Origin: Paracoccaceae bacterium | Lineage (GTDB): Bacteria; Pseudomonadota; Alphaproteobacteria; Rhodobacterales; Rhodobacteraceae | Length of the DNA stretch: 49,865 nucleotides | Direction: 5' to 3' | Assembly: GCA_038134005.1 (NCBI GenBank) | Contig: JAYPUL010000019.1 | Span: 1-49,865, forward strand | Part shown: positions 1 to 49,865 of the stretch, piece by piece | How positions within the stretch are numbered: position 1 is the first letter of the stretch | Layout of the letters: the number at the start of each line of letters is the position of its first letter | Program-made: the position numbers and the translations under genes | The notes under the pieces: generated by a model | The model's input: the letters and a program-made list of their open reading frames with translations, nothing else | Databases searched by the model: none | What the model was told of the DNA's origin: nothing

Positions 1-5
1 TAACC

Positions 6-764
6 GTGGCTAGCGAAGCGCATACAGCAACAGAATCCAGCTTGGTGTTTCACCCAATGGACCAATTCATCGTCAAACCATTGTTTGGCCATGGTCCGGT
101 TGAATGGTATACGGTTACCAACGTAACACTTTGGATGGCGCTTGCTGTCGTTGCGATTATCGCATTGATGGTATTTGGCACATCTCGTCGCGCGGTCATC
201 CCAACACGCAGCCAATCGATTGGCGAATTGGCGTATGGCTTTGTTTACAAAATGGTCGAAGACGTAACAGGCAAAGATGCTGTTGTGTTTTTCCCATATA
301 TCATGACGCTGTTCATGTTTATCGTAACTGCGAACTTCTTGGGTTTGTTGCCAATGTCGTTCACAACGACATCGCATTTTGCGGTAACCGCGGTTTTGGC
401 GCTGGCTGTTTTCTTGACGGTCACCATCGTTGGTTTCATCAAAAATGGCGCGCATTTCTTGGGGCTGTTCTGGGTATCGTCCGCACCTTTGGCGCTGCGC
501 CCTGTTTTGGCCATCATCGAATTGATCTCGTACTTTGTTCGCCCGGTGAGCCACTCTATCCGTCTTGCGGGTAACGTTATGGCGGGCCACGCGGTTATCA
601 AAGTATTCGCAGGGTTTGCCGCAATCGCCGCAATCGCACCGGTTTCCGTTGTTGCGATCACCGCGATGTACGGCTTGGAAATTCTCGTAGCCTTCATTCA
701 GGCTTACGTGTTTACCATTCTGACTTGTGTGTATCTGAAAGATGCATTGCATCCTTCACACTAA
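6..764 (+). CDS. atpB: F0F1 ATP synthase F0 subunit a
   Basis: 252-aa polytopic membrane ORF starting at GTG right after an upstream TAA. Conserved subunit-a motif '...[10 protein letters not shown]...'. Followed by c, b' and b subunit genes in the alphaproteobacterial F0 order. Confidence 0.85.
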
Positions 765-815
765 GGTCTGAAATCACTTATTCCTATTAACTTCCAATCG
801 TAAGGAGACATCACC

Positions 816-1040
816 ATGGAAGGTCAATTGGCACATATCGGCGCAGGTCTAGCAGCAATCGGTTCTGGCGCAGCAGCTATTGGTGTGGGTAACGTTGCAG
901 GTAACTACCTAGCAGGCGCATTGCGCAACCCATCAGCAGCAGCATCACAAACTGCAACATTGTTCATCGGCATCGCGTTCGCAGAAGCTCTAGGAATCTT
1001 CTCGTTCCTAGTTGCTCTGTTGTTGATGTTCGCAGTATAA
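816..1040 (+). CDS. atpE: F0F1 ATP synthase F0 subunit c
   Basis: 74-aa two-helix hairpin protein with Gly/Ala-rich N-terminal helix and the conserved carboxylate helix ('...[11 protein letters not shown]...'). SD AAGGAGA 8 nt upstream of ATG. Confidence 0.9.
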
Positions 1041-1123
1041 GAACTCTTCGGAAATAATCCTTACGGTCGAATGGGCCAATCATGTGGCCCATTCGGTTCC
1101 CTTAGGTTCCGACGGAGGACGTT

Positions 1124-1669
1124 ATGGCGACGAACACACATGAAACTGTCAGCGCGTGCGTGAACGATCACGGCTCTGCGATTGGCATGCCCCAGCTCTG
1201 TAATGAGTGGATGGGCAACCAGATTTTCTGGCTGGTGATCACCCTGATCGTGATCTTTTTCGTCCTGTCGCGCGTTGCGCTTCCCCGCATTGCTGCGGTT
1301 CTGGCTGAACGTCAGGGGACAATTACAAACGATATCGCCGCTGCAGAAGACCTAAAGGCCAAAGCAGCAGCAGCAGAAGACGCCTATAACCAAGCATTGG
1401 TTGATGCCCGTGCCGAGGCGGCCCGTATTGTCGAAGCAACAAAAGCCGAGATCAAAGCCGACCTAGACGCAGCAATGGCGAAGGCTGATGCGCAAATCGC
1501 TGAAAAAGCGAAAGCTGGCGAAAAAACCATCGCGGAGATCCGCGCAAATGCAATGGCAAGTGTCGAAGAGATTGCAAAAGCAACAGCTTCGGAAATCGTC
1601 GAGGCATTGAGCGGTAAATCAGATGCAAAATCTGTGAACTCTGCCGTAGAAGCACAGTTGAAAGGGTAA
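1124..1669 (+). CDS. atpF2: F0F1 ATP synthase F0 subunit b' (start may be the internal 'MPQL' Met at about 1187)
   Basis: One N-terminal TM helix then a long Ala/Glu/Lys-rich coiled coil. Contains the 'MPQL' motif typical of b/b' N-termini. GGAGGA SD upstream of the ATG at 1124. Sits between atpE and the b subunit gene. Confidence 0.75.
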   Translation: MATNTHETVSACVNDHGSAIGMPQLCNEWMGNQIFWLVITLIVIFFVLSRVALPRIAAVLAERQGTITNDIAAAEDLKAKAAAAEDAYNQALVDARAEAARIVEATKAEIKADLDAAMAKADAQIAEKAKAGEKTIAEIRANAMASVEEIAKATASEIVEALSGKSDAKSVNSAVEAQLKG

Positions 1670-1673
1670 TCAG

Positions 1674-2231
1674 ATGCGCGCACTTGCAACATCCGTTGCC
1701 CTATTGATGGCAAGCCCCGCATTCGCGGCATCTGGTCCATTCTTTTCACTGGGTAATACAAACTTTATCGTCACTCTTGGTTTCGGTCTTTTCATTATCG
1801 TCCTGTTCTATTTCAAAGTTCCAGGCATGATCGGCAAAATGCTAGATCAACGTGCTGAAGGCATTAAAAAAGAACTAGACGAGGCGCGCGCGCTACGTGA
1901 AGAAGCACAAAGCATTTTGGCTTCTTATGAGCGCAAGCAAAAAGAAGTCCAAGAACAAGCGGACCGCATCGTTGACGCCGCGCGTAAAGACGCCGAAGCC
2001 GCAGCTGCCCAAGCCAAAGAAGATTTGGCGAAATCAGTTGCACGTCGTCTTGCCGCTGCTGAAGATCAAATTACCTCTGCTCAGGCCGCTGCTGAGCGTG
2101 ATGTCCGTGACGCAGCCGTGTCAATCGCAATCAATGCTGCACGCGATGTCATCGCAAAACAGCTAACCGCGACTGAAGCGAATAAATTGATCGATGCCGC
2201 AATCGCGGATGTGGAAACTAAACTGCATTAA
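1674..2231 (+). CDS. atpF: F0F1 ATP synthase F0 subunit b
   Basis: 185 aa, with an N-terminal TM segment and a charged coiled-coil ('...EEAQSILASYERKQKEVQEQADRIV...'). Last gene of the F0 operon, followed by an intrinsic terminator. Confidence 0.8.
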   Translation: MRALATSVALLMASPAFAASGPFFSLGNTNFIVTLGFGLFIIVLFYFKVPGMIGKMLDQRAEGIKKELDEARALREEAQSILASYERKQKEVQEQADRIVDAARKDAEAAAAQAKEDLAKSVARRLAAAEDQITSAQAAAERDVRDAAVSIAINAARDVIAKQLTATEANKLIDAAIADVETKLH

Positions 2232-2254
2232 TCGGTACGTAATCGAATTCGAAT

Positions 2255-2284
2255 CGCCCGCCTTTTGGCGGGCTATTTTTTGTT
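2255..2284 (+). terminator. Rho-independent terminator of the F0 operon
   Basis: GC hairpin 'gcccgcc-tttt-ggcgggc' followed by a T-run 'tattttttgtt', 25 nt after the atpF stop. Confidence 0.8.
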
Positions 2285-2328
2285 ATTTGGACTTAGATGT
2301 TTTTGAAGTCGTCGATTATTTTCAAATG

Positions 2329-2362
2329 AACAAAAAACACGCGGCCATCGGACCGCGTGTGT
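2329..2362 (-). terminator. Rho-independent terminator of the soeC-like gene (minus strand)
   Basis: Perfect 8-bp inverted repeat ACACGCGG/CCGCGTGT (2337-2344 / 2353-2360) with an 8-nt loop. On the minus strand it is followed by TTTTTTG. Lies about 55 nt downstream of the stop at 2417, so the two hairpins form a convergent terminator pair. Confidence 0.7.
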
Positions 2363-2416
2363 GTTAGGTTACGACGCAATTATGTCGGCTGGAAATGATG
2401 GATCCTGATGCCTAAT

Positions 2417-3283
2417 TCAGCGCCCATAATAGAACATGGACACATGCTCGGCCTGTGCAAAGAATAACCAGCGCGACGCAAATACACCGATCACATGTGA
2501 TAGGGCAGCAACAGCGGCCAACCAATGATTAAATGGCAAAGCGAACGCCAAAATCGGTGTCCCCACCGCGGCAATCAATGTGATCATTCTTAGTTTGGTC
2601 GCGTGTTTGCGTGCGACTTTATATCCAAACTCTTGCAGTAAATAATTGGTGCCTGTATGCGGCGGCTCAAAGGCGCGGATGCGATTCCCTTTCAATCCTG
2701 TTGCGGTGGCCAAAGTGCTTCCTGATCGCTTCAATGCGCCGTCACCGTGAACCCAAACAACAACTTGAATAACCGCCAGCACAGGCAACACGATCATCGC
2801 AATTTTGGTCTGACCGGCAAACAACGCACCGCCAGATATGCAATAACCTAGGAATTGGATCGGGGTCCAAACCGTGTTCCACCGTGGAACTGATTTAAGC
2901 TGTGCATAAATCATCGCGGTGGAAAATACGGTCGCCATGCACAGTAGCGCACCAAGAGCCCCCAAAATAGGACTGCGGTTTTGGAAAAATATGACGCCAA
3001 TCGCATAGATGCCCATCACAACCAAGGCCACCACCGAAAGCCAGGCTTCGCGGCTTAACCACGAGGTCCGCCATTGGCTAAACGCTTTAATAGCGCGTTC
3101 TGGATGACCCAGATGGAACGTAGATGCCAGTAAACCACCGACGGATAAGGCATAGGCCACCGCAAAGAATACGAATGCAACTAAGCCATCGACCGCGGGT
3201 AAGCCGAAACCTAAAAAAGCCAACAATCCAAAGCCGATACCTGACAGGGACGTAAAAATAATAACGGACGGTGCTGGTTTCAT
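2417..3283 (-). CDS. soeC: NrfD/PsrC-family polytopic membrane anchor subunit of a molybdoenzyme; putative sulfite dehydrogenase SoeC
   Basis: 288-aa highly hydrophobic protein with 8-9 predicted TM helices. ATGA start/stop overlap with the upstream FeS subunit gene. Operon context A-B-C. Confidence 0.6.
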   Translation of the reverse strand: MKPAPSVIIFTSLSGIGFGLLAFLGFGLPAVDGLVAFVFFAVAYALSVGGLLASTFHLGHPERAIKAFSQWRTSWLSREAWLSVVALVVMGIYAIGVIFFQNRSPILGALGALLCMATVFSTAMIYAQLKSVPRWNTVWTPIQFLGYCISGGALFAGQTKIAMIVLPVLAVIQVVVWVHGDGALKRSGSTLATATGLKGNRIRAFEPPHTGTNYLLQEFGYKVARKHATKLRMITLIAAVGTPILAFALPFNHWLAAVAALSHVIGVFASRWLFFAQAEHVSMFYYGR

Positions 3284-4020
3284 CCCAACCTCTCAAGTGA
3301 TTTATCAAGCCACGCAAAGAATCCATCGGCGTTTTCTGCGATGGTCTCGGGCTGTGTTTGTTTTTTAGTGATCTGATCTTTTAGACGTGGGGGCAAATAC
3401 CTGTTAACCGGTTTTGTCCCCTGTTCTGGCATTAATGTGATTTCACCGCGTTCGGCAACCAATTTTGAAACGTTACTGTTCGGATCCGCAAAGTCGCCGA
3501 AGTGACGCGCGCCCGCTGGACAGGTGCGCACACACGATGGTATGCGGTCTACCTCGGGCAGGTTTTCGTTATAAATTCGGTCCACACAAAGCGTACATTT
3601 CTTCATCACATTCGCCAACGGATCCATTTCGCGCGCGCCATAAGGGCAGGCCCAGGCGCAAAGACCGCAGCCCATGCAATCGGCTTCATTTACCAACACG
3701 ATACCGTCGTCAACGCGTTTAAAGCTTGCCCCCGTTGGGCAAACGGTCACGCACGGGGCATCTTCGCAATGCAAACAGGATTTGGGAAAATGCGCAAGTT
3801 GGGCAAACCCATCCTCATGTTGGGCTTCGTAAGAGTGGACGCGATTTAGAAATGCCCCATTTGGCATTTCGCCATATGCATTTGCGTCCCCTAAAGGTTC
3901 ACCATAGTTTTCGGTATTCCAGCCTTTGCACGAAATGACACAGGCATGGCATCCCACGCATGTGTCCAAATCAATCGCAAGGCCAAGTTTTTTCTTTGTG
4001 GTCTGGGGTAAACACGTCAT
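3280..4020 (-). CDS. soeB: 4Fe-4S dicluster iron-sulfur subunit; putative SoeB
   Basis: 246 aa with several CxxCxxCxxxCP ferredoxin motifs ('CVGCHACVISC', 'CLHCEDAPCVTVCP', 'CMGCGLCAWACP', 'CTLC'). No obvious Tat/Sec signal. Overlaps soeA stop and soeC start. Confidence 0.65.
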   Translation of the reverse strand: MTCLPQTTKKKLGLAIDLDTCVGCHACVISCKGWNTENYGEPLGDANAYGEMPNGAFLNRVHSYEAQHEDGFAQLAHFPKSCLHCEDAPCVTVCPTGASFKRVDDGIVLVNEADCMGCGLCAWACPYGAREMDPLANVMKKCTLCVDRIYNENLPEVDRIPSCVRTCPAGARHFGDFADPNSNVSKLVAERGEITLMPEQGTKPVNRYLPPRLKDQITKKQTQPETIAENADGFFAWLDKSLERLG

Positions 4021-6839
4021 GATGCTTTTCCCTTTGCTGTCATACGTTGGCGGTTTTGCGGCGCAGCTGGAACCGGTGATTTGATCGCATCAAATACAGG
4101 CACGCTTTCCCGTTGTGCACCAGCTGGCGCGATATTCACCCTAAGATCGAACCAAGCGGCTTGCCCTGTGATTGGGTCTGAATTTGACCGATCGGGGTTG
4201 TCATGCCGGTGTTCACTAATCAGGTGGTTCAACAAAAACCCTTTGGTGGCTTCAGGCGCATTTTCATCTAATGCCCATGCGCCCTTGCGTTTGCCTATCG
4301 CGTTCCATGTCCACACTGTATTTTCATTCAACGCGGCCATTTCGGCAACAGGCACGGTGATTTCGCCGTTTTGCGACGTGACACGTGCCCAATCGCCATC
4401 TCGGAACCCAAATTTCTTCATCAATTTGCTTGGCAAATACAATGGGTTCACACCATGGATCTGGCGAAGCCACGCGTTTTGTGTGCCCCAGCTGTGATAC
4501 ATCGCCATCGGTCGTTGCGTGAGGGCGTGAATAGGGAAATCATCTGGCGCCGATGTGCTATCGTACCAGATGGGCAGGGGGTTCATTGTTGAAATGATCT
4601 GATCACGCAGGTGATCTGGTGGTTGCAGGTCACCATGCCCTTGTGCGGCGCGGCGGAACTTTTGCAACGGTTCAAGGTAAAGTTGGAACAAATAAGGCTG
4701 CGCGGCATCGTATAACCCCGTTTCAACGGCCCAATCTTGATAGGCCATGTTCCAAGGTTTGAAATATTGCGCGGCCTCAGGAACGTGTTTGATCCAAAAT
4801 CCACCGTTGTCGATATAGCGTTGGATCTGGTCTTTGGGGGCGCTGCCTCGGCCGGTATCGTTTTCGCCCCGCCAACCCGCCAGAGGGCCAATGCCGGGCT
4901 TGCGTTCATGACGCGTGATGTAATCGGCATAATCAGCGTATTTTTGTGATCCATCTTCGTTCACAAAGTTTGGCAGATTTAAACGTGCCCCTAGGTCGAT
5001 GAGCACAGATTGAAATCCACGCACATCCCGATCGGGTTCAATTACAGGCCAACGAATGGCATCAGCCGCGGCGTCCGCTTCGCAAATGGGGCGATCGAGC
5101 AAGCTGATACAATCATGACGTTCTAAATAGGTTGTATCGGGCAGGATCAAATCGGCATAGGCGACCATTTCAGACGAATACGCATCAGAATAAATGATGC
5201 GAGGAATGACATATTCGCCATTGTCGTCCTGATCTGTCAGCATTTTGATGGTTTCGGCCGTGTTCATTGAACTGTTCCACGCCATATTCGCCATATACAG
5301 GAACAGCGTGTCGATCTTATAGGGATCACCAGCGTGGGCATTGGCAATAACCATATGCATCATGCCATGCGCTGACATTGGGTTTTCCCATGTAAACGCT
5401 TTGTCGATACGCGCGGCTGATCCGTCTGGGCGAATACACAAATCTTCGGGTCCGTGGACGAATCCCAAATGTGGACCATCCAAAGGTTTGCCAGGTGTTA
5501 CGCCGCAATGTGGTTTGGGATGGATTGATGATGGCTTTGGATAGGGGGGTTTGAACCGAAACCCGCCGGGCGTTTCTACAGCGCCCAACAGAATTTGCAG
5601 TGTATGCAGCGCACGACAGGTTTGGAAACCATTCGCATGCGCAGAAATGCCGCGCATCGCATGAAAGCTAACTGGGCGGCCAACCATTTGGGCATAGGTG
5701 TGGCCACGGAAATCGGTCCATTCTTGGTCTAGGCGAATTTCTTCGTCAAACGCGATGCGTGCAATTTCGTTGGCCAATGTCGTTATCCGCTCAGCCGAGA
5801 TGCCACAACGTTCGGCAACTGCTTCGGGCGCATAGGCCGGGTCCATGAAGTGATGGATCATTGCGGTGAATGCGGTCTCGGCAGCATGATGTTTCCCGCG
5901 CAAGTCGGGAACGATGCCTTTGGTGTCAAACGCGGAGGGTTTGCCGGTGGCGCGGTCAATCACCAAAGGTTTTCCATCGCTATCGCGCATAAATAAACCG
6001 GTCTCTGGATCAATGAGGACAGGCGCATTGGTAAATCGCGCTAGATAGTCGAAATCTATCTTGCCCATCTTGATCAGGCTTTGGATCAGCGCAAGGATGA
6101 ACAATCCATCGGTGCCTGGCGTGATGCCAACCCATTCGTCGGCAACTGCGTTATAGCCAGTACGGATTGGGTTCACGCCAATGACACGACCGCCGCGGGA
6201 TTTGATTTTACCAATCCCCATTTTGATGGGATTGCTGTCATGGTCTTCTGCAACGCCGAACAGCATGAATAATTTTGTATGATCCCAATCTGGTTGGCCG
6301 AATTCCCAAAACGCGCCACCCATCGTGTAAATACCTGCGGTCGCCATGTTGACGCTACAAAATCCGCCGTGGGCTGCATAGTTTGGCGTGCCGAACATTT
6401 GTGCCCAAAGGCTTGTGAACGATTGAGATTGGTCACGACCAGTGAAAAAAGCCAATTTTTCAGGCACTGTTTCGCGCAGGGGTGCCATCCAGTCGGTGGC
6501 AGTTTGCAAGGCTTCGTCCCATGTAATTTCTACGAATTCCCCCGATCCCCGTGGACCCACCCGTTTCAACGGTGCGCGAAGGCGTGAGGGTGCGGTGACC
6601 TGCATGATCCCGGCCGATCCCTTTGCGCACAGAACGCCTTTGTTGACGGGGTGATCACGGTTGCCTTCGATATAAGCGACCTGGCCGTCTTTCATATGAA
6701 CGTTGATCCCGCAACGGCAGGCACACATGTAACATGTGGTCTGACGAATTTCGTCAGAGACCTTGGGCGACGTGTCGATTTTATGTTCGTCTTTCATCGT
6801 ATTCCCTAATTTTTGTGCCTTAGGTGCAACCTGAGGCAC
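4017..6839 (-). CDS. soeA: Molybdopterin (bis-MGD) oxidoreductase catalytic subunit, DMSO-reductase family; putative cytoplasm-facing sulfite dehydrogenase SoeA (true start may be the Met 14 codons in)
   Basis: 940 aa. N-terminal 4Fe-4S motif 'CYMCACRCG...C' without a twin-arginine signal peptide. Size and the A-B-C gene order with FeS and NrfD-like subunits match SoeABC. Adjacent to sulfite-generating xsc/tau genes. Confidence 0.6.
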   Translation of the reverse strand: MPQVAPKAQKLGNTMKDEHKIDTSPKVSDEIRQTTCYMCACRCGINVHMKDGQVAYIEGNRDHPVNKGVLCAKGSAGIMQVTAPSRLRAPLKRVGPRGSGEFVEITWDEALQTATDWMAPLRETVPEKLAFFTGRDQSQSFTSLWAQMFGTPNYAAHGGFCSVNMATAGIYTMGGAFWEFGQPDWDHTKLFMLFGVAEDHDSNPIKMGIGKIKSRGGRVIGVNPIRTGYNAVADEWVGITPGTDGLFILALIQSLIKMGKIDFDYLARFTNAPVLIDPETGLFMRDSDGKPLVIDRATGKPSAFDTKGIVPDLRGKHHAAETAFTAMIHHFMDPAYAPEAVAERCGISAERITTLANEIARIAFDEEIRLDQEWTDFRGHTYAQMVGRPVSFHAMRGISAHANGFQTCRALHTLQILLGAVETPGGFRFKPPYPKPSSIHPKPHCGVTPGKPLDGPHLGFVHGPEDLCIRPDGSAARIDKAFTWENPMSAHGMMHMVIANAHAGDPYKIDTLFLYMANMAWNSSMNTAETIKMLTDQDDNGEYVIPRIIYSDAYSSEMVAYADLILPDTTYLERHDCISLLDRPICEADAAADAIRWPVIEPDRDVRGFQSVLIDLGARLNLPNFVNEDGSQKYADYADYITRHERKPGIGPLAGWRGENDTGRGSAPKDQIQRYIDNGGFWIKHVPEAAQYFKPWNMAYQDWAVETGLYDAAQPYLFQLYLEPLQKFRRAAQGHGDLQPPDHLRDQIISTMNPLPIWYDSTSAPDDFPIHALTQRPMAMYHSWGTQNAWLRQIHGVNPLYLPSKLMKKFGFRDGDWARVTSQNGEITVPVAEMAALNENTVWTWNAIGKRKGAWALDENAPEATKGFLLNHLISEHRHDNPDRSNSDPITGQAAWFDLRVNIAPAGAQRESVPVFDAIKSPVPAAPQNRQRMTAKGKAS

Positions 6840-6859
6840 GCGTTTTTTGCAAGATAAAC

Positions 6860-7993
6860 TTAGCGGTTTTTGAGGTCTAAATAGGGTCGCATGTCGGGAC
6901 CGTTGTATAACGTGAGCGGGCGGATCAGAATATTGTTGTCATGTTGTTCGACACATTGAATGATCCAACCTGGCATGCGCCCAATTGCAAAGATAGGTAC
7001 GTAAAGATCCATTGGGATTCCGTGCAATTGATAGATAACACCGGAATAAAAATCTACGTTGACGTTGAGACCATGGCGCGCATAAGGCTTCATCGCATCC
7101 ACGACAGCTTGCAAAATTTCATACCATTCGGGTGCCCCCATTTCTTCGCCCAGTTTTTTGACACCGTCGCGCATGTGGCGCGCGCGGGGGTCTTCTGCGC
7201 GATAAACGCGGTGACCAAAACCTGTTACGGCTTCACGCGCTGCACGTTTTTCTTTCACATATTGGGCGGCGTTTTCAGGTTTTCCAATCTCGTGTACCAT
7301 TTTCATCACGTCTTCGGCCGCACCGCCATGTGCAGGGCCTGCCAGGGTTGAGAGCGCCGTGACGATTGCTCCGTGAAGATTTGCCTCTGTTCCAACCGTG
7401 ACGCGTGCCGCGAAACTTGATGCGTTTGAACCGTGTTCGGCATGTAAGATGAAATCTACATCCGCCAAACGTGCAGCGTCCTCAGACGGCTTGACCCCTT
7501 TCAGCATCCAAAGCCAGTTGGCCGCATGCGACAAAGTTGGATCAGCTGCCACCTGGGCGCGTCCGTTGCGGATATTTTCATGCGCCGCAATAATCATCGG
7601 AACCTGAGATGTTAAGCGGATCCCATTTTTAATGAAATCCTCACGGGTGGCGTTTTGTGAACTTGGTTCAAGTGCAGCAAGCGAAGACACAGCGGTCCGT
7701 AATACATCCATGGGATGGCCATCTTTTGTGGCACGGATCACGTCATAAACAGCATCCGGTAACACGCGCGCCGCTTTTAGCGCCGTATCAAATTCGGCAA
7801 GTTCGGTGGCATTTGGCAATTCGCCATTAATCAATAAATATGCGACTTCTTCGAATGTGGATTTGGTCGCAAGATCGTGAATGGAATATCCACGATAGCT
7901 TAGTTCCCCTTTGGATCCGTCGATATGGCTGACGCCAGAGCGTTCAAAATAAACGCCTTTTAAACCACGGTTGATTTTCACGTCTGATGTCAT
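6860..7993 (-). CDS. Citrate synthase family protein (short ~377-aa form; citrate or 2-methylcitrate synthase)
   Basis: Conserved citrate synthase motifs 'GFGHRVY' and 'NVDFYSGV'. Immediately upstream of and co-oriented with soeA (20-bp gap), so probably co-transcribed. Confidence 0.8.
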   Translation of the reverse strand: MTSDVKINRGLKGVYFERSGVSHIDGSKGELSYRGYSIHDLATKSTFEEVAYLLINGELPNATELAEFDTALKAARVLPDAVYDVIRATKDGHPMDVLRTAVSSLAALEPSSQNATREDFIKNGIRLTSQVPMIIAAHENIRNGRAQVAADPTLSHAANWLWMLKGVKPSEDAARLADVDFILHAEHGSNASSFAARVTVGTEANLHGAIVTALSTLAGPAHGGAAEDVMKMVHEIGKPENAAQYVKEKRAAREAVTGFGHRVYRAEDPRARHMRDGVKKLGEEMGAPEWYEILQAVVDAMKPYARHGLNVNVDFYSGVIYQLHGIPMDLYVPIFAIGRMPGWIIQCVEQHDNNILIRPLTLYNGPDMRPYLDLKNR

Positions 7994-8026
7994 TACGGAT
8001 TCCTTTCATTGTGTACGGAGGCATAC

Positions 8027-8878
8027 ATGTCGAGTTTGGAAATTTTTTTTGAGCAAGCAAGAAGATCGCCAAAGCGCGTCGTTTTGCCAGAGATTGAGGA
8101 TCCACGCGTTGCACAAGCAGCCGAACGTTTGAAGCGAGACGGGCTATGTGATCCGGTTGGATTAAGTGAACCCAGCGACGCGCAAATGTCTGCGTTGGTC
8201 GACGGGCGCGGCGTCAAAGAAGCCATTGCGCGCCGTATGTTGCAAAAACCGCTATATCGCGCAGCAGCCATGGTGAGTGCAGGCGAAGCAGATGTTATGG
8301 TGGCCGGTGCAGATAGCCCAACGCGCCGTGTCATCGAAGCGGCATCGCTTGGTATCGGTTTAACAGAAGGCGTCCGCACACCGTCATCGTTTTTTTTGAT
8401 GGTTTTGCCGGATGGTCGACAATTCGTGTTTGCAGATTGCGCTGTGAACGTGTCACCCGACGTTGACCAATTGGGGGACATAGCGCGGGCTTCAGCGGTT
8501 TCAGCCACGGCGTTATTGGGCACGGCGCGTGTTGCGTTGTTATCGTTTTCAACGGGGACGTCAGGCACAGGGGACAGCGTAGATTTGGTGCGCCAAGTCG
8601 CGGAAACAACCGGATATATCGGACCGGTCCAAGCAGACGCAGCGTTAAACGCGGCGATTGCCCAGAAAAAAGGTTTGGGCAATGGTGACGCGAATGTATT
8701 GATATTTCCTGATCTGAACTCTGGGAATATCGCATATAAATTGGTGCAAGAATTGGCCGGCGCGCAGGCAATAGGGCCTTTCCTGCAAGGGTTTTCAAAA
8801 CCTGTGTGTGATCTTAGCCGCGGGGCGAGCGTCGATGATATCGTGGCATCATGCGTGATTACCGCCGCAATGTCATAG
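8027..8878 (+). CDS. pta: Phosphate acetyltransferase, short PTA_PTB-only form
   Basis: About 283 aa from the ATG at 8027 (GGAGG SD 6 nt upstream). PTA/PTB-family sequence throughout. This short Pta is the type associated with Xsc in sulfoacetaldehyde degradation. The minus-strand ORF 7993..8895 is its antisense shadow. Confidence 0.8.
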   Translation: MSSLEIFFEQARRSPKRVVLPEIEDPRVAQAAERLKRDGLCDPVGLSEPSDAQMSALVDGRGVKEAIARRMLQKPLYRAAAMVSAGEADVMVAGADSPTRRVIEAASLGIGLTEGVRTPSSFFLMVLPDGRQFVFADCAVNVSPDVDQLGDIARASAVSATALLGTARVALLSFSTGTSGTGDSVDLVRQVAETTGYIGPVQADAALNAAIAQKKGLGNGDANVLIFPDLNSGNIAYKLVQELAGAQAIGPFLQGFSKPVCDLSRGASVDDIVASCVITAAMS

Positions 8879-8891
8879 TGTCTTTGGGGGG

Positions 8892-10049
8892 TCATTTGTG
8901 GCCCCCCGTCATTAAAGATAACGCATCAATCGCGATCATGCGTTCTTCTTCAGCGGGAATAACCCAAACAGCCACTTTTGATGTGTCTGAATGAAGTCGG
9001 GTTTTACGTAAATGATTGGCGTCTGGGTTCATCCGAACGCCTGCCCATTCTAATCCGCGCAAAATGCGTGCGCGAACACCAATTGCGTTTTCGCCGATGC
9101 CGCCCGTAAAGGCGATCGCATCTATCCCTTCCATTGCGGCGATTAGACCGCCCGCATGGCGCAACGACCAATAACAAAAATGTTCGATCGCAAATGCGCT
9201 ATCTGCGCTTGGATCTAACATCAAATTTCGCATGTCGGATTTTCCACCGGACAAACCCAACAGCCCACTTTCATGGTTTAGAATTGCTTTGGTTCGCTCT
9301 AGTCCATTTTCTTCGACCAAGCGCAAAACCGCATTTGCGTCAATCCCGCCTGAACGTGTTCCCATTGTTAAACCATCTAATGGCGAATAACCCATCGTGG
9401 TCGCAATCGATTGACCATTCACAATAGCGCACAAGCTAGCGCCGTTGCCTAAATGGAACGCCAAAAGCCGGCTGGGTAGTTTCTGACCAGAAATTTCAGG
9501 AAGGCGTTGAACCAATGATGCATATGATAAGCCGTGAAACCCATAGCGTCGAATGCCGCGGGTTTCTGCCATCCGCGGGATGGCATAACGCGTTGCAACC
9601 TCTGGATTTGTTGAGTGAAATGACGTGTCAAAGCTAACAAATTGCGCCAGATCGGGGGCAATTTCCGAAAGGCTATCTATTGCGGCCAAGTTGTGCGGAT
9701 TATGAAGCGGTGCAAGCGGTGTACAATGAACAATTTCGGCGCGTACCTCTGACGTGACGCGCATAGGTTTTGTTAATTTGTGGCCGCCATGAACAACACG
9801 ATGTGCCGCCGCTGACATCTTTTCCAACCCAAGCCCGCGATCAGCCAAATCTGATAGGATGGTTTTTAACGCAGAGCGGTGGTCAATAAACGGAATGTCC
9901 CGCGTCTGATCGCCGATTTTTAAACGAGAGGCACCGCCGATACCTTCGGCGATGCCTGTCACAATAGTATCAAGTTTGCCATCAAAAATAGCAAACTTAA
10001 TCGACGACGATCCTGCGTTTAAAACAAATATCAGACCGTCGTCTTTCAC
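8892..10049 (-). CDS. ackA: Acetate kinase
   Basis: 385-aa ASKHA-fold protein with N-terminal 'VLNAGSSSIKFAIF' and the motifs 'RRYGFHGLSY' and 'HLGNGASL'. ATGA overlap with the xsc stop implies translational coupling. Confidence 0.85.
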   Translation of the reverse strand: MKDDGLIFVLNAGSSSIKFAIFDGKLDTIVTGIAEGIGGASRLKIGDQTRDIPFIDHRSALKTILSDLADRGLGLEKMSAAAHRVVHGGHKLTKPMRVTSEVRAEIVHCTPLAPLHNPHNLAAIDSLSEIAPDLAQFVSFDTSFHSTNPEVATRYAIPRMAETRGIRRYGFHGLSYASLVQRLPEISGQKLPSRLLAFHLGNGASLCAIVNGQSIATTMGYSPLDGLTMGTRSGGIDANAVLRLVEENGLERTKAILNHESGLLGLSGGKSDMRNLMLDPSADSAFAIEHFCYWSLRHAGGLIAAMEGIDAIAFTGGIGENAIGVRARILRGLEWAGVRMNPDANHLRKTRLHSDTSKVAVWVIPAEEERMIAIDALSLMTGGHK

Positions 10050-10051
10050 GA

Positions 10052-11827
10052 TTACACCTGTTGTGGGCGCATATCTGCCGCGTTGATGCCTGCGACGGAC
10101 ACTGGCTTTTTCATAGCGTCACGGCGGAATGGTTCCCCAAGTTCTTGGTTGATCATTGCTTCGATCAAAGTGGTTTTACCATTCTTTTGGTCGATTAACG
10201 CTTGGTTCAATGCGTCGCGCAATTCGTCCATTGTACGTGCAACAACACCTTGCAAGCCACACGCCTTCGCGATGCCCGCGTAGGACACCTGTTCATCCAA
10301 CTCTGTGCCAACAAAGTTATCATCGAACCATAAGGTCGAGTTACGCTTTTCCGCGCCCCATTGATAGTTGCGGAACACAACTTGGGTCACCGCTGGCCAA
10401 TCGCCACGGCCAATCGCGGTCAATTCGTTCACTGCGATACCAAATGCGCCGTCACCGGCAAAGCCTACGACTGGGACGTCAGGGCAGCCAATTTTAGCGC
10501 CCACGATTGCGGGCAAACCATACCCGCATGGACCAAATAGACCTGGTGCAAGATATTTGCGGCCCGCATCAAAATCAGGATATGCGTTACCAATCGCACA
10601 GTTGTTTCCGATGTCCGAGCTGATGATCGCATCGCGTGGCAATGCCTGTTGGATTGCGCGCCACGCCATCCGTGGGCTCATCCAATCTGGTTTCGCTGCA
10701 CGTGCGCGTTCGTTCCATGATGTGCCTGGATCGTCGTCTTCGTGTGTCATTTCGGCTAATTGCTGCGCCCATGCGGATTTCGTTTGCGCGATGCGTGCCT
10801 TGCGCTCTGTGCGACCTGCGTCGCCTGCGCTGTCGCTTAATTTGTTTAGGATACCATTTGCGACTTTGGCTGCGTCGCCGACAATACCAACAGTCACTTT
10901 TTTGGTCAGACCAATGCGATCTGGGTTGATGTCAACCTGGATAATCTTGGCGTTTGTTGGCCAATATTCCATGCCATAACCCGGCAAGGTTGAGAATGGG
11001 TTCAAACGTGTGCCTAGACACAAAACGACGTCCGCGTCTTTGATCAATTCCATTCCTGCTTTTGATCCGTTGTATCCCAAAGGACCTGCAAACAATGGGT
11101 GCGATCCTGGGAAGGCGTCGTTGTGTTGATATCCAACACATACAGGTGCGTCCAAACGTTCCGCCAAATTCATTGATGCCTTAATGCCGCCTTTGGACAA
11201 AACAACGCCAGCACCGTTCAAAATGACCGGATTTTTGGCGCTGCTTAACAATGCTGCTGCCTCGGCAACAGAATTTTCGCCGCCTGAGCTGCGTTCAAAT
11301 TCGATGGGTTCAGGAATTTCAACATCAATGACCTGTGTCCACATATCACGTGGGATGTTGATTTGCGCAGGCGCGCTTGCGCGCTTGGCTTGGGAAATGA
11401 CGCGTGTCAAAACCTCTGCAACGCGGGATGGATCGCGAACTTCTTCTTGATAGGCGACCATGTCTTCGAACAACTTCATCTGTTCAACTTCTTGGAAACC
11501 ACCTTGGCCGATTGTTTTGTTCGCCGCCTGTGGTGTGACCAACAACAATGGGGTGTGGTTCCAATATGCGGTTTTAACGGCCGTCACAAAGTTGGTAATG
11601 CCTGGGCCGTTTTGCGCGATCATCATCGACATTTTGCCGGTTGCACGTGTGTAGCCGTCGGACATCATGCCCGCGCTGCCTTCGTGTGCACAGTCCCAGA
11701 ACTTGATCCCAGCGGATGGGAAAAGATCGGAAATCGGCATCATCGCCGAACCAATAATACCAAAGGCATGTTCAATGCCGTGCATTTGCAACACTTTTAC
11801 AAATGCTTCTTCTGTTGTCATTTTCAT
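10052..11827 (-). CDS. xsc: TPP-dependent enzyme of the acetolactate-synthase superfamily; sulfoacetaldehyde acetyltransferase by context
   Basis: About 591 aa from 'MKMTTEEAFVK...' (GAGGAG SD 6 nt upstream). TPP-binding 'GDGAFGI'-type motif near the C-terminus. Size and neighbourhood (pta, ackA, tpa, tauABC, tauR) are those of Xsc. Confidence 0.75.
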   Translation of the reverse strand: MKMTTEEAFVKVLQMHGIEHAFGIIGSAMMPISDLFPSAGIKFWDCAHEGSAGMMSDGYTRATGKMSMMIAQNGPGITNFVTAVKTAYWNHTPLLLVTPQAANKTIGQGGFQEVEQMKLFEDMVAYQEEVRDPSRVAEVLTRVISQAKRASAPAQINIPRDMWTQVIDVEIPEPIEFERSSGGENSVAEAAALLSSAKNPVILNGAGVVLSKGGIKASMNLAERLDAPVCVGYQHNDAFPGSHPLFAGPLGYNGSKAGMELIKDADVVLCLGTRLNPFSTLPGYGMEYWPTNAKIIQVDINPDRIGLTKKVTVGIVGDAAKVANGILNKLSDSAGDAGRTERKARIAQTKSAWAQQLAEMTHEDDDPGTSWNERARAAKPDWMSPRMAWRAIQQALPRDAIISSDIGNNCAIGNAYPDFDAGRKYLAPGLFGPCGYGLPAIVGAKIGCPDVPVVGFAGDGAFGIAVNELTAIGRGDWPAVTQVVFRNYQWGAEKRNSTLWFDDNFVGTELDEQVSYAGIAKACGLQGVVARTMDELRDALNQALIDQKNGKTTLIEAMINQELGEPFRRDAMKKPVSVAGINAADMRPQQV

Positions 11828-11895
11828 TGAGATCTCTCCTCGCAAGTCTGGCTTGACATCTTTTCGTCAAACTTAAGGGGATAGCAAGGGGATCA

Positions 11896-11928
11896 GTAGG
11901 GCCAGTTTGGATTACGGTTTAGGTCCAA
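11896..11928 (-). promoter_or_regulatory. Candidate TauR (MocR-type) operator upstream of xsc: two direct 10-mer repeats
   Basis: On the xsc-sense strand: 'TTGGACCTAA-13 nt-CTGGCCCTAC', resembling the CTGGACYTAA direct repeats I recall for Rhodobacter TauR. Sits 70-100 bp upstream of the xsc start and overlaps the tauR stop codon. Confidence 0.35.
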
Positions 11929-13384
11929 TTTCTCGGATGGTTTGCGCGATCATTTTGATTCCGTCCCTGATTTTACTGTCGGAAATTGACGAAAATGCCA
12001 GTCGATAGAAATGGTTTGGTACAGTTTCACGCGAAAAAAATGGACGCCCTGGTTCAATAAGTACGCCTTTTGCTTCTAACAATTTTGCAAGTTCAAGTGT
12101 GTTAACATGCTGTGGGGCCTGCATCCAAAATGACGATCCGCCTTTGGGCGGCGATCCAGCAATTTTTAATCCGTATTCGTTGATCGCGTCCTGCATGATC
12201 TGGCGACGGGCCTGAAATTGCCGCGCGGTCCGTTTGATCAACGCATCATAATGGCCAAGGCTAAGGAAGTAGGCGGCAGTGCGTTGAATGTGGCCGGGTG
12301 GGTGTCGAAGAATTGATGCGCGCAATGCGCGTGCTTCGCGAATAAATGGCTCGGCGCCGACCAAGTATCCCAATCTTAAGCCAGGAAATAGCGATTTGGA
12401 AAAACTGCCAACATAAATCACGCGCCCATCTTTATCCAATGATTTCAATGCTGGCGTTGCCGCATTTGCCGAAGTCATTTCGAATTCATAGTCATCTTCA
12501 ACAATCAACGCGTCCAATTCAGCGGCACGTTTTAGCAAAAGTTCGCGCCGCTTGACGGGCATTGTCGACGTTGTTGGGCATTGATGACTTGGTGTTGTGA
12601 AAATGACGGATGCATCATTTGAAATTGCGGATGGATCTAATCCATTCTTGTCAACGTCGACGGCTTGGACGTGACAACGGGATTGATCCAAGATGTCGCG
12701 CAAAGCGGGATAGCATGGGTTTTCAATGACTGCGGTGCGCCGTTGTGTCAAAAGCACCTGTGTCGCTAACCAAAGCGCATTTTGGGCGCCCAAGGTCACC
12801 AAAATTTGGTCTGCCTTTGCAAATATCCCACGTCGTGGCAAGCTTTGACGCGCAATAAATTCCACCAACATTGGATCGTCTTGATCATAGTAATCAGACG
12901 TTAAGGCATTAAAATCTTTTACCCCAAGTGCGGTAAGTGCACAGAGCCGCCAATTTGCGTGATCAAAAAGGTTGGGGTCAGTTTGTCCATAAATGAACGG
13001 GTATTTATAGGTTGACCAATTTTGCGGTTTTTCGGGCCAGTTCCCACCAGTAAAGCGCTGACCGATTGCGCGGGTCCAATCAATCGTATCGCTGCGATCT
13101 TGTGGCGGAATGAAGCGCGGGGCTTCGGGTGCGGTATCGGATACAAAATAACCTGATCGATCGCGCGAAGTCAGATAATCGCTTGCCAATAATTCCGTAT
13201 AGGCAAGGGTGACTGTCAGCCTGCTTACTTTTAAGTGCTTCGCAAGTGACCGTGTGGACGGCAATCGTTCACCCGTTCTAAAACGCCCAATCAAAATTCC
13301 CTGCGCGATCATTTGTTGAATGCGCGCCTGCAGGGTCCCTTGAAAGCTAGGATCAAGATAAAAATTTTCGACAGGAATCGCCAT
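11912..13384 (-). CDS. tauR: MocR/GntR-family transcriptional regulator with a C-terminal class-I aminotransferase-like (PLP) domain; taurine regulator by context
   Basis: 490 aa. N-terminal winged HTH ('...RLPSTRSLAKHLKVSRLTVTLAYTEL...') plus a long aminotransferase-fold domain with the PLP Lys region ('...YVGSFSKSLFPGLRLGY...'). Located between xsc and tpa/tauABC. Confidence 0.75.
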   Translation of the reverse strand: MAIPVENFYLDPSFQGTLQARIQQMIAQGILIGRFRTGERLPSTRSLAKHLKVSRLTVTLAYTELLASDYLTSRDRSGYFVSDTAPEAPRFIPPQDRSDTIDWTRAIGQRFTGGNWPEKPQNWSTYKYPFIYGQTDPNLFDHANWRLCALTALGVKDFNALTSDYYDQDDPMLVEFIARQSLPRRGIFAKADQILVTLGAQNALWLATQVLLTQRRTAVIENPCYPALRDILDQSRCHVQAVDVDKNGLDPSAISNDASVIFTTPSHQCPTTSTMPVKRRELLLKRAAELDALIVEDDYEFEMTSANAATPALKSLDKDGRVIYVGSFSKSLFPGLRLGYLVGAEPFIREARALRASILRHPPGHIQRTAAYFLSLGHYDALIKRTARQFQARRQIMQDAINEYGLKIAGSPPKGGSSFWMQAPQHVNTLELAKLLEAKGVLIEPGRPFFSRETVPNHFYRLAFSSISDSKIRDGIKMIAQTIREIGPKP

Positions 13385-13397
13385 GTGCTTAACTTAC

Positions 13398-13429
13398 TGG
13401 TCTTAGGTCTCATCGTAAACTGGACTTAA
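13398..13429. promoter_or_regulatory. Candidate TauR operator: direct repeats CTGGTCTTAG-N12-CTGGACTTAA just upstream of the tauR start
   Basis: An exact match to CTGGACYTAA at 13420-13429 and a 2-mismatch copy at 13398-13407, 14-47 bp upstream of the tauR ATG. Lies in the divergent region shared with the HTH gene at 13620. Confidence 0.4.
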
Positions 13430-13619
13430 TGACGGGTAAGGTCAATTTTGCGAAATGCGTTAACCAATAGTTGAAATATACCTATGCGTGTATGCATAAT
13501 TGTAGCAGTAATTTAAATAATCGTGAATTTATGATAATTCTTGCGGAAAACATTGGTTTTTCGCAACTCACGGGTTATGAAAAGGAATAGATTTTACCAT
13601 CAAAATTTATTTTTTTCTG

Positions 13620-14447
13620 ATGGGGTTAGTTTTGCATATTGAAAAAGAATTAATTTCGACACACCTAATTTTTGGTAAAAATCTCCGTGAATTGTGCCGG
13701 CGCGTCGGCACAATTGCTGAGGTTGCAGATGCGCTAGATATCAATCGCGTTCAAATGAATCGAATTTTGAATGGTGAGAGTTTTCCAAAACCTGGATTGT
13801 TAAAGCGGATTTGTGAATATTTTAACGTCGATGCGCGCATTTTGTTGGAACCACTCAGTGCATTAGAGGCGGCGAAGACAACGGTTAGCCGTCCGAATTA
13901 TACGGATACTTTGGCCTATTCCATGTTTGGGCGATACTATTTCATCGGGGAAAATGATTTAAATGACATGTTGCCCGATGGTATCCATCTGTTGGTGCGC
14001 CCATCCTTTGTATGGAAAGATGAATTTTGGGTCGGTCTCATTCGAATTTTTGGACGTGACGGAACCAGATTTATTCGCGGACTTGAACCCATCGCGCCCA
14101 GTATGAAGCGTGCGAACCTTACGCCGATCACATCGCGCGAATATCGCGGCTGTGTTTTCAAATCAAACGAAGCGCTTTCTTTTTTATATGCAACGCCGAT
14201 GCCAAACACGGTTCTTGGCGTTGACCATTTTTCAACGCGGTCGTGGTCGTCGCATGGGTGTCTTATGGGGCGCTGTATGTTGATGAGCAACGCCAATCCG
14301 ATTGGCAAAAACGTTGTCCCGATTATTCTTCAACCGTTAGAACAATCGACAACCGATATTTTGCGAGCGGCCCGCAAAACGGGATTTCGGGCGATCTCAG
14401 AAATTCCATCTCGGTATCACGATTATTTGCGATCAGACGGAATGTAA
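13620..14447 (+). CDS. Hypothetical protein with an N-terminal XRE-type HTH and a ~190-aa C-terminal domain of unknown function
   Basis: 275-aa ORF. The HTH region '...LRELCRRVGTIAEVADALDINRVQMNRILNGESFPKPGLLKRICEYFNV...' fits the helix-turn-helix_XRE pattern. The gene is visibly AT-richer than its neighbours and preceded by a 230-bp AT-rich region. Convergent with tpa, sharing a terminator. Confidence 0.55.
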   Translation: MGLVLHIEKELISTHLIFGKNLRELCRRVGTIAEVADALDINRVQMNRILNGESFPKPGLLKRICEYFNVDARILLEPLSALEAAKTTVSRPNYTDTLAYSMFGRYYFIGENDLNDMLPDGIHLLVRPSFVWKDEFWVGLIRIFGRDGTRFIRGLEPIAPSMKRANLTPITSREYRGCVFKSNEALSFLYATPMPNTVLGVDHFSTRSWSSHGCLMGRCMLMSNANPIGKNVVPIILQPLEQSTTDILRAARKTGFRAISEIPSRYHDYLRSDGM

Positions 14448-14474
14448 AAAGGGCGCAAGGTGACCCTTGCGCCC
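14446..14474 (-). terminator. Bidirectional intrinsic terminator (tpa / HTH gene)
   Basis: Perfect 10-bp stem GGGCGCAAGG-tgac-CCTTGCGCCC, flanked by AAAAA on the plus strand (a T-run for the minus-strand tpa transcript). Sits in the 34-bp gap between convergent stops. Confidence 0.8.
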
Positions 14475-14481
14475 GAACCAA

Positions 14482-15867
14482 TCAGCCAAAGACTTTGGTT
14501 AATGCTTTATCAACAGCATCAGTGATTGCATCAATGTCATCGCCCGTTGAAATTAAAGCAGGGCTAAAGCAGAGTGTGTTGTTCAGGCCTGGCAATGACC
14601 GGTTGGTCGCGCCGATGATGACGCCTTGTGCGCCACAATCCGCAACAACAGCCTGAACCAGTTTTTCGTCCGCCGCTTCTTTGGTTTTACGATCTGCAAC
14701 CAATTCCGCGCCGCAGAACAAACCTTTCCCGCGAACGTCACCGATCACAGCGTGTTTTTCTTTTAGCGCGTTTAGGTTTTCAAGCATACGTTCACCCATG
14801 CGAGTCGTATTTTCCAATAGGTTTTCGTCCTCGATGATACGCATGTTTTCCAACGCCGCCGCTGGTCCAGCGGTACAGCCACCGAATGTTGAAATGTCGC
14901 GGAAATAGTTCATGGGATCGCTCGAGTTATCTTTGAACATGTCAAAGACTTCTTCTGTCGTTACCAAACATGCGATCGCTGCATAGCCTGAAGCAACCCC
15001 TTTGGCCATCGTCACCATGTCGGGTTTGATGCCGTAATGTTGATACCCGAACCAAGTGCCGGTACGGCCAACACCACAAACAACTTCGTCGATGTGAAGC
15101 AAGATATCGTATTTCTTACAGATCTCTTGAACGCGTTCCCAATATCCAACGGGTGGTGTAATCACGCCGCCGCCCGCTGTTACGGGTTCTAGGCACAATG
15201 CGCCAACTGTATCTGGACCTTCTGCAAGAATGACTTCTTCGATCGCATCCGCCGCGCGTTTCCCATATTCTTCGCCCGTCAAATCCCACTGGGCGCGGTA
15301 TTCCAAACAATGCGGGACCCGAACAAAACCGGGTGTGAATGGCCCGTATTGTGCGTTGCGTTCATCCTGGCCACCGGCTGAAAGGCACCCGATCGTTGTG
15401 CCATGATAATCGCGTTCACGGTAGAGAACCTTATGTTTTTTACCGCCGTAGCGTTTGTGTGCAATTTGGCGAACCATTTTGAATGCTTTTTCGTTCGCTT
15501 CAGAGCCTGAGTTGCAATAGTAAACGCGCGTCAGGCCAGGCATCTTTTCAATCAAGCGTTCTGCAAACAACGCACCTGGAATTGATCCCGCCGAGCCGGC
15601 AAAATAGTTGATCTTTACCAATTGATCACGAACAGCATCCGCAATTTCTGTGCGGCCATAGCCGACGTTAACGGTCCAAACTCCACCTGATACCGCATCA
15701 AGGTATTCTTTGCCTTTTTGGTCCCATACGCGCATACCTTTGCCTTCGACGATGATGCGTGGTTCACCGGTTTCAAAGGGCTTGTGCTGTGTAAGGTGGT
15801 GCCAAATATGGGCACGGTCTGCGTCGACAACGTGCGAAATATCATTTTCGCGAATGATTGTGTTCAT
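14482..15867 (-). CDS. tpa: Class-III (omega) aminotransferase; taurine:pyruvate aminotransferase by context
   Basis: 461 aa with class III aminotransferase features (PLP-lysine region '...DEVVCGVGRTGTWFG...'). Divergent from tauABC and adjacent to tauR and xsc. Confidence 0.7.
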   Translation of the reverse strand: MNTIIRENDISHVVDADRAHIWHHLTQHKPFETGEPRIIVEGKGMRVWDQKGKEYLDAVSGGVWTVNVGYGRTEIADAVRDQLVKINYFAGSAGSIPGALFAERLIEKMPGLTRVYYCNSGSEANEKAFKMVRQIAHKRYGGKKHKVLYRERDYHGTTIGCLSAGGQDERNAQYGPFTPGFVRVPHCLEYRAQWDLTGEEYGKRAADAIEEVILAEGPDTVGALCLEPVTAGGGVITPPVGYWERVQEICKKYDILLHIDEVVCGVGRTGTWFGYQHYGIKPDMVTMAKGVASGYAAIACLVTTEEVFDMFKDNSSDPMNYFRDISTFGGCTAGPAAALENMRIIEDENLLENTTRMGERMLENLNALKEKHAVIGDVRGKGLFCGAELVADRKTKEAADEKLVQAVVADCGAQGVIIGATNRSLPGLNNTLCFSPALISTGDDIDAITDAVDKALTKVFG

Positions 15868-16226
15868 TGGGGTATCCTTTTCTTATTGCGCACGCTACAC
15901 GCGCCAAATTCGCCATTGATGCCTATTGTCTTGAAATAGGGGGCAGAATATAGGGCCAATTTTTTGGATCAAATATGTCCAGACAGCAACCCTGCCTAAT
16001 TGCCGATAATGTCTAAGTGTATGTAAATAAATTACTAATTGTTTTTTTGTTCGCCTTGAATTCGGTGCTGCTGTATTCGAATGTGTGGAAATTGGAAATT
16101 TATTGCAGAAAAGAGTTGATCCAAAAACTGAAATAGGGTCCGATCAAGGAGACCGATCTTTGGTCCTTACCGACGCACACTGTTGCGCAATGCTTCGATA
16201 AGAAAGCACGAAAAAGGGAGTTTATA

Positions 16227-17228
16227 ATGAAAATGACGAAAAAAATCCTATCCTCTACTGCGGCCTTGGCGCTTGTTGCGTCTGCTCAAATGGCCAGCGC
16301 GGCGGATGAAATTACTGTTGCTTATTTCCTAGAATGGCCAATGCCGTTCGAATACGCAAAACAAATGGGCACCTATGATGAAGCTATGGGCGTCAAGATC
16401 AACTGGGTCAGCTTTGATTCTGGTGTGAAAATGTCTGCGGCGATGGCGTCTGGCGACGTTCAGTTGTCAGTAAGCCAAGGTGTTCCACCGTTCGTGGTTG
16501 CGACATCAGCTGGACAAGACCTTCAAATTCTTGATGTTGCTGTTAGCTATGCGGACAACGACAACTGTGTTGTGCGTTCAGATCTTGAAATCGACAAAGA
16601 TAGCGCTGGCGAATTGGCTGGCAAAAAAGTTGCCGTTCCTTTGGGAACAGCGGCGCATTACGGTTTCCTAAAGCAGATGTCACACTTTGGTGTTGACGTT
16701 GGTTCGATGGAAGTCGTTGACATGGATCCACCGGATGGCGCCGCAGCGATTGCACAAGGCTCAGTTGATATGTTCTGTGGTTGGGGTGGTTCGCTACGTC
16801 GCGCAAAAGAACATGGCAACGTCTTGTTGACGGGTGCAGAAAAAGAAGCACTTGGCATCCTTGTATTTGACGTGACATCGGGTCCAGCGGGCTGGGTCGC
16901 GGAAAATAGCGATTTGGTTGCGAAGTTTTTGAAGGTGACCGCAGATGCGAACGCAATGTGGGCCGACAGCGCAAACCACGCGACAATGTTGCCTGTGATT
17001 GCAAAAGACGCTGGTATGGATGAACAAGCAACAGCCGACACAATGGCAACATTTGTGTTCCCGACTGTTGATGAACAGCTGTCTGCCAAATGGCTTGGCG
17101 GTGGTGCGCAGGGCTTTATGAAAGGCGTCGCAGACGTTTTTGTCGGTGCAAAATCAATCGACTCAGCTTTGGATAGCTATGCAGGCGCGGTGAATACTGG
17201 TCCACTTGCTGCTGCAAAAGGTATGTAA
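16227..17228 (+). CDS. tauA: ABC transporter periplasmic substrate-binding protein (taurine/aliphatic sulfonate, NMT1/SsuA/TauA family)
   Basis: 333 aa with a Sec signal peptide ('MKMTKKILSSTAALALVASAQMASAADE'). First gene of an SBP-ATPase-permease operon. Strong SD AAAAGGGAG upstream. Confidence 0.7.
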   Translation: MKMTKKILSSTAALALVASAQMASAADEITVAYFLEWPMPFEYAKQMGTYDEAMGVKINWVSFDSGVKMSAAMASGDVQLSVSQGVPPFVVATSAGQDLQILDVAVSYADNDNCVVRSDLEIDKDSAGELAGKKVAVPLGTAAHYGFLKQMSHFGVDVGSMEVVDMDPPDGAAAIAQGSVDMFCGWGGSLRRAKEHGNVLLTGAEKEALGILVFDVTSGPAGWVAENSDLVAKFLKVTADANAMWADSANHATMLPVIAKDAGMDEQATADTMATFVFPTVDEQLSAKWLGGGAQGFMKGVADVFVGAKSIDSALDSYAGAVNTGPLAAAKGM

Positions 17229-17246
17229 GTTTTAAATCACTTATCT

Positions 17247-17277
17247 GGGCGAGGGCGTAAAACCCTTGCCCTTTTTG
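17247..17277 (+). terminator. Intra-operon attenuator/partial terminator between tauA and tauB
   Basis: Hairpin GGGCgAGGG...CCCTtGCCC (one mismatch) followed by TTTTTG, 19 nt after the tauA stop. This arrangement typically over-expresses the binding protein relative to the membrane components. Confidence 0.5.
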
Positions 17278-17296
17278 TAAACTTGAAAGGTCGAAG

Positions 17297-18103
17297 ATGA
17301 GCGGTTTGTCGATCAACAATATTTCTATGCGCTTTGGTCTTCCGAATGGAAGTTCAGTACAGGCATTGAAAAATGTTACCCTAAACCTAAAGCCTGGGGA
17401 ATTAATGTCGGTCTTGGGGCCGTCAGGGTGTGGTAAAACCACGTTGCTAAACATTGTGGCGGGGTTTTTGGCGCCAACTGAGGGTCAAATCGTTTTAGGC
17501 GGTGAGCGGGTCACAGGGCCAAGCGCAGAACGTGGAATGGTTTTTCAGCAGGGCGCGTTGTTCGAATGGATGAGCGTTCGTGAAAACGTTGGCTTTGGTC
17601 CGCGAATGAAAGGTGCCAATAAGGCAGAAACGCGTGAAAAGGTGGATCACCTTTTGGATGTTGTAGGCCTGGGCGATTTCAAAGAAAAGGCCGTGTATGA
17701 ATTGTCGGGTGGTATGCAACAACGCGTCGCATTGGCGCGGTGTTTGGCAAACGATCCTGATGTGATTTTGATGGATGAACCATTGGGCGCGCTTGATGCG
17801 TTAACCCGTGAAAAGATGCAATCTTTGGTTCTGAAGCTCTGGAAAGAAACGGGTAAGACGATCATCTTGATCACCCATTCCGTTGAAGAGGCATTGTTGT
17901 TGGGCGAACGTTTGCTGGTTATGGCACCGCGTCCTGGGCGAATTCATCGCGAATACCGTTTGCCATTTGCCGATTTGGGCGTTGGACAGGATCTGCGCGA
18001 AGTTAAAAAACATCCAGACTATGCAAAGACCCGCGAAGAAATTCTAAGCATGATTTGGGATATGGAAGAAGAAATCATGGGTAGATCGGAGGCCGCGCAA
18101 TGA
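17297..18103 (+). CDS. tauB: ABC transporter ATP-binding protein (taurine/sulfonate importer)
   Basis: 268 aa. Walker A 'GPSGCGKTT', ABC signature 'LSGGMQQRVALAR', Walker B 'ILMDEP'. Stop overlaps the tauC start. Confidence 0.85.
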   Translation: MSGLSINNISMRFGLPNGSSVQALKNVTLNLKPGELMSVLGPSGCGKTTLLNIVAGFLAPTEGQIVLGGERVTGPSAERGMVFQQGALFEWMSVRENVGFGPRMKGANKAETREKVDHLLDVVGLGDFKEKAVYELSGGMQQRVALARCLANDPDVILMDEPLGALDALTREKMQSLVLKLWKETGKTIILITHSVEEALLLGERLLVMAPRPGRIHREYRLPFADLGVGQDLREVKKHPDYAKTREEILSMIWDMEEEIMGRSEAAQ

Positions 18104-19437
18104 CCGTATTATCGCTGTTGTGGGGGGAATTGGTCGATATCACAATCCAATTCATCAAATCCTTGCCGTATTTTTTCGCCTACATCGGAATCATTCTTGC
18201 AACCCTTGCTGTATGGCGATTGGTCAAGCGTTCCTTGACGCCAAAGAAAGATTTTGGATCGTTGAAAACGGTGACATTTGGTGATGAAAGCGCGGTTTCG
18301 TCGAATTTTATTGCCTCTGTCGTTTCGGTTGTTTTGATTTTTGTGATTTGGGCATCGTTCACTGGATCACGGTTTGTCCCAACTTTTTTACATATGCCGG
18401 GTGCGTATTCGGGCGACCTTGCTTTTACTTATACCGCAGAAAATGCAGAGGGTTTGCGTGATGATGCGACGGTGCATGTCATTGTCCATAAACTGGGTGA
18501 AGAGCCGACATTGCCTGACGTCGATGAAGGGGATGGATGGGCCAAAAATGATGTTTTGGCTGTTCAAAGTTATCGAAGCAAATTGTTATTGTGGGACAAA
18601 AACGACGAATTCAATCGTAAGTCTGGTGCAAAAATCGTTGCGATTAATGGCCAATCCGTCACGGAAGGGGCATCTATTGACATTGAAAACGGACGTGTCG
18701 CTATTACTGACAAGGGCACGATCAACGTCGAACCCGCCACAGGATGGCAAATGGAGCCGATTTGGCTACCTGCACCTGAAAGCGTTTTCGTGTTCCGCTT
18801 GCGGCAGATTTGGTCAGACGGATACAAGAACTATTCACTGGGTGAACATCTGGGGTATTCTTTATTCCGTGTGGTTGTCGGGTTCTTATTCGGCGCGTTG
18901 ATCGGCATTCCGCTGGGCTATGCGATGGGATTGAACGATTGGTTCCGCGGTTGGTTCGATCCGATTGTTGAATTCATGCGTCCTGTGCCGCCGCTTGCGT
19001 TGATCCCTCTGATCATCATTTGGTTTGGCATTGGTGAAGTGGGCAAGGTGATCTTGCTAACCCTCGCCGCGCTTTGGATCATGACGATTGCGGCGCGTGC
19101 AGGTGTGTCGGGTGTGCGGATTTCAAAGGTGCATGCCGCCTATTCCCTGGGTGCCAGCAAATGGCAAATCATGCGGTTTGTTATTGTTCCAAATTCACTG
19201 CCCGAAATCTTTACCGGTGCGCGTGTTGCGATGGGCGTATGTTGGGGAACAGTTGTGGCTGCTGAATTGGTTGCTGCGGAAAAGGGTATCGGTATGATGA
19301 TCATGACCGCTTCAAAATTCCAACAAACCGACATTGTTATCCTTGGTATCGTGATCATCGGTATCATCGGCTTTGGTATCGACATGTTCGTGCGTTGGCT
19401 GGAACGCGTCTTGGTCCCATGGAAAGGTCGCGGGTAA
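18100..19437 (+). CDS. tauC: ABC transporter permease (TauC/SsuC-type) with an unusual ~220-aa N-terminal extension
   Basis: 445 aa. The C-terminal ~230 aa carry the permease core including an EAA-like loop ('...AELVAAEKGIGMMI...'). The N-terminal region has two predicted TM helices flanking a soluble ~130-aa insert. ATGA coupling with tauB. Confidence 0.7.
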   Translation: MTVLSLLWGELVDITIQFIKSLPYFFAYIGIILATLAVWRLVKRSLTPKKDFGSLKTVTFGDESAVSSNFIASVVSVVLIFVIWASFTGSRFVPTFLHMPGAYSGDLAFTYTAENAEGLRDDATVHVIVHKLGEEPTLPDVDEGDGWAKNDVLAVQSYRSKLLLWDKNDEFNRKSGAKIVAINGQSVTEGASIDIENGRVAITDKGTINVEPATGWQMEPIWLPAPESVFVFRLRQIWSDGYKNYSLGEHLGYSLFRVVVGFLFGALIGIPLGYAMGLNDWFRGWFDPIVEFMRPVPPLALIPLIIIWFGIGEVGKVILLTLAALWIMTIAARAGVSGVRISKVHAAYSLGASKWQIMRFVIVPNSLPEIFTGARVAMGVCWGTVVAAELVAAEKGIGMMIMTASKFQQTDIVILGIVIIGIIGFGIDMFVRWLERVLVPWKGRG

Positions 19438-19455
19438 ACCCGACGATCTTCACAT

Positions 19456-19473
19456 CGCCAAATCTAGATTTGG
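19456..19473. promoter_or_regulatory. Perfect 18-bp palindrome GCCAAATCTAGATTTGGC
   Basis: Seen directly, 18 bp after the tauC stop. A loop-less palindrome, so it fits a dimeric protein-binding site better than an RNA hairpin. Confidence 0.35.
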
Positions 19474-19478
19474 CAAAA

Positions 19479-19512
19479 GCGTCGGCCCTCCTTCCTGGTC
19501 GGCGCTTTTTTT
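19479..19512 (+). terminator. Rho-independent terminator of the tauABC operon
   Basis: 9-bp stem GCGUCGGCC/GGUCGGCGC (two G·U pairs) with a 9-nt loop, followed by TTTTTTT. Confidence 0.7.
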
Positions 19513-19521
19513 ATCCCCAGA

Positions 19522-19542
19522 TTGATAGTTAAAAACTATCAA
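19522..19542. promoter_or_regulatory. Perfect inverted repeat TTGATAGTT-aaa-AACTATCAA upstream of the fds operon
   Basis: 9-bp arms with a 3-bp spacer, about 75 bp upstream of the fdsG ATG in an AT-rich promoter region. Operator-like. Confidence 0.4.
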
Positions 19543-19617
19543 ATAACGAAAAATCATTATTGAAATTCAAAACGACTTGCGGCATTCGAGGGGTGAGAAC
19601 TCGAACAAGGATCCGAC

Positions 19618-20091
19618 ATGTCCATCACCACTGCGCCAAATCAATCAGATATGGTTGATCTGATCTCATCGCACCTTGACCTAGAAGGGCCTTTGTTGCC
19701 GATTTTGCATGCACTGCAACATGCCTATGGGCATATTCCTGCAATGGCGAATGATCTTATTGCTGATGCGTTGAATATCACCAAGGCCGAAGTCCACGGC
19801 GTGATCAGCTTTTACCACGATTTTCGTGAAAAACCTGCGGGCAAACATGTTGTTAAGATATGCCGTGCTGAGGCATGTCAATCGGTCGGTGGTAATGTAC
19901 TGGCCGAAGATACCTTAAAAAAACTAGGCCTTGATTGGCATGAGACATCGGCAAACGGTGCGATAACAATTGAACCTGTCTATTGTTTGGGGCTGTGTGC
20001 CTGCGCGCCTGCGGTTATGGTGGATGATCAATTGCTTGCCCGCGTAGATGGCCCAAAAATGGATGCAGTATTAAAGGAGCTGGGCGCATGA
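19618..20091 (+). CDS. fdsG: NAD-dependent formate dehydrogenase gamma subunit (NuoE-like, 2Fe-2S)
   Basis: 157 aa thioredoxin-like 2Fe-2S protein with 'CRAEACQSVG' and 'CLGLCACAPAVMV' cysteine motifs. SD CAAGGA. Stop overlaps the fdsB start. Confidence 0.8.
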   Translation: MSITTAPNQSDMVDLISSHLDLEGPLLPILHALQHAYGHIPAMANDLIADALNITKAEVHGVISFYHDFREKPAGKHVVKICRAEACQSVGGNVLAEDTLKKLGLDWHETSANGAITIEPVYCLGLCACAPAVMVDDQLLARVDGPKMDAVLKELGA

Positions 20092-21605
20092 AAATCTATG
20101 TTCCTTTAGACAGCGCCGCAATCGCGCTTGGGGCTGATGCTGTCGCCACGGCAATAGCGTCCGAGGCGGCGAACCGCAAAATCGATGTACAAATTGTGCG
20201 AAACGGTTCGCGCGGCATGGTATGGTTGGAACCATTGGTCGAAATCGAAACCGAACAGGGCCGCATCGGATATGGAAATGTGGATGCATCCCAAGCAGGT
20301 GCTTTGTTGGATGGAAAGCTATCTAGCCTTGGCAAAATCGAAGATATTCCGTTTTTTGCCCGTCAAACCCGTTTGACCTTTGCGCGCTGTGGCGTCATTG
20401 ATCCGCTGGATTTGGACGACTATCAGGCACATGGTGGTCTTGCTGGTTTACGGCGCGCTGTTGCAATGACCCAAAATGACATCGTTGCCGAAGTCACCGC
20501 ATCGGGTTTGCGTGGGCGCGGCGGGGCTGGGTTCCCGACGGGCATCAAATGGAAAACTGTGTCCGACGCGTCGGCCGATCAGAAATACATCGTCTGCAAC
20601 GCCGACGAAGGCGACAGTGGGACGTTCGCCGACCGTATGATCATGGAGGGCGATCCGTTTTCGTTGATCGAAGGCATGGCAATCGCCAGCCTTGGTGTGG
20701 GCGCGACCAAAGGATACGTTTACTTGCGGTCTGAATACCCGGTTGCCATTCGCGTGATGCGCTCCGCGGTGGATGCGGCGCGTCAAGGTGGCGTTTTAGG
20801 GGCGAATGTTCTTGGGTCAGGTCGCGCGTTCGACATGGAAATCCGTGTTGGTGCGGGCGCCTATGTTTGCGGAGAAGAAACCGCATTGCTGAATTCATTG
20901 GAAGGCAAGCGCGGCACCGTGCGTGCGAAACCGCCACTCCCCGCATTGGAAGGGTTCCTTGGCCGTCCCACAGTTGTGAACAACGTGATCAGCTTGGCAT
21001 CGGTTCCGGTCATTTTTGAAAAAGGCGCGGACCATTACGCGTCCTTTGGTGTCGGTCGGTCGCGCGGAACTGTGACGCTTCAAATCGCTGGCAATGTAAA
21101 ACAGGGCGGTTTGTTTGAAACGGGCTTTGGCTTGCCGCTTGGTGAATTGGTCAATGACATCGCCGGCGGTACCGCCAGCGGACGCCCCGTAAAAGCGGTT
21201 CAGGTCGGTGGCCCATTAGGCGCCTATATGCCTGTTTCGAAATTTGATACGCCTTTGGGATATGAAGAATTTGACCAAAATGGCGGTCTCATCGGTCATG
21301 CGGGTTTGGTCGTGTTCGATGACAGCGCGGATATGTTGCAAATGGCACGCTTCGCGATGGAATTCTGTGCGGTCGAAAGCTGTGGCAAATGTACGCCGTG
21401 CCGCATAGGTGCGGTCCGTGGCGTGGAAACAATCGACCGCATTGCCCAAGGCGATGCAGATGCGATTCCGTTGCTGACCGACTTGTGTGAAACTATGAAA
21501 GATGGATCGTTGTGCGCATTGGGTGGGTTTACCCCATTCCCGGTGATGTCGGCGCTGACCCATTTCCCAGAAGATTTTCCAGCCTTCAAAGAGGCCGCGG
21601 AATGA
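20088..21605 (+). CDS. fdsB: NAD-dependent formate dehydrogenase beta subunit (NuoF-like; FMN/NADH-binding, 4Fe-4S)
   Basis: 505 aa. NuoF motifs 'GAGAYVCGEETALLNSLEGKRG' and the C-terminal 4Fe-4S 'ESCGKCTPCRIG'. Confidence 0.85.
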   Translation: MKIYVPLDSAAIALGADAVATAIASEAANRKIDVQIVRNGSRGMVWLEPLVEIETEQGRIGYGNVDASQAGALLDGKLSSLGKIEDIPFFARQTRLTFARCGVIDPLDLDDYQAHGGLAGLRRAVAMTQNDIVAEVTASGLRGRGGAGFPTGIKWKTVSDASADQKYIVCNADEGDSGTFADRMIMEGDPFSLIEGMAIASLGVGATKGYVYLRSEYPVAIRVMRSAVDAARQGGVLGANVLGSGRAFDMEIRVGAGAYVCGEETALLNSLEGKRGTVRAKPPLPALEGFLGRPTVVNNVISLASVPVIFEKGADHYASFGVGRSRGTVTLQIAGNVKQGGLFETGFGLPLGELVNDIAGGTASGRPVKAVQVGGPLGAYMPVSKFDTPLGYEEFDQNGGLIGHAGLVVFDDSADMLQMARFAMEFCAVESCGKCTPCRIGAVRGVETIDRIAQGDADAIPLLTDLCETMKDGSLCALGGFTPFPVMSALTHFPEDFPAFKEAAE

Positions 21606-21814
21606 GCGACGTCAAAGGACCCGCGTCCTATTTCCCATCGATTGAAAAGAAATATGGCCAACCCATCCAGCATTGGTTGGATCTGGCCGCGACCAAATCC
21701 GATTTGAAACATATGGAAATCGTCGCTTGGTTGAAAACCGAATTTAGCCTTGGGCACGGGCATGCAAACGCCATCGTTGCCTATGTATTGGCTGGCCTGA
21801 AAAAGGGGGCATGA
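21602..21814 (+). CDS. Small DUF4287-like protein inserted between fdsB and fdsA
   Basis: 70-aa ORF 'MSDVKGPASYFPSIEKKYGQPIQHWLDL...HMEIVAWLKTEFSLGHGHANAIVAYVL...'. ATGA overlap with the fdsB stop (ATG 21602-21604). The 'IVAWLK...GLGHGHANAIV' signature matches what I recall of DUF4287. Followed 2 nt later by the fdsA start. Confidence 0.6.
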   Translation: MSDVKGPASYFPSIEKKYGQPIQHWLDLAATKSDLKHMEIVAWLKTEFSLGHGHANAIVAYVLAGLKKGA

Positions 21815-21815
21815 C

Positions 21816-24716
21816 ATGAAAGATTTTATTATCCCATGGACCGATGATCGTGATCGGGGTACACCTGCGGCGCATGGCGCACCCGTGACATTGACCATTG
21901 ACGGCACCGAAGTCACCGTGCCCGAGGGAACGTCGATAATGCGGGCGTCTGCTTTGGCTGGTATTTCTGTGCCAAAGCTTTGCGCAACCGACAGCATCGA
22001 AGCATTCGGGTCTTGCCGTCTGTGTGTCGTCGAAATCGAAGGTCGCCGTGGCACGCCAGCGTCCTGTACGACACCTGTCGCGGCGGGCATGGTGGTGCAC
22101 ACCCAATCGTCCAAAGTGCGTAAAATCCGCAAGGGCGTGATGGAACTTTATATCTCTGACCACCCGTTGGATTGCTTGACCTGTTCGGCAAATGGCGATT
22201 GCGAATTGCAAGACATGGCTGGTGCTGTTGGCCTCCGCGATGTTCGGTATGAAGCCCCCAAAGACGGCGCATTTGTTAACCATTTCGAGGTGCGTGATAC
22301 ATCTGGCGAAGCGAACCCAGATTATTTGCCCTGCGATACATCAAACCCCTATTTCAACTATGATCCCAGCAAATGTATCGTGTGCAACCGCTGTGTGCGT
22401 GCCTGTGAAGAGGTGCAAGGCACCTTTGCCCTGACCATTGAAGGACGTGGATTTGATAGCCGCGTTTCTGCCGGTGGCGGAAGCGACAATTTCCTATCCT
22501 CGGATTGTGTGAGCTGTGGCGCCTGTGTCCAAGCCTGCCCAACAGGAACATTGGTCGAAAAATCGGTGGTCGAGCTGGGTACGCCGGAACGTTCTGTCGT
22601 GACCACTTGCGCCTATTGTGGTGTTGGATGTTCGTTCAAAGCTGAAATGCAGGGCGATCAATTGGTTCGCATGGTTCCATTCAAAAACGGTTCTGCGAAC
22701 CGGGGTCATTCCTGTGTGAAGGGTCGCTTTGCCTATGGTTATGCAACACATCAGGATCGCATCCTAAATCCAATGATCCGCGACACAATTGATGAACCAT
22801 GGCGCGAAGTCAGCTGGGACGAAGCATTAACATTCACGGCAACCAAGCTTCGTGGATTACAAGAAAAATATGGCAAAAAGTCCGTTGGTGTAATTACGTC
22901 TAGCCGTTGTACCAACGAAGAAACCTACTTGGTTCAAAAATTGACCCGTGCGGTCTTTGGCAACAACAACACCGACACCTGCGCACGCGTGTGCCATTCA
23001 CCCACGGGCTATGGTTTGGGCCAAACCTTTGGCACGTCTGCGGGGACACAGGACTTTGACAGCGTCGAACATACGGATGTTGTGATCGTGATTGGTGCAA
23101 ATCCGACCGATGGGCACCCAGTGTTCGCATCGCGCCTGAAAAAACGTTTGCGTAAAGGCGCGAAATTGATCGTGATCGACCCACGTCGCATTGATTTGGT
23201 GAAATCCGCCCATATCGCCGCCGCGCATCACCTACCACTTAGACCTGGCACAAACGTGGCTGTTGTCACCGCCTTGGCTCATACCATCGTCACCGAAGGT
23301 TTGATGGACGAAGAGTTCATTCGCACCCGTTGTGATTGGGACGAATTCCAAGAATACGCTGAATTCGTGTCCCAAGATCGCCATAGCCCTGAGGCGACAG
23401 AATTGCTAACCGGAGTGCCGTCGGCAGAATTGCGCGCCGCGGCCCGTTTGTTTGCCAAAGGCGGCAATGGCGCGATCTATTACGGTTTGGGCGTGACCGA
23501 ACATAGCCAAGGGTCAACAACCGTAATGGGCATCGCCAACCTTGCCATGTTGACCGGGAATATTGGTCGCAAAGGTGTGGGCGTAAACCCGTTGCGTGGC
23601 CAAAACAACGTGCAAGGTTCCTGTGACATGGGATCATTCCCACATGAATTGCCCGGCTATCGCCACGTGAAATTGCCCGAGGTTCGCGCAATTTTCGAAA
23701 ATGCGTGGGGTGTCGAAATTGACCCAGAACCCGGTTTGCGCATTCCAAATATGTTGGATGCGGCCGTCGATGGTACGTTCAAAGCGCTCTATTGCCAAGG
23801 CGAAGATATCTTGCAATCTGACCCCGACACGAAACATGTGGCCGCTGGTTTGGCCGCGATGGAATGTGTGATCGTGCATGACCTGTTTCTGAACGAAACG
23901 GCGAACTATGCGCATGTCTTTTTGCCGGGTTCAACATTCTTGGAAAAAGATGGCACATTCACCAACGCCGAACGCCGCATTAACCGTGTGCGTCGCGTGA
24001 TGGCACCACGCAATGGCTATGCCGATTGGGAAGTCACCCAAATGCTGGCCAATGCTATGGGGGCCGGGTGGTCCTATACCCACCCGAGCGAAATCATGGC
24101 CGAAATCGCCGCGACAACGCCATCTTTTGCAAACGTTACTTACGACCTGTTAGAGGAACGCGGTTCCGTTCAATGGCCGTGTAACGACGCAAACCCGGAC
24201 GGTACACCATTGATGCATGTCGATGGATTTGTGCGCGGTAAGGGGCGGTTTATCGTCACCGAATATGTGGCGACCGATGAACGCACGGGGCCACGTTTCC
24301 CACTGTTGTTGACGACAGGGCGTATCTTGTCACAATACAACGTGGGGGCCCAAACACGGCGCACGCAAAACGTCGTCTGGCATGATCAGGATGTGTTGGA
24401 AATTCACCCTCATGATGCGGAAAACCGTGGGATAAATGATGGTGATTTTGTCAAACTGGCATCGCGGTCCGGCGACACCAGTTTGCGCGCCAAAATCACG
24501 GATCGCGTGTCACCAGGCGTTGTTTATACGACATTCCACCACCCCGATACGCAGGCCAACGTCATTACCACCGATTATTCGGATTGGGCAACGAACTGTC
24601 CTGAATACAAGGTCACTGCTGTTCAGGTCAGCCTGTCGAACGGCCCGACAGATTGGCAAGAGGATTATAACGCACAAGCGGAACGGTCGCGCCGTATTCT
24701 GCCCGCTGCGGAATAA
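21816..24716 (+). CDS. fdsA: NAD-dependent formate dehydrogenase alpha subunit (NuoG-like N-terminus plus bis-MGD molybdopterin domain)
   Basis: 966 aa. N-terminal 2Fe-2S ferredoxin fold ('CATDSIEAFGSCRLCVVEI'), several 4Fe-4S cysteine clusters, a molybdopterin oxidoreductase domain and a C-terminal MopB_CT-like domain. Confidence 0.85.
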   Translation: MKDFIIPWTDDRDRGTPAAHGAPVTLTIDGTEVTVPEGTSIMRASALAGISVPKLCATDSIEAFGSCRLCVVEIEGRRGTPASCTTPVAAGMVVHTQSSKVRKIRKGVMELYISDHPLDCLTCSANGDCELQDMAGAVGLRDVRYEAPKDGAFVNHFEVRDTSGEANPDYLPCDTSNPYFNYDPSKCIVCNRCVRACEEVQGTFALTIEGRGFDSRVSAGGGSDNFLSSDCVSCGACVQACPTGTLVEKSVVELGTPERSVVTTCAYCGVGCSFKAEMQGDQLVRMVPFKNGSANRGHSCVKGRFAYGYATHQDRILNPMIRDTIDEPWREVSWDEALTFTATKLRGLQEKYGKKSVGVITSSRCTNEETYLVQKLTRAVFGNNNTDTCARVCHSPTGYGLGQTFGTSAGTQDFDSVEHTDVVIVIGANPTDGHPVFASRLKKRLRKGAKLIVIDPRRIDLVKSAHIAAAHHLPLRPGTNVAVVTALAHTIVTEGLMDEEFIRTRCDWDEFQEYAEFVSQDRHSPEATELLTGVPSAELRAAARLFAKGGNGAIYYGLGVTEHSQGSTTVMGIANLAMLTGNIGRKGVGVNPLRGQNNVQGSCDMGSFPHELPGYRHVKLPEVRAIFENAWGVEIDPEPGLRIPNMLDAAVDGTFKALYCQGEDILQSDPDTKHVAAGLAAMECVIVHDLFLNETANYAHVFLPGSTFLEKDGTFTNAERRINRVRRVMAPRNGYADWEVTQMLANAMGAGWSYTHPSEIMAEIAATTPSFANVTYDLLEERGSVQWPCNDANPDGTPLMHVDGFVRGKGRFIVTEYVATDERTGPRFPLLLTTGRILSQYNVGAQTRRTQNVVWHDQDVLEIHPHDAENRGINDGDFVKLASRSGDTSLRAKITDRVSPGVVYTTFHHPDTQANVITTDYSDWATNCPEYKVTAVQVSLSNGPTDWQEDYNAQAERSRRILPAAE

Positions 24717-25525
24717 TGACAAAGGACGCTGTTCAATCGCAATCCGCGACAACCTGTGATGCGAACGGTGCATCACAGGTTTTTCGCGATCTAGCTGTGG
24801 AAACAGCGGTCGCCGTTTCGATCAACGGAACGACTCATGCCGTCATGATGGCAAGCCCCACTGACCTGCGCGACTTCGCGTTGGGTTTTGCGTTTACCGA
24901 AAGCATCATTACCACGCTGGACCAAGTTCAATCTTTGGAAATTCTTGAACATGATACTGGGCTTGAGGCACGGTTTTGGTTATCCGACGATACCGCGCGC
25001 CCGTTTTTGTCGCGCCGTCGCGCGATGGCTGGTCCTGTGGGGTGTGGTCTTTGTGGGATCGACAGCTTGGAACAAGCTGTGCGTCCATTGCCGGTCGTAA
25101 CGGATACAGACATGGCTATTGAAACGAAATTGATCGCCACTGCGACGGATCAACTTCGGATGCATCAGCCATTACACGATCAAACACATGCCGCACACGC
25201 AGCAGGATTTTTGACAAAAGACGGAAACGTGATCCTTGCGCGCGAAGATGTCGGGCGCCACAACGCTCTTGATAAGCTCATCGGCGCAATGATCGATAGA
25301 AACTTGGACCCTACGAACGGTGCATTCGTTTTGACGTCTCGCATCTCTGTTGAAATGGTCCAAAAAACAGCGTTTGCTGGCTGTCCAATGATTATTGCGG
25401 CTTCGGCCCCCACCACGCATGCCTTAATGCTCGCTCGCGATGCAAATATTACACTGTGTGCATCTGCGCGTGCTGGGCGTTTTGATTGCTATTCCCATCC
25501 CTTCAGATTGAAAGGAAATTCATAA
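24716..25525 (+). CDS. fdhD: Formate dehydrogenase accessory sulfurtransferase FdhD (FdsC)
   Basis: 269 aa with the conserved FdhD cysteine loop ('...GPVGCGLCGIDS...'). Start overlaps the fdsA stop. Confidence 0.8.
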   Translation: MTKDAVQSQSATTCDANGASQVFRDLAVETAVAVSINGTTHAVMMASPTDLRDFALGFAFTESIITTLDQVQSLEILEHDTGLEARFWLSDDTARPFLSRRRAMAGPVGCGLCGIDSLEQAVRPLPVVTDTDMAIETKLIATATDQLRMHQPLHDQTHAAHAAGFLTKDGNVILAREDVGRHNALDKLIGAMIDRNLDPTNGAFVLTSRISVEMVQKTAFAGCPMIIAASAPTTHALMLARDANITLCASARAGRFDCYSHPFRLKGNS

Positions 25526-25729
25526 ATGTCACCCGAAAAAATGGTCCGTTCGGCAAATCAAATTGCGACTTTTTTTAAAACCCAACCCGGTGGCGGGCAT
25601 GTCGAAAAGGTTGCTGCGCATCTACGCGACTTTTGGGATCCGCGGATGCGTGCACAGCTTATCGATTATGTAAAAGCAGGTGGCGAAAATCTGGATGAAT
25701 TGGTTTTGCAAGCGTCTGGCCAACTCTAA
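25526..25729 (+). CDS. fdsD: Formate dehydrogenase delta subunit
   Basis: 67-aa protein immediately after fdhD, with FdsD-like size and position ('...ANQIATFF...VAAHLRDFWDPRMR...'). Confidence 0.65.
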   Translation: MSPEKMVRSANQIATFFKTQPGGGHVEKVAAHLRDFWDPRMRAQLIDYVKAGGENLDELVLQASGQL

Positions 25730-25832
25730 GATCGTCGCGCTTCCATCTTTGTTTAAATACTCTGGGGGTGTGGGGGCAAAGCCCCCGCATGGGTCGGATC
25801 GCGTAAGCGCTCCGAAATCAAGAGTTTTTGAT

Positions 25833-27308
25833 TTATAGTGCCGTTTGGGTGTCATCCGCTTCGTCGATGATATCAGCGTCTTCAATTTCACTCGACCTTT
25901 CAGCGGCTTCTGTCGCAACGGACGTGCCCATTAAAAGCGGCAACATTTCCAAACCTGTCGTTGTTGCAACGGATGCGCTTGGTGGCACACGCCACGCCAA
26001 CGTGTCAAAGGCATCGCAGCTGTCGCAGACAGGTGCCCAATCGTCATGCACTGTTTTACAGTTATCGCAGACCCAGCTTGGGCCGCGACGCGCAGTCAAA
26101 GTCTTGGCTAACCAACCGCGCACGATCGCGTCATCCGCACCTTCGCCGCGTTCAATGGCTGCCATGATAGTTAAAACACGCGCGTCAGGATCGTTCTCAA
26201 TGGCATCTCCCAATGCGCGACGGGCGCCAGGGAAATCTTCGGCGGCAAGGTTTAGCTCAGCCATCATAAGGCGTGTTTCCAGATCACTTGGATTTGTTTT
26301 TGCCAAGGCAGAAAACCTTTTTAAACGTGCTTGTGGCGTTTCTTCGGGTTCAATTTCGGAAAATGCGACCGCCAGATCTGGATGTGGCTGTGATTGCCAA
26401 GCTTTTTTGATGACGCGGGCGGCCAATTTTGGTTTGCCATCCGTGATGTAATTTCTAGCAGCAAGGCACGCGGCAGGCACAAGATCGGGCGATAATTTAT
26501 TCGCTTCGATGGCGGCTTCACGGGCGTCAATGCTGTTGTTTTCACCAATGATGTCTTTTGCTTGTGATAATGCTAAAATTGCATCCCGACGTTTGTGCAA
26601 ATCACGTGGAACACTGCCGTTTTTCAATTTTGCAGCAAGCGTTTTGCGCGCGCCAGACCAATCCTGGGTCTTTGCTTGGAGGTGAAGCAAGACATCATGT
26701 GTTTCACTGTGCTTTGGCTTCAAATCATAGGCTTTTTCAGCCAATTTCAATGCGACCTCTGTATTTCCTTCGTCTAATTTCTGTTTCAAAAGGCCACGTA
26801 CACCAACGAATTTTGTTTCAGGATCTTGTAAAAGTGATTTGTAAACCTGTGCTGCTTTCACTTTATCTCCGGCCATTTCCGCCGCTTGGGCCGCCAAAAG
26901 GTTTGTGAGCGTTGGTTTTTGTAAATAACTTTCTGCCTTTTTTGCCTTTGCCATCGCGGCCGATGCGTCCCCAGAGGCAATGGCTAACAAACCCTCGGAA
27001 AGAGCTTGATATCCTTTTCGTTCGCGGTTGCGAAAGAAATACCGTGACATCGCCGTTTCATCGCCATTGATGAATTTCAAAACAGCCACCAAAAGCGCCA
27101 ATACCTTCAGGGTCAACCAAATGAAAATGGTAAATACGATCAACGCTATAACCGCTTGAATGGGGCTAAAGGTATATTCTGTTCCTGCGAGGGTGATCAT
27201 CACATTGCCCAAAACCCCGTTTTGAGCATCCATCAGATGTGTGGCGCCCATCGCCATTGCTGCGACGATGACCAAGAACAGTAAAATTTTGAATAAGGAA
27301 TTTAACAT
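25833..27308 (-). CDS. HemY-like TPR-repeat membrane protein (HemY_N domain)
   Basis: 491 aa with two N-terminal TM helices then TPR-like repeats. Conserved position downstream of the Mic60-like gene and hemD in alphaproteobacteria. Confidence 0.7.
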   Translation of the reverse strand: MLNSLFKILLFLVIVAAMAMGATHLMDAQNGVLGNVMITLAGTEYTFSPIQAVIALIVFTIFIWLTLKVLALLVAVLKFINGDETAMSRYFFRNRERKGYQALSEGLLAIASGDASAAMAKAKKAESYLQKPTLTNLLAAQAAEMAGDKVKAAQVYKSLLQDPETKFVGVRGLLKQKLDEGNTEVALKLAEKAYDLKPKHSETHDVLLHLQAKTQDWSGARKTLAAKLKNGSVPRDLHKRRDAILALSQAKDIIGENNSIDAREAAIEANKLSPDLVPAACLAARNYITDGKPKLAARVIKKAWQSQPHPDLAVAFSEIEPEETPQARLKRFSALAKTNPSDLETRLMMAELNLAAEDFPGARRALGDAIENDPDARVLTIMAAIERGEGADDAIVRGWLAKTLTARRGPSWVCDNCKTVHDDWAPVCDSCDAFDTLAWRVPPSASVATTTGLEMLPLLMGTSVATEAAERSSEIEDADIIDEADDTQTAL

Positions 27309-27325
27309 AACTGAATACGTGCCTC

Positions 27326-28513
27326 TTACTGGTCTAGGTCATTTTTTAATGATGTGATCGCTTGCTGGGCTCCAACCCGCGCTTTTGCGTTTGCGATCCA
27401 TTCTGCCATTTCCGATTGCGCGGAATCACTCAGCTTGTAAATCTCATCCAATGCATCCGAAATTTTACCGTCTCGAACAAGGGCCTCGGCGCGTGATAAA
27501 ACGGCGTCCGGATCATCGCCATCTTTTGGGACCACTGAGCGTGCGTTGAATTGGGATTTCAAGAAGTTGCCTATTTTCGCAAGGCCCTGGCCCTGATCAA
27601 TTTCTGAGCGCGCAGTTGAAAGCGCTACGCGCGCGCCCGTTGCAAAGCTGATTGACAGATCTTGAAGTGTGGCGACGCCGGCTTCGGCAGTGGATGAAAG
27701 TGCGTCTGGGATGGGACCGTCAATTGCCTTTTCCAAGTCTGCCATGATGTCGGAAAACCCAAGACCGCTGTCGATCGCGACGCTCATCTTGTCCAGCGCG
27801 CCACGGACCGTTGCTGTGCGGGCAAAGGTTTCGGCCGCTTTTGCCTTTGATTGTGCATCGTCCATGTAGCCTTGGATTTGGGCGCGCTGTGTCTCGAGAA
27901 ATTCGTTTATATCCTTAATTTCTGCGCGATATTGCGCGATCAATTCATCCGGAATTGCGGCTTCGATCGTTGATTTCTCTAATGCAGAAAGTCGGTTTTC
28001 AACCTCTGTCGCTTTGGTCGCAACTGCGCGGATTGATGCTTCCAAATTGGCGATTGTACCTAGTTCATTTTTGATTGTGCTCAAATCCGTTTGTTTGACG
28101 TCGGGAATTGGGCGTGCCTCTAATTCGACCAGTTTTTTTGTAATTTCAATGAATTGATTTTCGGTTTTCGCCTGAAATTCTATTTGCGCTTGGTCTTTGG
28201 GCCAAAGTGGGCTTTGTTGTTGCGTCAAAACAGCTGCCCCAAAACCCAATCCCGCACAAATTATCCCGCCCACAAACATTGGCAAAAATGATCCTTTTGT
28301 GGAAAGTGGTGTTTCATCAGTTTTTGTGACGTCTGGGGATGTCGTGGGCGCGTCTTTTTCTGAAGAATCTGCTTGGTCTGGCTCTGCGATAATATCATCT
28401 TTGACATTTTCATCATCGACCAAAGCGGTTTGGTTTTGTTGATCCGATTTGGGGTCAAGGTGATCATTTGAATTTAGCGTGTCATCGCCCATTTTTAACC
28501 CCCAATTGGTCAT
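27326..28513 (-). CDS. Alphaproteobacterial Mic60/mitofilin-like protein
   Basis: 395 aa. Acidic disordered N-terminus, a single TM helix ('LPMFVGGIICAGLGFGAAVL'), a long coiled-coil and a C-terminal conserved domain. Sits between hemD and the hemY-like gene, the described location of alphaMic60. Confidence 0.5.
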   Translation of the reverse strand: MTNWGLKMGDDTLNSNDHLDPKSDQQNQTALVDDENVKDDIIAEPDQADSSEKDAPTTSPDVTKTDETPLSTKGSFLPMFVGGIICAGLGFGAAVLTQQQSPLWPKDQAQIEFQAKTENQFIEITKKLVELEARPIPDVKQTDLSTIKNELGTIANLEASIRAVATKATEVENRLSALEKSTIEAAIPDELIAQYRAEIKDINEFLETQRAQIQGYMDDAQSKAKAAETFARTATVRGALDKMSVAIDSGLGFSDIMADLEKAIDGPIPDALSSTAEAGVATLQDLSISFATGARVALSTARSEIDQGQGLAKIGNFLKSQFNARSVVPKDGDDPDAVLSRAEALVRDGKISDALDEIYKLSDSAQSEMAEWIANAKARVGAQQAITSLKNDLDQ

Positions 28514-28542
28514 GTGATATCTGGCATTCGAACATAACAGGT

Positions 28543-29295
28543 TTAATCAATACAATACTCCTGCCATGCGTGGCATACCGCAGATTCCATAGATGGTCCA
28601 TCTGGGCGAATTGCCACGTCTATAGTTTTGACCTGCTTTGGATCAAAAATCTCTGCGACCTTCTGGCTCATGGCGATGATATGCCAATCTAACTGCGGTT
28701 GTGCCTGTTCAAGCAATAGCGCGGCGCTACGTGCAGAAAATAGGGGAAGAATAATCGGCTTTCCCCCTTGTTTCAGGTCATTTTGAAAATCAGGCGATGG
28801 AATACATTGCGTTTGTTCATACCCAACGGTGTCAAGGATCGCCAGATTGTGATCTTTTCCGACTTGGGTCAGATCTGTTGAAACATGGGCACCTCGCACG
28901 TAAAGGACAAGACCTTTTGCCGGGAATTGCACAAGAAGCTTCATCAAATCTTTCGCGGTTCCATTTGCATCGAAAACCTTGTCTGAAATGGATAATGCGG
29001 CGCGTGCCGTACGTGATCCCACAGCGTAACAGGGCCGCGACGACACCCCCCATTTTTTTGCGGCCTCTACCCCGTGTGCTGATGTAAAGACATATGCGGC
29101 AATATCTTTGGGAAAATCTGCTGGACGATCCATGAATGTTATGGATTGCAATGGATGAACCGCAATCTTGGCGCTGGGCAAACGTGCGTTAATCTTGTTT
29201 GCAAACGCACGTGACGCGTCAAGTGGCCGCGTTAGTAGAATCAATGGATCATGATTTGTCATGACTGTCTTGGGATTGTTTGTCATTTGTAACAA
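28543..29295 (-). CDS. hemD: Uroporphyrinogen-III synthase (start possibly at a later Met)
   Basis: 250-aa HemD-like sequence. Synteny with Mic60-like and hemY-like genes. Divergent from tsaD. Confidence 0.6.
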
Positions 29296-29333
29296 TGTTA
29301 CCTGCGATCAGGACGCCTTACAATGGACCAATA

Positions 29334-30434
29334 ATGATTGACCGTGAATTTCATATTTTAGGATTAGAAAGCAGCTGTGATGACACGGCCGCCGCTGTCG
29401 TACGTTTTGATGCGTCTGGCCGTGCAGAGGTTTTATCGTCTGTGGTCATGGGGCAAAATGCATTACATGCCGATTTTGGCGGCGTCGTCCCCGAAATTGC
29501 AGCGCGCGCACATTCAGAACGTATTGATATTTGCGTCGAAGATGCAGTCGCGCAATCTGGTTTAGACATATCGTCAGTGGACGCAATTGCCGTGACCTCG
29601 GGGCCGGGTTTAATTGGTGGTGTTTTATCCGCAGTGATGTGTGCCAAAGGGTTAGCAAAAGGATTGGGCAAACCGTTGATCGGCGTGAACCACTTGGCAG
29701 GGCATGCGTTGACCCCCCGTTTGACCGATGCGATTGCGTTTCCTTATTTAATGCTTTTGGTATCGGGGGGGCATTGCCAGTTTTTAGCAGTAAAAAGCGC
29801 AACCGAATTTACCCGTATTGGTGGGACGATCGATGATGCACCTGGCGAAGCATTCGATAAGGTGGCTCGGTTGTTGGGTCTGGAACAACCTGGTGGTCCA
29901 AGCGTCGAGAAATGGGCCGAGCGTGGTGATCCCAAACGATTTGCATTGCCACGGCCATTATTAGATCGACCTGGGTGTGATATGTCGTTCTCTGGATTGA
30001 AAACCGCCCTTTTACGCACACGCGATGGTTTGGTCGCTGAACAAGGTGGTCTATTTGATCAGGATATCGCGGATATTTGTGCATGTTTTCAAACAGCAAT
30101 CGGCGATGTCATGGCAGAAAAGCTGACACGTGCCATTTATGAATTTTACAAAATCGCGCCTTTGGGGCAAACGGTTGCCGTTGCAGGTGGTGTTGCCGCG
30201 AATGCATATTTGCGGACAAGATTAGAGAACGTTTGTCAGGCGCATCAAGTTGCGTTTATTGCGCCTCCGTTGGCATTATGTACTGATAACGCAGCGATGA
30301 TCGCATATGCAGGGGGCGAATTGTTTAAATCAGGACGATGTGATGATCAACGGTTGTCAGCGCGACCGCGTTGGCCGTTAGACACAGCACAGCCTGCGCT
30401 TTTAGGAAGCGGAAAAAAAGGGGCAAAGGCATGA
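29334..30434 (+). CDS. tsaD: tRNA N6-adenosine threonylcarbamoyltransferase (Kae1/TsaD family)
   Basis: Start taken at '[23 protein letters not shown]', the TsaD N-terminal motif; the track ORF begins earlier at TTG 29280. Metal-binding 'HLAGH' motif present. ATGA overlap with gpsA. Confidence 0.85.
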
Positions 30435-31390
30435 CGATTTCGGTAATTGGCGCGGGAGCGTTTGGCACCGCTCTTGCCATCGCTTTGGCACGCGAGGGGC
30501 GCAACGTCATCCTCTGGGCGCGGGATGCGCAACTTGCGTCACAGATGGAACAGGCGCGAAAAAACGAAAACAAGTTAGCACATTTATCGTTTCCTGACAC
30601 CATTCGTGTGACGGCCGATATGAATGAGGCCGCGACGAACGACATCGTATTGATGGCAATCCCAATGCAACAGCTTCGCTCGGTCATCGACGCTTACAAA
30701 CCGTTATTGGCGGACAAAGCCTTGGTCGCGTGTTGTAAAGGTTTTGAAGTGTCTACCGGTACGGGGCCATGCGGTATTCTGGAAACGGCTTCGAATCGTG
30801 TTGCAATTTTGACGGGACCCAGTTTCGCCCATGACATCGCATATGGATTGCCAACGGCTTTGACACTTGCTGCGCGTGAGACTGCGCTGGGCATCGAGTT
30901 GCAAAATGCATTAGGCACCAAAACATTGCGACTATACCGTACCACCGATGTTACGGGCGCCGAATTGGGGGGGGCGTTGAAAAACGTGATCGCGATTGCG
31001 TGCGGTGCAACAATTGGTGCGGGTCTGGGGGATAGCGCATGCGCTGCGCTAATGACGCGGGGATATGCCGAAATGTTACGAATGGCGCGTGCTCTTGGTG
31101 CGGAACCTCAAACATTAGCCGGATTGTCGGGTTTTGGTGATTTATCGCTGACCTGCATGTCAGCAGGATCACGCAATTATCGTTTTGGGCAATCATTGGG
31201 CAAAGGTGAGCAATTCGATAGAAAAATCACCGTTGAAGGCGCCGCGACCGCAGGGGCAGCATTGACCAAAGCCAAAGAATTGGGTTTGGATATGCCCATA
31301 ACCAAAGTTGTTGATGATTTGGTTAACGGTCGCATAGACATGCCAAATGCCATCGATAAGCTTTTAAACCGTCCACAAAAGGAAGAATAA
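30431..31390 (+). CDS. gpsA: NAD(P)H-dependent glycerol-3-phosphate dehydrogenase
   Basis: Start at '[20 protein letters not shown]' with the Rossmann GxGxxG motif. About 319 aa. Confidence 0.85.
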
Positions 31391-31659
31391 TGTTCATTTC
31401 ATTGATCGCCAAAGACAAGGTAGGCCACTTAGAAACACGCAAAGCGAACCGTGATGCGCATCTCGCCTATATCAAAGAAACTGGTGTTGTTGCCCAAGCC
31501 GGTCCATTTTTGGATGCCGACGGCGTGATGTGCGGTTCACTCGTTATTTTGGATGTTGCGGATATGGCTGCGGCCCAAACTTGGGCGGCGAATGACCCTT
31601 ATGCAAAAGCTGGGTTGTTTGAAAGCACTGAACTGATTCAGTGGAACAAGGTTATCTAA
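31390..31659 (+). CDS. YciI-like protein
   Basis: 89 aa, in the conserved position after gpsA. TAATG overlap with the gpsA stop. Confidence 0.6.
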   Translation: MFISLIAKDKVGHLETRKANRDAHLAYIKETGVVAQAGPFLDADGVMCGSLVILDVADMAAAQTWAANDPYAKAGLFESTELIQWNKVI

Positions 31660-31660
31660 A

Positions 31661-32074
31661 ATGGCGTATTGGCTATTCAAATCTGAACCTGACACCTGGG
31701 GATGGACCGATCAGGTCGCAAAAGGGGACTTGGGTGAAGAATGGAATGGCGTGCGCAATTACCAAGCGCGCAACAATATGCGCGCTATGCAAATTGGCGA
31801 TCGCGGTTTTTTTTATCATTCGAATAAAGAACGCGCGATCGTCGGAATCGTCGAAGTGATCGCATTGGCGCATCCAGATAGCACAACGGACGATCCTAGG
31901 TGGGACTGTGTTGATATTAAAGCGGTGCAATCCGTAAAAACGCCTGTCACGTTGGACCAAATCAAGGATCATCCCGATTTGGTAAATATGATTTTGGTCA
32001 AGAATTCACGGTTATCTGTCCAGCCCGTTGAAGCGGGCGAATGGGAAATAATTTGTCGCCTTGCCGGGCTTTAA
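31661..32074 (+). CDS. EVE (PUA-like) domain protein
   Basis: 137 aa 'MAYWLFKSEPDTWGW...' with a typical EVE-domain N-terminus. Confidence 0.7.
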   Translation: MAYWLFKSEPDTWGWTDQVAKGDLGEEWNGVRNYQARNNMRAMQIGDRGFFYHSNKERAIVGIVEVIALAHPDSTTDDPRWDCVDIKAVQSVKTPVTLDQIKDHPDLVNMILVKNSRLSVQPVEAGEWEIICRLAGL

Positions 32075-32134
32075 TCGGCCCCGATATCACACAGCGCGCA
32101 GTGTTCAGCGATTGAACATTTCAAGCTTCGGTCA

Positions 32135-32872
32135 TCACCAGTTCCATGAAATGCAATATTGATGACCAATGGCCGGCTGCGCCGCGGTTAATCTAAAGGT
32201 GTCTGTGCTGACCTGCTTGAAAAGCGTGCCCCCGAATTTATTTTTACCCTCACACGAACGGACTTGATGAAAGATGCTCTTTGGAATTTTTGGTCCACAA
32301 AATTGAACTTTTAGATCCAAAAAGCGCGTCGGAAAGCAAATATCAATCCAATAGCTGCTGTCTTTAAGGGCACAATCCTTCATCGAGCGGACTGTGGTCG
32401 TTTTACGTGAAAAACTTTCATACATCGGAATGGGCGGATCATAAACGATTTCATAAACGTCGACATTTCCCTCGCGATATTTTGGCGACGCATCTTGATT
32501 GTTGATTTTGTAAGACACAATGTCAAAATCACCCCAAGTACATGGGATTTGTAACGATCTTGTTTCGTCTACCATGTTTAAGAATGTTGCAAAAATATCG
32601 GTCGACATGGTTTGATGTACCGTGTCAATAATCGTTAATGCATTGAAATTTTTACAATAAAGCTGCGAAAAATTTGACTCGTCTTTGCAGGTCAACAGGT
32701 AATCCCGAATGACCTGCTGCGCATCACTAAAGGTGTCTTCACCCACTTTATCCAAAATATTTCTGACCAGATGTGCAAAATCATGGCCATTTTTTGAAAT
32801 ACAATCCTGCATATCTGCGTCGGATGAAAACGATGCGATATGTGGTAAAATATGCTTGCACTGTATAGGCAA
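32135..32872 (-). CDS. Hypothetical protein, paralog A of a tandem pair (start codon uncertain: TTG at 32872, or the internal ATG of '...DADMQD...')
   Basis: 245-aa ORF. Clear protein-level paralogy with 33017..33640: shared blocks 'TFLNM..ET.SLQ', 'DVYE..YDPPIP', 'YWI.IC.PTRFLD..V.F.G...P...F.Q' and '..IGH.Y.I.W.W'. AT-rich and cysteine-rich, with no TM or signal peptide. The position homologous to copy B's ATG reads ATA. Confidence 0.6.
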   Translation of the reverse strand: MPIQCKHILPHIASFSSDADMQDCISKNGHDFAHLVRNILDKVGEDTFSDAQQVIRDYLLTCKDESNFSQLYCKNFNALTIIDTVHQTMSTDIFATFLNMVDETRSLQIPCTWGDFDIVSYKINNQDASPKYREGNVDVYEIVYDPPIPMYESFSRKTTTVRSMKDCALKDSSYWIDICFPTRFLDLKVQFCGPKIPKSIFHQVRSCEGKNKFGGTLFKQVSTDTFRLTAAQPAIGHQYCISWNW

Positions 32873-32950
32873 AGAATCAAAACGTTTTATGTGGGACGAC
32901 CCCGTTAAATCTCCTTACATGATGGGGTATGTCATGTTTTGCACATATAA

Positions 32951-32964
32951 CCCCAAAAGGGGGG
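32951..32964. repeat. Palindromic motif CCCCAAAAGGGGGG, copy 1 (upstream of paralog A)
   Basis: Seen directly. About 80 nt upstream of paralog A's start. The same motif recurs at 33826-33840 at equivalent spacing from paralog B's N-terminal region. Confidence 0.6.
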
Positions 32965-33016
32965 TATCACGTCATTGTGCCAATGTGGGGCATTTAACCG
33001 ACGGATGTTTAAAACG

Positions 33017-33769
33017 TTACCATTTCCAAACGATTCCGTAATGGTGCCCGATTAAAGGAAGGTTCGCGGTAATTCGAAAAGAATGCTGAGACGATGAATC
33101 AAATGTTTCGATGCGATCAAAATAGACTGCATCTGAAGATTTGGCCTGGCCGAATACAATATTAGGAACGCGCCTGCCTGTGAATTTTACGCGCACATCT
33201 AAAAACCGGGTGGGATAACAAATGTTGATCCAATATTCGTGATCCTTGAACGGATCATTCACAACCGAACGCAACACGTCCGTGGTTCGAATGAACGTTG
33301 TGAAGGCGGGAATGGGTGGATCATATGTTGCTTCGTAAACGTCGGTTTTTCCGCGGCTAAAAACATGATTGCCGATTTCGCCATTGATCCGGACCGAGAC
33401 AGTTTCAAAATGGCAATTTGTCGTTGTTGATTGTAATGACGTGGTTTCCGTCATCATGTTTAGAAATGTTGACGTGACTTTGGATCTAAGGGTTAGGGCA
33501 TCGGTGTCATAAATGACATTTGCCACACATTTCTTACAATACAAGTAATCTAAAATGTTTGGGTCAGCGTGTTCCATCGCATAACTACGAATTGCCAATA
33601 GTCCGTCTTCGAATGAATTTTCGGGTATTTTATCCAACATGTTTTGGACAAATTCCGTGTTTTGACGTGTCTACAATTTTAACAGTTGCGTAATTTCATC
33701 TTGGGTCGAACAGGCGGCCAAATGCGGCAAAATTGCTTTTTCTTCGGTCGTTAAAGCGGTGTGTTTCAT
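33017..33769 (-). pseudogene. Paralog B of the tandem pair, with its reading frame interrupted by one in-frame TAG (33671-33673); may still give a 207-aa product from ATG 33640
   Basis: ATG 33769 (SD AAGGGA) opens a frame encoding 'MKHTALTTEEKAILPHLAACSTQDEITQLLKL' then TAG. Ten codons later in the same frame the 207-aa ORF 33640..33017 begins. The N-terminal peptide aligns with paralog A's N-terminus ('KHILPHIASFSSDADMQD...'), so B is a full-length ~250-codon homolog carrying an amber codon. Confidence 0.5.
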
Positions 33770-33825
33770 TGATCCATCCCTTTTCCTATTTGCAAAACTA
33801 AATCTCAAATCTGAATTGCTATATT

Positions 33826-33840
33826 CCCCAAAAGGGGGGG
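33826..33840. repeat. Palindromic motif CCCCAAAAGGGGGGG, copy 2 (upstream of paralog B)
   Basis: Seen directly. 56 nt upstream of paralog B's ATG 33769. Confidence 0.6.
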
Positions 33841-34123
33841 CTGCTGTTTCCAAACCCTCCAGGCGTTAAAGAAAACAACATTTGACTTTTTGATAAATTG
33901 GGCGCATACGCAGGTCTTGCTGCGCCGCGGCGTGAGCGTGCCCTATATATGTCAAATTGGACGAAGGGTGCAGCAGCAGTTTCTCTTCCCCCATCACGCA
34001 GGGTTGAACAGTCGTCCAGATTTCGGGAATGTGCCCGTTGTCTTAAGGATGGCTTCCCTGTTGAGCGCCCCTAGGACGTGGGTGCGACGTATTCTTTTGG
34101 TGATCCCAAAAGTAAGGATAAAT

Positions 34124-35419
34124 ATGTTTGATTTCGATATGCTTGGGCTTGAACCCCAACTCAGCGCTGCACTAACGCGTTTGAACTTTACCCAACCGAC
34201 ACCGATCCAGGCGCAAGCCATCCCGCTGGCCTTGAATGGACATGATATTTTGGGTCTGGCCCAAACGGGTACCGGTAAAACGATGGCTTTTGGTTTGCCC
34301 TTGATGAATAACCTTTTGGCATTGCCTGGAAAGCCTGCGCCAAAAACGCCTAAAGCTCTTATTTTGGCACCTACGCGCGAATTGGTAAATCAAATCGCAA
34401 CCAATCTGGCAGAATTGGCAAAAAATACAAAATTGCGCATTGCAACCGTCGTCGGCGGCCAATCGATCCTAAAACAAATGCAGGTGCTAAACCGCGGATG
34501 CGATATTTTGGTCGCCACGCCCGGTCGGTTGATTGATTTGATGGAACGTAAGGCAGTCATCTTGGATCAAGTGACCTATCTGGTTTTGGACGAAGCTGAC
34601 CAAATGTTGGACATGGGGTTTGGCCAAGCGTTACAACGGATCGAACCTGAATTGGGCACACCACGTCAAACGATGTTGTTTTCTGCGACAATGTCGAAGC
34701 CAATGGAAAAAATTTCAGCGGCCTATTTGACAAACCCGCGCAAGGTTCAAATGGCGGCGGAAGGTACTGCTGCTGAACGTGTTGAACAGTCCGTGCATGT
34801 TGTTGCAGAGTCGGTTAAAGCCCAAGTGCTTCGCGAAATTTTGAACCAAGATCGAAATGCTTCAACATTGATCTTTGTGAAGACTAAATTTGCCACCGAA
34901 AAATTGATGAAACAGCTCGTTGCTGAAGGTTATAACGCTGGTTCAATCCATGGTAACAAAAGCCAAAGTCAACGGGATCGTGCGATTGGGGCGTTCCGTG
35001 ATGGCAAAATTGCAATCTTGTGTGCCACCGATGTGGCCGCGCGCGGAATTGATATTCCTGATGTCGCCCGTGTGATCAATATGAATCTTCCGATGCAGCC
35101 AGACGCGTATATCCATCGCATTGGTCGTACTGGGCGTGCGGGGCGTTCTGGGGTTGCCATTACATTATGTGCAACGACAGAAGTCGGCCTTTTACGCGAT
35201 GTCGAGAAACTTATGAAAGCAGAGATTCCTGTTGCGAGTGGCGCGGAATTGCTTCGCAATCTCGAACCGCCGGTTGCAAATAAACCAAAAGGTGGCCGTC
35301 GCCGTTTTGGTGGAGGTGGTCCAAAAGGGGATGGAGCAAAGCGTCAAGGTCGCGGGCAAGGGTCGCGTAAATTTGGTGGCGGCAATAAGCGCAATGAAGG
35401 TCGCAAAAAATCTGCCTGA
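34124..35419 (+). CDS. DEAD-box ATP-dependent RNA helicase (RhlE-like) with a basic Gly/Arg-rich C-terminal tail
   Basis: Start at 'MFDFDMLGL...' (SD AAGGAT). Q-motif and 'AQTGTGKT', 'DEAD', 'SAT' and 'HRIGRTGRAG' motifs. C-terminal 'GGRRRFGGGGPKGDGAKRQGRGQGSRKFGGGNKR'. A ~270-nt 5' leader is typical of cold-shock helicases. Confidence 0.9.
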   Translation: MFDFDMLGLEPQLSAALTRLNFTQPTPIQAQAIPLALNGHDILGLAQTGTGKTMAFGLPLMNNLLALPGKPAPKTPKALILAPTRELVNQIATNLAELAKNTKLRIATVVGGQSILKQMQVLNRGCDILVATPGRLIDLMERKAVILDQVTYLVLDEADQMLDMGFGQALQRIEPELGTPRQTMLFSATMSKPMEKISAAYLTNPRKVQMAAEGTAAERVEQSVHVVAESVKAQVLREILNQDRNASTLIFVKTKFATEKLMKQLVAEGYNAGSIHGNKSQSQRDRAIGAFRDGKIAILCATDVAARGIDIPDVARVINMNLPMQPDAYIHRIGRTGRAGRSGVAITLCATTEVGLLRDVEKLMKAEIPVASGAELLRNLEPPVANKPKGGRRRFGGGGPKGDGAKRQGRGQGSRKFGGGNKRNEGRKKSA

Positions 35420-35430
35420 TTTCGAATTTA

Positions 35431-35553
35431 GGGGGGCGTTGCCCCCCGCCACCTTTGGCGGCCCCCCAGAATATTTATGAGATAGAAAATGAGACGTTTT
35501 AACATTTTCTATCTGTTATATCCTGTTGCGAAGGCGCGTATAAAAATGCGCCT
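35431..35553. other. Highly structured intergenic segment with three strong hairpins
   Basis: (i) GGGGGGC-gtt-GCCCCCC and a nested CCGCC/GGCGG stem at 35431-35467. (ii) Perfect 12-bp inverted repeat AGATAGAAAATG...CATTTTCTATCT (35480-35491 / 35503-35514) with an 11-nt loop. (iii) AGGCGC-N10-GCGCCT at 35532-35553. Lies between convergent helicase and SPFH genes. Confidence 0.5.
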
Positions 35554-35575
35554 TTGGGCCCCAATTGATGGGTGT

Positions 35576-36964
35576 TTATTTCACGTTTTTGGCCGTGGAT
35601 AAGTTTCGGTCATAGTCAAGCCGTTTGGCATATTCCATTGTCAACAGCTGTTGCAAAAGTTGCGCTTCGCTGTCGCTTCCGGTGGGGGTGCCGCTTTCGT
35701 TAGAGCCAAAAACATACATAGGCACATTGCGTTTAGCATAGGCATCTGCCCAGACTTTTTGAATTCTAATTTCAGCGTCAAGATTTTGTGCCAAAGCGTT
35801 ATCTGCGTCTAATACCGCAGCTTTTGCATAGGCTTCTGCGTCTGCCGCAACCTTGACAGCTTTTGCGTCGATTTCTGCTTTTTCTAATAAGACCTGAGAT
35901 CGATCACGATCAATGACAGCTTGTTCTTTTAATTTTTGGGCTGCGGTAATTGCCAATTGCTTTTCAGTTTCCGCGTTTGTCGTTTGTTCAATCTGTTTCA
36001 CCTTCGCTTGCGCTTGGCGTTGTGCGACTTCACGTTCGCCCTTTGCGATGGCCAACAGGCGCTGTTCTTCTTCTTGTATAGGCTGTTCGCGCGCGATTGA
36101 TCGATCTGCCGCGGCCTGTTGTCTTAGTCGCATCCGTTTTTTGAATTCTTCGTTAGGGTCGACATCCGTCACGCATGCGGATGTAACGCTGATGCCAAAT
36201 TTGCTAAAGCATTGTTCTTTGCGTTGGGGCTGACCGGTTTCATCCAATATTTTTTTCACGCTAAAGACCGTTTTTGTTTGATCGCCATATTCTTGTTGTT
36301 GCGTTCCAAGCGCTGCGTTTGCAGTTGCTGAGGTCGGTTCTTCAACGCGGACCTGTTCTTCGACGCGGCGCACGATGTAGATCCCGGATTCCATTTGACG
36401 TTGGAATTCGTTATTGAACTCTGTTTTGCCACCTTGGAAATAATCCTCGGCCGACATCAACGCCGCGGTCGCGCCAATTGTTTCTTGGAACGCTGGAATT
36501 AATTCGGTACGCAAAAGGTTTTCTGGTGTCCGATAGAGGCGGGCCATTTTTAAAAATGCGTCTTGATCAGTTGGTAATTCAAATCGCGCGGTCGCAGTTA
36601 CGTGCGCATCTACCTGATCTAAAAATACCAATGATTTTGCTGCAAGGCTTGCGGACATTGCAGAATGTGCTTCGTCTTCTGCATTGACCCACCCGCTGCC
36701 ACCATGGGTGGCCTGGACAGACATTGCGTTTTTCCACGCGTTTACGCGTCCGAAAAGGTACGAGTTGTATCCAGTGTCAGATACCATTTTTTCTTGACCC
36801 GTGATCGTGCGAACATGATATTTAAATCCAGGTTCTGCATAGAAAAAAATGCCATTAAACAACGAAAATGCAAACCACGCTGCCGACAACACATATCCAA
36901 CATATGCGAATGCTTTCAGGCGTTGTTCAATCTGTGGAATAGACTTTGTTAATGCCCACACCAA
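35576..36964 (-). CDS. SPFH/band-7 (stomatin/flotillin-like) domain membrane protein with a long C-terminal coiled-coil
   Basis: 462 aa (TTG start in the track). N-terminal TM helix, a central SPFH-like region, then an Ala/Glu/Lys/Gln-rich coiled-coil ('...EQRLLAIAKGEREVAQRQAQAKVKQIEQ...'). Confidence 0.5.
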   Translation of the reverse strand: MVWALTKSIPQIEQRLKAFAYVGYVLSAAWFAFSLFNGIFFYAEPGFKYHVRTITGQEKMVSDTGYNSYLFGRVNAWKNAMSVQATHGGSGWVNAEDEAHSAMSASLAAKSLVFLDQVDAHVTATARFELPTDQDAFLKMARLYRTPENLLRTELIPAFQETIGATAALMSAEDYFQGGKTEFNNEFQRQMESGIYIVRRVEEQVRVEEPTSATANAALGTQQQEYGDQTKTVFSVKKILDETGQPQRKEQCFSKFGISVTSACVTDVDPNEEFKKRMRLRQQAAADRSIAREQPIQEEEQRLLAIAKGEREVAQRQAQAKVKQIEQTTNAETEKQLAITAAQKLKEQAVIDRDRSQVLLEKAEIDAKAVKVAADAEAYAKAAVLDADNALAQNLDAEIRIQKVWADAYAKRNVPMYVFGSNESGTPTGSDSEAQLLQQLLTMEYAKRLDYDRNLSTAKNVK

Positions 36965-37064
36965 TAATAATCCGATTATTGATAAAATTAATCCCGTCGT
37001 GGTGACCTCCTGAAATTAATACAACTTTAGGCAGGTAACGTTTTTGTGATTTTCAAGAGAAAGT

Positions 37065-37090
37065 GGGGTCCCAGCCCCCGCTGGAACCCC
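37065..37090. other. GC-rich hairpin in the 436-bp divergent intergenic region
   Basis: 11-bp stem GGGGTCCCAGC/GCTGGaACCCC (one mismatch) with loop CCCC. Not positioned as a terminator for any flanking gene. Confidence 0.35.
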
Positions 37091-37400
37091 TGTCACCCCA
37101 CGCGCTCCCACAAACACGTTGGTTAAGGATCCAGCCGTCCTAGCCGATAAAAATACGATAACTGATCTTGCGATCTGTTCCAAGAAAAGCTTAGATCAAA
37201 ATTGAATAAAAGGCGCGGTGACTTTTTGGTCTTGGATGCGGTCTTGTACCGAAATTGTAACAGACGAAACGTCAACCATTGCTTTTTGATCAAATTCTGA
37301 ATTATCTTCCAGCGGAGGACATTCGGATTATGTTGATCGCAATTGGAAACATCAGAATCGGGCGATCACATGGCCAGATTTATACAGACAGGGGATTGTT

Positions 37401-38267
37401 ATGAATTATCATACGCCATCTAGCTTTTCGGACGCGGCGCAAATCGCATACGGAACTACGGGTGTGACGCGCTTTTTGGCAGGCGGAACAGATGTGTTGG
37501 TCCAGATGCGTGCAGGCGCAGTGACGCCTGACGATATAATTGACATTAAACACATCGACGGTGTTGGTGACATCACACGTACCGCTGATGGGGGTTTCGT
37601 CATTGGCGCGGCTGTTTCTGGTGCACAAATGGGGGCGCATGCGGATTTAGTTGCAGCATGGCCCGGCGTTGTCGAAGGTATGGAATTGGTTGGATCCACC
37701 CAGGTACAAGGACGCGCCACATTGACGGGAAATCTTTGCAATGGATCGCCCGCCGCTGATAGCGTTCCAGGAATGGTTGCCGCCGGTGCAACCGTGAAGG
37801 TTGTGGGCGTAAATGGCGCGCGTGATGTTGCGATAGAAGACATTCCAGCGGGCCCAGGTCGGTCAAACCTCGTTAAAGGTGACGTGATTGCATCAATTAC
37901 TCTACCCGCCCGCGGACAGGGTGGCGGTGATGCGTATCTACGATTCACGCCGCGCACTGAAATGGATATTGCTGTTGTTGGGTGCGCGATAAACTTGACG
38001 GTTGATGGCGATACGATCACTTCGGCACGTGTTGCGTTGGGGGCGGTTGCGCCGACTGTAATTTTGGTGCCTGACGCCGCGAACGCCATAGTCGGGACAA
38101 CTTTGGATGACGCAGCCATCGCATCATTGATCGATGCGGTAAGCGCGGCAGCCAAACCTATTTCAGATAAACGCGGCACGGCAGAGTTCCGCAAAGACGT
38201 TGTTGGCGTTTTGGCCAAGCGTGTTGCAAAAATCGCCTATGCGCGCGCTAAAGGAGAAGCAGTATGA
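37401..38267 (+). CDS. FAD-binding medium subunit of a xanthine dehydrogenase/aldehyde oxidase-family molybdenum hydroxylase (CoxM/CutM-like)
   Basis: 288 aa with an FAD-binding PCMH-type domain ('...FLAGGTDVLVQMR...') and a CO-dehydrogenase-flavoprotein C-terminal-like domain. Stop overlaps the small-subunit start. Confidence 0.8.
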   Translation: MNYHTPSSFSDAAQIAYGTTGVTRFLAGGTDVLVQMRAGAVTPDDIIDIKHIDGVGDITRTADGGFVIGAAVSGAQMGAHADLVAAWPGVVEGMELVGSTQVQGRATLTGNLCNGSPAADSVPGMVAAGATVKVVGVNGARDVAIEDIPAGPGRSNLVKGDVIASITLPARGQGGGDAYLRFTPRTEMDIAVVGCAINLTVDGDTITSARVALGAVAPTVILVPDAANAIVGTTLDDAAIASLIDAVSAAAKPISDKRGTAEFRKDVVGVLAKRVAKIAYARAKGEAV

Positions 38268-38743
38268 GCAAAGTACATGTATCCACCACTGTAAACGGTG
38301 AAGCGGTCGAATTTTTGGCTGATACACGTGACAGTCTGTTGGACAGCCTGCGTGATAGTCTGGGATTAACAGGCACAAAAGAAGGATGTGGTACCGGGGA
38401 CTGTGGTGCCTGTTCTGTGCGCGTCGATGGCACGTTGGTGTGTTCCTGTTTGATGTTGGGCGTGGAAGCGCAAGGCAAGGAAATCGAAACAATCGAAGGC
38501 ATGGCAAGCGGCGATACATTGCACCCCTTGCAACAAAAGTTCATTGAACATGCCGCATTGCAATGTGGTTTCTGCACACCAGGCATTTTGGTTGCATCAA
38601 AAGCTTTGTTGGAAAAAAATCCTGATCCAACCGAAGAAGAAGTGCGTTATTGGTTGGCGGGCAATCTGTGCCGCTGCACTGGTTACGATAAAATTATTCG
38701 CGCGGTCATGGATGCCGCCGAAGAAATGCGGGGGGCTGCATAA
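38264..38743 (+). CDS. [2Fe-2S]-binding small subunit (CoxS/CutS-like)
   Basis: 159 aa. Plant-type ferredoxin motif 'CGTGDCGACSV' and the second 2Fe-2S motif 'CGFCTPG...CRCTGY'. Confidence 0.85.
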   Translation: MSKVHVSTTVNGEAVEFLADTRDSLLDSLRDSLGLTGTKEGCGTGDCGACSVRVDGTLVCSCLMLGVEAQGKEIETIEGMASGDTLHPLQQKFIEHAALQCGFCTPGILVASKALLEKNPDPTEEEVRYWLAGNLCRCTGYDKIIRAVMDAAEEMRGAA

Positions 38744-40983
38744 TGGCTAAAGATACCAACACATCCGATTTCCGTTATATTGGTTCGCGCCCTGCGCGCC
38801 CTGATGGATTGGACAAAGTCACCGGTCGCGCCCGTTATGGTGCGGATATTGCGGCCGCGAACATGTTGCACGCGGCAGTTTTACGATCACCACATGCCCA
38901 CGCGCGGATTGTGAAAATTGACACATCCAAAGTCGAAGCATTGAAAGGTGTGAAAGCGATCGTGACGCGTGCCGATTTTCCAACTGGTTTGACAGGCGAA
39001 GATTGGGATTTGCAAGAAAACACGATGGCGGGTGAGCGTGCTTTGTATGATGGGCATGCGGTTGCCGCGATTGCTGCGACATCGCCTCATATTGCGCGTG
39101 ATGCTGTCAAATTGATCGAGGTCGAATATGAAATTCTACCACATGTAATCGATGTCGATGACGCAATGGCGGATGGTGCGCCCGTTATTCGTGAAGGTGC
39201 TGCGAACAAAACCGTTCCAGAAGGCATGCATCCAAATGTTGTGAAATACATCGAATTTGGTCACGGTGATGTGGAAGATGGCTTTGCCAAGGCTGATTTG
39301 GTGATGGAACGTCACTATAAAACCGAAGCCACGCACCAAGGTTACATTGAACCCCATGCATGTATGGCCCAATTGGGCGCCGATGGCAAAGGTGAGATGT
39401 GGGTTTGTACGCAAGGGCATTGGTACATCCGTCGCATGTGTGCAGCCGTATTAGGGCTGGATACAGCGCAACTGCGTGTGACCGCTTCTGAAATCGGTGG
39501 CGGTTTTGGCGGGAAAACCACGATCTTTATGGAGCCTTTAGCGCTTGCGCTTAGCCGTAAATCTGGCGGGCGCCCGGTAAAGTTGGTTATGTCACGTTCT
39601 GAAGTTTTGCGCGCAACAGGCCCAACGGCGTCTGCGTCGATGGATGTGAAAATCGGCATGACCAAAGATGGCATGTTAACTGCGGGCGTTGCGAATTTCC
39701 GCATGCAGGGCGGCGCTTTCCCGGGGTCGCCGGTGGATATGGCGCTTTATTGTGCGTTTGCACCTTATCAGGTGCCAGCATTGCAACACATTGGGTATGA
39801 CGTTTTGGCAAACCGTCCAAAATGTGCCGCTTACCGTGCGCCCGGGTCCCCCATGGGTGCCTTTGCGGTCGAAAGCTTGATTGACGAAATGGCGACTGAA
39901 CTTGGGTTGGACCCAATGCAGGTCCGCATGAAAAACGGATCAAAATCAGGTGACCAATCCAGCTATGGTCCCAAATTCGGCGTCATCGGATTAGAAGAAA
40001 CTTTGGCCGCAACCCAAGCACATCCAAACCTATCTTTCCCGCTTGGTCCTAACCAAGGGCGTGGCATTGCGGCCGGTTATTGGTTTAACCATGGTGGGGA
40101 AACCTCGGTCTCTGTTGCGTTGTCCGAAGATGGCACGGTTCAGGTGTCTGTTGGCACCCCCGACATCGGCGGAAGCCGTGCATCAATGGCATTGATGGCG
40201 GCCGAAACATTGGGGATCCCCTATGAAAATGTCCGCGTCAATATTGCGGAAACGGGATCTTTGGGTGTCAATGAACCCACCCACGGCAGCCGAGCGACAT
40301 TTGCATCAGGAAAAGCGATGCATGGTGCATTGACCCAAGCGATCAATGAAATGTGCCGCCGTGCAGCGGGTAAATGGAAAATCGATCCCGAGGCCGTCGA
40401 ATGGAAAGACGGCGCAGCCGTCCCCGCCGGGCCAAACGCGGGGCAGTTTCCACCGATGACAATCCAAGAGATTGCGCGCAAAATGAAAAACACCGGTGGT
40501 CCAATTTCTGGTCACCATGAATCGGTTCCAGACGGGGTTGGCGACAGCTTTGGCGCGCACGTTGTTGACGTCGAAGTTGATCCAGAAACCGGTCATACAA
40601 AAATCCTGCGTTACTTGGTCGTCCAAGACGCAGGCCGTGCGATCCACCCGTCCTATGTCGAAGGCCAATACCAAGGTGGCGCGGTTCAAGGCATCGGTTG
40701 GGCGTTGAACGAAGAATACGTTTATGACGATATGGGGCGTTTGCAAAACCCAATCTTCTTGGATTACCGCGTGCCTGTGGCGTCCGATTTGCCCATGATT
40801 GACACCGTGATTGTCGAGGTTCCAAACCCTGGCCATCCATTTGGTGTGCGTGGTGTCGGTGAAACGGGGATCACCCCGCCATTGCCTGCGATTGCGAACG
40901 CTGTTGCTGCCGCGACGGGCGTACGCATCCGCCATTTGCCAATTACACCAACAAAATTGTTGGCTGCAATTAAGGCAAAATAA
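38743..40983 (+). CDS. Molybdopterin-binding large subunit of a xanthine dehydrogenase-family enzyme (not a form-I CO dehydrogenase)
   Basis: 746 aa. 'GGGFGGK' Mo-cofactor motif ('EIGGGFGGKTT'). It has 'AYRAPG' where bona fide CoxL has the AYXCSFR active-site loop, so the substrate is unknown (aldehyde or N-heterocycle). Confidence 0.8.
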   Translation: MAKDTNTSDFRYIGSRPARPDGLDKVTGRARYGADIAAANMLHAAVLRSPHAHARIVKIDTSKVEALKGVKAIVTRADFPTGLTGEDWDLQENTMAGERALYDGHAVAAIAATSPHIARDAVKLIEVEYEILPHVIDVDDAMADGAPVIREGAANKTVPEGMHPNVVKYIEFGHGDVEDGFAKADLVMERHYKTEATHQGYIEPHACMAQLGADGKGEMWVCTQGHWYIRRMCAAVLGLDTAQLRVTASEIGGGFGGKTTIFMEPLALALSRKSGGRPVKLVMSRSEVLRATGPTASASMDVKIGMTKDGMLTAGVANFRMQGGAFPGSPVDMALYCAFAPYQVPALQHIGYDVLANRPKCAAYRAPGSPMGAFAVESLIDEMATELGLDPMQVRMKNGSKSGDQSSYGPKFGVIGLEETLAATQAHPNLSFPLGPNQGRGIAAGYWFNHGGETSVSVALSEDGTVQVSVGTPDIGGSRASMALMAAETLGIPYENVRVNIAETGSLGVNEPTHGSRATFASGKAMHGALTQAINEMCRRAAGKWKIDPEAVEWKDGAAVPAGPNAGQFPPMTIQEIARKMKNTGGPISGHHESVPDGVGDSFGAHVVDVEVDPETGHTKILRYLVVQDAGRAIHPSYVEGQYQGGAVQGIGWALNEEYVYDDMGRLQNPIFLDYRVPVASDLPMIDTVIVEVPNPGHPFGVRGVGETGITPPLPAIANAVAAATGVRIRHLPITPTKLLAAIKAK

Positions 40984-40984
40984 C

Positions 40985-41230
40985 ATGGTGACGGTGAACC
41001 TGTGGTCTGGGTTGCGACGTTTTACGGATGGCGAATTAGCGATCCAAGTCGAAGCGCAGACCATTGGCGATATGCTAGATGCCTTGGTCGGGAAATATCC
41101 CGGCCTTGGCCCTATTTTTGAAGACGGAATTTCGGTTGCTATCGATGGTGATGTGATGCCGGCCGACACAAGCAAATCAATTTCCCCAGAAAACGAAATC
41201 TTTCTGTTACAACAAATGAAGGGCGGTTAA
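40985..41230 (+). CDS. MoaD/ThiS-family ubiquitin-like sulfur-carrier protein (C-terminal Gly-Gly)
   Basis: 81 aa 'MVTVNLWSGLRRFTDGELAIQVEAQTIGDMLDALVGKYPGLGPIFEDG...IFLLQQMKGG', which is the MoaD pattern with a GG terminus. ATG 40985 lies 1 nt after the large-subunit stop. The track ORF 40811..41230 is an upstream in-frame extension overlapping coxL. Confidence 0.7.
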   Translation: MVTVNLWSGLRRFTDGELAIQVEAQTIGDMLDALVGKYPGLGPIFEDGISVAIDGDVMPADTSKSISPENEIFLLQQMKGG

Positions 41231-41330
41231 AGAACCGCCAATTTGTCGCAGATCTTTCCGTGATTTAAATATATTAAAAATTGAATATGTATTTTATGTA
41301 TAGGTCATAATTTAAGGTTAGGAGACCAAA

Positions 41331-41687
41331 ATGGCCTATACAACAAAATTCCAAGCGATGGCCGATGCGGCGTGTGCGCGTGTCGAAAACGTAAATCCCG
41401 AAGATGTTGCCACATTGTTGGCCGCGGGCGCGTTTGCATTGGACATTCGTGATCCAGACGAACATGCGAACGGTCATATTCCGTCTTCGATTAACGTAAG
41501 CCGCGGCAAGCTAGAAATGAACATCGAAGGCGTGCTGCCAGATCTTGATACGGTTATCTTATGTTATTGTAACGCAAACAATCGTGGTGCTTTGTCTGCG
41601 GCCAGTTTGAAAGACATGGGTTATTCAAATGCAAAGTTCATCTCCGGTGGCCTGAACGCATGGAAAAAGTTAAACGACATCGCCTAG
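41331..41687 (+). CDS. Single-domain rhodanese (sulfurtransferase)
   Basis: 118 aa with the active-site Cys loop '...ILCYCNANNRGALSAA...'. SD AGGAGA. Preceded by a 100-bp AT-rich promoter-like region. Confidence 0.75.
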   Translation: MAYTTKFQAMADAACARVENVNPEDVATLLAAGAFALDIRDPDEHANGHIPSSINVSRGKLEMNIEGVLPDLDTVILCYCNANNRGALSAASLKDMGYSNAKFISGGLNAWKKLNDIA

Positions 41688-41792
41688 ACGAAAACGAACG
41701 GGGACCTGAACGATTTTATTCCCGTACCCAAAATCAATGAAAAATGTCCTTACTTACCTACGGCGATTGGTCCGTGGGTAAGGGGGAATTAA

Positions 41793-42479
41793 ATGAAAAA
41801 GCTCTTAGCAGAATTTTTTGGTACGTTTTGGTTGGTTTTTGGGGGATGTGGCAGCGCGGTTTTGGCTGCTGCTTTTCCGGACGTTGGAATTGGTCTTTTA
41901 GGGGTATCGATCGCATTTGGTTTGACTGTGCTAACCATGGCCTATGCGGTTGGCGGAATATCGGGCGGGCATTTTAATCCCGCGGTTTCTTTGGGATTGG
42001 CCGTCGCAGGCCGTTTCCAGATGTCGTCACTGTTGTCTTATTGGGCGGCACAAGTCGCTGGCGCCATCGCTGCGGCATTTGTCTTGTTTGTTATTGTTTC
42101 GGGTCAAGCCGACTTTGGCGGTGTTGGCGGGTTTGCATCCAATGGATTTGGCAGCGCATCCCCAGGCGGGTTTTCAATGACCTCAGCCTTAATCATGGAA
42201 GTTGTCATGACCGCGGCATTTTTGATCATCATATTGGGCGCAACTGCATCAGGCATTCCCGCTGGATTTGCGCCAATTGCAACTGGTTTGGGTTTAACCC
42301 TGATCCATCTGGTGTCGATCCCGGTAACCAATACATCCGTGAATCCTGCGCGTTCAACCGGCGTCGCATTGTTTGCAGATGGCCCAGCGCTAACCCAGCT
42401 GTGGCTATTTTGGATTGCACCTTTGGTTGGCGCCGCGATTGGCGCGTTGATCTGGAAATCGCTTTTATCTGACGATTAA
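41793..42479 (+). CDS. aqpZ: Aquaporin Z (MIP family water channel)
   Basis: 228 aa with two NPA motifs ('GGHFNPAVS', 'TSVNPARS') and six TM helices. N-terminus '[23 protein letters not shown]' is AqpZ-like. Confidence 0.9.
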
Positions 42480-42573
42480 TGTGGTTGAAATTTCTGATTG
42501 GCCCGTCCGTTGCGGCGGGCCTTTTCCTTTTGATGAAATGGGAATAGGGTTTTAAAAAATCAAGGAGGATCCC

Positions 42574-43335
42574 ATGCAGCACAAAGATTTCGCGCGTTAC
42601 CCCAGTTTGAACGGAAAGACTGTTTTTGTTACGGGCGGTGCGTCAGGCATCGGCGCAGATATTGTGCGTGCTTTCGCAGATCAAGGTGCAAAGGTTGGTT
42701 TTGTTGATTTGAACGCGGAAGCGGGAGACGCGATGTTAGGCAACATTGGGCCCGATCATGCGTTTGAATGTTGTGATCTGCGCGACATAGATGCGTTACG
42801 TGCCGCGTTTTCGTCCATGGCTGGTAAATTGGGCGATGCGTCGGTTTTGGTAAATAATGCCGCGCGCGATGACAGGCACGATTGGCGTTATGTGACGCCA
42901 GAGTATTGGGATGATCGATATAATACCAACCTACGGCACATGTTTTTTGCAATCCAATCGGTTGCTCCGGGAATGATCGCGGCAGGTGGTGGGTCGATTA
43001 TCAATATGGGATCAAACAGTTGGTGGGAAGCAGGTGGCGGTTTTCCTGCCTATACTTCGGCCAAGGCAGCAGTTCATGGCCTAACCCGGACCATGGCACG
43101 CGACCTTGGGGGGCACCGCATTCGTGTAAATACTGTTGTGCCAGGTTGGGTCATGACCGAACGGCAAAAAGAATTATGGGTGACGCCAGAAGCCTTGGAT
43201 AAACAATTGGCGCGCCAATGTTTACCCGATCCGATTGATCCAATCTATCTGGCGCGGATGGTATTGTTTTTGGCATCCGACGACTCTGCGATGTGTAGCG
43301 CCAATAATTTCATGGTCGAAGCTGGATCAATTTGA
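42574..43335 (+). CDS. SDR-family short-chain dehydrogenase/reductase
   Basis: 253 aa. 'TGGASGIG' NAD(P)-binding motif, 'NNAA' and the catalytic 'YTSAKAA' (YxxxK). SD AGGAGGA. Confidence 0.85.
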   Translation: MQHKDFARYPSLNGKTVFVTGGASGIGADIVRAFADQGAKVGFVDLNAEAGDAMLGNIGPDHAFECCDLRDIDALRAAFSSMAGKLGDASVLVNNAARDDRHDWRYVTPEYWDDRYNTNLRHMFFAIQSVAPGMIAAGGGSIINMGSNSWWEAGGGFPAYTSAKAAVHGLTRTMARDLGGHRIRVNTVVPGWVMTERQKELWVTPEALDKQLARQCLPDPIDPIYLARMVLFLASDDSAMCSANNFMVEAGSI

Positions 43336-43336
43336 T

Positions 43337-43401
43337 GTCCGATCATTTATGATCGGACCAACGCGGGGACTGCCGTCCCCGCACCCCTGCGAGTATTTTT
43401 T
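43337..43401 (+). terminator. Two tandem perfect hairpins between convergent genes (terminator region)
   Basis: GTCCGATCAT-tt-ATGATCGGAC (perfect 10 bp, 43337-43358) and GCGGGGAC-tgcc-GTCCCCGC (perfect 8 bp, 43363-43382), then a T-run at 43396-43401. Confidence 0.55.
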
Positions 43402-43415
43402 CAAAGATGAAAGAT

Positions 43416-44087
43416 TTAGAAAAAGCTGCTAATCACGTCCAGTGATTTTTTTCGTTTGGCAGCAGCGGGAATGGTCGCCGTTTCGGTGGGGTACCCCACG
43501 GGAATAACCATGACCGGTTTTTCATTGATCGGACGATTGCACAATGTGTTCAGAAACTTCATCGGGTTCGGGGTATGTTCTAAACAAACCAGACCTGCGT
43601 TGTGAATCGCCGCAATGAGAAAGCCAAGTGCGATGCCGACGCTTTCGTTGATGTAATAATTTTTATAGCGTGATCCATCGGGATTCAGTCCGTATCGTTC
43701 GGCAAAGACAACGATCAGCCAGGGCGCGTCGGTCAAGTGGGGTTTGTCAACACCGGTGCCAATGGGTTCGAGGGCCGATAGCCATTCATCGCCAGCGCCC
43801 CCTTCATAGAACGACTTTTCTTCTTCTTCGGCAGCGGCGCGAATTTGCGCTTTCATGTCTGGATCAGAAACAGCCACGAAGTGCCATGGTTGGCGGTTCG
43901 CACCCGATGGCGCGCTTGCGGCAGTTGCAATAATGTTTTCGATGACGGCACGGGGGACGTCGGTTTTTTCATACTCACGAACAGAATGGCGTTTTTTCAT
44001 GTAGGACAAAAAGCTTGTCGATGCTTCGATTGCTTCTTCGGGACTAAGTTGGACGCGGTCGGGCAGGGAAAGCGGTTCATATGACAT
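43416..44087 (-). CDS. Nitroreductase-family flavoprotein (iodotyrosine-deiodinase/BluB-like subgroup)
   Basis: 223 aa with nitroreductase-fold signatures ('...RHSVREY...', '...SGANRQPWHFVAV...'). Confidence 0.7.
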   Translation of the reverse strand: MSYEPLSLPDRVQLSPEEAIEASTSFLSYMKKRHSVREYEKTDVPRAVIENIIATAASAPSGANRQPWHFVAVSDPDMKAQIRAAAEEEEKSFYEGGAGDEWLSALEPIGTGVDKPHLTDAPWLIVVFAERYGLNPDGSRYKNYYINESVGIALGFLIAAIHNAGLVCLEHTPNPMKFLNTLCNRPINEKPVMVIPVGYPTETATIPAAAKRKKSLDVISSFF

Positions 44088-44143
44088 TTTTGGGCTCCGT
44101 ACGTTTTGGAGATACTTTCGTATAATGCTTGGCTTGCCAAGGC

Positions 44144-44995
44144 TTATTTGGGTGAGAAATGATTATTGACGGCGTCGCGCAGCTTTTGGTGGGTTAATGA
44201 ATGTCGATGTCGGATGTGAAACGCGGCAAACACGTCTTGGTAAAGGATCGGTGCATCTTCAACCAATGTAACGATGCCCTGATTTACAAGCGTTATTGCG
44301 GTTTCTTCAAGAACATAGCCTGTGCCGCCAATCGTCATGATCATACCTGCAACCGCCGAATTTTGACCGCATGATAGGCGGGTGTTAGACAAATATGGCA
44401 GGTGTTGTTGGTGTTGACGATCAAACGCCGGCGCATAGTGCGCGCCGATATAATCATTTTCTGTCACGTCTTTTAGTTTTGAAATTTTTGTCGAAATCAT
44501 CCGAAGATTTACGCGGCCCACAGTTTCAAAATGTAAATCGGGCATGAATTTTGGTGTATATAGCACGGCGAAATCAAGATTTCCCGCCAAAAGATCGTTG
44601 CACATTTGATTTGAATAATCGAGTTCCACGTAAAATTCGGCTCGTGGAAAAAGTGTTTGGAATTGTGCCACCCAGTCGCCGATATGTGTGGTTGCAAGGT
44701 CTGTTTGTAACCCTATCCGAATTGAAACATCTACGTTGCCTGTCGCGCGTGTGACGCGTAATGCTTCGCTCCAACTATGGCGAAGACCGCGGGCGTGGGC
44801 TTCGAAAGCGATGCCTGCTGCGGTTAATTCGGTTCCCGCGCGTGATCGTACAAATAGTTTTTTTCCTATTTGGGATTCTAGCGCATTGATTCGGGCGGAT
44901 ACCGTCGATTGTGTAATATTCAATCTCTCGGCGGACTTGTTAAAACTGCGGGTGTCTAAGAGATCCAGAAATGTATCGATCCATTCAATTTGCAT
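44144..44995 (-). CDS. LysR-family transcriptional regulator
   Basis: 283 aa. N-terminal HTH 'LDLLDTRSFNKSAERLNITQSTVSARINALE' plus a LysR substrate-binding domain. Divergent from the MttB-family gene. Confidence 0.85.
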   Translation of the reverse strand: MQIEWIDTFLDLLDTRSFNKSAERLNITQSTVSARINALESQIGKKLFVRSRAGTELTAAGIAFEAHARGLRHSWSEALRVTRATGNVDVSIRIGLQTDLATTHIGDWVAQFQTLFPRAEFYVELDYSNQMCNDLLAGNLDFAVLYTPKFMPDLHFETVGRVNLRMISTKISKLKDVTENDYIGAHYAPAFDRQHQQHLPYLSNTRLSCGQNSAVAGMIMTIGGTGYVLEETAITLVNQGIVTLVEDAPILYQDVFAAFHIRHRHSLTHQKLRDAVNNHFSPK

Positions 44996-45042
44996 GCACC
45001 ACCTAATCGCTTTTTTCGATTAATAACATATGGCATACGCGA

Positions 45043-45064
45043 TTGAATGCAAGCGCTTGAATGC
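45043..45064. promoter_or_regulatory. Candidate LysR operator: direct repeat TTGAATGC-N6-TTGAATGC around the palindrome CAAGCGCTTG
   Basis: Seen directly in the 108-bp divergent region. 'ATGCAAGCGCTTGAAT' is a near-palindrome fitting the T-N11-A LysR box. Confidence 0.4.
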
Positions 45065-45103
45065 CTAGTGTTCTAGAAAATTTATCCAAAAGAGTGATCG
45101 AAC

Positions 45104-46657
45104 ATGACCGATGATTGGCAATCCACAGCTCCGCGTCGATCCGCCCGTGCCGGCGGACGTGATGCAAAACGTGCTATGCGCATGGCGCCGCTGGCCGAAG
45201 AATTGCGCCCAATACGCGCAGGCCTTCCAGGGGGGGCATACCGCCCACTGACGCAGGCGGGAATGGAACAAATTCATGCCGCCGCGTTGGATGCGTTAGA
45301 GCAAATTGGCCTTTCTCAGGCACCTAAATCGGGTGTGGATGCAATGGTTGCGGCGGGGGCATTACTTGGGGATGATGGTCGGCTTAGGTTTCCGCGTGCA
45401 TTGGTCGAGGATATGTTGGCCAAAGCGTCGCGTGATATTACTTTGTTCGGACGCGATCCAAAATATGACCTGCATTTGACCGGAACAAATGTTCATTTCG
45501 GAACCGCTGGCGCAGCTGTTCACATTGTGGATGTGTTGACAAACACATACCGCGATTCAACCGCCCAAGATTTGTATGATGCCGCGCGTTTGACGCACAA
45601 TTTGGATAACGTTCATTTTTTCCAACGCGCAATGGTATGTCGTGATGTGATTGACAACCTCGAAATGGATTTGAATACGATTATGGCCTGTTGTTCGGGC
45701 ACGTCCAAACACGTTGGCACGTCGTTTTCAGATCCAAGTCACGTTGCGCCATGTATGGATATGATCCATACCATTGCAGGTGGGGAAGAAGCATGGCGCG
45801 CGCGCCCATTTATTTCAAATTCGAATTGCTTCGTTGTGCCACCCATGAAATTTGCCGAAGAAAGCTGTATCGCGATGGAACATTGTATCCGTGCGGGCAT
45901 GCCGGTTTTATTGTTGTCGGCCGGACAGGCCGGCGCGACTGCGCCAGCACCGATCGCCTTAGCAATCGTCCAAGCGGTTGCTGAATGTTTGGCAGGTGTG
46001 GTTTATGTCAATTCGATCAAACCGGGTCACCCTGCAATATTCGGGACTTGGCCCTTTGTGTCCGATCTCCGCACAGGTGCAATGTCAGGGGGATCGGCAG
46101 AACAGGCGTTGTTGACCGCAGGTTGTGCGCAAATGCACCAATTCTATGGTTTGCCTGGTGGTGCCGCTGCTGGCATCAGCGATGCAAAACTTCCAGATAT
46201 GCAGGCGGGTTGGGAACAGGGTATCACGAATACTTTGGCTGGCCTATCTGGTTTGAACATGGTTTATGAATCCGTTGGAATGCATGCATCGCTGTTAGGA
46301 TTCTGTTTGGAATCCTTGGTATTGGGTGACGACATTTTGGGCCAAGTTTTGCGCACAGTGCGCGGCATTGATGTCACGCCTGACAGCGTTTCAATTGATG
46401 TCATGAAAGAGGTTTGCTTGGGTGGTCCTGGACATTATCTTGGTGCGGATCAAACACGCGCTTTGATGCAGACGGAATATGTCTATCCAACCGTCGGCAA
46501 TCGCATGAGTCCAAAAGAATGGGTCGAGGCAGACCGACCAATTTTGATCGACAAAGCGATCGAACGGAAAAACGAAATTCTGTCCCGCGCAAAAAGCACG
46601 ATCGATCCGTTGATCGATGCAAAACTGCGTAAAACTTATAACATCTTTTTTCAATAA
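45104..46657 (+). CDS. MttB-superfamily (trimethylamine methyltransferase-like) protein, non-pyrrolysine type; probably a quaternary-amine:corrinoid or THF methyltransferase
   Basis: 517-aa uninterrupted ORF with no in-frame TAG. MttB-family TIM-barrel features, including a Gly-rich region '...GGSAEQALLTAGCAQM...'. Confidence 0.7.
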   Translation: MTDDWQSTAPRRSARAGGRDAKRAMRMAPLAEELRPIRAGLPGGAYRPLTQAGMEQIHAAALDALEQIGLSQAPKSGVDAMVAAGALLGDDGRLRFPRALVEDMLAKASRDITLFGRDPKYDLHLTGTNVHFGTAGAAVHIVDVLTNTYRDSTAQDLYDAARLTHNLDNVHFFQRAMVCRDVIDNLEMDLNTIMACCSGTSKHVGTSFSDPSHVAPCMDMIHTIAGGEEAWRARPFISNSNCFVVPPMKFAEESCIAMEHCIRAGMPVLLLSAGQAGATAPAPIALAIVQAVAECLAGVVYVNSIKPGHPAIFGTWPFVSDLRTGAMSGGSAEQALLTAGCAQMHQFYGLPGGAAAGISDAKLPDMQAGWEQGITNTLAGLSGLNMVYESVGMHASLLGFCLESLVLGDDILGQVLRTVRGIDVTPDSVSIDVMKEVCLGGPGHYLGADQTRALMQTEYVYPTVGNRMSPKEWVEADRPILIDKAIERKNEILSRAKSTIDPLIDAKLRKTYNIFFQ

Positions 46658-46669
46658 CAGGGTCAGAAT

Positions 46670-47569
46670 ATGAAATACGGCTATATTGGCTTGGGGAATT
46701 TGGGCGCAAATTGCGCAGCATGTCTGGTGCGTGATGGTTTTGACGTAACTGTGTTTGACGTTAATCCAGATAACGCAAAAGCGCTGTTGGCCGCAGGTGC
46801 GACATGGGCGAACAGTGCGGCTGAGGTCGCGCAAAATGTCGATCATGTCATAACCTGTTTGCCGTCACCGTCGGTGACGCAAAAGGTCCTTTCCGAAATT
46901 TTACCAGCAATGCGCGATGGAGCCAGCTGGATCGAAATGTCCACTTTGGGGCGCGATGATGTTCTTCGTTTTGCCGAAGTCGCAAAAGTTCACGGTATTC
47001 AAATGTTGGAATTGCCTGTGACGGGTGGTGTACATTTGGCTGCCCAGGGTAAAATCACGATGTTGCCCGGTGGTGAAAAAGAACTGGTTGATTTGCACAT
47101 GCCAGCATTGAAATCCATGGGGGACCGTGTGTTTCACATGGGGCCATTGGGGTCATCATCGATCATTAAGGTGATCACAAACATGCTGGCTTTTATTCAT
47201 CTAAAGGCCTGTTCCGAAGCGTTGATGTTGGCAAAACGTGGTGGTTTGGATTTGGGTCTAGCATGGCATGCTATCGCGGCGAGCTCGGGTAATTCATTCG
47301 TGCATGAAACCGAAGGTGCATTAATTCTAAATGGGTCGTATGACATTGCATTCAACATTGATCTTGCGTTGAAGGATTTGGGCTTTGCGTTGGAATTCGG
47401 ACGTGAATTCGGGGTTCCATTAGATTTGGCGTCGATGACGAATCAAACCTACGTTGCGGCCAAGGCGGCCTATGGCGGCGATGCCCAATCCCCCATGATC
47501 GCAAAATTACTGGAAGATGTCTTGAACACCGATCTGCGCGCTGATGGTTTCCCCGCAAGATTGGAATAG
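46670..47569 (+). CDS. NAD(P)-dependent oxidoreductase of the 3-hydroxyisobutyrate / 6-phosphogluconate dehydrogenase-like family
   Basis: 299 aa. N-terminal Rossmann 'MKYGYIGLGNLGANCAA' and a HIBADH-like C-terminal helical domain. 12 nt downstream of the MttB-like gene. Confidence 0.75.
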   Translation: MKYGYIGLGNLGANCAACLVRDGFDVTVFDVNPDNAKALLAAGATWANSAAEVAQNVDHVITCLPSPSVTQKVLSEILPAMRDGASWIEMSTLGRDDVLRFAEVAKVHGIQMLELPVTGGVHLAAQGKITMLPGGEKELVDLHMPALKSMGDRVFHMGPLGSSSIIKVITNMLAFIHLKACSEALMLAKRGGLDLGLAWHAIAASSGNSFVHETEGALILNGSYDIAFNIDLALKDLGFALEFGREFGVPLDLASMTNQTYVAAKAAYGGDAQSPMIAKLLEDVLNTDLRADGFPARLE

Positions 47570-47585
47570 TGGCCAACAGGTTAGA

Positions 47586-47624
47586 ATTTAAAAAGACGCC
47601 TGCCGCGTGTGGATTAGGCGTCTT
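47586..47624 (-). terminator. Rho-independent terminator overlapping the dnaE stop codon
   Basis: Perfect 9-bp stem AAGACGCCT/AGGCGTCTT with a 14-nt loop that contains the dnaE TAA, followed on the minus strand by TTTTTAAATT. Confidence 0.7.
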
Positions 47625-49865
47625 CGACCTCTAATACACCGCTAAGGCTTTTGATTGCACCTTTGATTTGGGGGTTCATGGGGTATTCCGCACCTGTGTC
47701 CATATGAACTTCGCCTGGTAATTCTGGATGTAGCAAAGTGAATAAGATCGGCCCCTTTGGTCCGGATGTGATGTTTTTACAAGCATCGGAAATGACCTGT
47801 GCGACTGTCGCGATAACCGCAGGCGTATCAACGTAAATTTTCAAACCCACAGCCTCCGCATCCGCAACCGCAATATCCGCAGGCGCAATGGAACGCCCCA
47901 AGAGTTTTAGCTGATCTGCCTCCATCGTCGCTTCGGCGGTAACGACAACCTTGGCCCCGGTTTCTAGGTGATCACGGGATTTTTCCAAGGCTTCGGAAAA
48001 CAATGTGACTTCATACGCGCCCGTTGGATCCGACAACTGAACAAACGCGAATCTATTCCCTTTTGCTGATTTCCGTTCTTGTCGGCCAGCAACAACGCCT
48101 GCCATTTTCGCAATGCATGGGCCCCCTTGTGCTTTGTCCATGACCTCATCCATGGTCATCACGCCCTTGCGTTTTAGCGCGACCATGTAATCATCCAGCG
48201 GATGACCCGATAGGTAAAACCCAATTGCCTTGAATTCTTCGGCCAAACGTTCGGCGGGCAACCAATCGGTGACAGGCATCAGGCGCGGTTCGGGCAGGTC
48301 GTCGCCCGCATCACCGAACAAGGACACTTGGTTTGATGCCTTCTGTTCATGGAAAGCTGCGGAATATTGGGTCAATGCCTCAACGCTTTCAAACACGCGA
48401 CGTCGATTGGCGTCCAACACATCAAACGCCCCGGCGCGGGCCAACATTTCCAATGGGCGTTTGCCGACACGTTTCAAATCGACGCGTCGTGCAAAGTCGA
48501 ACAGGTTTACAAACGGTTTGTCACCTCGTCCGCTTGTGACCAAACGCATGGCTTCGACGCCCACGTTTTTTAACGCGCCCAACGCATAGACCAACGCGCC
48601 GTCCACCACGTCGAAAGTCGCCTCAGATCTATTGACGCACGGCGGCACATAAGGCAGCGACAGACCCTTTTTGACCTCTTCAAAATAGACGGCCAGTTTG
48701 TCGGTTAGGTGAATATCGCAATTCATCACACCGGCCATAAATTCGACCGCATGATTGGCCTTTAACCATCCTGTTTGGTAGGACACCACCGCGTATGCCG
48801 CCGCGTGTGATTTGTTAAAGCCGTAGTTGGCGAATTTTTCCAAAAGGTCGAACACTTCGCCCGCTTTCTTCGCGTCCACGTTATGGGTCGATTTGGCGCC
48901 CTCAACAAATTTGGGCCGTTCTTTGGCCATTTCTTCGGCGATCTTTTTACCCATCGCACGGCGCAACAGGTCTGCACCACCAAGGGAATAGCCCGCCATG
49001 ACCTGCGCGATCTGCATCACCTGTTCTTGGTAAACGATGATCCCTTGGGTTTCGGCCAAAATGTGGTCAATCGTTGGATGGATCGATTCCAACGGTTTTA
49101 GTCCGTGTTTTACCTCACAATAGGTTGGGATGTTTTCCATCGGACCCGGACGATAGAGCGCCACGAGCGCCACGATATCTTCGATACAGGTGGGCTTCAT
49201 CCGCTTTAGGGCATCCATCATGCCCGAACTTTCCACCTGAAACACGGCAACGGTTTTTGCGGCCGAATACAGGTCATAGGTCTTTTTATCGTCAAGCGGG
49301 ATAGCGTTGATTTGATTTTCGGCACCCTCGGCGGGTTCATAAAGCTGTGTGCCATCCGCCGCGATGTGCAGTTGACGTCCTGATTTTAGGATCAGGTCGA
49401 CGGCGTTTTGAATGACAGTTAGGGTTTTCAAACCCAAAAAGTCGAATTTAACCAAACCGGCCTGTTCAACCCATTTCATATTGAATTGCGTCGCGGGCAT
49501 GTCGGATCGCGGATCTTGGTATAGCGGAACCAAAGCGTCTAACGGCCGATCGCCAATAACCACGCCCGCCGCGTGGGTGGATGCATTGCGCAACAGCCCC
49601 TCGACCTGTTGGCCATAGGTCAGCAGGCGATTGACCACCTCTTCGTTTTTGGCCTCTTCGGCCAAGCGCGGCTCGTCCTTTAACGCTTTTTCGATGCTGA
49701 CGGGTTTGACGCCTTCGACAGGGATCATTTTTGACAGGCGATCCACTTGGCCATAGGGCATCTGCAAAACGCGGCCGACATCGCGCACGGCGGCCTTGGA
49801 CAAAAGCGCACCAAAGGTGATGATCTGGGCAACCTTATCGCGACCATATTTTTGTTGAACGTATT
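47614..49865 (-). CDS. dnaE: DNA polymerase III alpha subunit, C-terminal ~750 codons; the gene continues beyond the window end
   Basis: Frame is open to the window edge. Sequence shows DnaE fingers/thumb, the beta-clamp-binding region and the OB-fold C-terminus ('...AFDFARRVDLKRVGKRPLEMLARAGAFD...'). Confidence 0.9.
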   Translation of the reverse strand, partial: YVQQKYGRDKVAQIITFGALLSKAAVRDVGRVLQMPYGQVDRLSKMIPVEGVKPVSIEKALKDEPRLAEEAKNEEVVNRLLTYGQQVEGLLRNASTHAAGVVIGDRPLDALVPLYQDPRSDMPATQFNMKWVEQAGLVKFDFLGLKTLTVIQNAVDLILKSGRQLHIAADGTQLYEPAEGAENQINAIPLDDKKTYDLYSAAKTVAVFQVESSGMMDALKRMKPTCIEDIVALVALYRPGPMENIPTYCEVKHGLKPLESIHPTIDHILAETQGIIVYQEQVMQIAQVMAGYSLGGADLLRRAMGKKIAEEMAKERPKFVEGAKSTHNVDAKKAGEVFDLLEKFANYGFNKSHAAAYAVVSYQTGWLKANHAVEFMAGVMNCDIHLTDKLAVYFEEVKKGLSLPYVPPCVNRSEATFDVVDGALVYALGALKNVGVEAMRLVTSGRGDKPFVNLFDFARRVDLKRVGKRPLEMLARAGAFDVLDANRRRVFESVEALTQYSAAFHEQKASNQVSLFGDAGDDLPEPRLMPVTDWLPAERLAEEFKAIGFYLSGHPLDDYMVALKRKGVMTMDEVMDKAQGGPCIAKMAGVVAGRQERKSAKGNRFAFVQLSDPTGAYEVTLFSEALEKSRDHLETGAKVVVTAEATMEADQLKLLGRSIAPADIAVADAEAVGLKIYVDTPAVIATVAQVISDACKNITSGPKGPILFTLLHPELPGEVHMDTGAEYPMNPQIKGAIKSLSGVLEVEDA

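Follow-up and report, generated by a model that had tools for sequence, protein, structure and literature searches.

Two old paralogues of a predicted LuxR-family regulator with an N-terminal HTH, each with a different single-base lesion, in an AT-rich island of a Paracoccaceae genome

The stretch of 49,865 nucleotides analysed here (the window, taken at its full length) contains an AT-rich island (32090..33870) with two genes on the same strand, copies A and B. We consider it likely that they are two old paralogues from a small family of one-component regulators, both hit by ordinary single-base decay. Each protein, of ~250 aa, combines an N-terminal four-helix GerE/LuxR HTH with a family-specific beta-sandwich, and an inverted repeat upstream of each gene could be a dimer-binding operator for autoregulation. 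In the window lineage both genes have been struck by single transitions. In copy B, a CAG to TAG change at codon 33 would end the protein before the recognition helix, with a presumed loss of function. In copy A, the start codon changed from ATG to ATA, and the allele would be hypomorphic. Both mutations are fixed in a natural sub-lineage, and the sister lineage keeps both genes.

The island is situated between an EVE (PUA-like) domain gene (31661..32074, forward strand) on its left and the promoter/leader of a DEAD-box helicase on its right (33882..35419 including the leader, CDS 34124–35419, forward strand). The helicase gene has a conserved promoter-like TTGACT, and its leader is ~240 nt long (33882–34123). 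At 42.2%, the G + C content of the island was the lowest value obtained when the window was scanned in 481 sliding stretches of 1.78 kb (mean 50.0%, sd 2.4), in agreement with the first-pass annotation, which had recognized an AT-rich insert between housekeeping genes. The comparison of related EVE/helicase regions that it had proposed revealed an indel-variable site: the island was present in three diverged lineages and missing in a fourth (L009), where 294 bp separate the EVE stop from the helicase start. A repeat scan found no direct or inverted repeats marking a mobile element around the island, no integrase was found at the island, and tRNA genes were absent from the whole window. A promoter/terminator scan scored no better than shuffled sequence.

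Both copies are encoded on the reverse strand. The full ancestral frame of copy A has 251 codons plus a stop (32135..32890) and gave an HMM match over profile positions 2–250, with a diverged GerE-type HTH at ~32690–32890 and the beta-sandwich at ~32138–32674. Read from a TTG, it forms an ORF of 245 aa (32135–32872). The full ancestral frame of copy B has 250 codons plus a stop (33017..33769; profile positions 3–250), with the HTH at ~33572–33769 and the beta-sandwich at ~33020–33556. It opens with an ATG at 33769, preceded by AAGGGA, and continues through a 32-codon peptide, a TAG (33673–33671) and ten sense codons into a remnant ORF of 207 aa (33017–33640), all in one frame, as had been read at first pass. 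The remnant opens at an internal ATG (Met44, 33638..33640), and its product would be without the HTH. In the existing annotation of the window contig, copy B appears as two separate products of 32 and 207 aa, and copy A as one of 225 aa.

The paralogy that had been seen between the ORFs of 245 and 207 aa was confirmed by BLASTP. The extended frames were 39% identical over 246 aa with zero gaps (E 2e-62), and the alignment passed uninterrupted across the TAG of copy B. No family copies besides A and B were found in the 49.9-kb window. The duplication had been described as recent. We judge it to be old, because the two copies share only this identity and because distant lineages also have arrays of the family. 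What is recent is the decay.

The start codon of copy A is ATA in the window (32888..32890, reverse strand; G-to-A at 32888) and ATG in two contigs from a sister lineage, L001 and L090 (NCBI GCA_038127825.1). In copy B, codon 33 is a premature TAG (33671..33673, reverse strand; C-to-T at 33673) where both contigs have CAG (Gln); by the helix positions of the AF2 model, it lies in a turn just ahead of the recognition helix. Over the aligned regions, the two contigs had 98.3–99.3% DNA identity to the window, and the sister lineage was ~0.8–1.3% divergent over a 2.6-kb region. L001, with 99.3% identity over 5,660 nt and no gaps, has intact copies of 250 aa (B) and 251 aa (A), reading CAG and ATG where the window has its lesions. 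Both genes are intact in L090 too, with the same two codons. Copy B equals the intact L001 protein save codon 33, copy A shares 98% identity with P0001, an intact protein of 251 aa, and seven distinct sequences in the 90%-identity protein cluster of copy B are 250 aa long. The idea of one duplicated gene in which each copy has a different N-terminal lesion was thus borne out by the sister lineage. Two details were corrected: the ATA is at 32890–32888, not 32886–32888, and the TTG lies 6 codons downstream of it, not 12. Compared with their intact orthologues, the copies carry lineage-specific lesions of a predicted inactivating kind, and the lesions were independently verified.

Each lesion is a one-base difference from a sister lineage that is 98.3–99.3% identical, as would be expected of a sequencing or assembly error in the window contig. 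We give this explanation practically no weight. Four further assemblies (L091, L092, L093 and L094; three SRA runs and one JGI metagenome) came from four different samples and were independently assembled, and they were 99.9–100% identical to the window. All four had T at 33673. A at 32888 was found in the three assemblies that cover the start of copy A (L091, L092 and L093), L094 ending short of the start codon. The lesions stand on a shared haplotype background, and the distinct run and sample accessions argue against the five assemblies sharing reads. Because the TAG recurs in four and the ATA in three other independent assemblies, the lesions are natural and not sequencing errors, and as seen across these assemblies they are a fixed haplotype of the window lineage. 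A sense codon at the TAG position of related genomes had been named beforehand as the sign of a sequencing error. The sense codon was found (CAG in L001 and L090), and the error was dismissed by the four assemblies with TAG.

When the window was compared with L001, the coding sequences of the two genes together showed 9 synonymous changes, 3 missense changes and 2 knock-outs, where neutrality would predict 3.4, 10.0 and 0.6, respectively. By this synonymous excess, A and B are genes that were under selection until recently. The remnant ORFs 3′ of both lesions are still open. For copy A, the TTG (32870..32872, reverse strand) six codons downstream of the ATA is the sole in-frame alternative start that keeps the whole HTH. 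Copy A may initiate at the ATA or at the TTG and could therefore be a hypomorph, not a null, because the TTG start would cost only six non-conserved residues. No Shine-Dalgarno sequence was visible before the TTG or before Met44 of copy B.

The first-pass annotation had also considered amber suppression or regulated isoforms. Under such programmed recoding, a suppressor tRNA would decode the TAG, or a regulated re-initiation would occur, giving a long and a short isoform. The frame is indeed open across the TAG, with both sides homologous to copy A. Gln is a common insertion in near-cognate readthrough of UAG, which here would give low levels of a protein with the ancestral residue. We nevertheless find recoding highly improbable. 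The two sister contigs have CAG for the TAG and ATG for the ATA, CAG also stands in seven distinct 250-aa sequences of the 90%-identity protein cluster, and the TAG position is free of stops in every other family member. No tRNA was found in the window and no Rfam recoding element near the TAG, and the only PYLIS-like match was 12 kb off, within an uninterrupted MttB-family ORF. In addition, this lineage has a second and unrelated lesion in the paralogue, the start-codon loss, which fits decay better.

To find relatives of the two proteins, copies A and B were combined into a profile, with which 1.84e9 protein representatives were searched exhaustively by HMMER. The family comprised only ~12 cluster representatives, all ~250 aa long and matched end to end. 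The profile found P0004–P0012 with E values from 3e-36 to 6e-05, the alignments covering positions ~4–245. P0009 and P0013 from this search were repeat proteins and spurious matches, and the doubtful P0014 was excluded. A word-indexed search with copy A returned its own orthologue alone, a scan of GTDB genomes with patterns derived from A and B gave no matches, and a metagenome scan yielded one additional locus, L089. The members apparently belong to marine Rhodobacterales. Most sources naming members label them “hypothetical protein”. A literature search on GCA_038127825 found nothing.

The Pfam GerE domain (PF00196) was matched by 8 of the 11 family members (best E 2.9e-15), and against the PDB the family profile matched the DNA-binding domains of LiaR, VraR, GerE and NarL, at positions 1–57 only. 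For copies A and B, the TAG being translated as Ser, Pfam gave zero matches even at E ≤ 10, and P0003 alone gave no PF00196 match. The profile of the sub-clade formed by A, B and P0003 had the LiaR DNA-binding domain as its top PDB match, at an E value of only 0.28 and with a hhalign probability of 13%. By our reading of the alignment, this sub-clade has the basic residue of the canonical T-V-K-x-H recognition motif replaced. DNA binding in this sub-clade is not assured, because of the weak profile matches and the replaced residue. The window-type proteins join the PF00196-matching ones through end-to-end homology. The first-pass annotation could place the two ORFs in no known family. This does not hold for the family as a whole, which carries a GerE/LuxR HTH, though the window copies are too diverged for Pfam. 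No family member has an autoinducer-binding (PF03472) or receiver (PF00072) domain. On these sequence grounds, the family is a rare and previously undescribed group of predicted LuxR-family DNA-binding regulators.

The AF2 model of copy A (pLDDT 86.6, pTM 0.81) has four helices followed by an all-beta domain, with a four-helix DNA-binding fold at the N-terminus. The C-terminal beta-sandwich, of ~185 aa, resembles in fold the N-terminal domain of M1 aminopeptidases/LTA4H, and Ost1. Other fold matches were 4g2a and 3kd4, two uncharacterised structural-genomics proteins that we take to be of the DUF3857 type, and the inter-alpha-trypsin-inhibitor heavy chain. Sequence identity to the fold matches was 3–11%. 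Outside the HTH, family members had no Pfam or NCBIfam matches. A profile of the C-terminal domain matched no PDB chain at E ≤ 10, and among 5.8e9 protein clusters it revealed no architecture with any other partner domain. The beta-sandwich may be a sensing or partner-binding module.

Several features of the island would suit a mobile module involved in conflict (toxin/immunity or effector/immunity pairs, or defence against phages) instead of regulators: the low G + C content, the variable presence between related genomes, the frequent inactivation, and a very fast divergence, with 27–32% family identity between lineages vs. 72–88% for the flanking proteins. An immunity/effector pair had been suggested for the two genes. 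We hold a conflict module to be very unlikely indeed. A and B are mutual paralogues, both of the HTH regulator type, and not two functions, and their sole recognisable module is a DNA-binding HTH. The matches of PADLOC and NCBIfam models were confined to HTH-bearing members, leaving the window-type protein unmatched. The absence of an integrase, flanking repeats and tRNA also speaks against it, as does the lack of phage-protein matches; the only viral fold matches were VIT-like giant-virus proteins with low TM-scores.

The family genes are nearly always in arrays of two or three. Tandem copies were found in L002 (three) and in L004, L006, L007, L008 and L095 (two each). Decay was seen elsewhere in the family as well. 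The family gene of L089 has a TAA at codon 207, and copy 3 of L002 and copy 1 of L008 have mid-gene frameshifts, both in single metagenome assemblies in which assembly errors are possible. These lesions destroy the beta domain, and therefore point to plain decay as the general family pattern.

Upstream of both genes we detected the same 14-bp palindrome, CCCCCCTTTTGGGG. The element CCCCAAAAGGGGGG (gene strand ATACCCCCCTTTTGGGGTTAT) is found at 32951..32964, 61 nt upstream of the start codon of copy A, where it abuts a –10-like TTATAT. An identical 14-nt element, a putative operator, is at 33826..33839, 57 nt upstream of the ATG of copy B. The motif has the form CCC(C)-W4-GGG(G), often TACCCC-AAAA-GGGTA. 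The 89 kb of family loci contained CCC-W4-5-GGG 7 times, and the 910 kb of Rhodobacterales control loci only 6 times. Six of the seven family-locus motifs lie 57–72 nt upstream of a family start codon (twice in the window, and in L089, L006, L007 and L008). The arrays in L002, L004 and L095 are preceded by related palindromes, TACCCCCTTAGGGGTA and TTACCCCATGGGGGGTAC. The conserved CCC-W4-GGG palindrome is probably the operator of the family. The NarL heptamers (TACYYMT), inverted in a 7-2-7 arrangement, are alike to the family palindrome TACCCC..GGGGTA. A reading of the upstream motif as a sigma-54 or sigma-32 promoter was rejected, the fit to the consensus being poor by eye.

Compared with the LuxR/FixJ/NarL (PF00196) regulators, the island family shares the four-helix HTH, matched by PF00196 in the fraction of members given above. 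It differs in having the HTH at the N-terminus, not at the C-terminus, and an orphan beta-sandwich as partner instead of a receiver, autoinducer-binding or MalT-type domain. The window copies also fall below the Pfam threshold. With the M1 aminopeptidase/LTA4 hydrolase N-terminal domain it shares the beta-sandwich fold, although the island proteins have no catalytic domain and are fused to a DNA-binding domain. A literature search did not find this HTH-first plus beta-sandwich architecture described. VisN and VisR of Sinorhizobium are adjacent LuxR-type paralogues acting together, each with an N-terminal ligand-domain-like region and a C-terminal HTH. They resemble the island genes as adjacent paralogous LuxR-family genes retained as a set in alphaproteobacteria, but have the classical domain order, in contrast to the HTH-first island proteins.

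The position of both lesions within the first 33 codons, with the downstream ORFs intact, could also indicate a functional remodelling, in which only the HTH is removed or weakened and the lineage expresses HTH-less beta-domain proteins that serve as decoys, as antagonists or in some task independent of DNA. Copy B, read from Met44, would give a product of 207 aa, and copy A one of 245 aa if begun at the TTG, or of 225 aa if begun at the ATG that follows. Of the missense and knock-out changes taken together, knock-outs made up 2/5 vs. 5.9% expected, a binomial estimate of p ~0.03 that hints at selection, and the lesion haplotype persists in five assemblies. There are precedents among HTH-less LuxR paralogues, of which CerN and TrlR act in this way and are, like the remnants, truncated forms without the HTH. 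TrlR of Agrobacterium is a truncated TraR-like protein, an HTH-less antagonist. CerN is described as having no HTH domain and as an antagonist of CerM (PMC11655674). We consider remodelling unlikely all the same. The remnant starts (Met44 of B, TTG of A) have no Shine-Dalgarno sequence. Since both copies are altered, the locus retains no partner with an HTH for them to antagonise, and the window contains no other copy. The lesions elsewhere in the family (L089, copy 3 of L002, copy 1 of L008) destroy the very beta domain that would be kept.

We have small confidence in a broader version, by which these are a so far unrecognised class of one-component regulators with a reversed architecture, the LuxR HTH preceding a beta-sandwich sensor of the M1-peptidase N-terminal-domain type, whose tandem paralogues act as heteromers on a shared TACCCC-N4-GGGGTA operator, the double lesion being a selected switch to HTH-less decoys or turning the circuit off. 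If true, the decoy or off switch would amount to a regulatory polymorphism that occurs naturally and segregates stably in an abundant marine roseobacter, like the loss of lasR. The lasR variants of Pseudomonas aeruginosa are natural loss-of-function alleles of a LuxR-family regulator, and here too point-mutation knock-outs segregate in nature beside intact alleles. Different from lasR, CerN and TrlR, two paralogues were struck in one lineage.

Under the favoured reading, decay of two old regulator paralogues, the lesions themselves would be an ordinary lineage-specific inactivation with no recoding biology. The gains are a very rare, unannotated family, a new LuxR-type domain architecture, and a candidate operator that makes the family testable. 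As annotation name we offer “LuxR-family regulator with an N-terminal HTH”. The family evolves several times faster than its flanking genes and has undergone repeated natural knock-outs, and may serve as a small model for the turnover of regulator paralogue sets in streamlined marine Rhodobacterales.

The island (~32090-33870), flanked by the EVE-domain gene and the DEAD-box helicase, had a G + C content of 42.2%, the minimum of 481 sliding 1.78-kb stretches (window mean 50.0%, sd 2.4). Both its ORFs lie on the minus strand: copy A (32135-32872, 245 aa, start TTG) and copy B (33017-33640, 207 aa). Their extended frames aligned by BLASTP with 39% identity over 246 residues and zero gaps (E 2e-62), across the TAG of copy B and 5' of the TTG of copy A. 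Upstream of copy B, the DNA reads in one frame AAGGGA, an ATG at 33769, 32 codons, a TAG (33673-33671), ten sense codons and the Met of the 207-aa ORF, bearing out the upstream start, in-frame stop and continuity reported in the first-pass annotation. The lost start of copy A held in so far as the ancestral codon is now ATA; it lies at 32890-32888, not 32886-32888, and the TTG is 6 codons downstream, not 12. An in-frame ATG-TAA start-stop pair (32915-32920, minus strand) was also present 28 nt upstream of the copy A start codon, overlapping AAGGAG, the sole good Shine-Dalgarno-like sequence there. The description as a single gene, duplicated, whose copies carry different N-terminal lesions was right.

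Among 5.8e9 protein clusters, the sole close match of copy A was P0001 (98% identical, 251 aa), with the N-terminus MKRFDSL... Its contig, L001 (Logan SRR26337523), matched the window with 99.3% identity over 5,660 nt, gapless, and encoded a 251-aa copy A, with ATG at the window's ATA, and a 250-aa copy B, with CAG (Gln) at the window's TAG. A second locus with both genes intact was L090 (NCBI GCA_038127825.1). This sister lineage diverged from the window by about 0.8-1.3% over this 2.6-kb region. In the existing annotation of the window contig, copy B appears as two products, of 32 and 207 aa, and copy A as one of 225 aa. The TAG was also found in four other independent assemblies, three from further SRA runs (L091, L092, L094) and one from a JGI metagenome (L093), and the ATA in all three of these spanning the copy A start codon (L091, L092, L093); L094 stops short of it and is informative for the TAG alone. 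All four were 99.9-100% identical to the window, with the same alleles at the remaining variable sites. With TAG in four and ATA in three further assemblies, sequencing error is ruled out, and together with the intact sister alleles this recurrence indicates that the lesions are not programmed features either. Both lesions are derived, natural and fixed in one sub-lineage, while the sister lineage retains both genes whole.

Of the 14 differences between the window and L001 in both coding sequences, 9 were synonymous, 3 missense and 2 knock-outs, against a neutral expectation of 3.4, 10.0 and 0.6, indicating that the genes were under purifying selection until recently. The suggestion of a recent duplication was wrong: the duplication is old, the lesions are recent. 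The excess of knock-outs relative to missense changes (p about 0.03, binomial estimate) is weak evidence either that selection favoured the loss or that, with the first gene gone, the second could be lost freely. Within 32177-33673, the window had A/T where L001 had G/C at 12 of 14 informative sites, whereas the flanking genes (29951-35317) did so at 9 of 18 (Fisher p = 0.06); this bias, from an unpolarised two-way comparison, could be AT-drift after constraint was lost.

A HMMER search of all 1.84e9 representative proteins with a profile of both copies found ~12 relatives, all ~250 aa and aligned end to end. The more conservative members had an unmistakable LuxR/GerE HTH at the N-terminus (e.g., LTERERQIVPFLAAGSSRTEMAQHFKVSAETIKIHVRNILNKF in P0004). 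Pfam PF00196 matched 8 of 11 members (best E 2.9e-15), and the PDB matches of the family profile were the DNA-binding domains of LiaR, VraR, GerE and NarL, at positions 1-57 only. The window copies and P0003, their nearest relative, formed one sub-clade, in which the HTH has diverged too far for Pfam to match it; the sub-clade profile reached the LiaR domain with an E of only 0.28 (hhalign 13%). For the copy-A orthologue, AlphaFold2 with an 11-sequence alignment gave a confident model (pLDDT 86.6, pTM 0.81), in which four helices (residues 9-67) precede an all-beta domain. The latter is an orphan at the sequence level: neither Pfam nor NCBIfam has a family for it, it matched no chain in the PDB at E<=10, and the 5.8e9-cluster database showed it with no alternative domain partner. 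This architecture, a LuxR-type regulator in reversed order, is previously undescribed; our literature search found no description of it or of the family.

In the model, the TAG of copy B falls in the turn immediately preceding the recognition helix, so that the 32-aa product would be useless and the 207-aa remnant would lack the HTH. Amber suppression or regulated isoforms, as first proposed, were unsupported: the sister lineage has a sense codon at the position, other members have no stop there, no tRNA was found in the window and no recoding element at the TAG site. An Rfam PYLIS_3 (RF02510) match (46177-46274, plus strand, 46.9 bits) is irrelevant as a recoding signal, being 12 kb off and within an uninterrupted 517-aa MttB-family ORF (45104-46657; Pfam PF06253, E 1e-103). 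Without an in-frame TAG, this ORF encodes a non-pyrrolysine MttB homologue, and the match reflects coding-sequence similarity, not recoding. An effector/immunity pair likewise found no support. The HTH-less remnants might be expressed and act as decoys, as do CerN, an HTH-less LuxR paralogue (PMC11655674), and TrlR, a truncated TraR-like protein. We consider this unlikely, because the remnants lack visible ribosome-binding sites, the locus retains no intact partner, and in other family members the lesions destroy the beta domain. The lesions are ordinary.

Tandem arrays were the near-universal setting of the family: two copies in L004, L095, L006 (convergent) and L007, three in L002 (third copy frameshifted) and two in L008 (first copy frameshifted), each frameshift coming from one metagenome assembly and possibly an assembly error. 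Two locations recurred: between the EVE-domain gene and the helicase (window, L001, L090, L006, L089 and L005), and downstream of a GGT/anti-sigma/STAS/GAF/RluA block (L002, L004 and L095). The window and L006 had EVE/helicase gaps of 2,053 and 2,051 bp, respectively, and the MAG L009 one of only 294 bp; its site is empty, the island having been lost from L009 or never acquired by it. No family member lay within 6 kb in any of the 80 GTDB species loci, among the matches listed, that the EVE protein retrieved. The window, L089, L006 and L009 were roughly equidistant (GpsA 72-77%, helicase 83-88% identity), whereas the island genes shared only 27-32% identity between lineages; the island is thus an old resident, evolving several times faster than its neighbours. 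L089 (JGI Ga0181601_10000230), from a different lineage, had a single P0003-type gene at this site, with a TAC-to-TAA nonsense change at codon 207 (L089 6580-6582) where the L005 allele is intact (DNA identity 97%, gapless). This independent event indicates that knock-outs recur within the family. The same protein cluster includes P0045, an N-terminally shortened member of 213 aa.

On the helicase side of the island, the promoter and leader (~240 nt, 33882-34123, plus strand; CDS at 34124) showed far stronger conservation than the coding DNA nearby when the window, L009, L006 and L089 were compared, with a mean column identity of 80% and long invariant blocks in these four lineages. RNAalifold gave -60 kcal/mol and 61 pairs, 8 with compensatory changes, and no Rfam family matched. 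The region may be a structured 5' leader of an rhlE-like helicase in Rhodobacterales.

The 14-mer CCCCAAAAGGGGGG (32951-32964 and 33826-33839; CCCCCCTTTTGGGG on the gene strand) was the sole long exact repeat common to both window upstream regions. In L089, L006, L007 and L008, a CCC-W4-GGG inverted repeat, often TACCCCAAAAGGGTAG, preceded the first family gene by 57-72 nt and was directly followed by a TA-rich, -10-box-like hexamer. Family loci (89 kb) contained 7 occurrences of the repeat, six at this upstream position, and control Rhodobacterales loci (910 kb) contained 6. A third window occurrence (CCCAATTGGG, 39368-39377) lies within a 746-aa ORF (38743-40983), whose L090 counterpart is annotated as an aldehyde/xanthine-dehydrogenase molybdopterin-binding subunit, and is probably a chance match. 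Related palindromes were present at the second-locus arrays (TACCCCCTTAGGGGTA in L002, TTACCCCATGGGGGGTAC in L004 and L095). These arrays also had a divergent conserved gene of 109-112 aa (L002 2034-2363, L004 3786-4124, L095 4296-4634), without a Pfam match; TTACCCCATGGGGGGTAC lies ~70 nt from its start codon, which makes this gene a possible target of regulation by the family. The CCC-W4-GGG repeat resembles the inverted TACYYMT heptamers to which NarL-type dimers bind. It is the putative operator of the family, whose genes may thus autoregulate; repression appears somewhat more likely than activation, since the putative -10 box lies directly next to the repeat. Beyond the ordinary lesions, what is new is a family with a reversed LuxR architecture, a candidate operator, tandem arrays, fast evolution and recurrent natural knock-outs.

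Follow-up and report, generated by a model that had tools for sequence, protein, structure and literature searches.

MoaD-type proteins that are encoded next to a pterin-cofactor enzyme have been described for tungsten enzymes. Genes for tungsten aldehyde:ferredoxin oxidoreductase (AOR) have 'strictly adjacent' MoaD genes, for which a role in molybdopterin synthesis for AOR was proposed (Iyer, Burroughs & Aravind 2006, PMC1779556). Aromatoleum aromaticum has the MoaD-like genes aorD and aorE in its AOR operon (PMC6365974), and in Thermococcus a MoaD-family Ubl (TK2118, UblB-type) is required for the tungsten cofactor of GAPOR (PMC11323500). For their sulfuration and insertion, enzymes of the XDH family usually depend on a chaperone of the XdhC type (PMC2997495).

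We analyzed a window of 49,865 nucleotides (the whole stretch of DNA under study) from a Paracoccaceae bacterium, in which the genes for the medium (M), small (S) and large (L) subunits of an XDH-family enzyme are followed by a gene for a small Gly-Gly protein (D). Like the AOR-linked MoaD proteins, D is a GG protein encoded beside a pterin-cofactor enzyme gene and apart from the main Moco operon, and it too is proposed to serve the cofactor of the adjoining enzyme. The partner of D, however, is a predicted Mo hydroxylase of the xanthine-oxidase family rather than a tungsten AOR, and whereas AOR neighbourhoods often include MoeB, MoaE or MoaA, M-S-L-D is accompanied by none of these. Our literature searches found no description of the M-S-L-D module or of an XDH-family-linked MoaD, and no paper mentioning the family of D.

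Gene organization and the M-S-L enzyme

All five open reading frames of the initial annotation (M, S, L, D and a rhodanese) were confirmed at their positions. The features of the locus are as follows:

36965..37400, + strand: non-coding region 5′ of M, 436 bp; presumed operon promoter
37401..38267, + strand: M, XDH-family FAD-binding medium subunit, 288 aa
38264..38743, + strand: S, [2Fe-2S] small subunit, 159 aa
38743..40983, + strand: L, molybdopterin-binding large subunit, 746 aa
40985..41230, + strand: D, MoaD/ThiS-family beta-grasp protein with a GG end, 81 aa
41222..41239, no strand: inverted repeat GGCGGTT-aaag-AACCGCC, overlapping the D stop codon
41331..41687, + strand: adjoining gene for a single-domain, cytoplasmic rhodanese, 118 aa, with Cys80

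The start of S overlaps the stop of M by 4 nt, the start of L overlaps the stop of S, and D begins 1 nt past the L stop codon (40981-40983), with its Shine-Dalgarno-like AAGG lying within the 3′ end of L. This arrangement is best read as a single co-transcribed, translationally coupled M-S-L-D unit. Upstream of M we found a GC-rich hairpin of 26 nt (37065-37090); at gathering score no Rfam family, the Moco riboswitch included, was detected in 36965..37400, and promoter-like sites upstream of M do not exceed shuffle expectation. The inverted repeat at the D stop codon may mark the operon end; it has no clear T-run on the + strand, and the region holds no more terminator-like sites than expected from shuffled sequence. 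The spacer between D and the rhodanese gene had been described as promoter-like: its length (100 bp) and AT-richness hold, but scanning it with consensus patterns gave no sigma-70-like site.

M, S and L are best interpreted, from their domains and motifs, as a cytoplasmic heterotrimeric Mo hydroxylase of the xanthine-oxidase family. Pfam domains, all with scores far over the cut-offs, were found in M (FAD_binding_5, PF00941, 119.6 bits; CO_deh_flav_C, PF03450, 89.3 bits), in S (Fer2_2, PF01799, 111.6 bits; Fer2, PF00111, 34.1 bits), which has no signal peptide, and in L (Ald_Xan_dh_C, PF01315; MoCoBD_1, PF02738; MoCoBD_2, PF20256). M falls under every NCBIfam equivalog cut-off (best XdhB, 187 vs 310) and L likewise reaches none (best 4-hydroxybenzoyl-CoA reductase alpha, 466 vs 995); the nearest solved chain to L is 1rm6_A (320 bits). 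L carries the motifs TQ224G, GGGFGGK (252-258), AYR (363-365) and GVGE707, and so retains the catalytic GVGE glutamate and the TQG glutamine, which are typical of sulfurated hydroxylases. Residues 362-369 of L read AAYRAPGS, so that L lacks the AYXCSFR loop of form-I CODH, as had been noted before.

D is a MoaD/ThiS-type protein

D ends in QQMKGG and contains no Cys and no His. Its assignment as a MoaD/ThiS-type GG protein in the initial annotation is borne out by Pfam ThiS (PF02597; 25.2 bits vs a cut-off of 22.5, E = 2.4e-5), a weak score that is backed by the agreement of homologue numbers, structure model, fold matches and dN/dS. A single-sequence search returned 79 homologues, and the family profile 1785 clusters at E ≤ 0.1. 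The AlphaFold2 model is a beta-grasp with a mean pLDDT of 91.4 and a low-confidence C-terminal tip, and its top Foldseek matches are SAMP1, CysO and MoaD (M. tuberculosis, human, E. coli), at TM 0.7-0.8 and with only 17-23% identity between D and the solved MoaD proteins. A profile search of the PDB returned the Thermus MoaD-related protein 1v8c (E = 9.5e-6), followed by SAMP1 and CysO. The median dN/dS of D is 0.35 (69 loci), and a basic residue precedes the GG (K/R-G-G) in most close relatives.

Canonical MoaD (E. coli 1fm0, 1jw9; Ruegeria pomeroyi SPO3634) shares with D the beta-grasp fold (TM 0.76 against 1fm0_D), a length of about 81 aa and the C-terminal GG. Unlike canonical MoaD, D has no moaE neighbour, is only 17% identical to the E. 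coli protein, and in an NCBIfam search at E ≤ 0.1 does not hit the bacterial moaD equivalog. The archaeal SAMP1 (Haloferax 3po0) and UblB-type Ubls are among the best sequence and fold matches, but D is bacterial and scores far under the corresponding NCBIfam cut-offs (SAMP1, 18.5 vs 60; moaD_arch, 16.8 vs 49.5).

D is invariably linked to the enzyme genes

A pattern scan of 185,579 species genomes identified relatives of D in 181 species, from which the 80 best loci were retrieved. Wherever a retrieved locus includes upstream DNA (~80 species), M-S-L orthologues lie directly 5′ of D. The GG end is present in 84/84 loci, and the distance from L stop to D start is between −20 and +12 nt in 78 of them. 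M-S-L-D occurs in many alphaproteobacteria and in at least one actinobacterial metagenome bin, and is plasmid-borne on the R. pomeroyi DSS-3 megaplasmid, in Marivivens and in Sinorhizobium, including pSymA of S. meliloti 1021. Four distant relatives of D (one Actinomycetia bin, three unassigned contigs) also adjoin the enzyme genes, three as M-S-L-D and the fourth with M and S fused and a single gene inserted between L and D; these branches keep the GG end too. L homologues at ≤40% identity have no D. Orthologues are 61-75% identical for M (~70 loci) and 75-84% for S, and divergence is faster in D, which is 43% identical to its R. pomeroyi counterpart, than in the three subunits (69-80%).

The only invariant partners of D are the three enzyme subunits. 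In a recurrent-neighbour analysis, XdhC (72 loci), MoeB/ThiF, MoaE, cysteine desulfurase and rhodanese were not conserved near M-S-L-D, nor were JAMM protease, cysteine synthase or acyl-AMP ligase; CoxF and CoxI genes are likewise missing beside the module in the neighbourhoods examined, and moaE, moeB and xdhC are absent among window ORFs of at least 150 aa. The proposal that D is dedicated to an XDH-family enzyme is supported by this pattern: D never occurs with moaE, and no XdhC, CoxF or CoxI travels with the module. With an E1, MoaE, a cysteine desulfurase and a rhodanese all lacking among its conserved neighbours, every partner of D would have to act in trans.

Alternative roles for D

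D could be a non-catalytic accessory (an assembly chaperone, a plug or a loosely bound fourth subunit) that uses its beta-grasp for protein contact and not for sulfur transfer, although we consider this unlikely. The translational coupling of D to L suggests equimolar production, and the missing E1 and MoaE genes nearby are consistent with such a role, as is the faster divergence of D relative to the catalytic subunits, which would also suit a looser accessory role. The invariant GG end, distant branches included, is nevertheless hard to account for without C-terminal chemistry, and in the related AOR case MoaD-like proteins were absent from the purified enzyme (PMC6365974).

We find it distinctly unlikely that D is the source of the terminal sulfido ligand (Mo=S), drawing sulfur from the general cellular pool without help from the adjoining rhodanese and replacing the route through XdhC and cysteine desulfurase in this enzyme subfamily. 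The lack of a linked XdhC in 72 loci, the tight coupling of D with L and the retention of the GVGE glutamate and TQG glutamine would all fit, but sulfuration of a Mo centre by a thiocarboxylate is, to our knowledge, without precedent, and in R. pomeroyi an xdhC encoded elsewhere could act in trans. XdhC/PaoD/CoxF chaperones resemble D as dedicated maturation genes ending an XDH-family operon, but XdhC binds Moco and works with a cysteine desulfurase persulfide (PMC2997495), and it is unrelated in fold and family to D, a Ubl-type carrier.

SAMP1 and CysO among the best matches, together with the K/R-G-G end, could point to a ubiquitin-like modifier conjugated to proteins (SAMP-like) or to a small-molecule sulfur carrier (CysO/QbsE-like). 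Both are very improbable: the conserved neighbours include neither an E1 or a JAMM protease nor a cysteine synthase or an acyl-AMP ligase, D is far from the SAMP1 cut-off, and M, S and L are its sole constant partners.

The initial annotation had further proposed a local relay in which a rhodanese persulfide passes through a D thiocarboxylate to the terminal Mo=S (or the dithiolene), with the downstream rhodanese as a dedicated component. The protein is indeed a single-domain rhodanese with its catalytic Cys (Pfam Rhodanese, 66.9 bits; Cys80 in a CNANNRG loop). It resembles the rhodanese domain of rhodanese-E1 fusions (MOCS3/Uba4, MoeZ, PRK08762-type MoeB): among NCBIfam models it scores best against PRK08762-type MoeB, in the N-terminal rhodanese domain (79.9 bits, far under the whole-protein cut-off), and in tblastn it matches the rhodanese part of annotated MoeB/ThiF proteins at 35-40% identity. 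This resemblance, the position of the gene 100 bp 3′ of D in the window and its closest relatives, and the lack of an XdhC gene with the module would favour the relay. Unlike the fusions, the protein stands alone without an adenylation domain, and its adjacency to D is limited to one lineage, made up of the species of the window and a single close relative: ~75 other species have no rhodanese homologue within 10 kb of D, and rhodanese is not among the recurrent neighbour families. The gene also has its own Shine-Dalgarno (AGGAG) and is separated from D by a hairpin, and its nearest plasmid homologue (70% identity) sits in a sulfide/persulfide-oxidation cluster. We therefore regard the relay as very unlikely and judge the rhodanese to be probably an independent, general-purpose sulfurtransferase outside the conserved module, a local neighbour by chance.

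Finally, judging from the orthologous module of R. pomeroyi, we give almost no credence to D being the genome's housekeeping MoaD placed by chance behind M-S-L. Some sources do name D 'molybdopterin synthase sulfur carrier subunit', and the window organism clearly requires Moco, since genes for a formate dehydrogenase and for an enzyme of the DMSO-reductase family also lie in the window, but D never adjoins moaE and does not match the moaD equivalog, and the module is frequently on plasmids and was found in only 181 of the scanned species. The R. pomeroyi chromosome carries moaD (SPO3634), moaE (SPO3633), thiS and xdhABC with xdhC (PMC10041152), while the orthologous module, with SPO_RS21930 as its D gene, is on the megaplasmid; because D coexists there with a chromosomal moaD-moaE, it is an extra, enzyme-dedicated paralogue in that species.

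A proposed dedicated carrier for a molybdenum hydroxylase

The reading we prefer, with about even confidence, is that D is a dedicated MoaD-type carrier for cofactor supply or maturation of the M-S-L enzyme. D retains the beta-grasp fold and a flexible GG tail that is strictly conserved. The MoaD paralogues accompanying tungsten AORs offer a parallel, and so does Thermococcus, where a specific enzyme, GAPOR, depends on a MoaD-family paralogue for its pterin cofactor. Weighing against this reading are the low identity of D to solved MoaD proteins, the lack of conserved partner genes near the module, the faster divergence of D, and the apparent redundancy of a private MoaD in a cell that has a housekeeping one. 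The anatomy of the genes, the fold, the conserved GG, a strict linkage that holds over hundreds of genomes and the separate moaD-moaE of R. pomeroyi are established here, whereas for E1 activation, thiocarboxylate formation and the sulfur acceptor we infer the following steps. The housekeeping MoeB-type E1 of the cell would adenylate the C-terminus of D, which the general persulfide pool would then turn into a thiocarboxylate. D would hand this sulfur to the making or maturing of the molybdenum cofactor of its cognate enzyme, where it may supply the dithiolene sulfurs in cooperation with housekeeping MoaE, or act at a later stage of maturation.

A MoaD/ThiS-family gene closes a molybdenum hydroxylase operon

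ORF calling in the window recovered the five ORFs of the initial annotation as it had described them: the three subunits of a xanthine dehydrogenase (XDH)-family enzyme (M, S and L), a small Gly-Gly protein (D) and a rhodanese.

37401-38267: M, FAD-binding subunit, FAD_binding_5 and CO_deh_flav_C domains
38264-38743: S, [2Fe-2S] subunit, Fer2 and Fer2_2 domains
38743-40983: L, molybdopterin-binding subunit, hammerhead and MoCoBD_1/2 domains
40985-41230: D, 81 aa, Pfam PF02597, ending ...LLQQMKGG
41331-41687: rhodanese, 118 aa, PF00581 (66.9 bits), Cys80 in a CNANNRG loop

All three subunit domain sets of a heterotrimeric molybdenum hydroxylase of the xanthine oxidase/XDH type are present, far above the Pfam cut-offs, and start and stop codons overlap at both the M/S and the S/L junctions. 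L looks like an ordinary sulfurated molybdenum hydroxylase because it carries the motifs TQ224G, GGGFGGK (residues 252-258), AYRAPGS and GVGE707; we take the GVGE glutamate and the TQ glutamine to be active-site residues near the Mo center. The nearest solved large subunit is that of 4-hydroxybenzoyl-CoA reductase (1rm6, 320 bits), and CoxL, KdhL and Qor come next. Identity with form-I CO dehydrogenase (CoxL) was rejected: as noted initially, the AY(X)CSFR loop with its Cu-binding Cys is lacking; AAYRAPGS stands at that position, and the CO_dehy_Mo_lg score of 276 falls short of the 991 cut-off. No NCBIfam equivalog (XdhA, PucD, 4-HBCR, PaoC, glyceraldehyde DH) was reached by M, S or L, the best being 4hydrxCoA_A (466, cut-off 995) with the remainder likewise below cut-off, so the substrate is not assignable from NCBIfam.

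A single base separates the TAA stop of L (40981-40983) from the ATG of D. The match of D to the Pfam ThiS/MoaD profile is barely above threshold (25.2 bits, gathering score 22.5, E = 2.4e-5), and most D homologues carry a precomputed PF02597 match. An AlphaFold2 model (pLDDT 91.4) predicts an exposed, flexible C-terminal Gly-Gly on a beta-grasp fold, the tip being floppy and the last residue of low confidence. The best Foldseek matches to this model are SAMP1, CysO and MoaD from M. tuberculosis, human and E. coli (TM 0.7-0.8), with ThiS and ubiquitin ranked lower, and a PDB profile search returned the Thermus "MoaD related protein" 1v8c first. Profile, fold and Gly-Gly terminus together place D in the ThiS/MoaD family, in agreement with the initial annotation. 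It contains neither Cys nor His and therefore binds no metal cluster.

D is set apart from canonical bacterial MoaD as well as from SAMP1 and archaeal MoaD. The NCBIfam equivalog for canonical bacterial moaD is unmatched at E <= 0.1, and moaE lies beside D in no locus examined; Ruegeria pomeroyi has a separate moaD-moaE pair. The NCBIfam matches to SAMP1 (NF041918, 18.5 against a cut-off of 60) and archaeal-type MoaD (TIGR01687, 16.8 against 49.5) are weak and sub-threshold.

A single-sequence search returned 79 homologues of D, all 80-86 aa long, and an alignment of 29 homologues showed invariant L6-W-S-G-L10, G16, T26, P39, L41, G48, G55 and the terminal GG. With a profile, 1785 clusters (90% identity) were retrieved. 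When 1.84 billion representatives were searched exhaustively by HMM, 842 clusters at 50% identity had E <= 0.001, 111 of them E <= 1e-10, and the full-length members, with few exceptions, have a length of about 81 aa and a GG end. Seven distant representatives (P0257, P0259, P0260, P0273, P0274, P0306 and P0317) extend 6-40 residues past the GG, which could reflect precursors needing proteolytic exposure of the GG, or miscalled stops; no such extension occurs in the 84 loci close to the window. The pairwise dN/dS of D (69 loci, median 0.35) indicates purifying selection, though looser than would be expected of a core enzyme.

D is co-inherited with one enzyme subfamily

Pattern scanning, with each GTDB species represented by one genome, identified a relative of D in 181 species, and the best 80 loci were taken with 10-kb flanks. 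These 80 loci are almost all from Rhodobacterales, with a few from Hyphomicrobiales. Using the window proteins in tblastn searches, we found D directly after M-S-L orthologues in all fetched loci with upstream DNA (identity to the window proteins: M, 61-75%; S, 75-84%; L, 67-83%). The distance from the L stop to the D start lies between −20 and +12 nt in 78/84 loci, most commonly as an 8-nt overlap, and the terminal GG is present in 84/84.

The four-gene module, M-S-L-D, is also carried on plasmids, including the megaplasmid of R. pomeroyi DSS-3, a Marivivens plasmid and Sinorhizobium plasmids (tblastn). In R. pomeroyi DSS-3 (SPO_RS21915-21930) D overlaps L by 8 nt, and identities to the window proteins are 69% (M), 80% (S), 69% (L) and 43% (D). 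S. meliloti pSymA, that of strain 1021 included, carries M-S-L-D with an L that is 57% identical; its D keeps the GG end and has LWGSL instead of LWSGL. Among four distant relatives of D checked from the distant-member alignment search, an Actinomycetia bin and two unassigned contigs have M-S-L-D, and the fourth (L094, an unassigned contig) has an M-S fusion (445 aa, 2180-3517) followed by L, one further gene and D. The intervening gene of L094 is periplasmic-binding-protein-like and lies on the opposite strand.

Two L homologues of 35-40% identity were examined, and neither is accompanied by D: one is a solitary L gene on a Thermomicrobium roseum plasmid, the other belongs to an M-S-L operon on S. 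meliloti pSymB followed by a GTP-binding protein gene. D therefore marks one orthologous enzyme subfamily.

Neighboring genes and regulatory elements

All flanking ORFs of about 75 loci were clustered all-against-all, and the two nearest ORFs on each side were scanned with Pfam. Besides M, S, L and D, nothing recurs in the clustered flanks. The commonest flank family accounts for only 6-7 of the 136 downstream or 111 upstream ORFs; the recurrent families in this set do not include XdhC, ThiF/MoeB, MoaE or Rhodanese, and companions of the AOR type (MoeB, MoaE, MoaA, pyridine-disulfide oxidoreductase) are not recurrent either. No E1 gene was found in the window or in the conserved module neighborhood.

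The genes flanking the module vary among genomes, and this context gave no substrate call. In 5 loci there is an Aminotran_5 gene, which in one clade is accompanied by an ScfR-type regulator. In R. pomeroyi and one other locus the module is preceded by a tryptophan 2,3-dioxygenase-family gene, and an Asp/Glu-racemase-family gene follows the module in R. pomeroyi as well as on S. meliloti pSymA (flanking genes at 1955-2794 and 9452-10186 of the R. pomeroyi locus L087 and 10052-12745 of the pSymA locus L091). These neighbors are a possible but weak hint at an N-heterocycle or hydantoin-type substrate.

No Moco riboswitch or other RNA was found upstream of M, and promoter and terminator scans gave no count above shuffle expectation. 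Two structured elements border the operon.

37065-37090: GC-rich hairpin, 26 nt, 11 pairs, in the 436-bp gap between M and a divergent SPFH/Band7 gene
41222-41239: inverted repeat GGCGGTT-aaag-AACCGCC, overlapping the D stop codon

The hairpin has a sub-threshold likeness to the Bradyrhizobiaceae sRNA BjrC68 (19 vs 39 bits). The inverted repeat may act as a weak terminator or RNA-stability element at the operon end.

D as a candidate sulfur carrier for its cognate enzyme

We consider there to be an even chance that D serves as a dedicated sulfur carrier for the cofactor of its cognate enzyme. This reading draws on the operon anatomy, translation of D tightly coupled to that of L, the MoaD-type fold, the invariant flexible GG, strict co-inheritance with one XDH-family enzyme, the lack of XdhC, E1 and MoaE genes in cis, and the presence of housekeeping moaD-moaE alongside D in R. 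pomeroyi. The conserved GG would let a MoeB-type E1 acting in trans adenylate the C-terminus of D and convert it to a thiocarboxylate, and the sulfur would then enter the cofactor of the cognate enzyme. The acceptor would be either the dithiolene, which would need docking of D on housekeeping MoaE, or the terminal Mo=S.

Two other roles at the same enzyme can be considered. D could be a non-catalytic accessory protein, which we regard as unlikely. Alternatively, the D thiocarboxylate could itself donate the terminal sulfido (Mo=S) ligand by an XdhC-independent, ubiquitin-like route, which would be new chemistry and would explain the missing XdhC; this seems to us decidedly improbable. If it held, D might be a new kind of enzyme-specific maturation factor for molybdenum hydroxylases.

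The adjacent rhodanese

The initial annotation proposed that the rhodanese passes sulfur to D as part of a local relay. The ORF is a stand-alone rhodanese with its catalytic Cys, as that annotation had stated; it has no signal peptide and is preceded by its own ribosome-binding site (AGGAG). Among NCBIfam models it fits best to the N-terminal rhodanese domain of PRK08762-type MoeB, and tblastn matches fall on rhodanese portions of annotated MoeB and ThiF (35-40% identity), a likeness that made the relay a fair lead. Adjacency of D and the rhodanese is, however, restricted to the species of the window and a single close relative (L002-L007), and no rhodanese lies within 10 kb of D in any remaining fetched locus. 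On plasmids, its closest homologue (70% identity) is the last gene of a cluster at 431-6348 of a Neotabrizicola shimadae plasmid (L096), a cluster that encodes an MBL-fold hydrolase, a TIGR01244 sulfurtransferase, SulP, a methyltransferase and a bifunctional tyrosine-phosphatase-family/NAD(P)/FAD-dependent oxidoreductase, which we take to be SQR-like. This cluster suggests sulfide or persulfide handling for this rhodanese family. Because the adjacency is not conserved and the homologue sits in a sulfide/persulfide-oxidation setting unrelated to the module, we conclude from these comparisons that the rhodanese is a general-purpose protein and a chance or lineage-specific neighbor, and a local relay through D has only a slim chance of being correct. 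Like any rhodanese, it could feed sulfur to an E1 in trans. We attach a similarly slight probability to D being a ubiquitin-like modifier or a carrier for another metabolite.

Other molybdoenzymes and the housekeeping MoaD

The window encodes two further molybdoenzymes, a formate dehydrogenase with FdhD and a DMSO-reductase-family enzyme, the latter within a sulfonate cluster.

19618-25525, + strand: NAD-type formate dehydrogenase operon (thioredoxin-like 2Fe-2S subunit, Nuo51-like subunit, Fdh-alpha, FdhD last)
2417-19437, both strands: sulfonate/taurine-type cluster
10052-11845: sulfoacetaldehyde acetyltransferase Xsc, 924 bits, above cut-off
2417-6839, minus strand: DMSO-reductase-family Mo subunit, 4Fe-4S subunit and DmsC-like anchor

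Fdh-alpha (943 bits) and the accessory sulfurtransferase FdhD (188 bits) both score above cut-off, and as FdhD ends the operon, this second molybdoenzyme carries its classical dedicated sulfuration factor. The genes at 2417-6839 resemble in architecture the sulfite dehydrogenase SoeABC and are candidates for such an enzyme. The sulfonate cluster also contains an acetate kinase, a citrate-synthase-II-like gene, a MocR-type GntR regulator, a class-III aminotransferase and a TauA-like ABC transporter. Elsewhere, a match to Rfam PYLIS_3, the mttB pyrrolysine insertion sequence (46177-46274, + strand, 46.9 bits, gathering score 38), falls within an uninterrupted MttB-family ORF (45104-46657, 517 aa, no in-frame stop) and probably reflects conserved coding sequence in an MttB homologue of the non-pyrrolysine kind rather than a working PYLIS.

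As the window encodes other molybdoenzymes, the organism must make Moco, and the initial annotation had allowed that D might simply be the housekeeping MoaD. This does not hold in R. pomeroyi, where the chromosome carries moaD (SPO3634) adjoining moaE (SPO3633); D in that organism is therefore an additional paralogue. R. pomeroyi also has thiS and a classical xdhABC with xdhC. Transposon mutants of the chromosomal moaD and moaE have fitness defects (PMC10041152), and R. pomeroyi D is not obviously a substitute for MoaD under the conditions tested. We find it barely credible that D is the housekeeping MoaD of its genome.

Precedents and significance

In the prevailing view, xanthine-oxidase-family enzymes need XdhC-type chaperones and cysteine-desulfurase persulfides in order to mature. 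Reviews on XDH-family maturation give XdhC-type chaperones as the usual requirement and mention no MoaD-like partners (PMC2997495, 0 occurrences of "MoaD"). We found no published description of the M-S-L-D module in the literature searched, which is no proof that none exists.

The closest precedent comes from tungsten enzymes. For tungsten AOR, MoaD genes lying "strictly adjacent" to those of the enzyme have been proposed to make molybdopterin specifically for it (PMC1779556), Aromatoleum has the MoaD-like aorD and aorE (PMC6365974), and in Thermococcus a MoaD-family Ubl is required for the tungsten cofactor of GAPOR (PMC11323500). Like the AOR-linked MoaD (Iyer et al. 2006), D adjoins a structural gene for a pterin-cofactor enzyme, and does so wherever the locus includes upstream DNA; unlike it, D is partnered with an XDH-family enzyme, which belongs to another cofactor family, and M-S-L-D is not accompanied by the accessory genes that AOR clusters often contain. 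By analogy, D may function after the manner of these AOR-linked paralogues, which would extend the idea of an enzyme-linked MoaD to molybdenum hydroxylases.

The D family comprises more than 2000 clusters at 90% identity, with its closest members in marine Rhodobacterales and rhizobia, and annotation wrongly names these sulfur-carrier paralogues "molybdopterin synthase sulfur carrier subunit". Two genetically tractable models, R. pomeroyi DSS-3 and S. meliloti 1021, carry the module. The evidence is purely comparative; the linkage of the genes is very strong and found widely. A large XDH-family subfamily has neither XdhC nor a cysteine desulfurase in cis and instead always comes with a MoaD-like Gly-Gly protein of its own, which points to an unstudied mode of cofactor supply or maturation.
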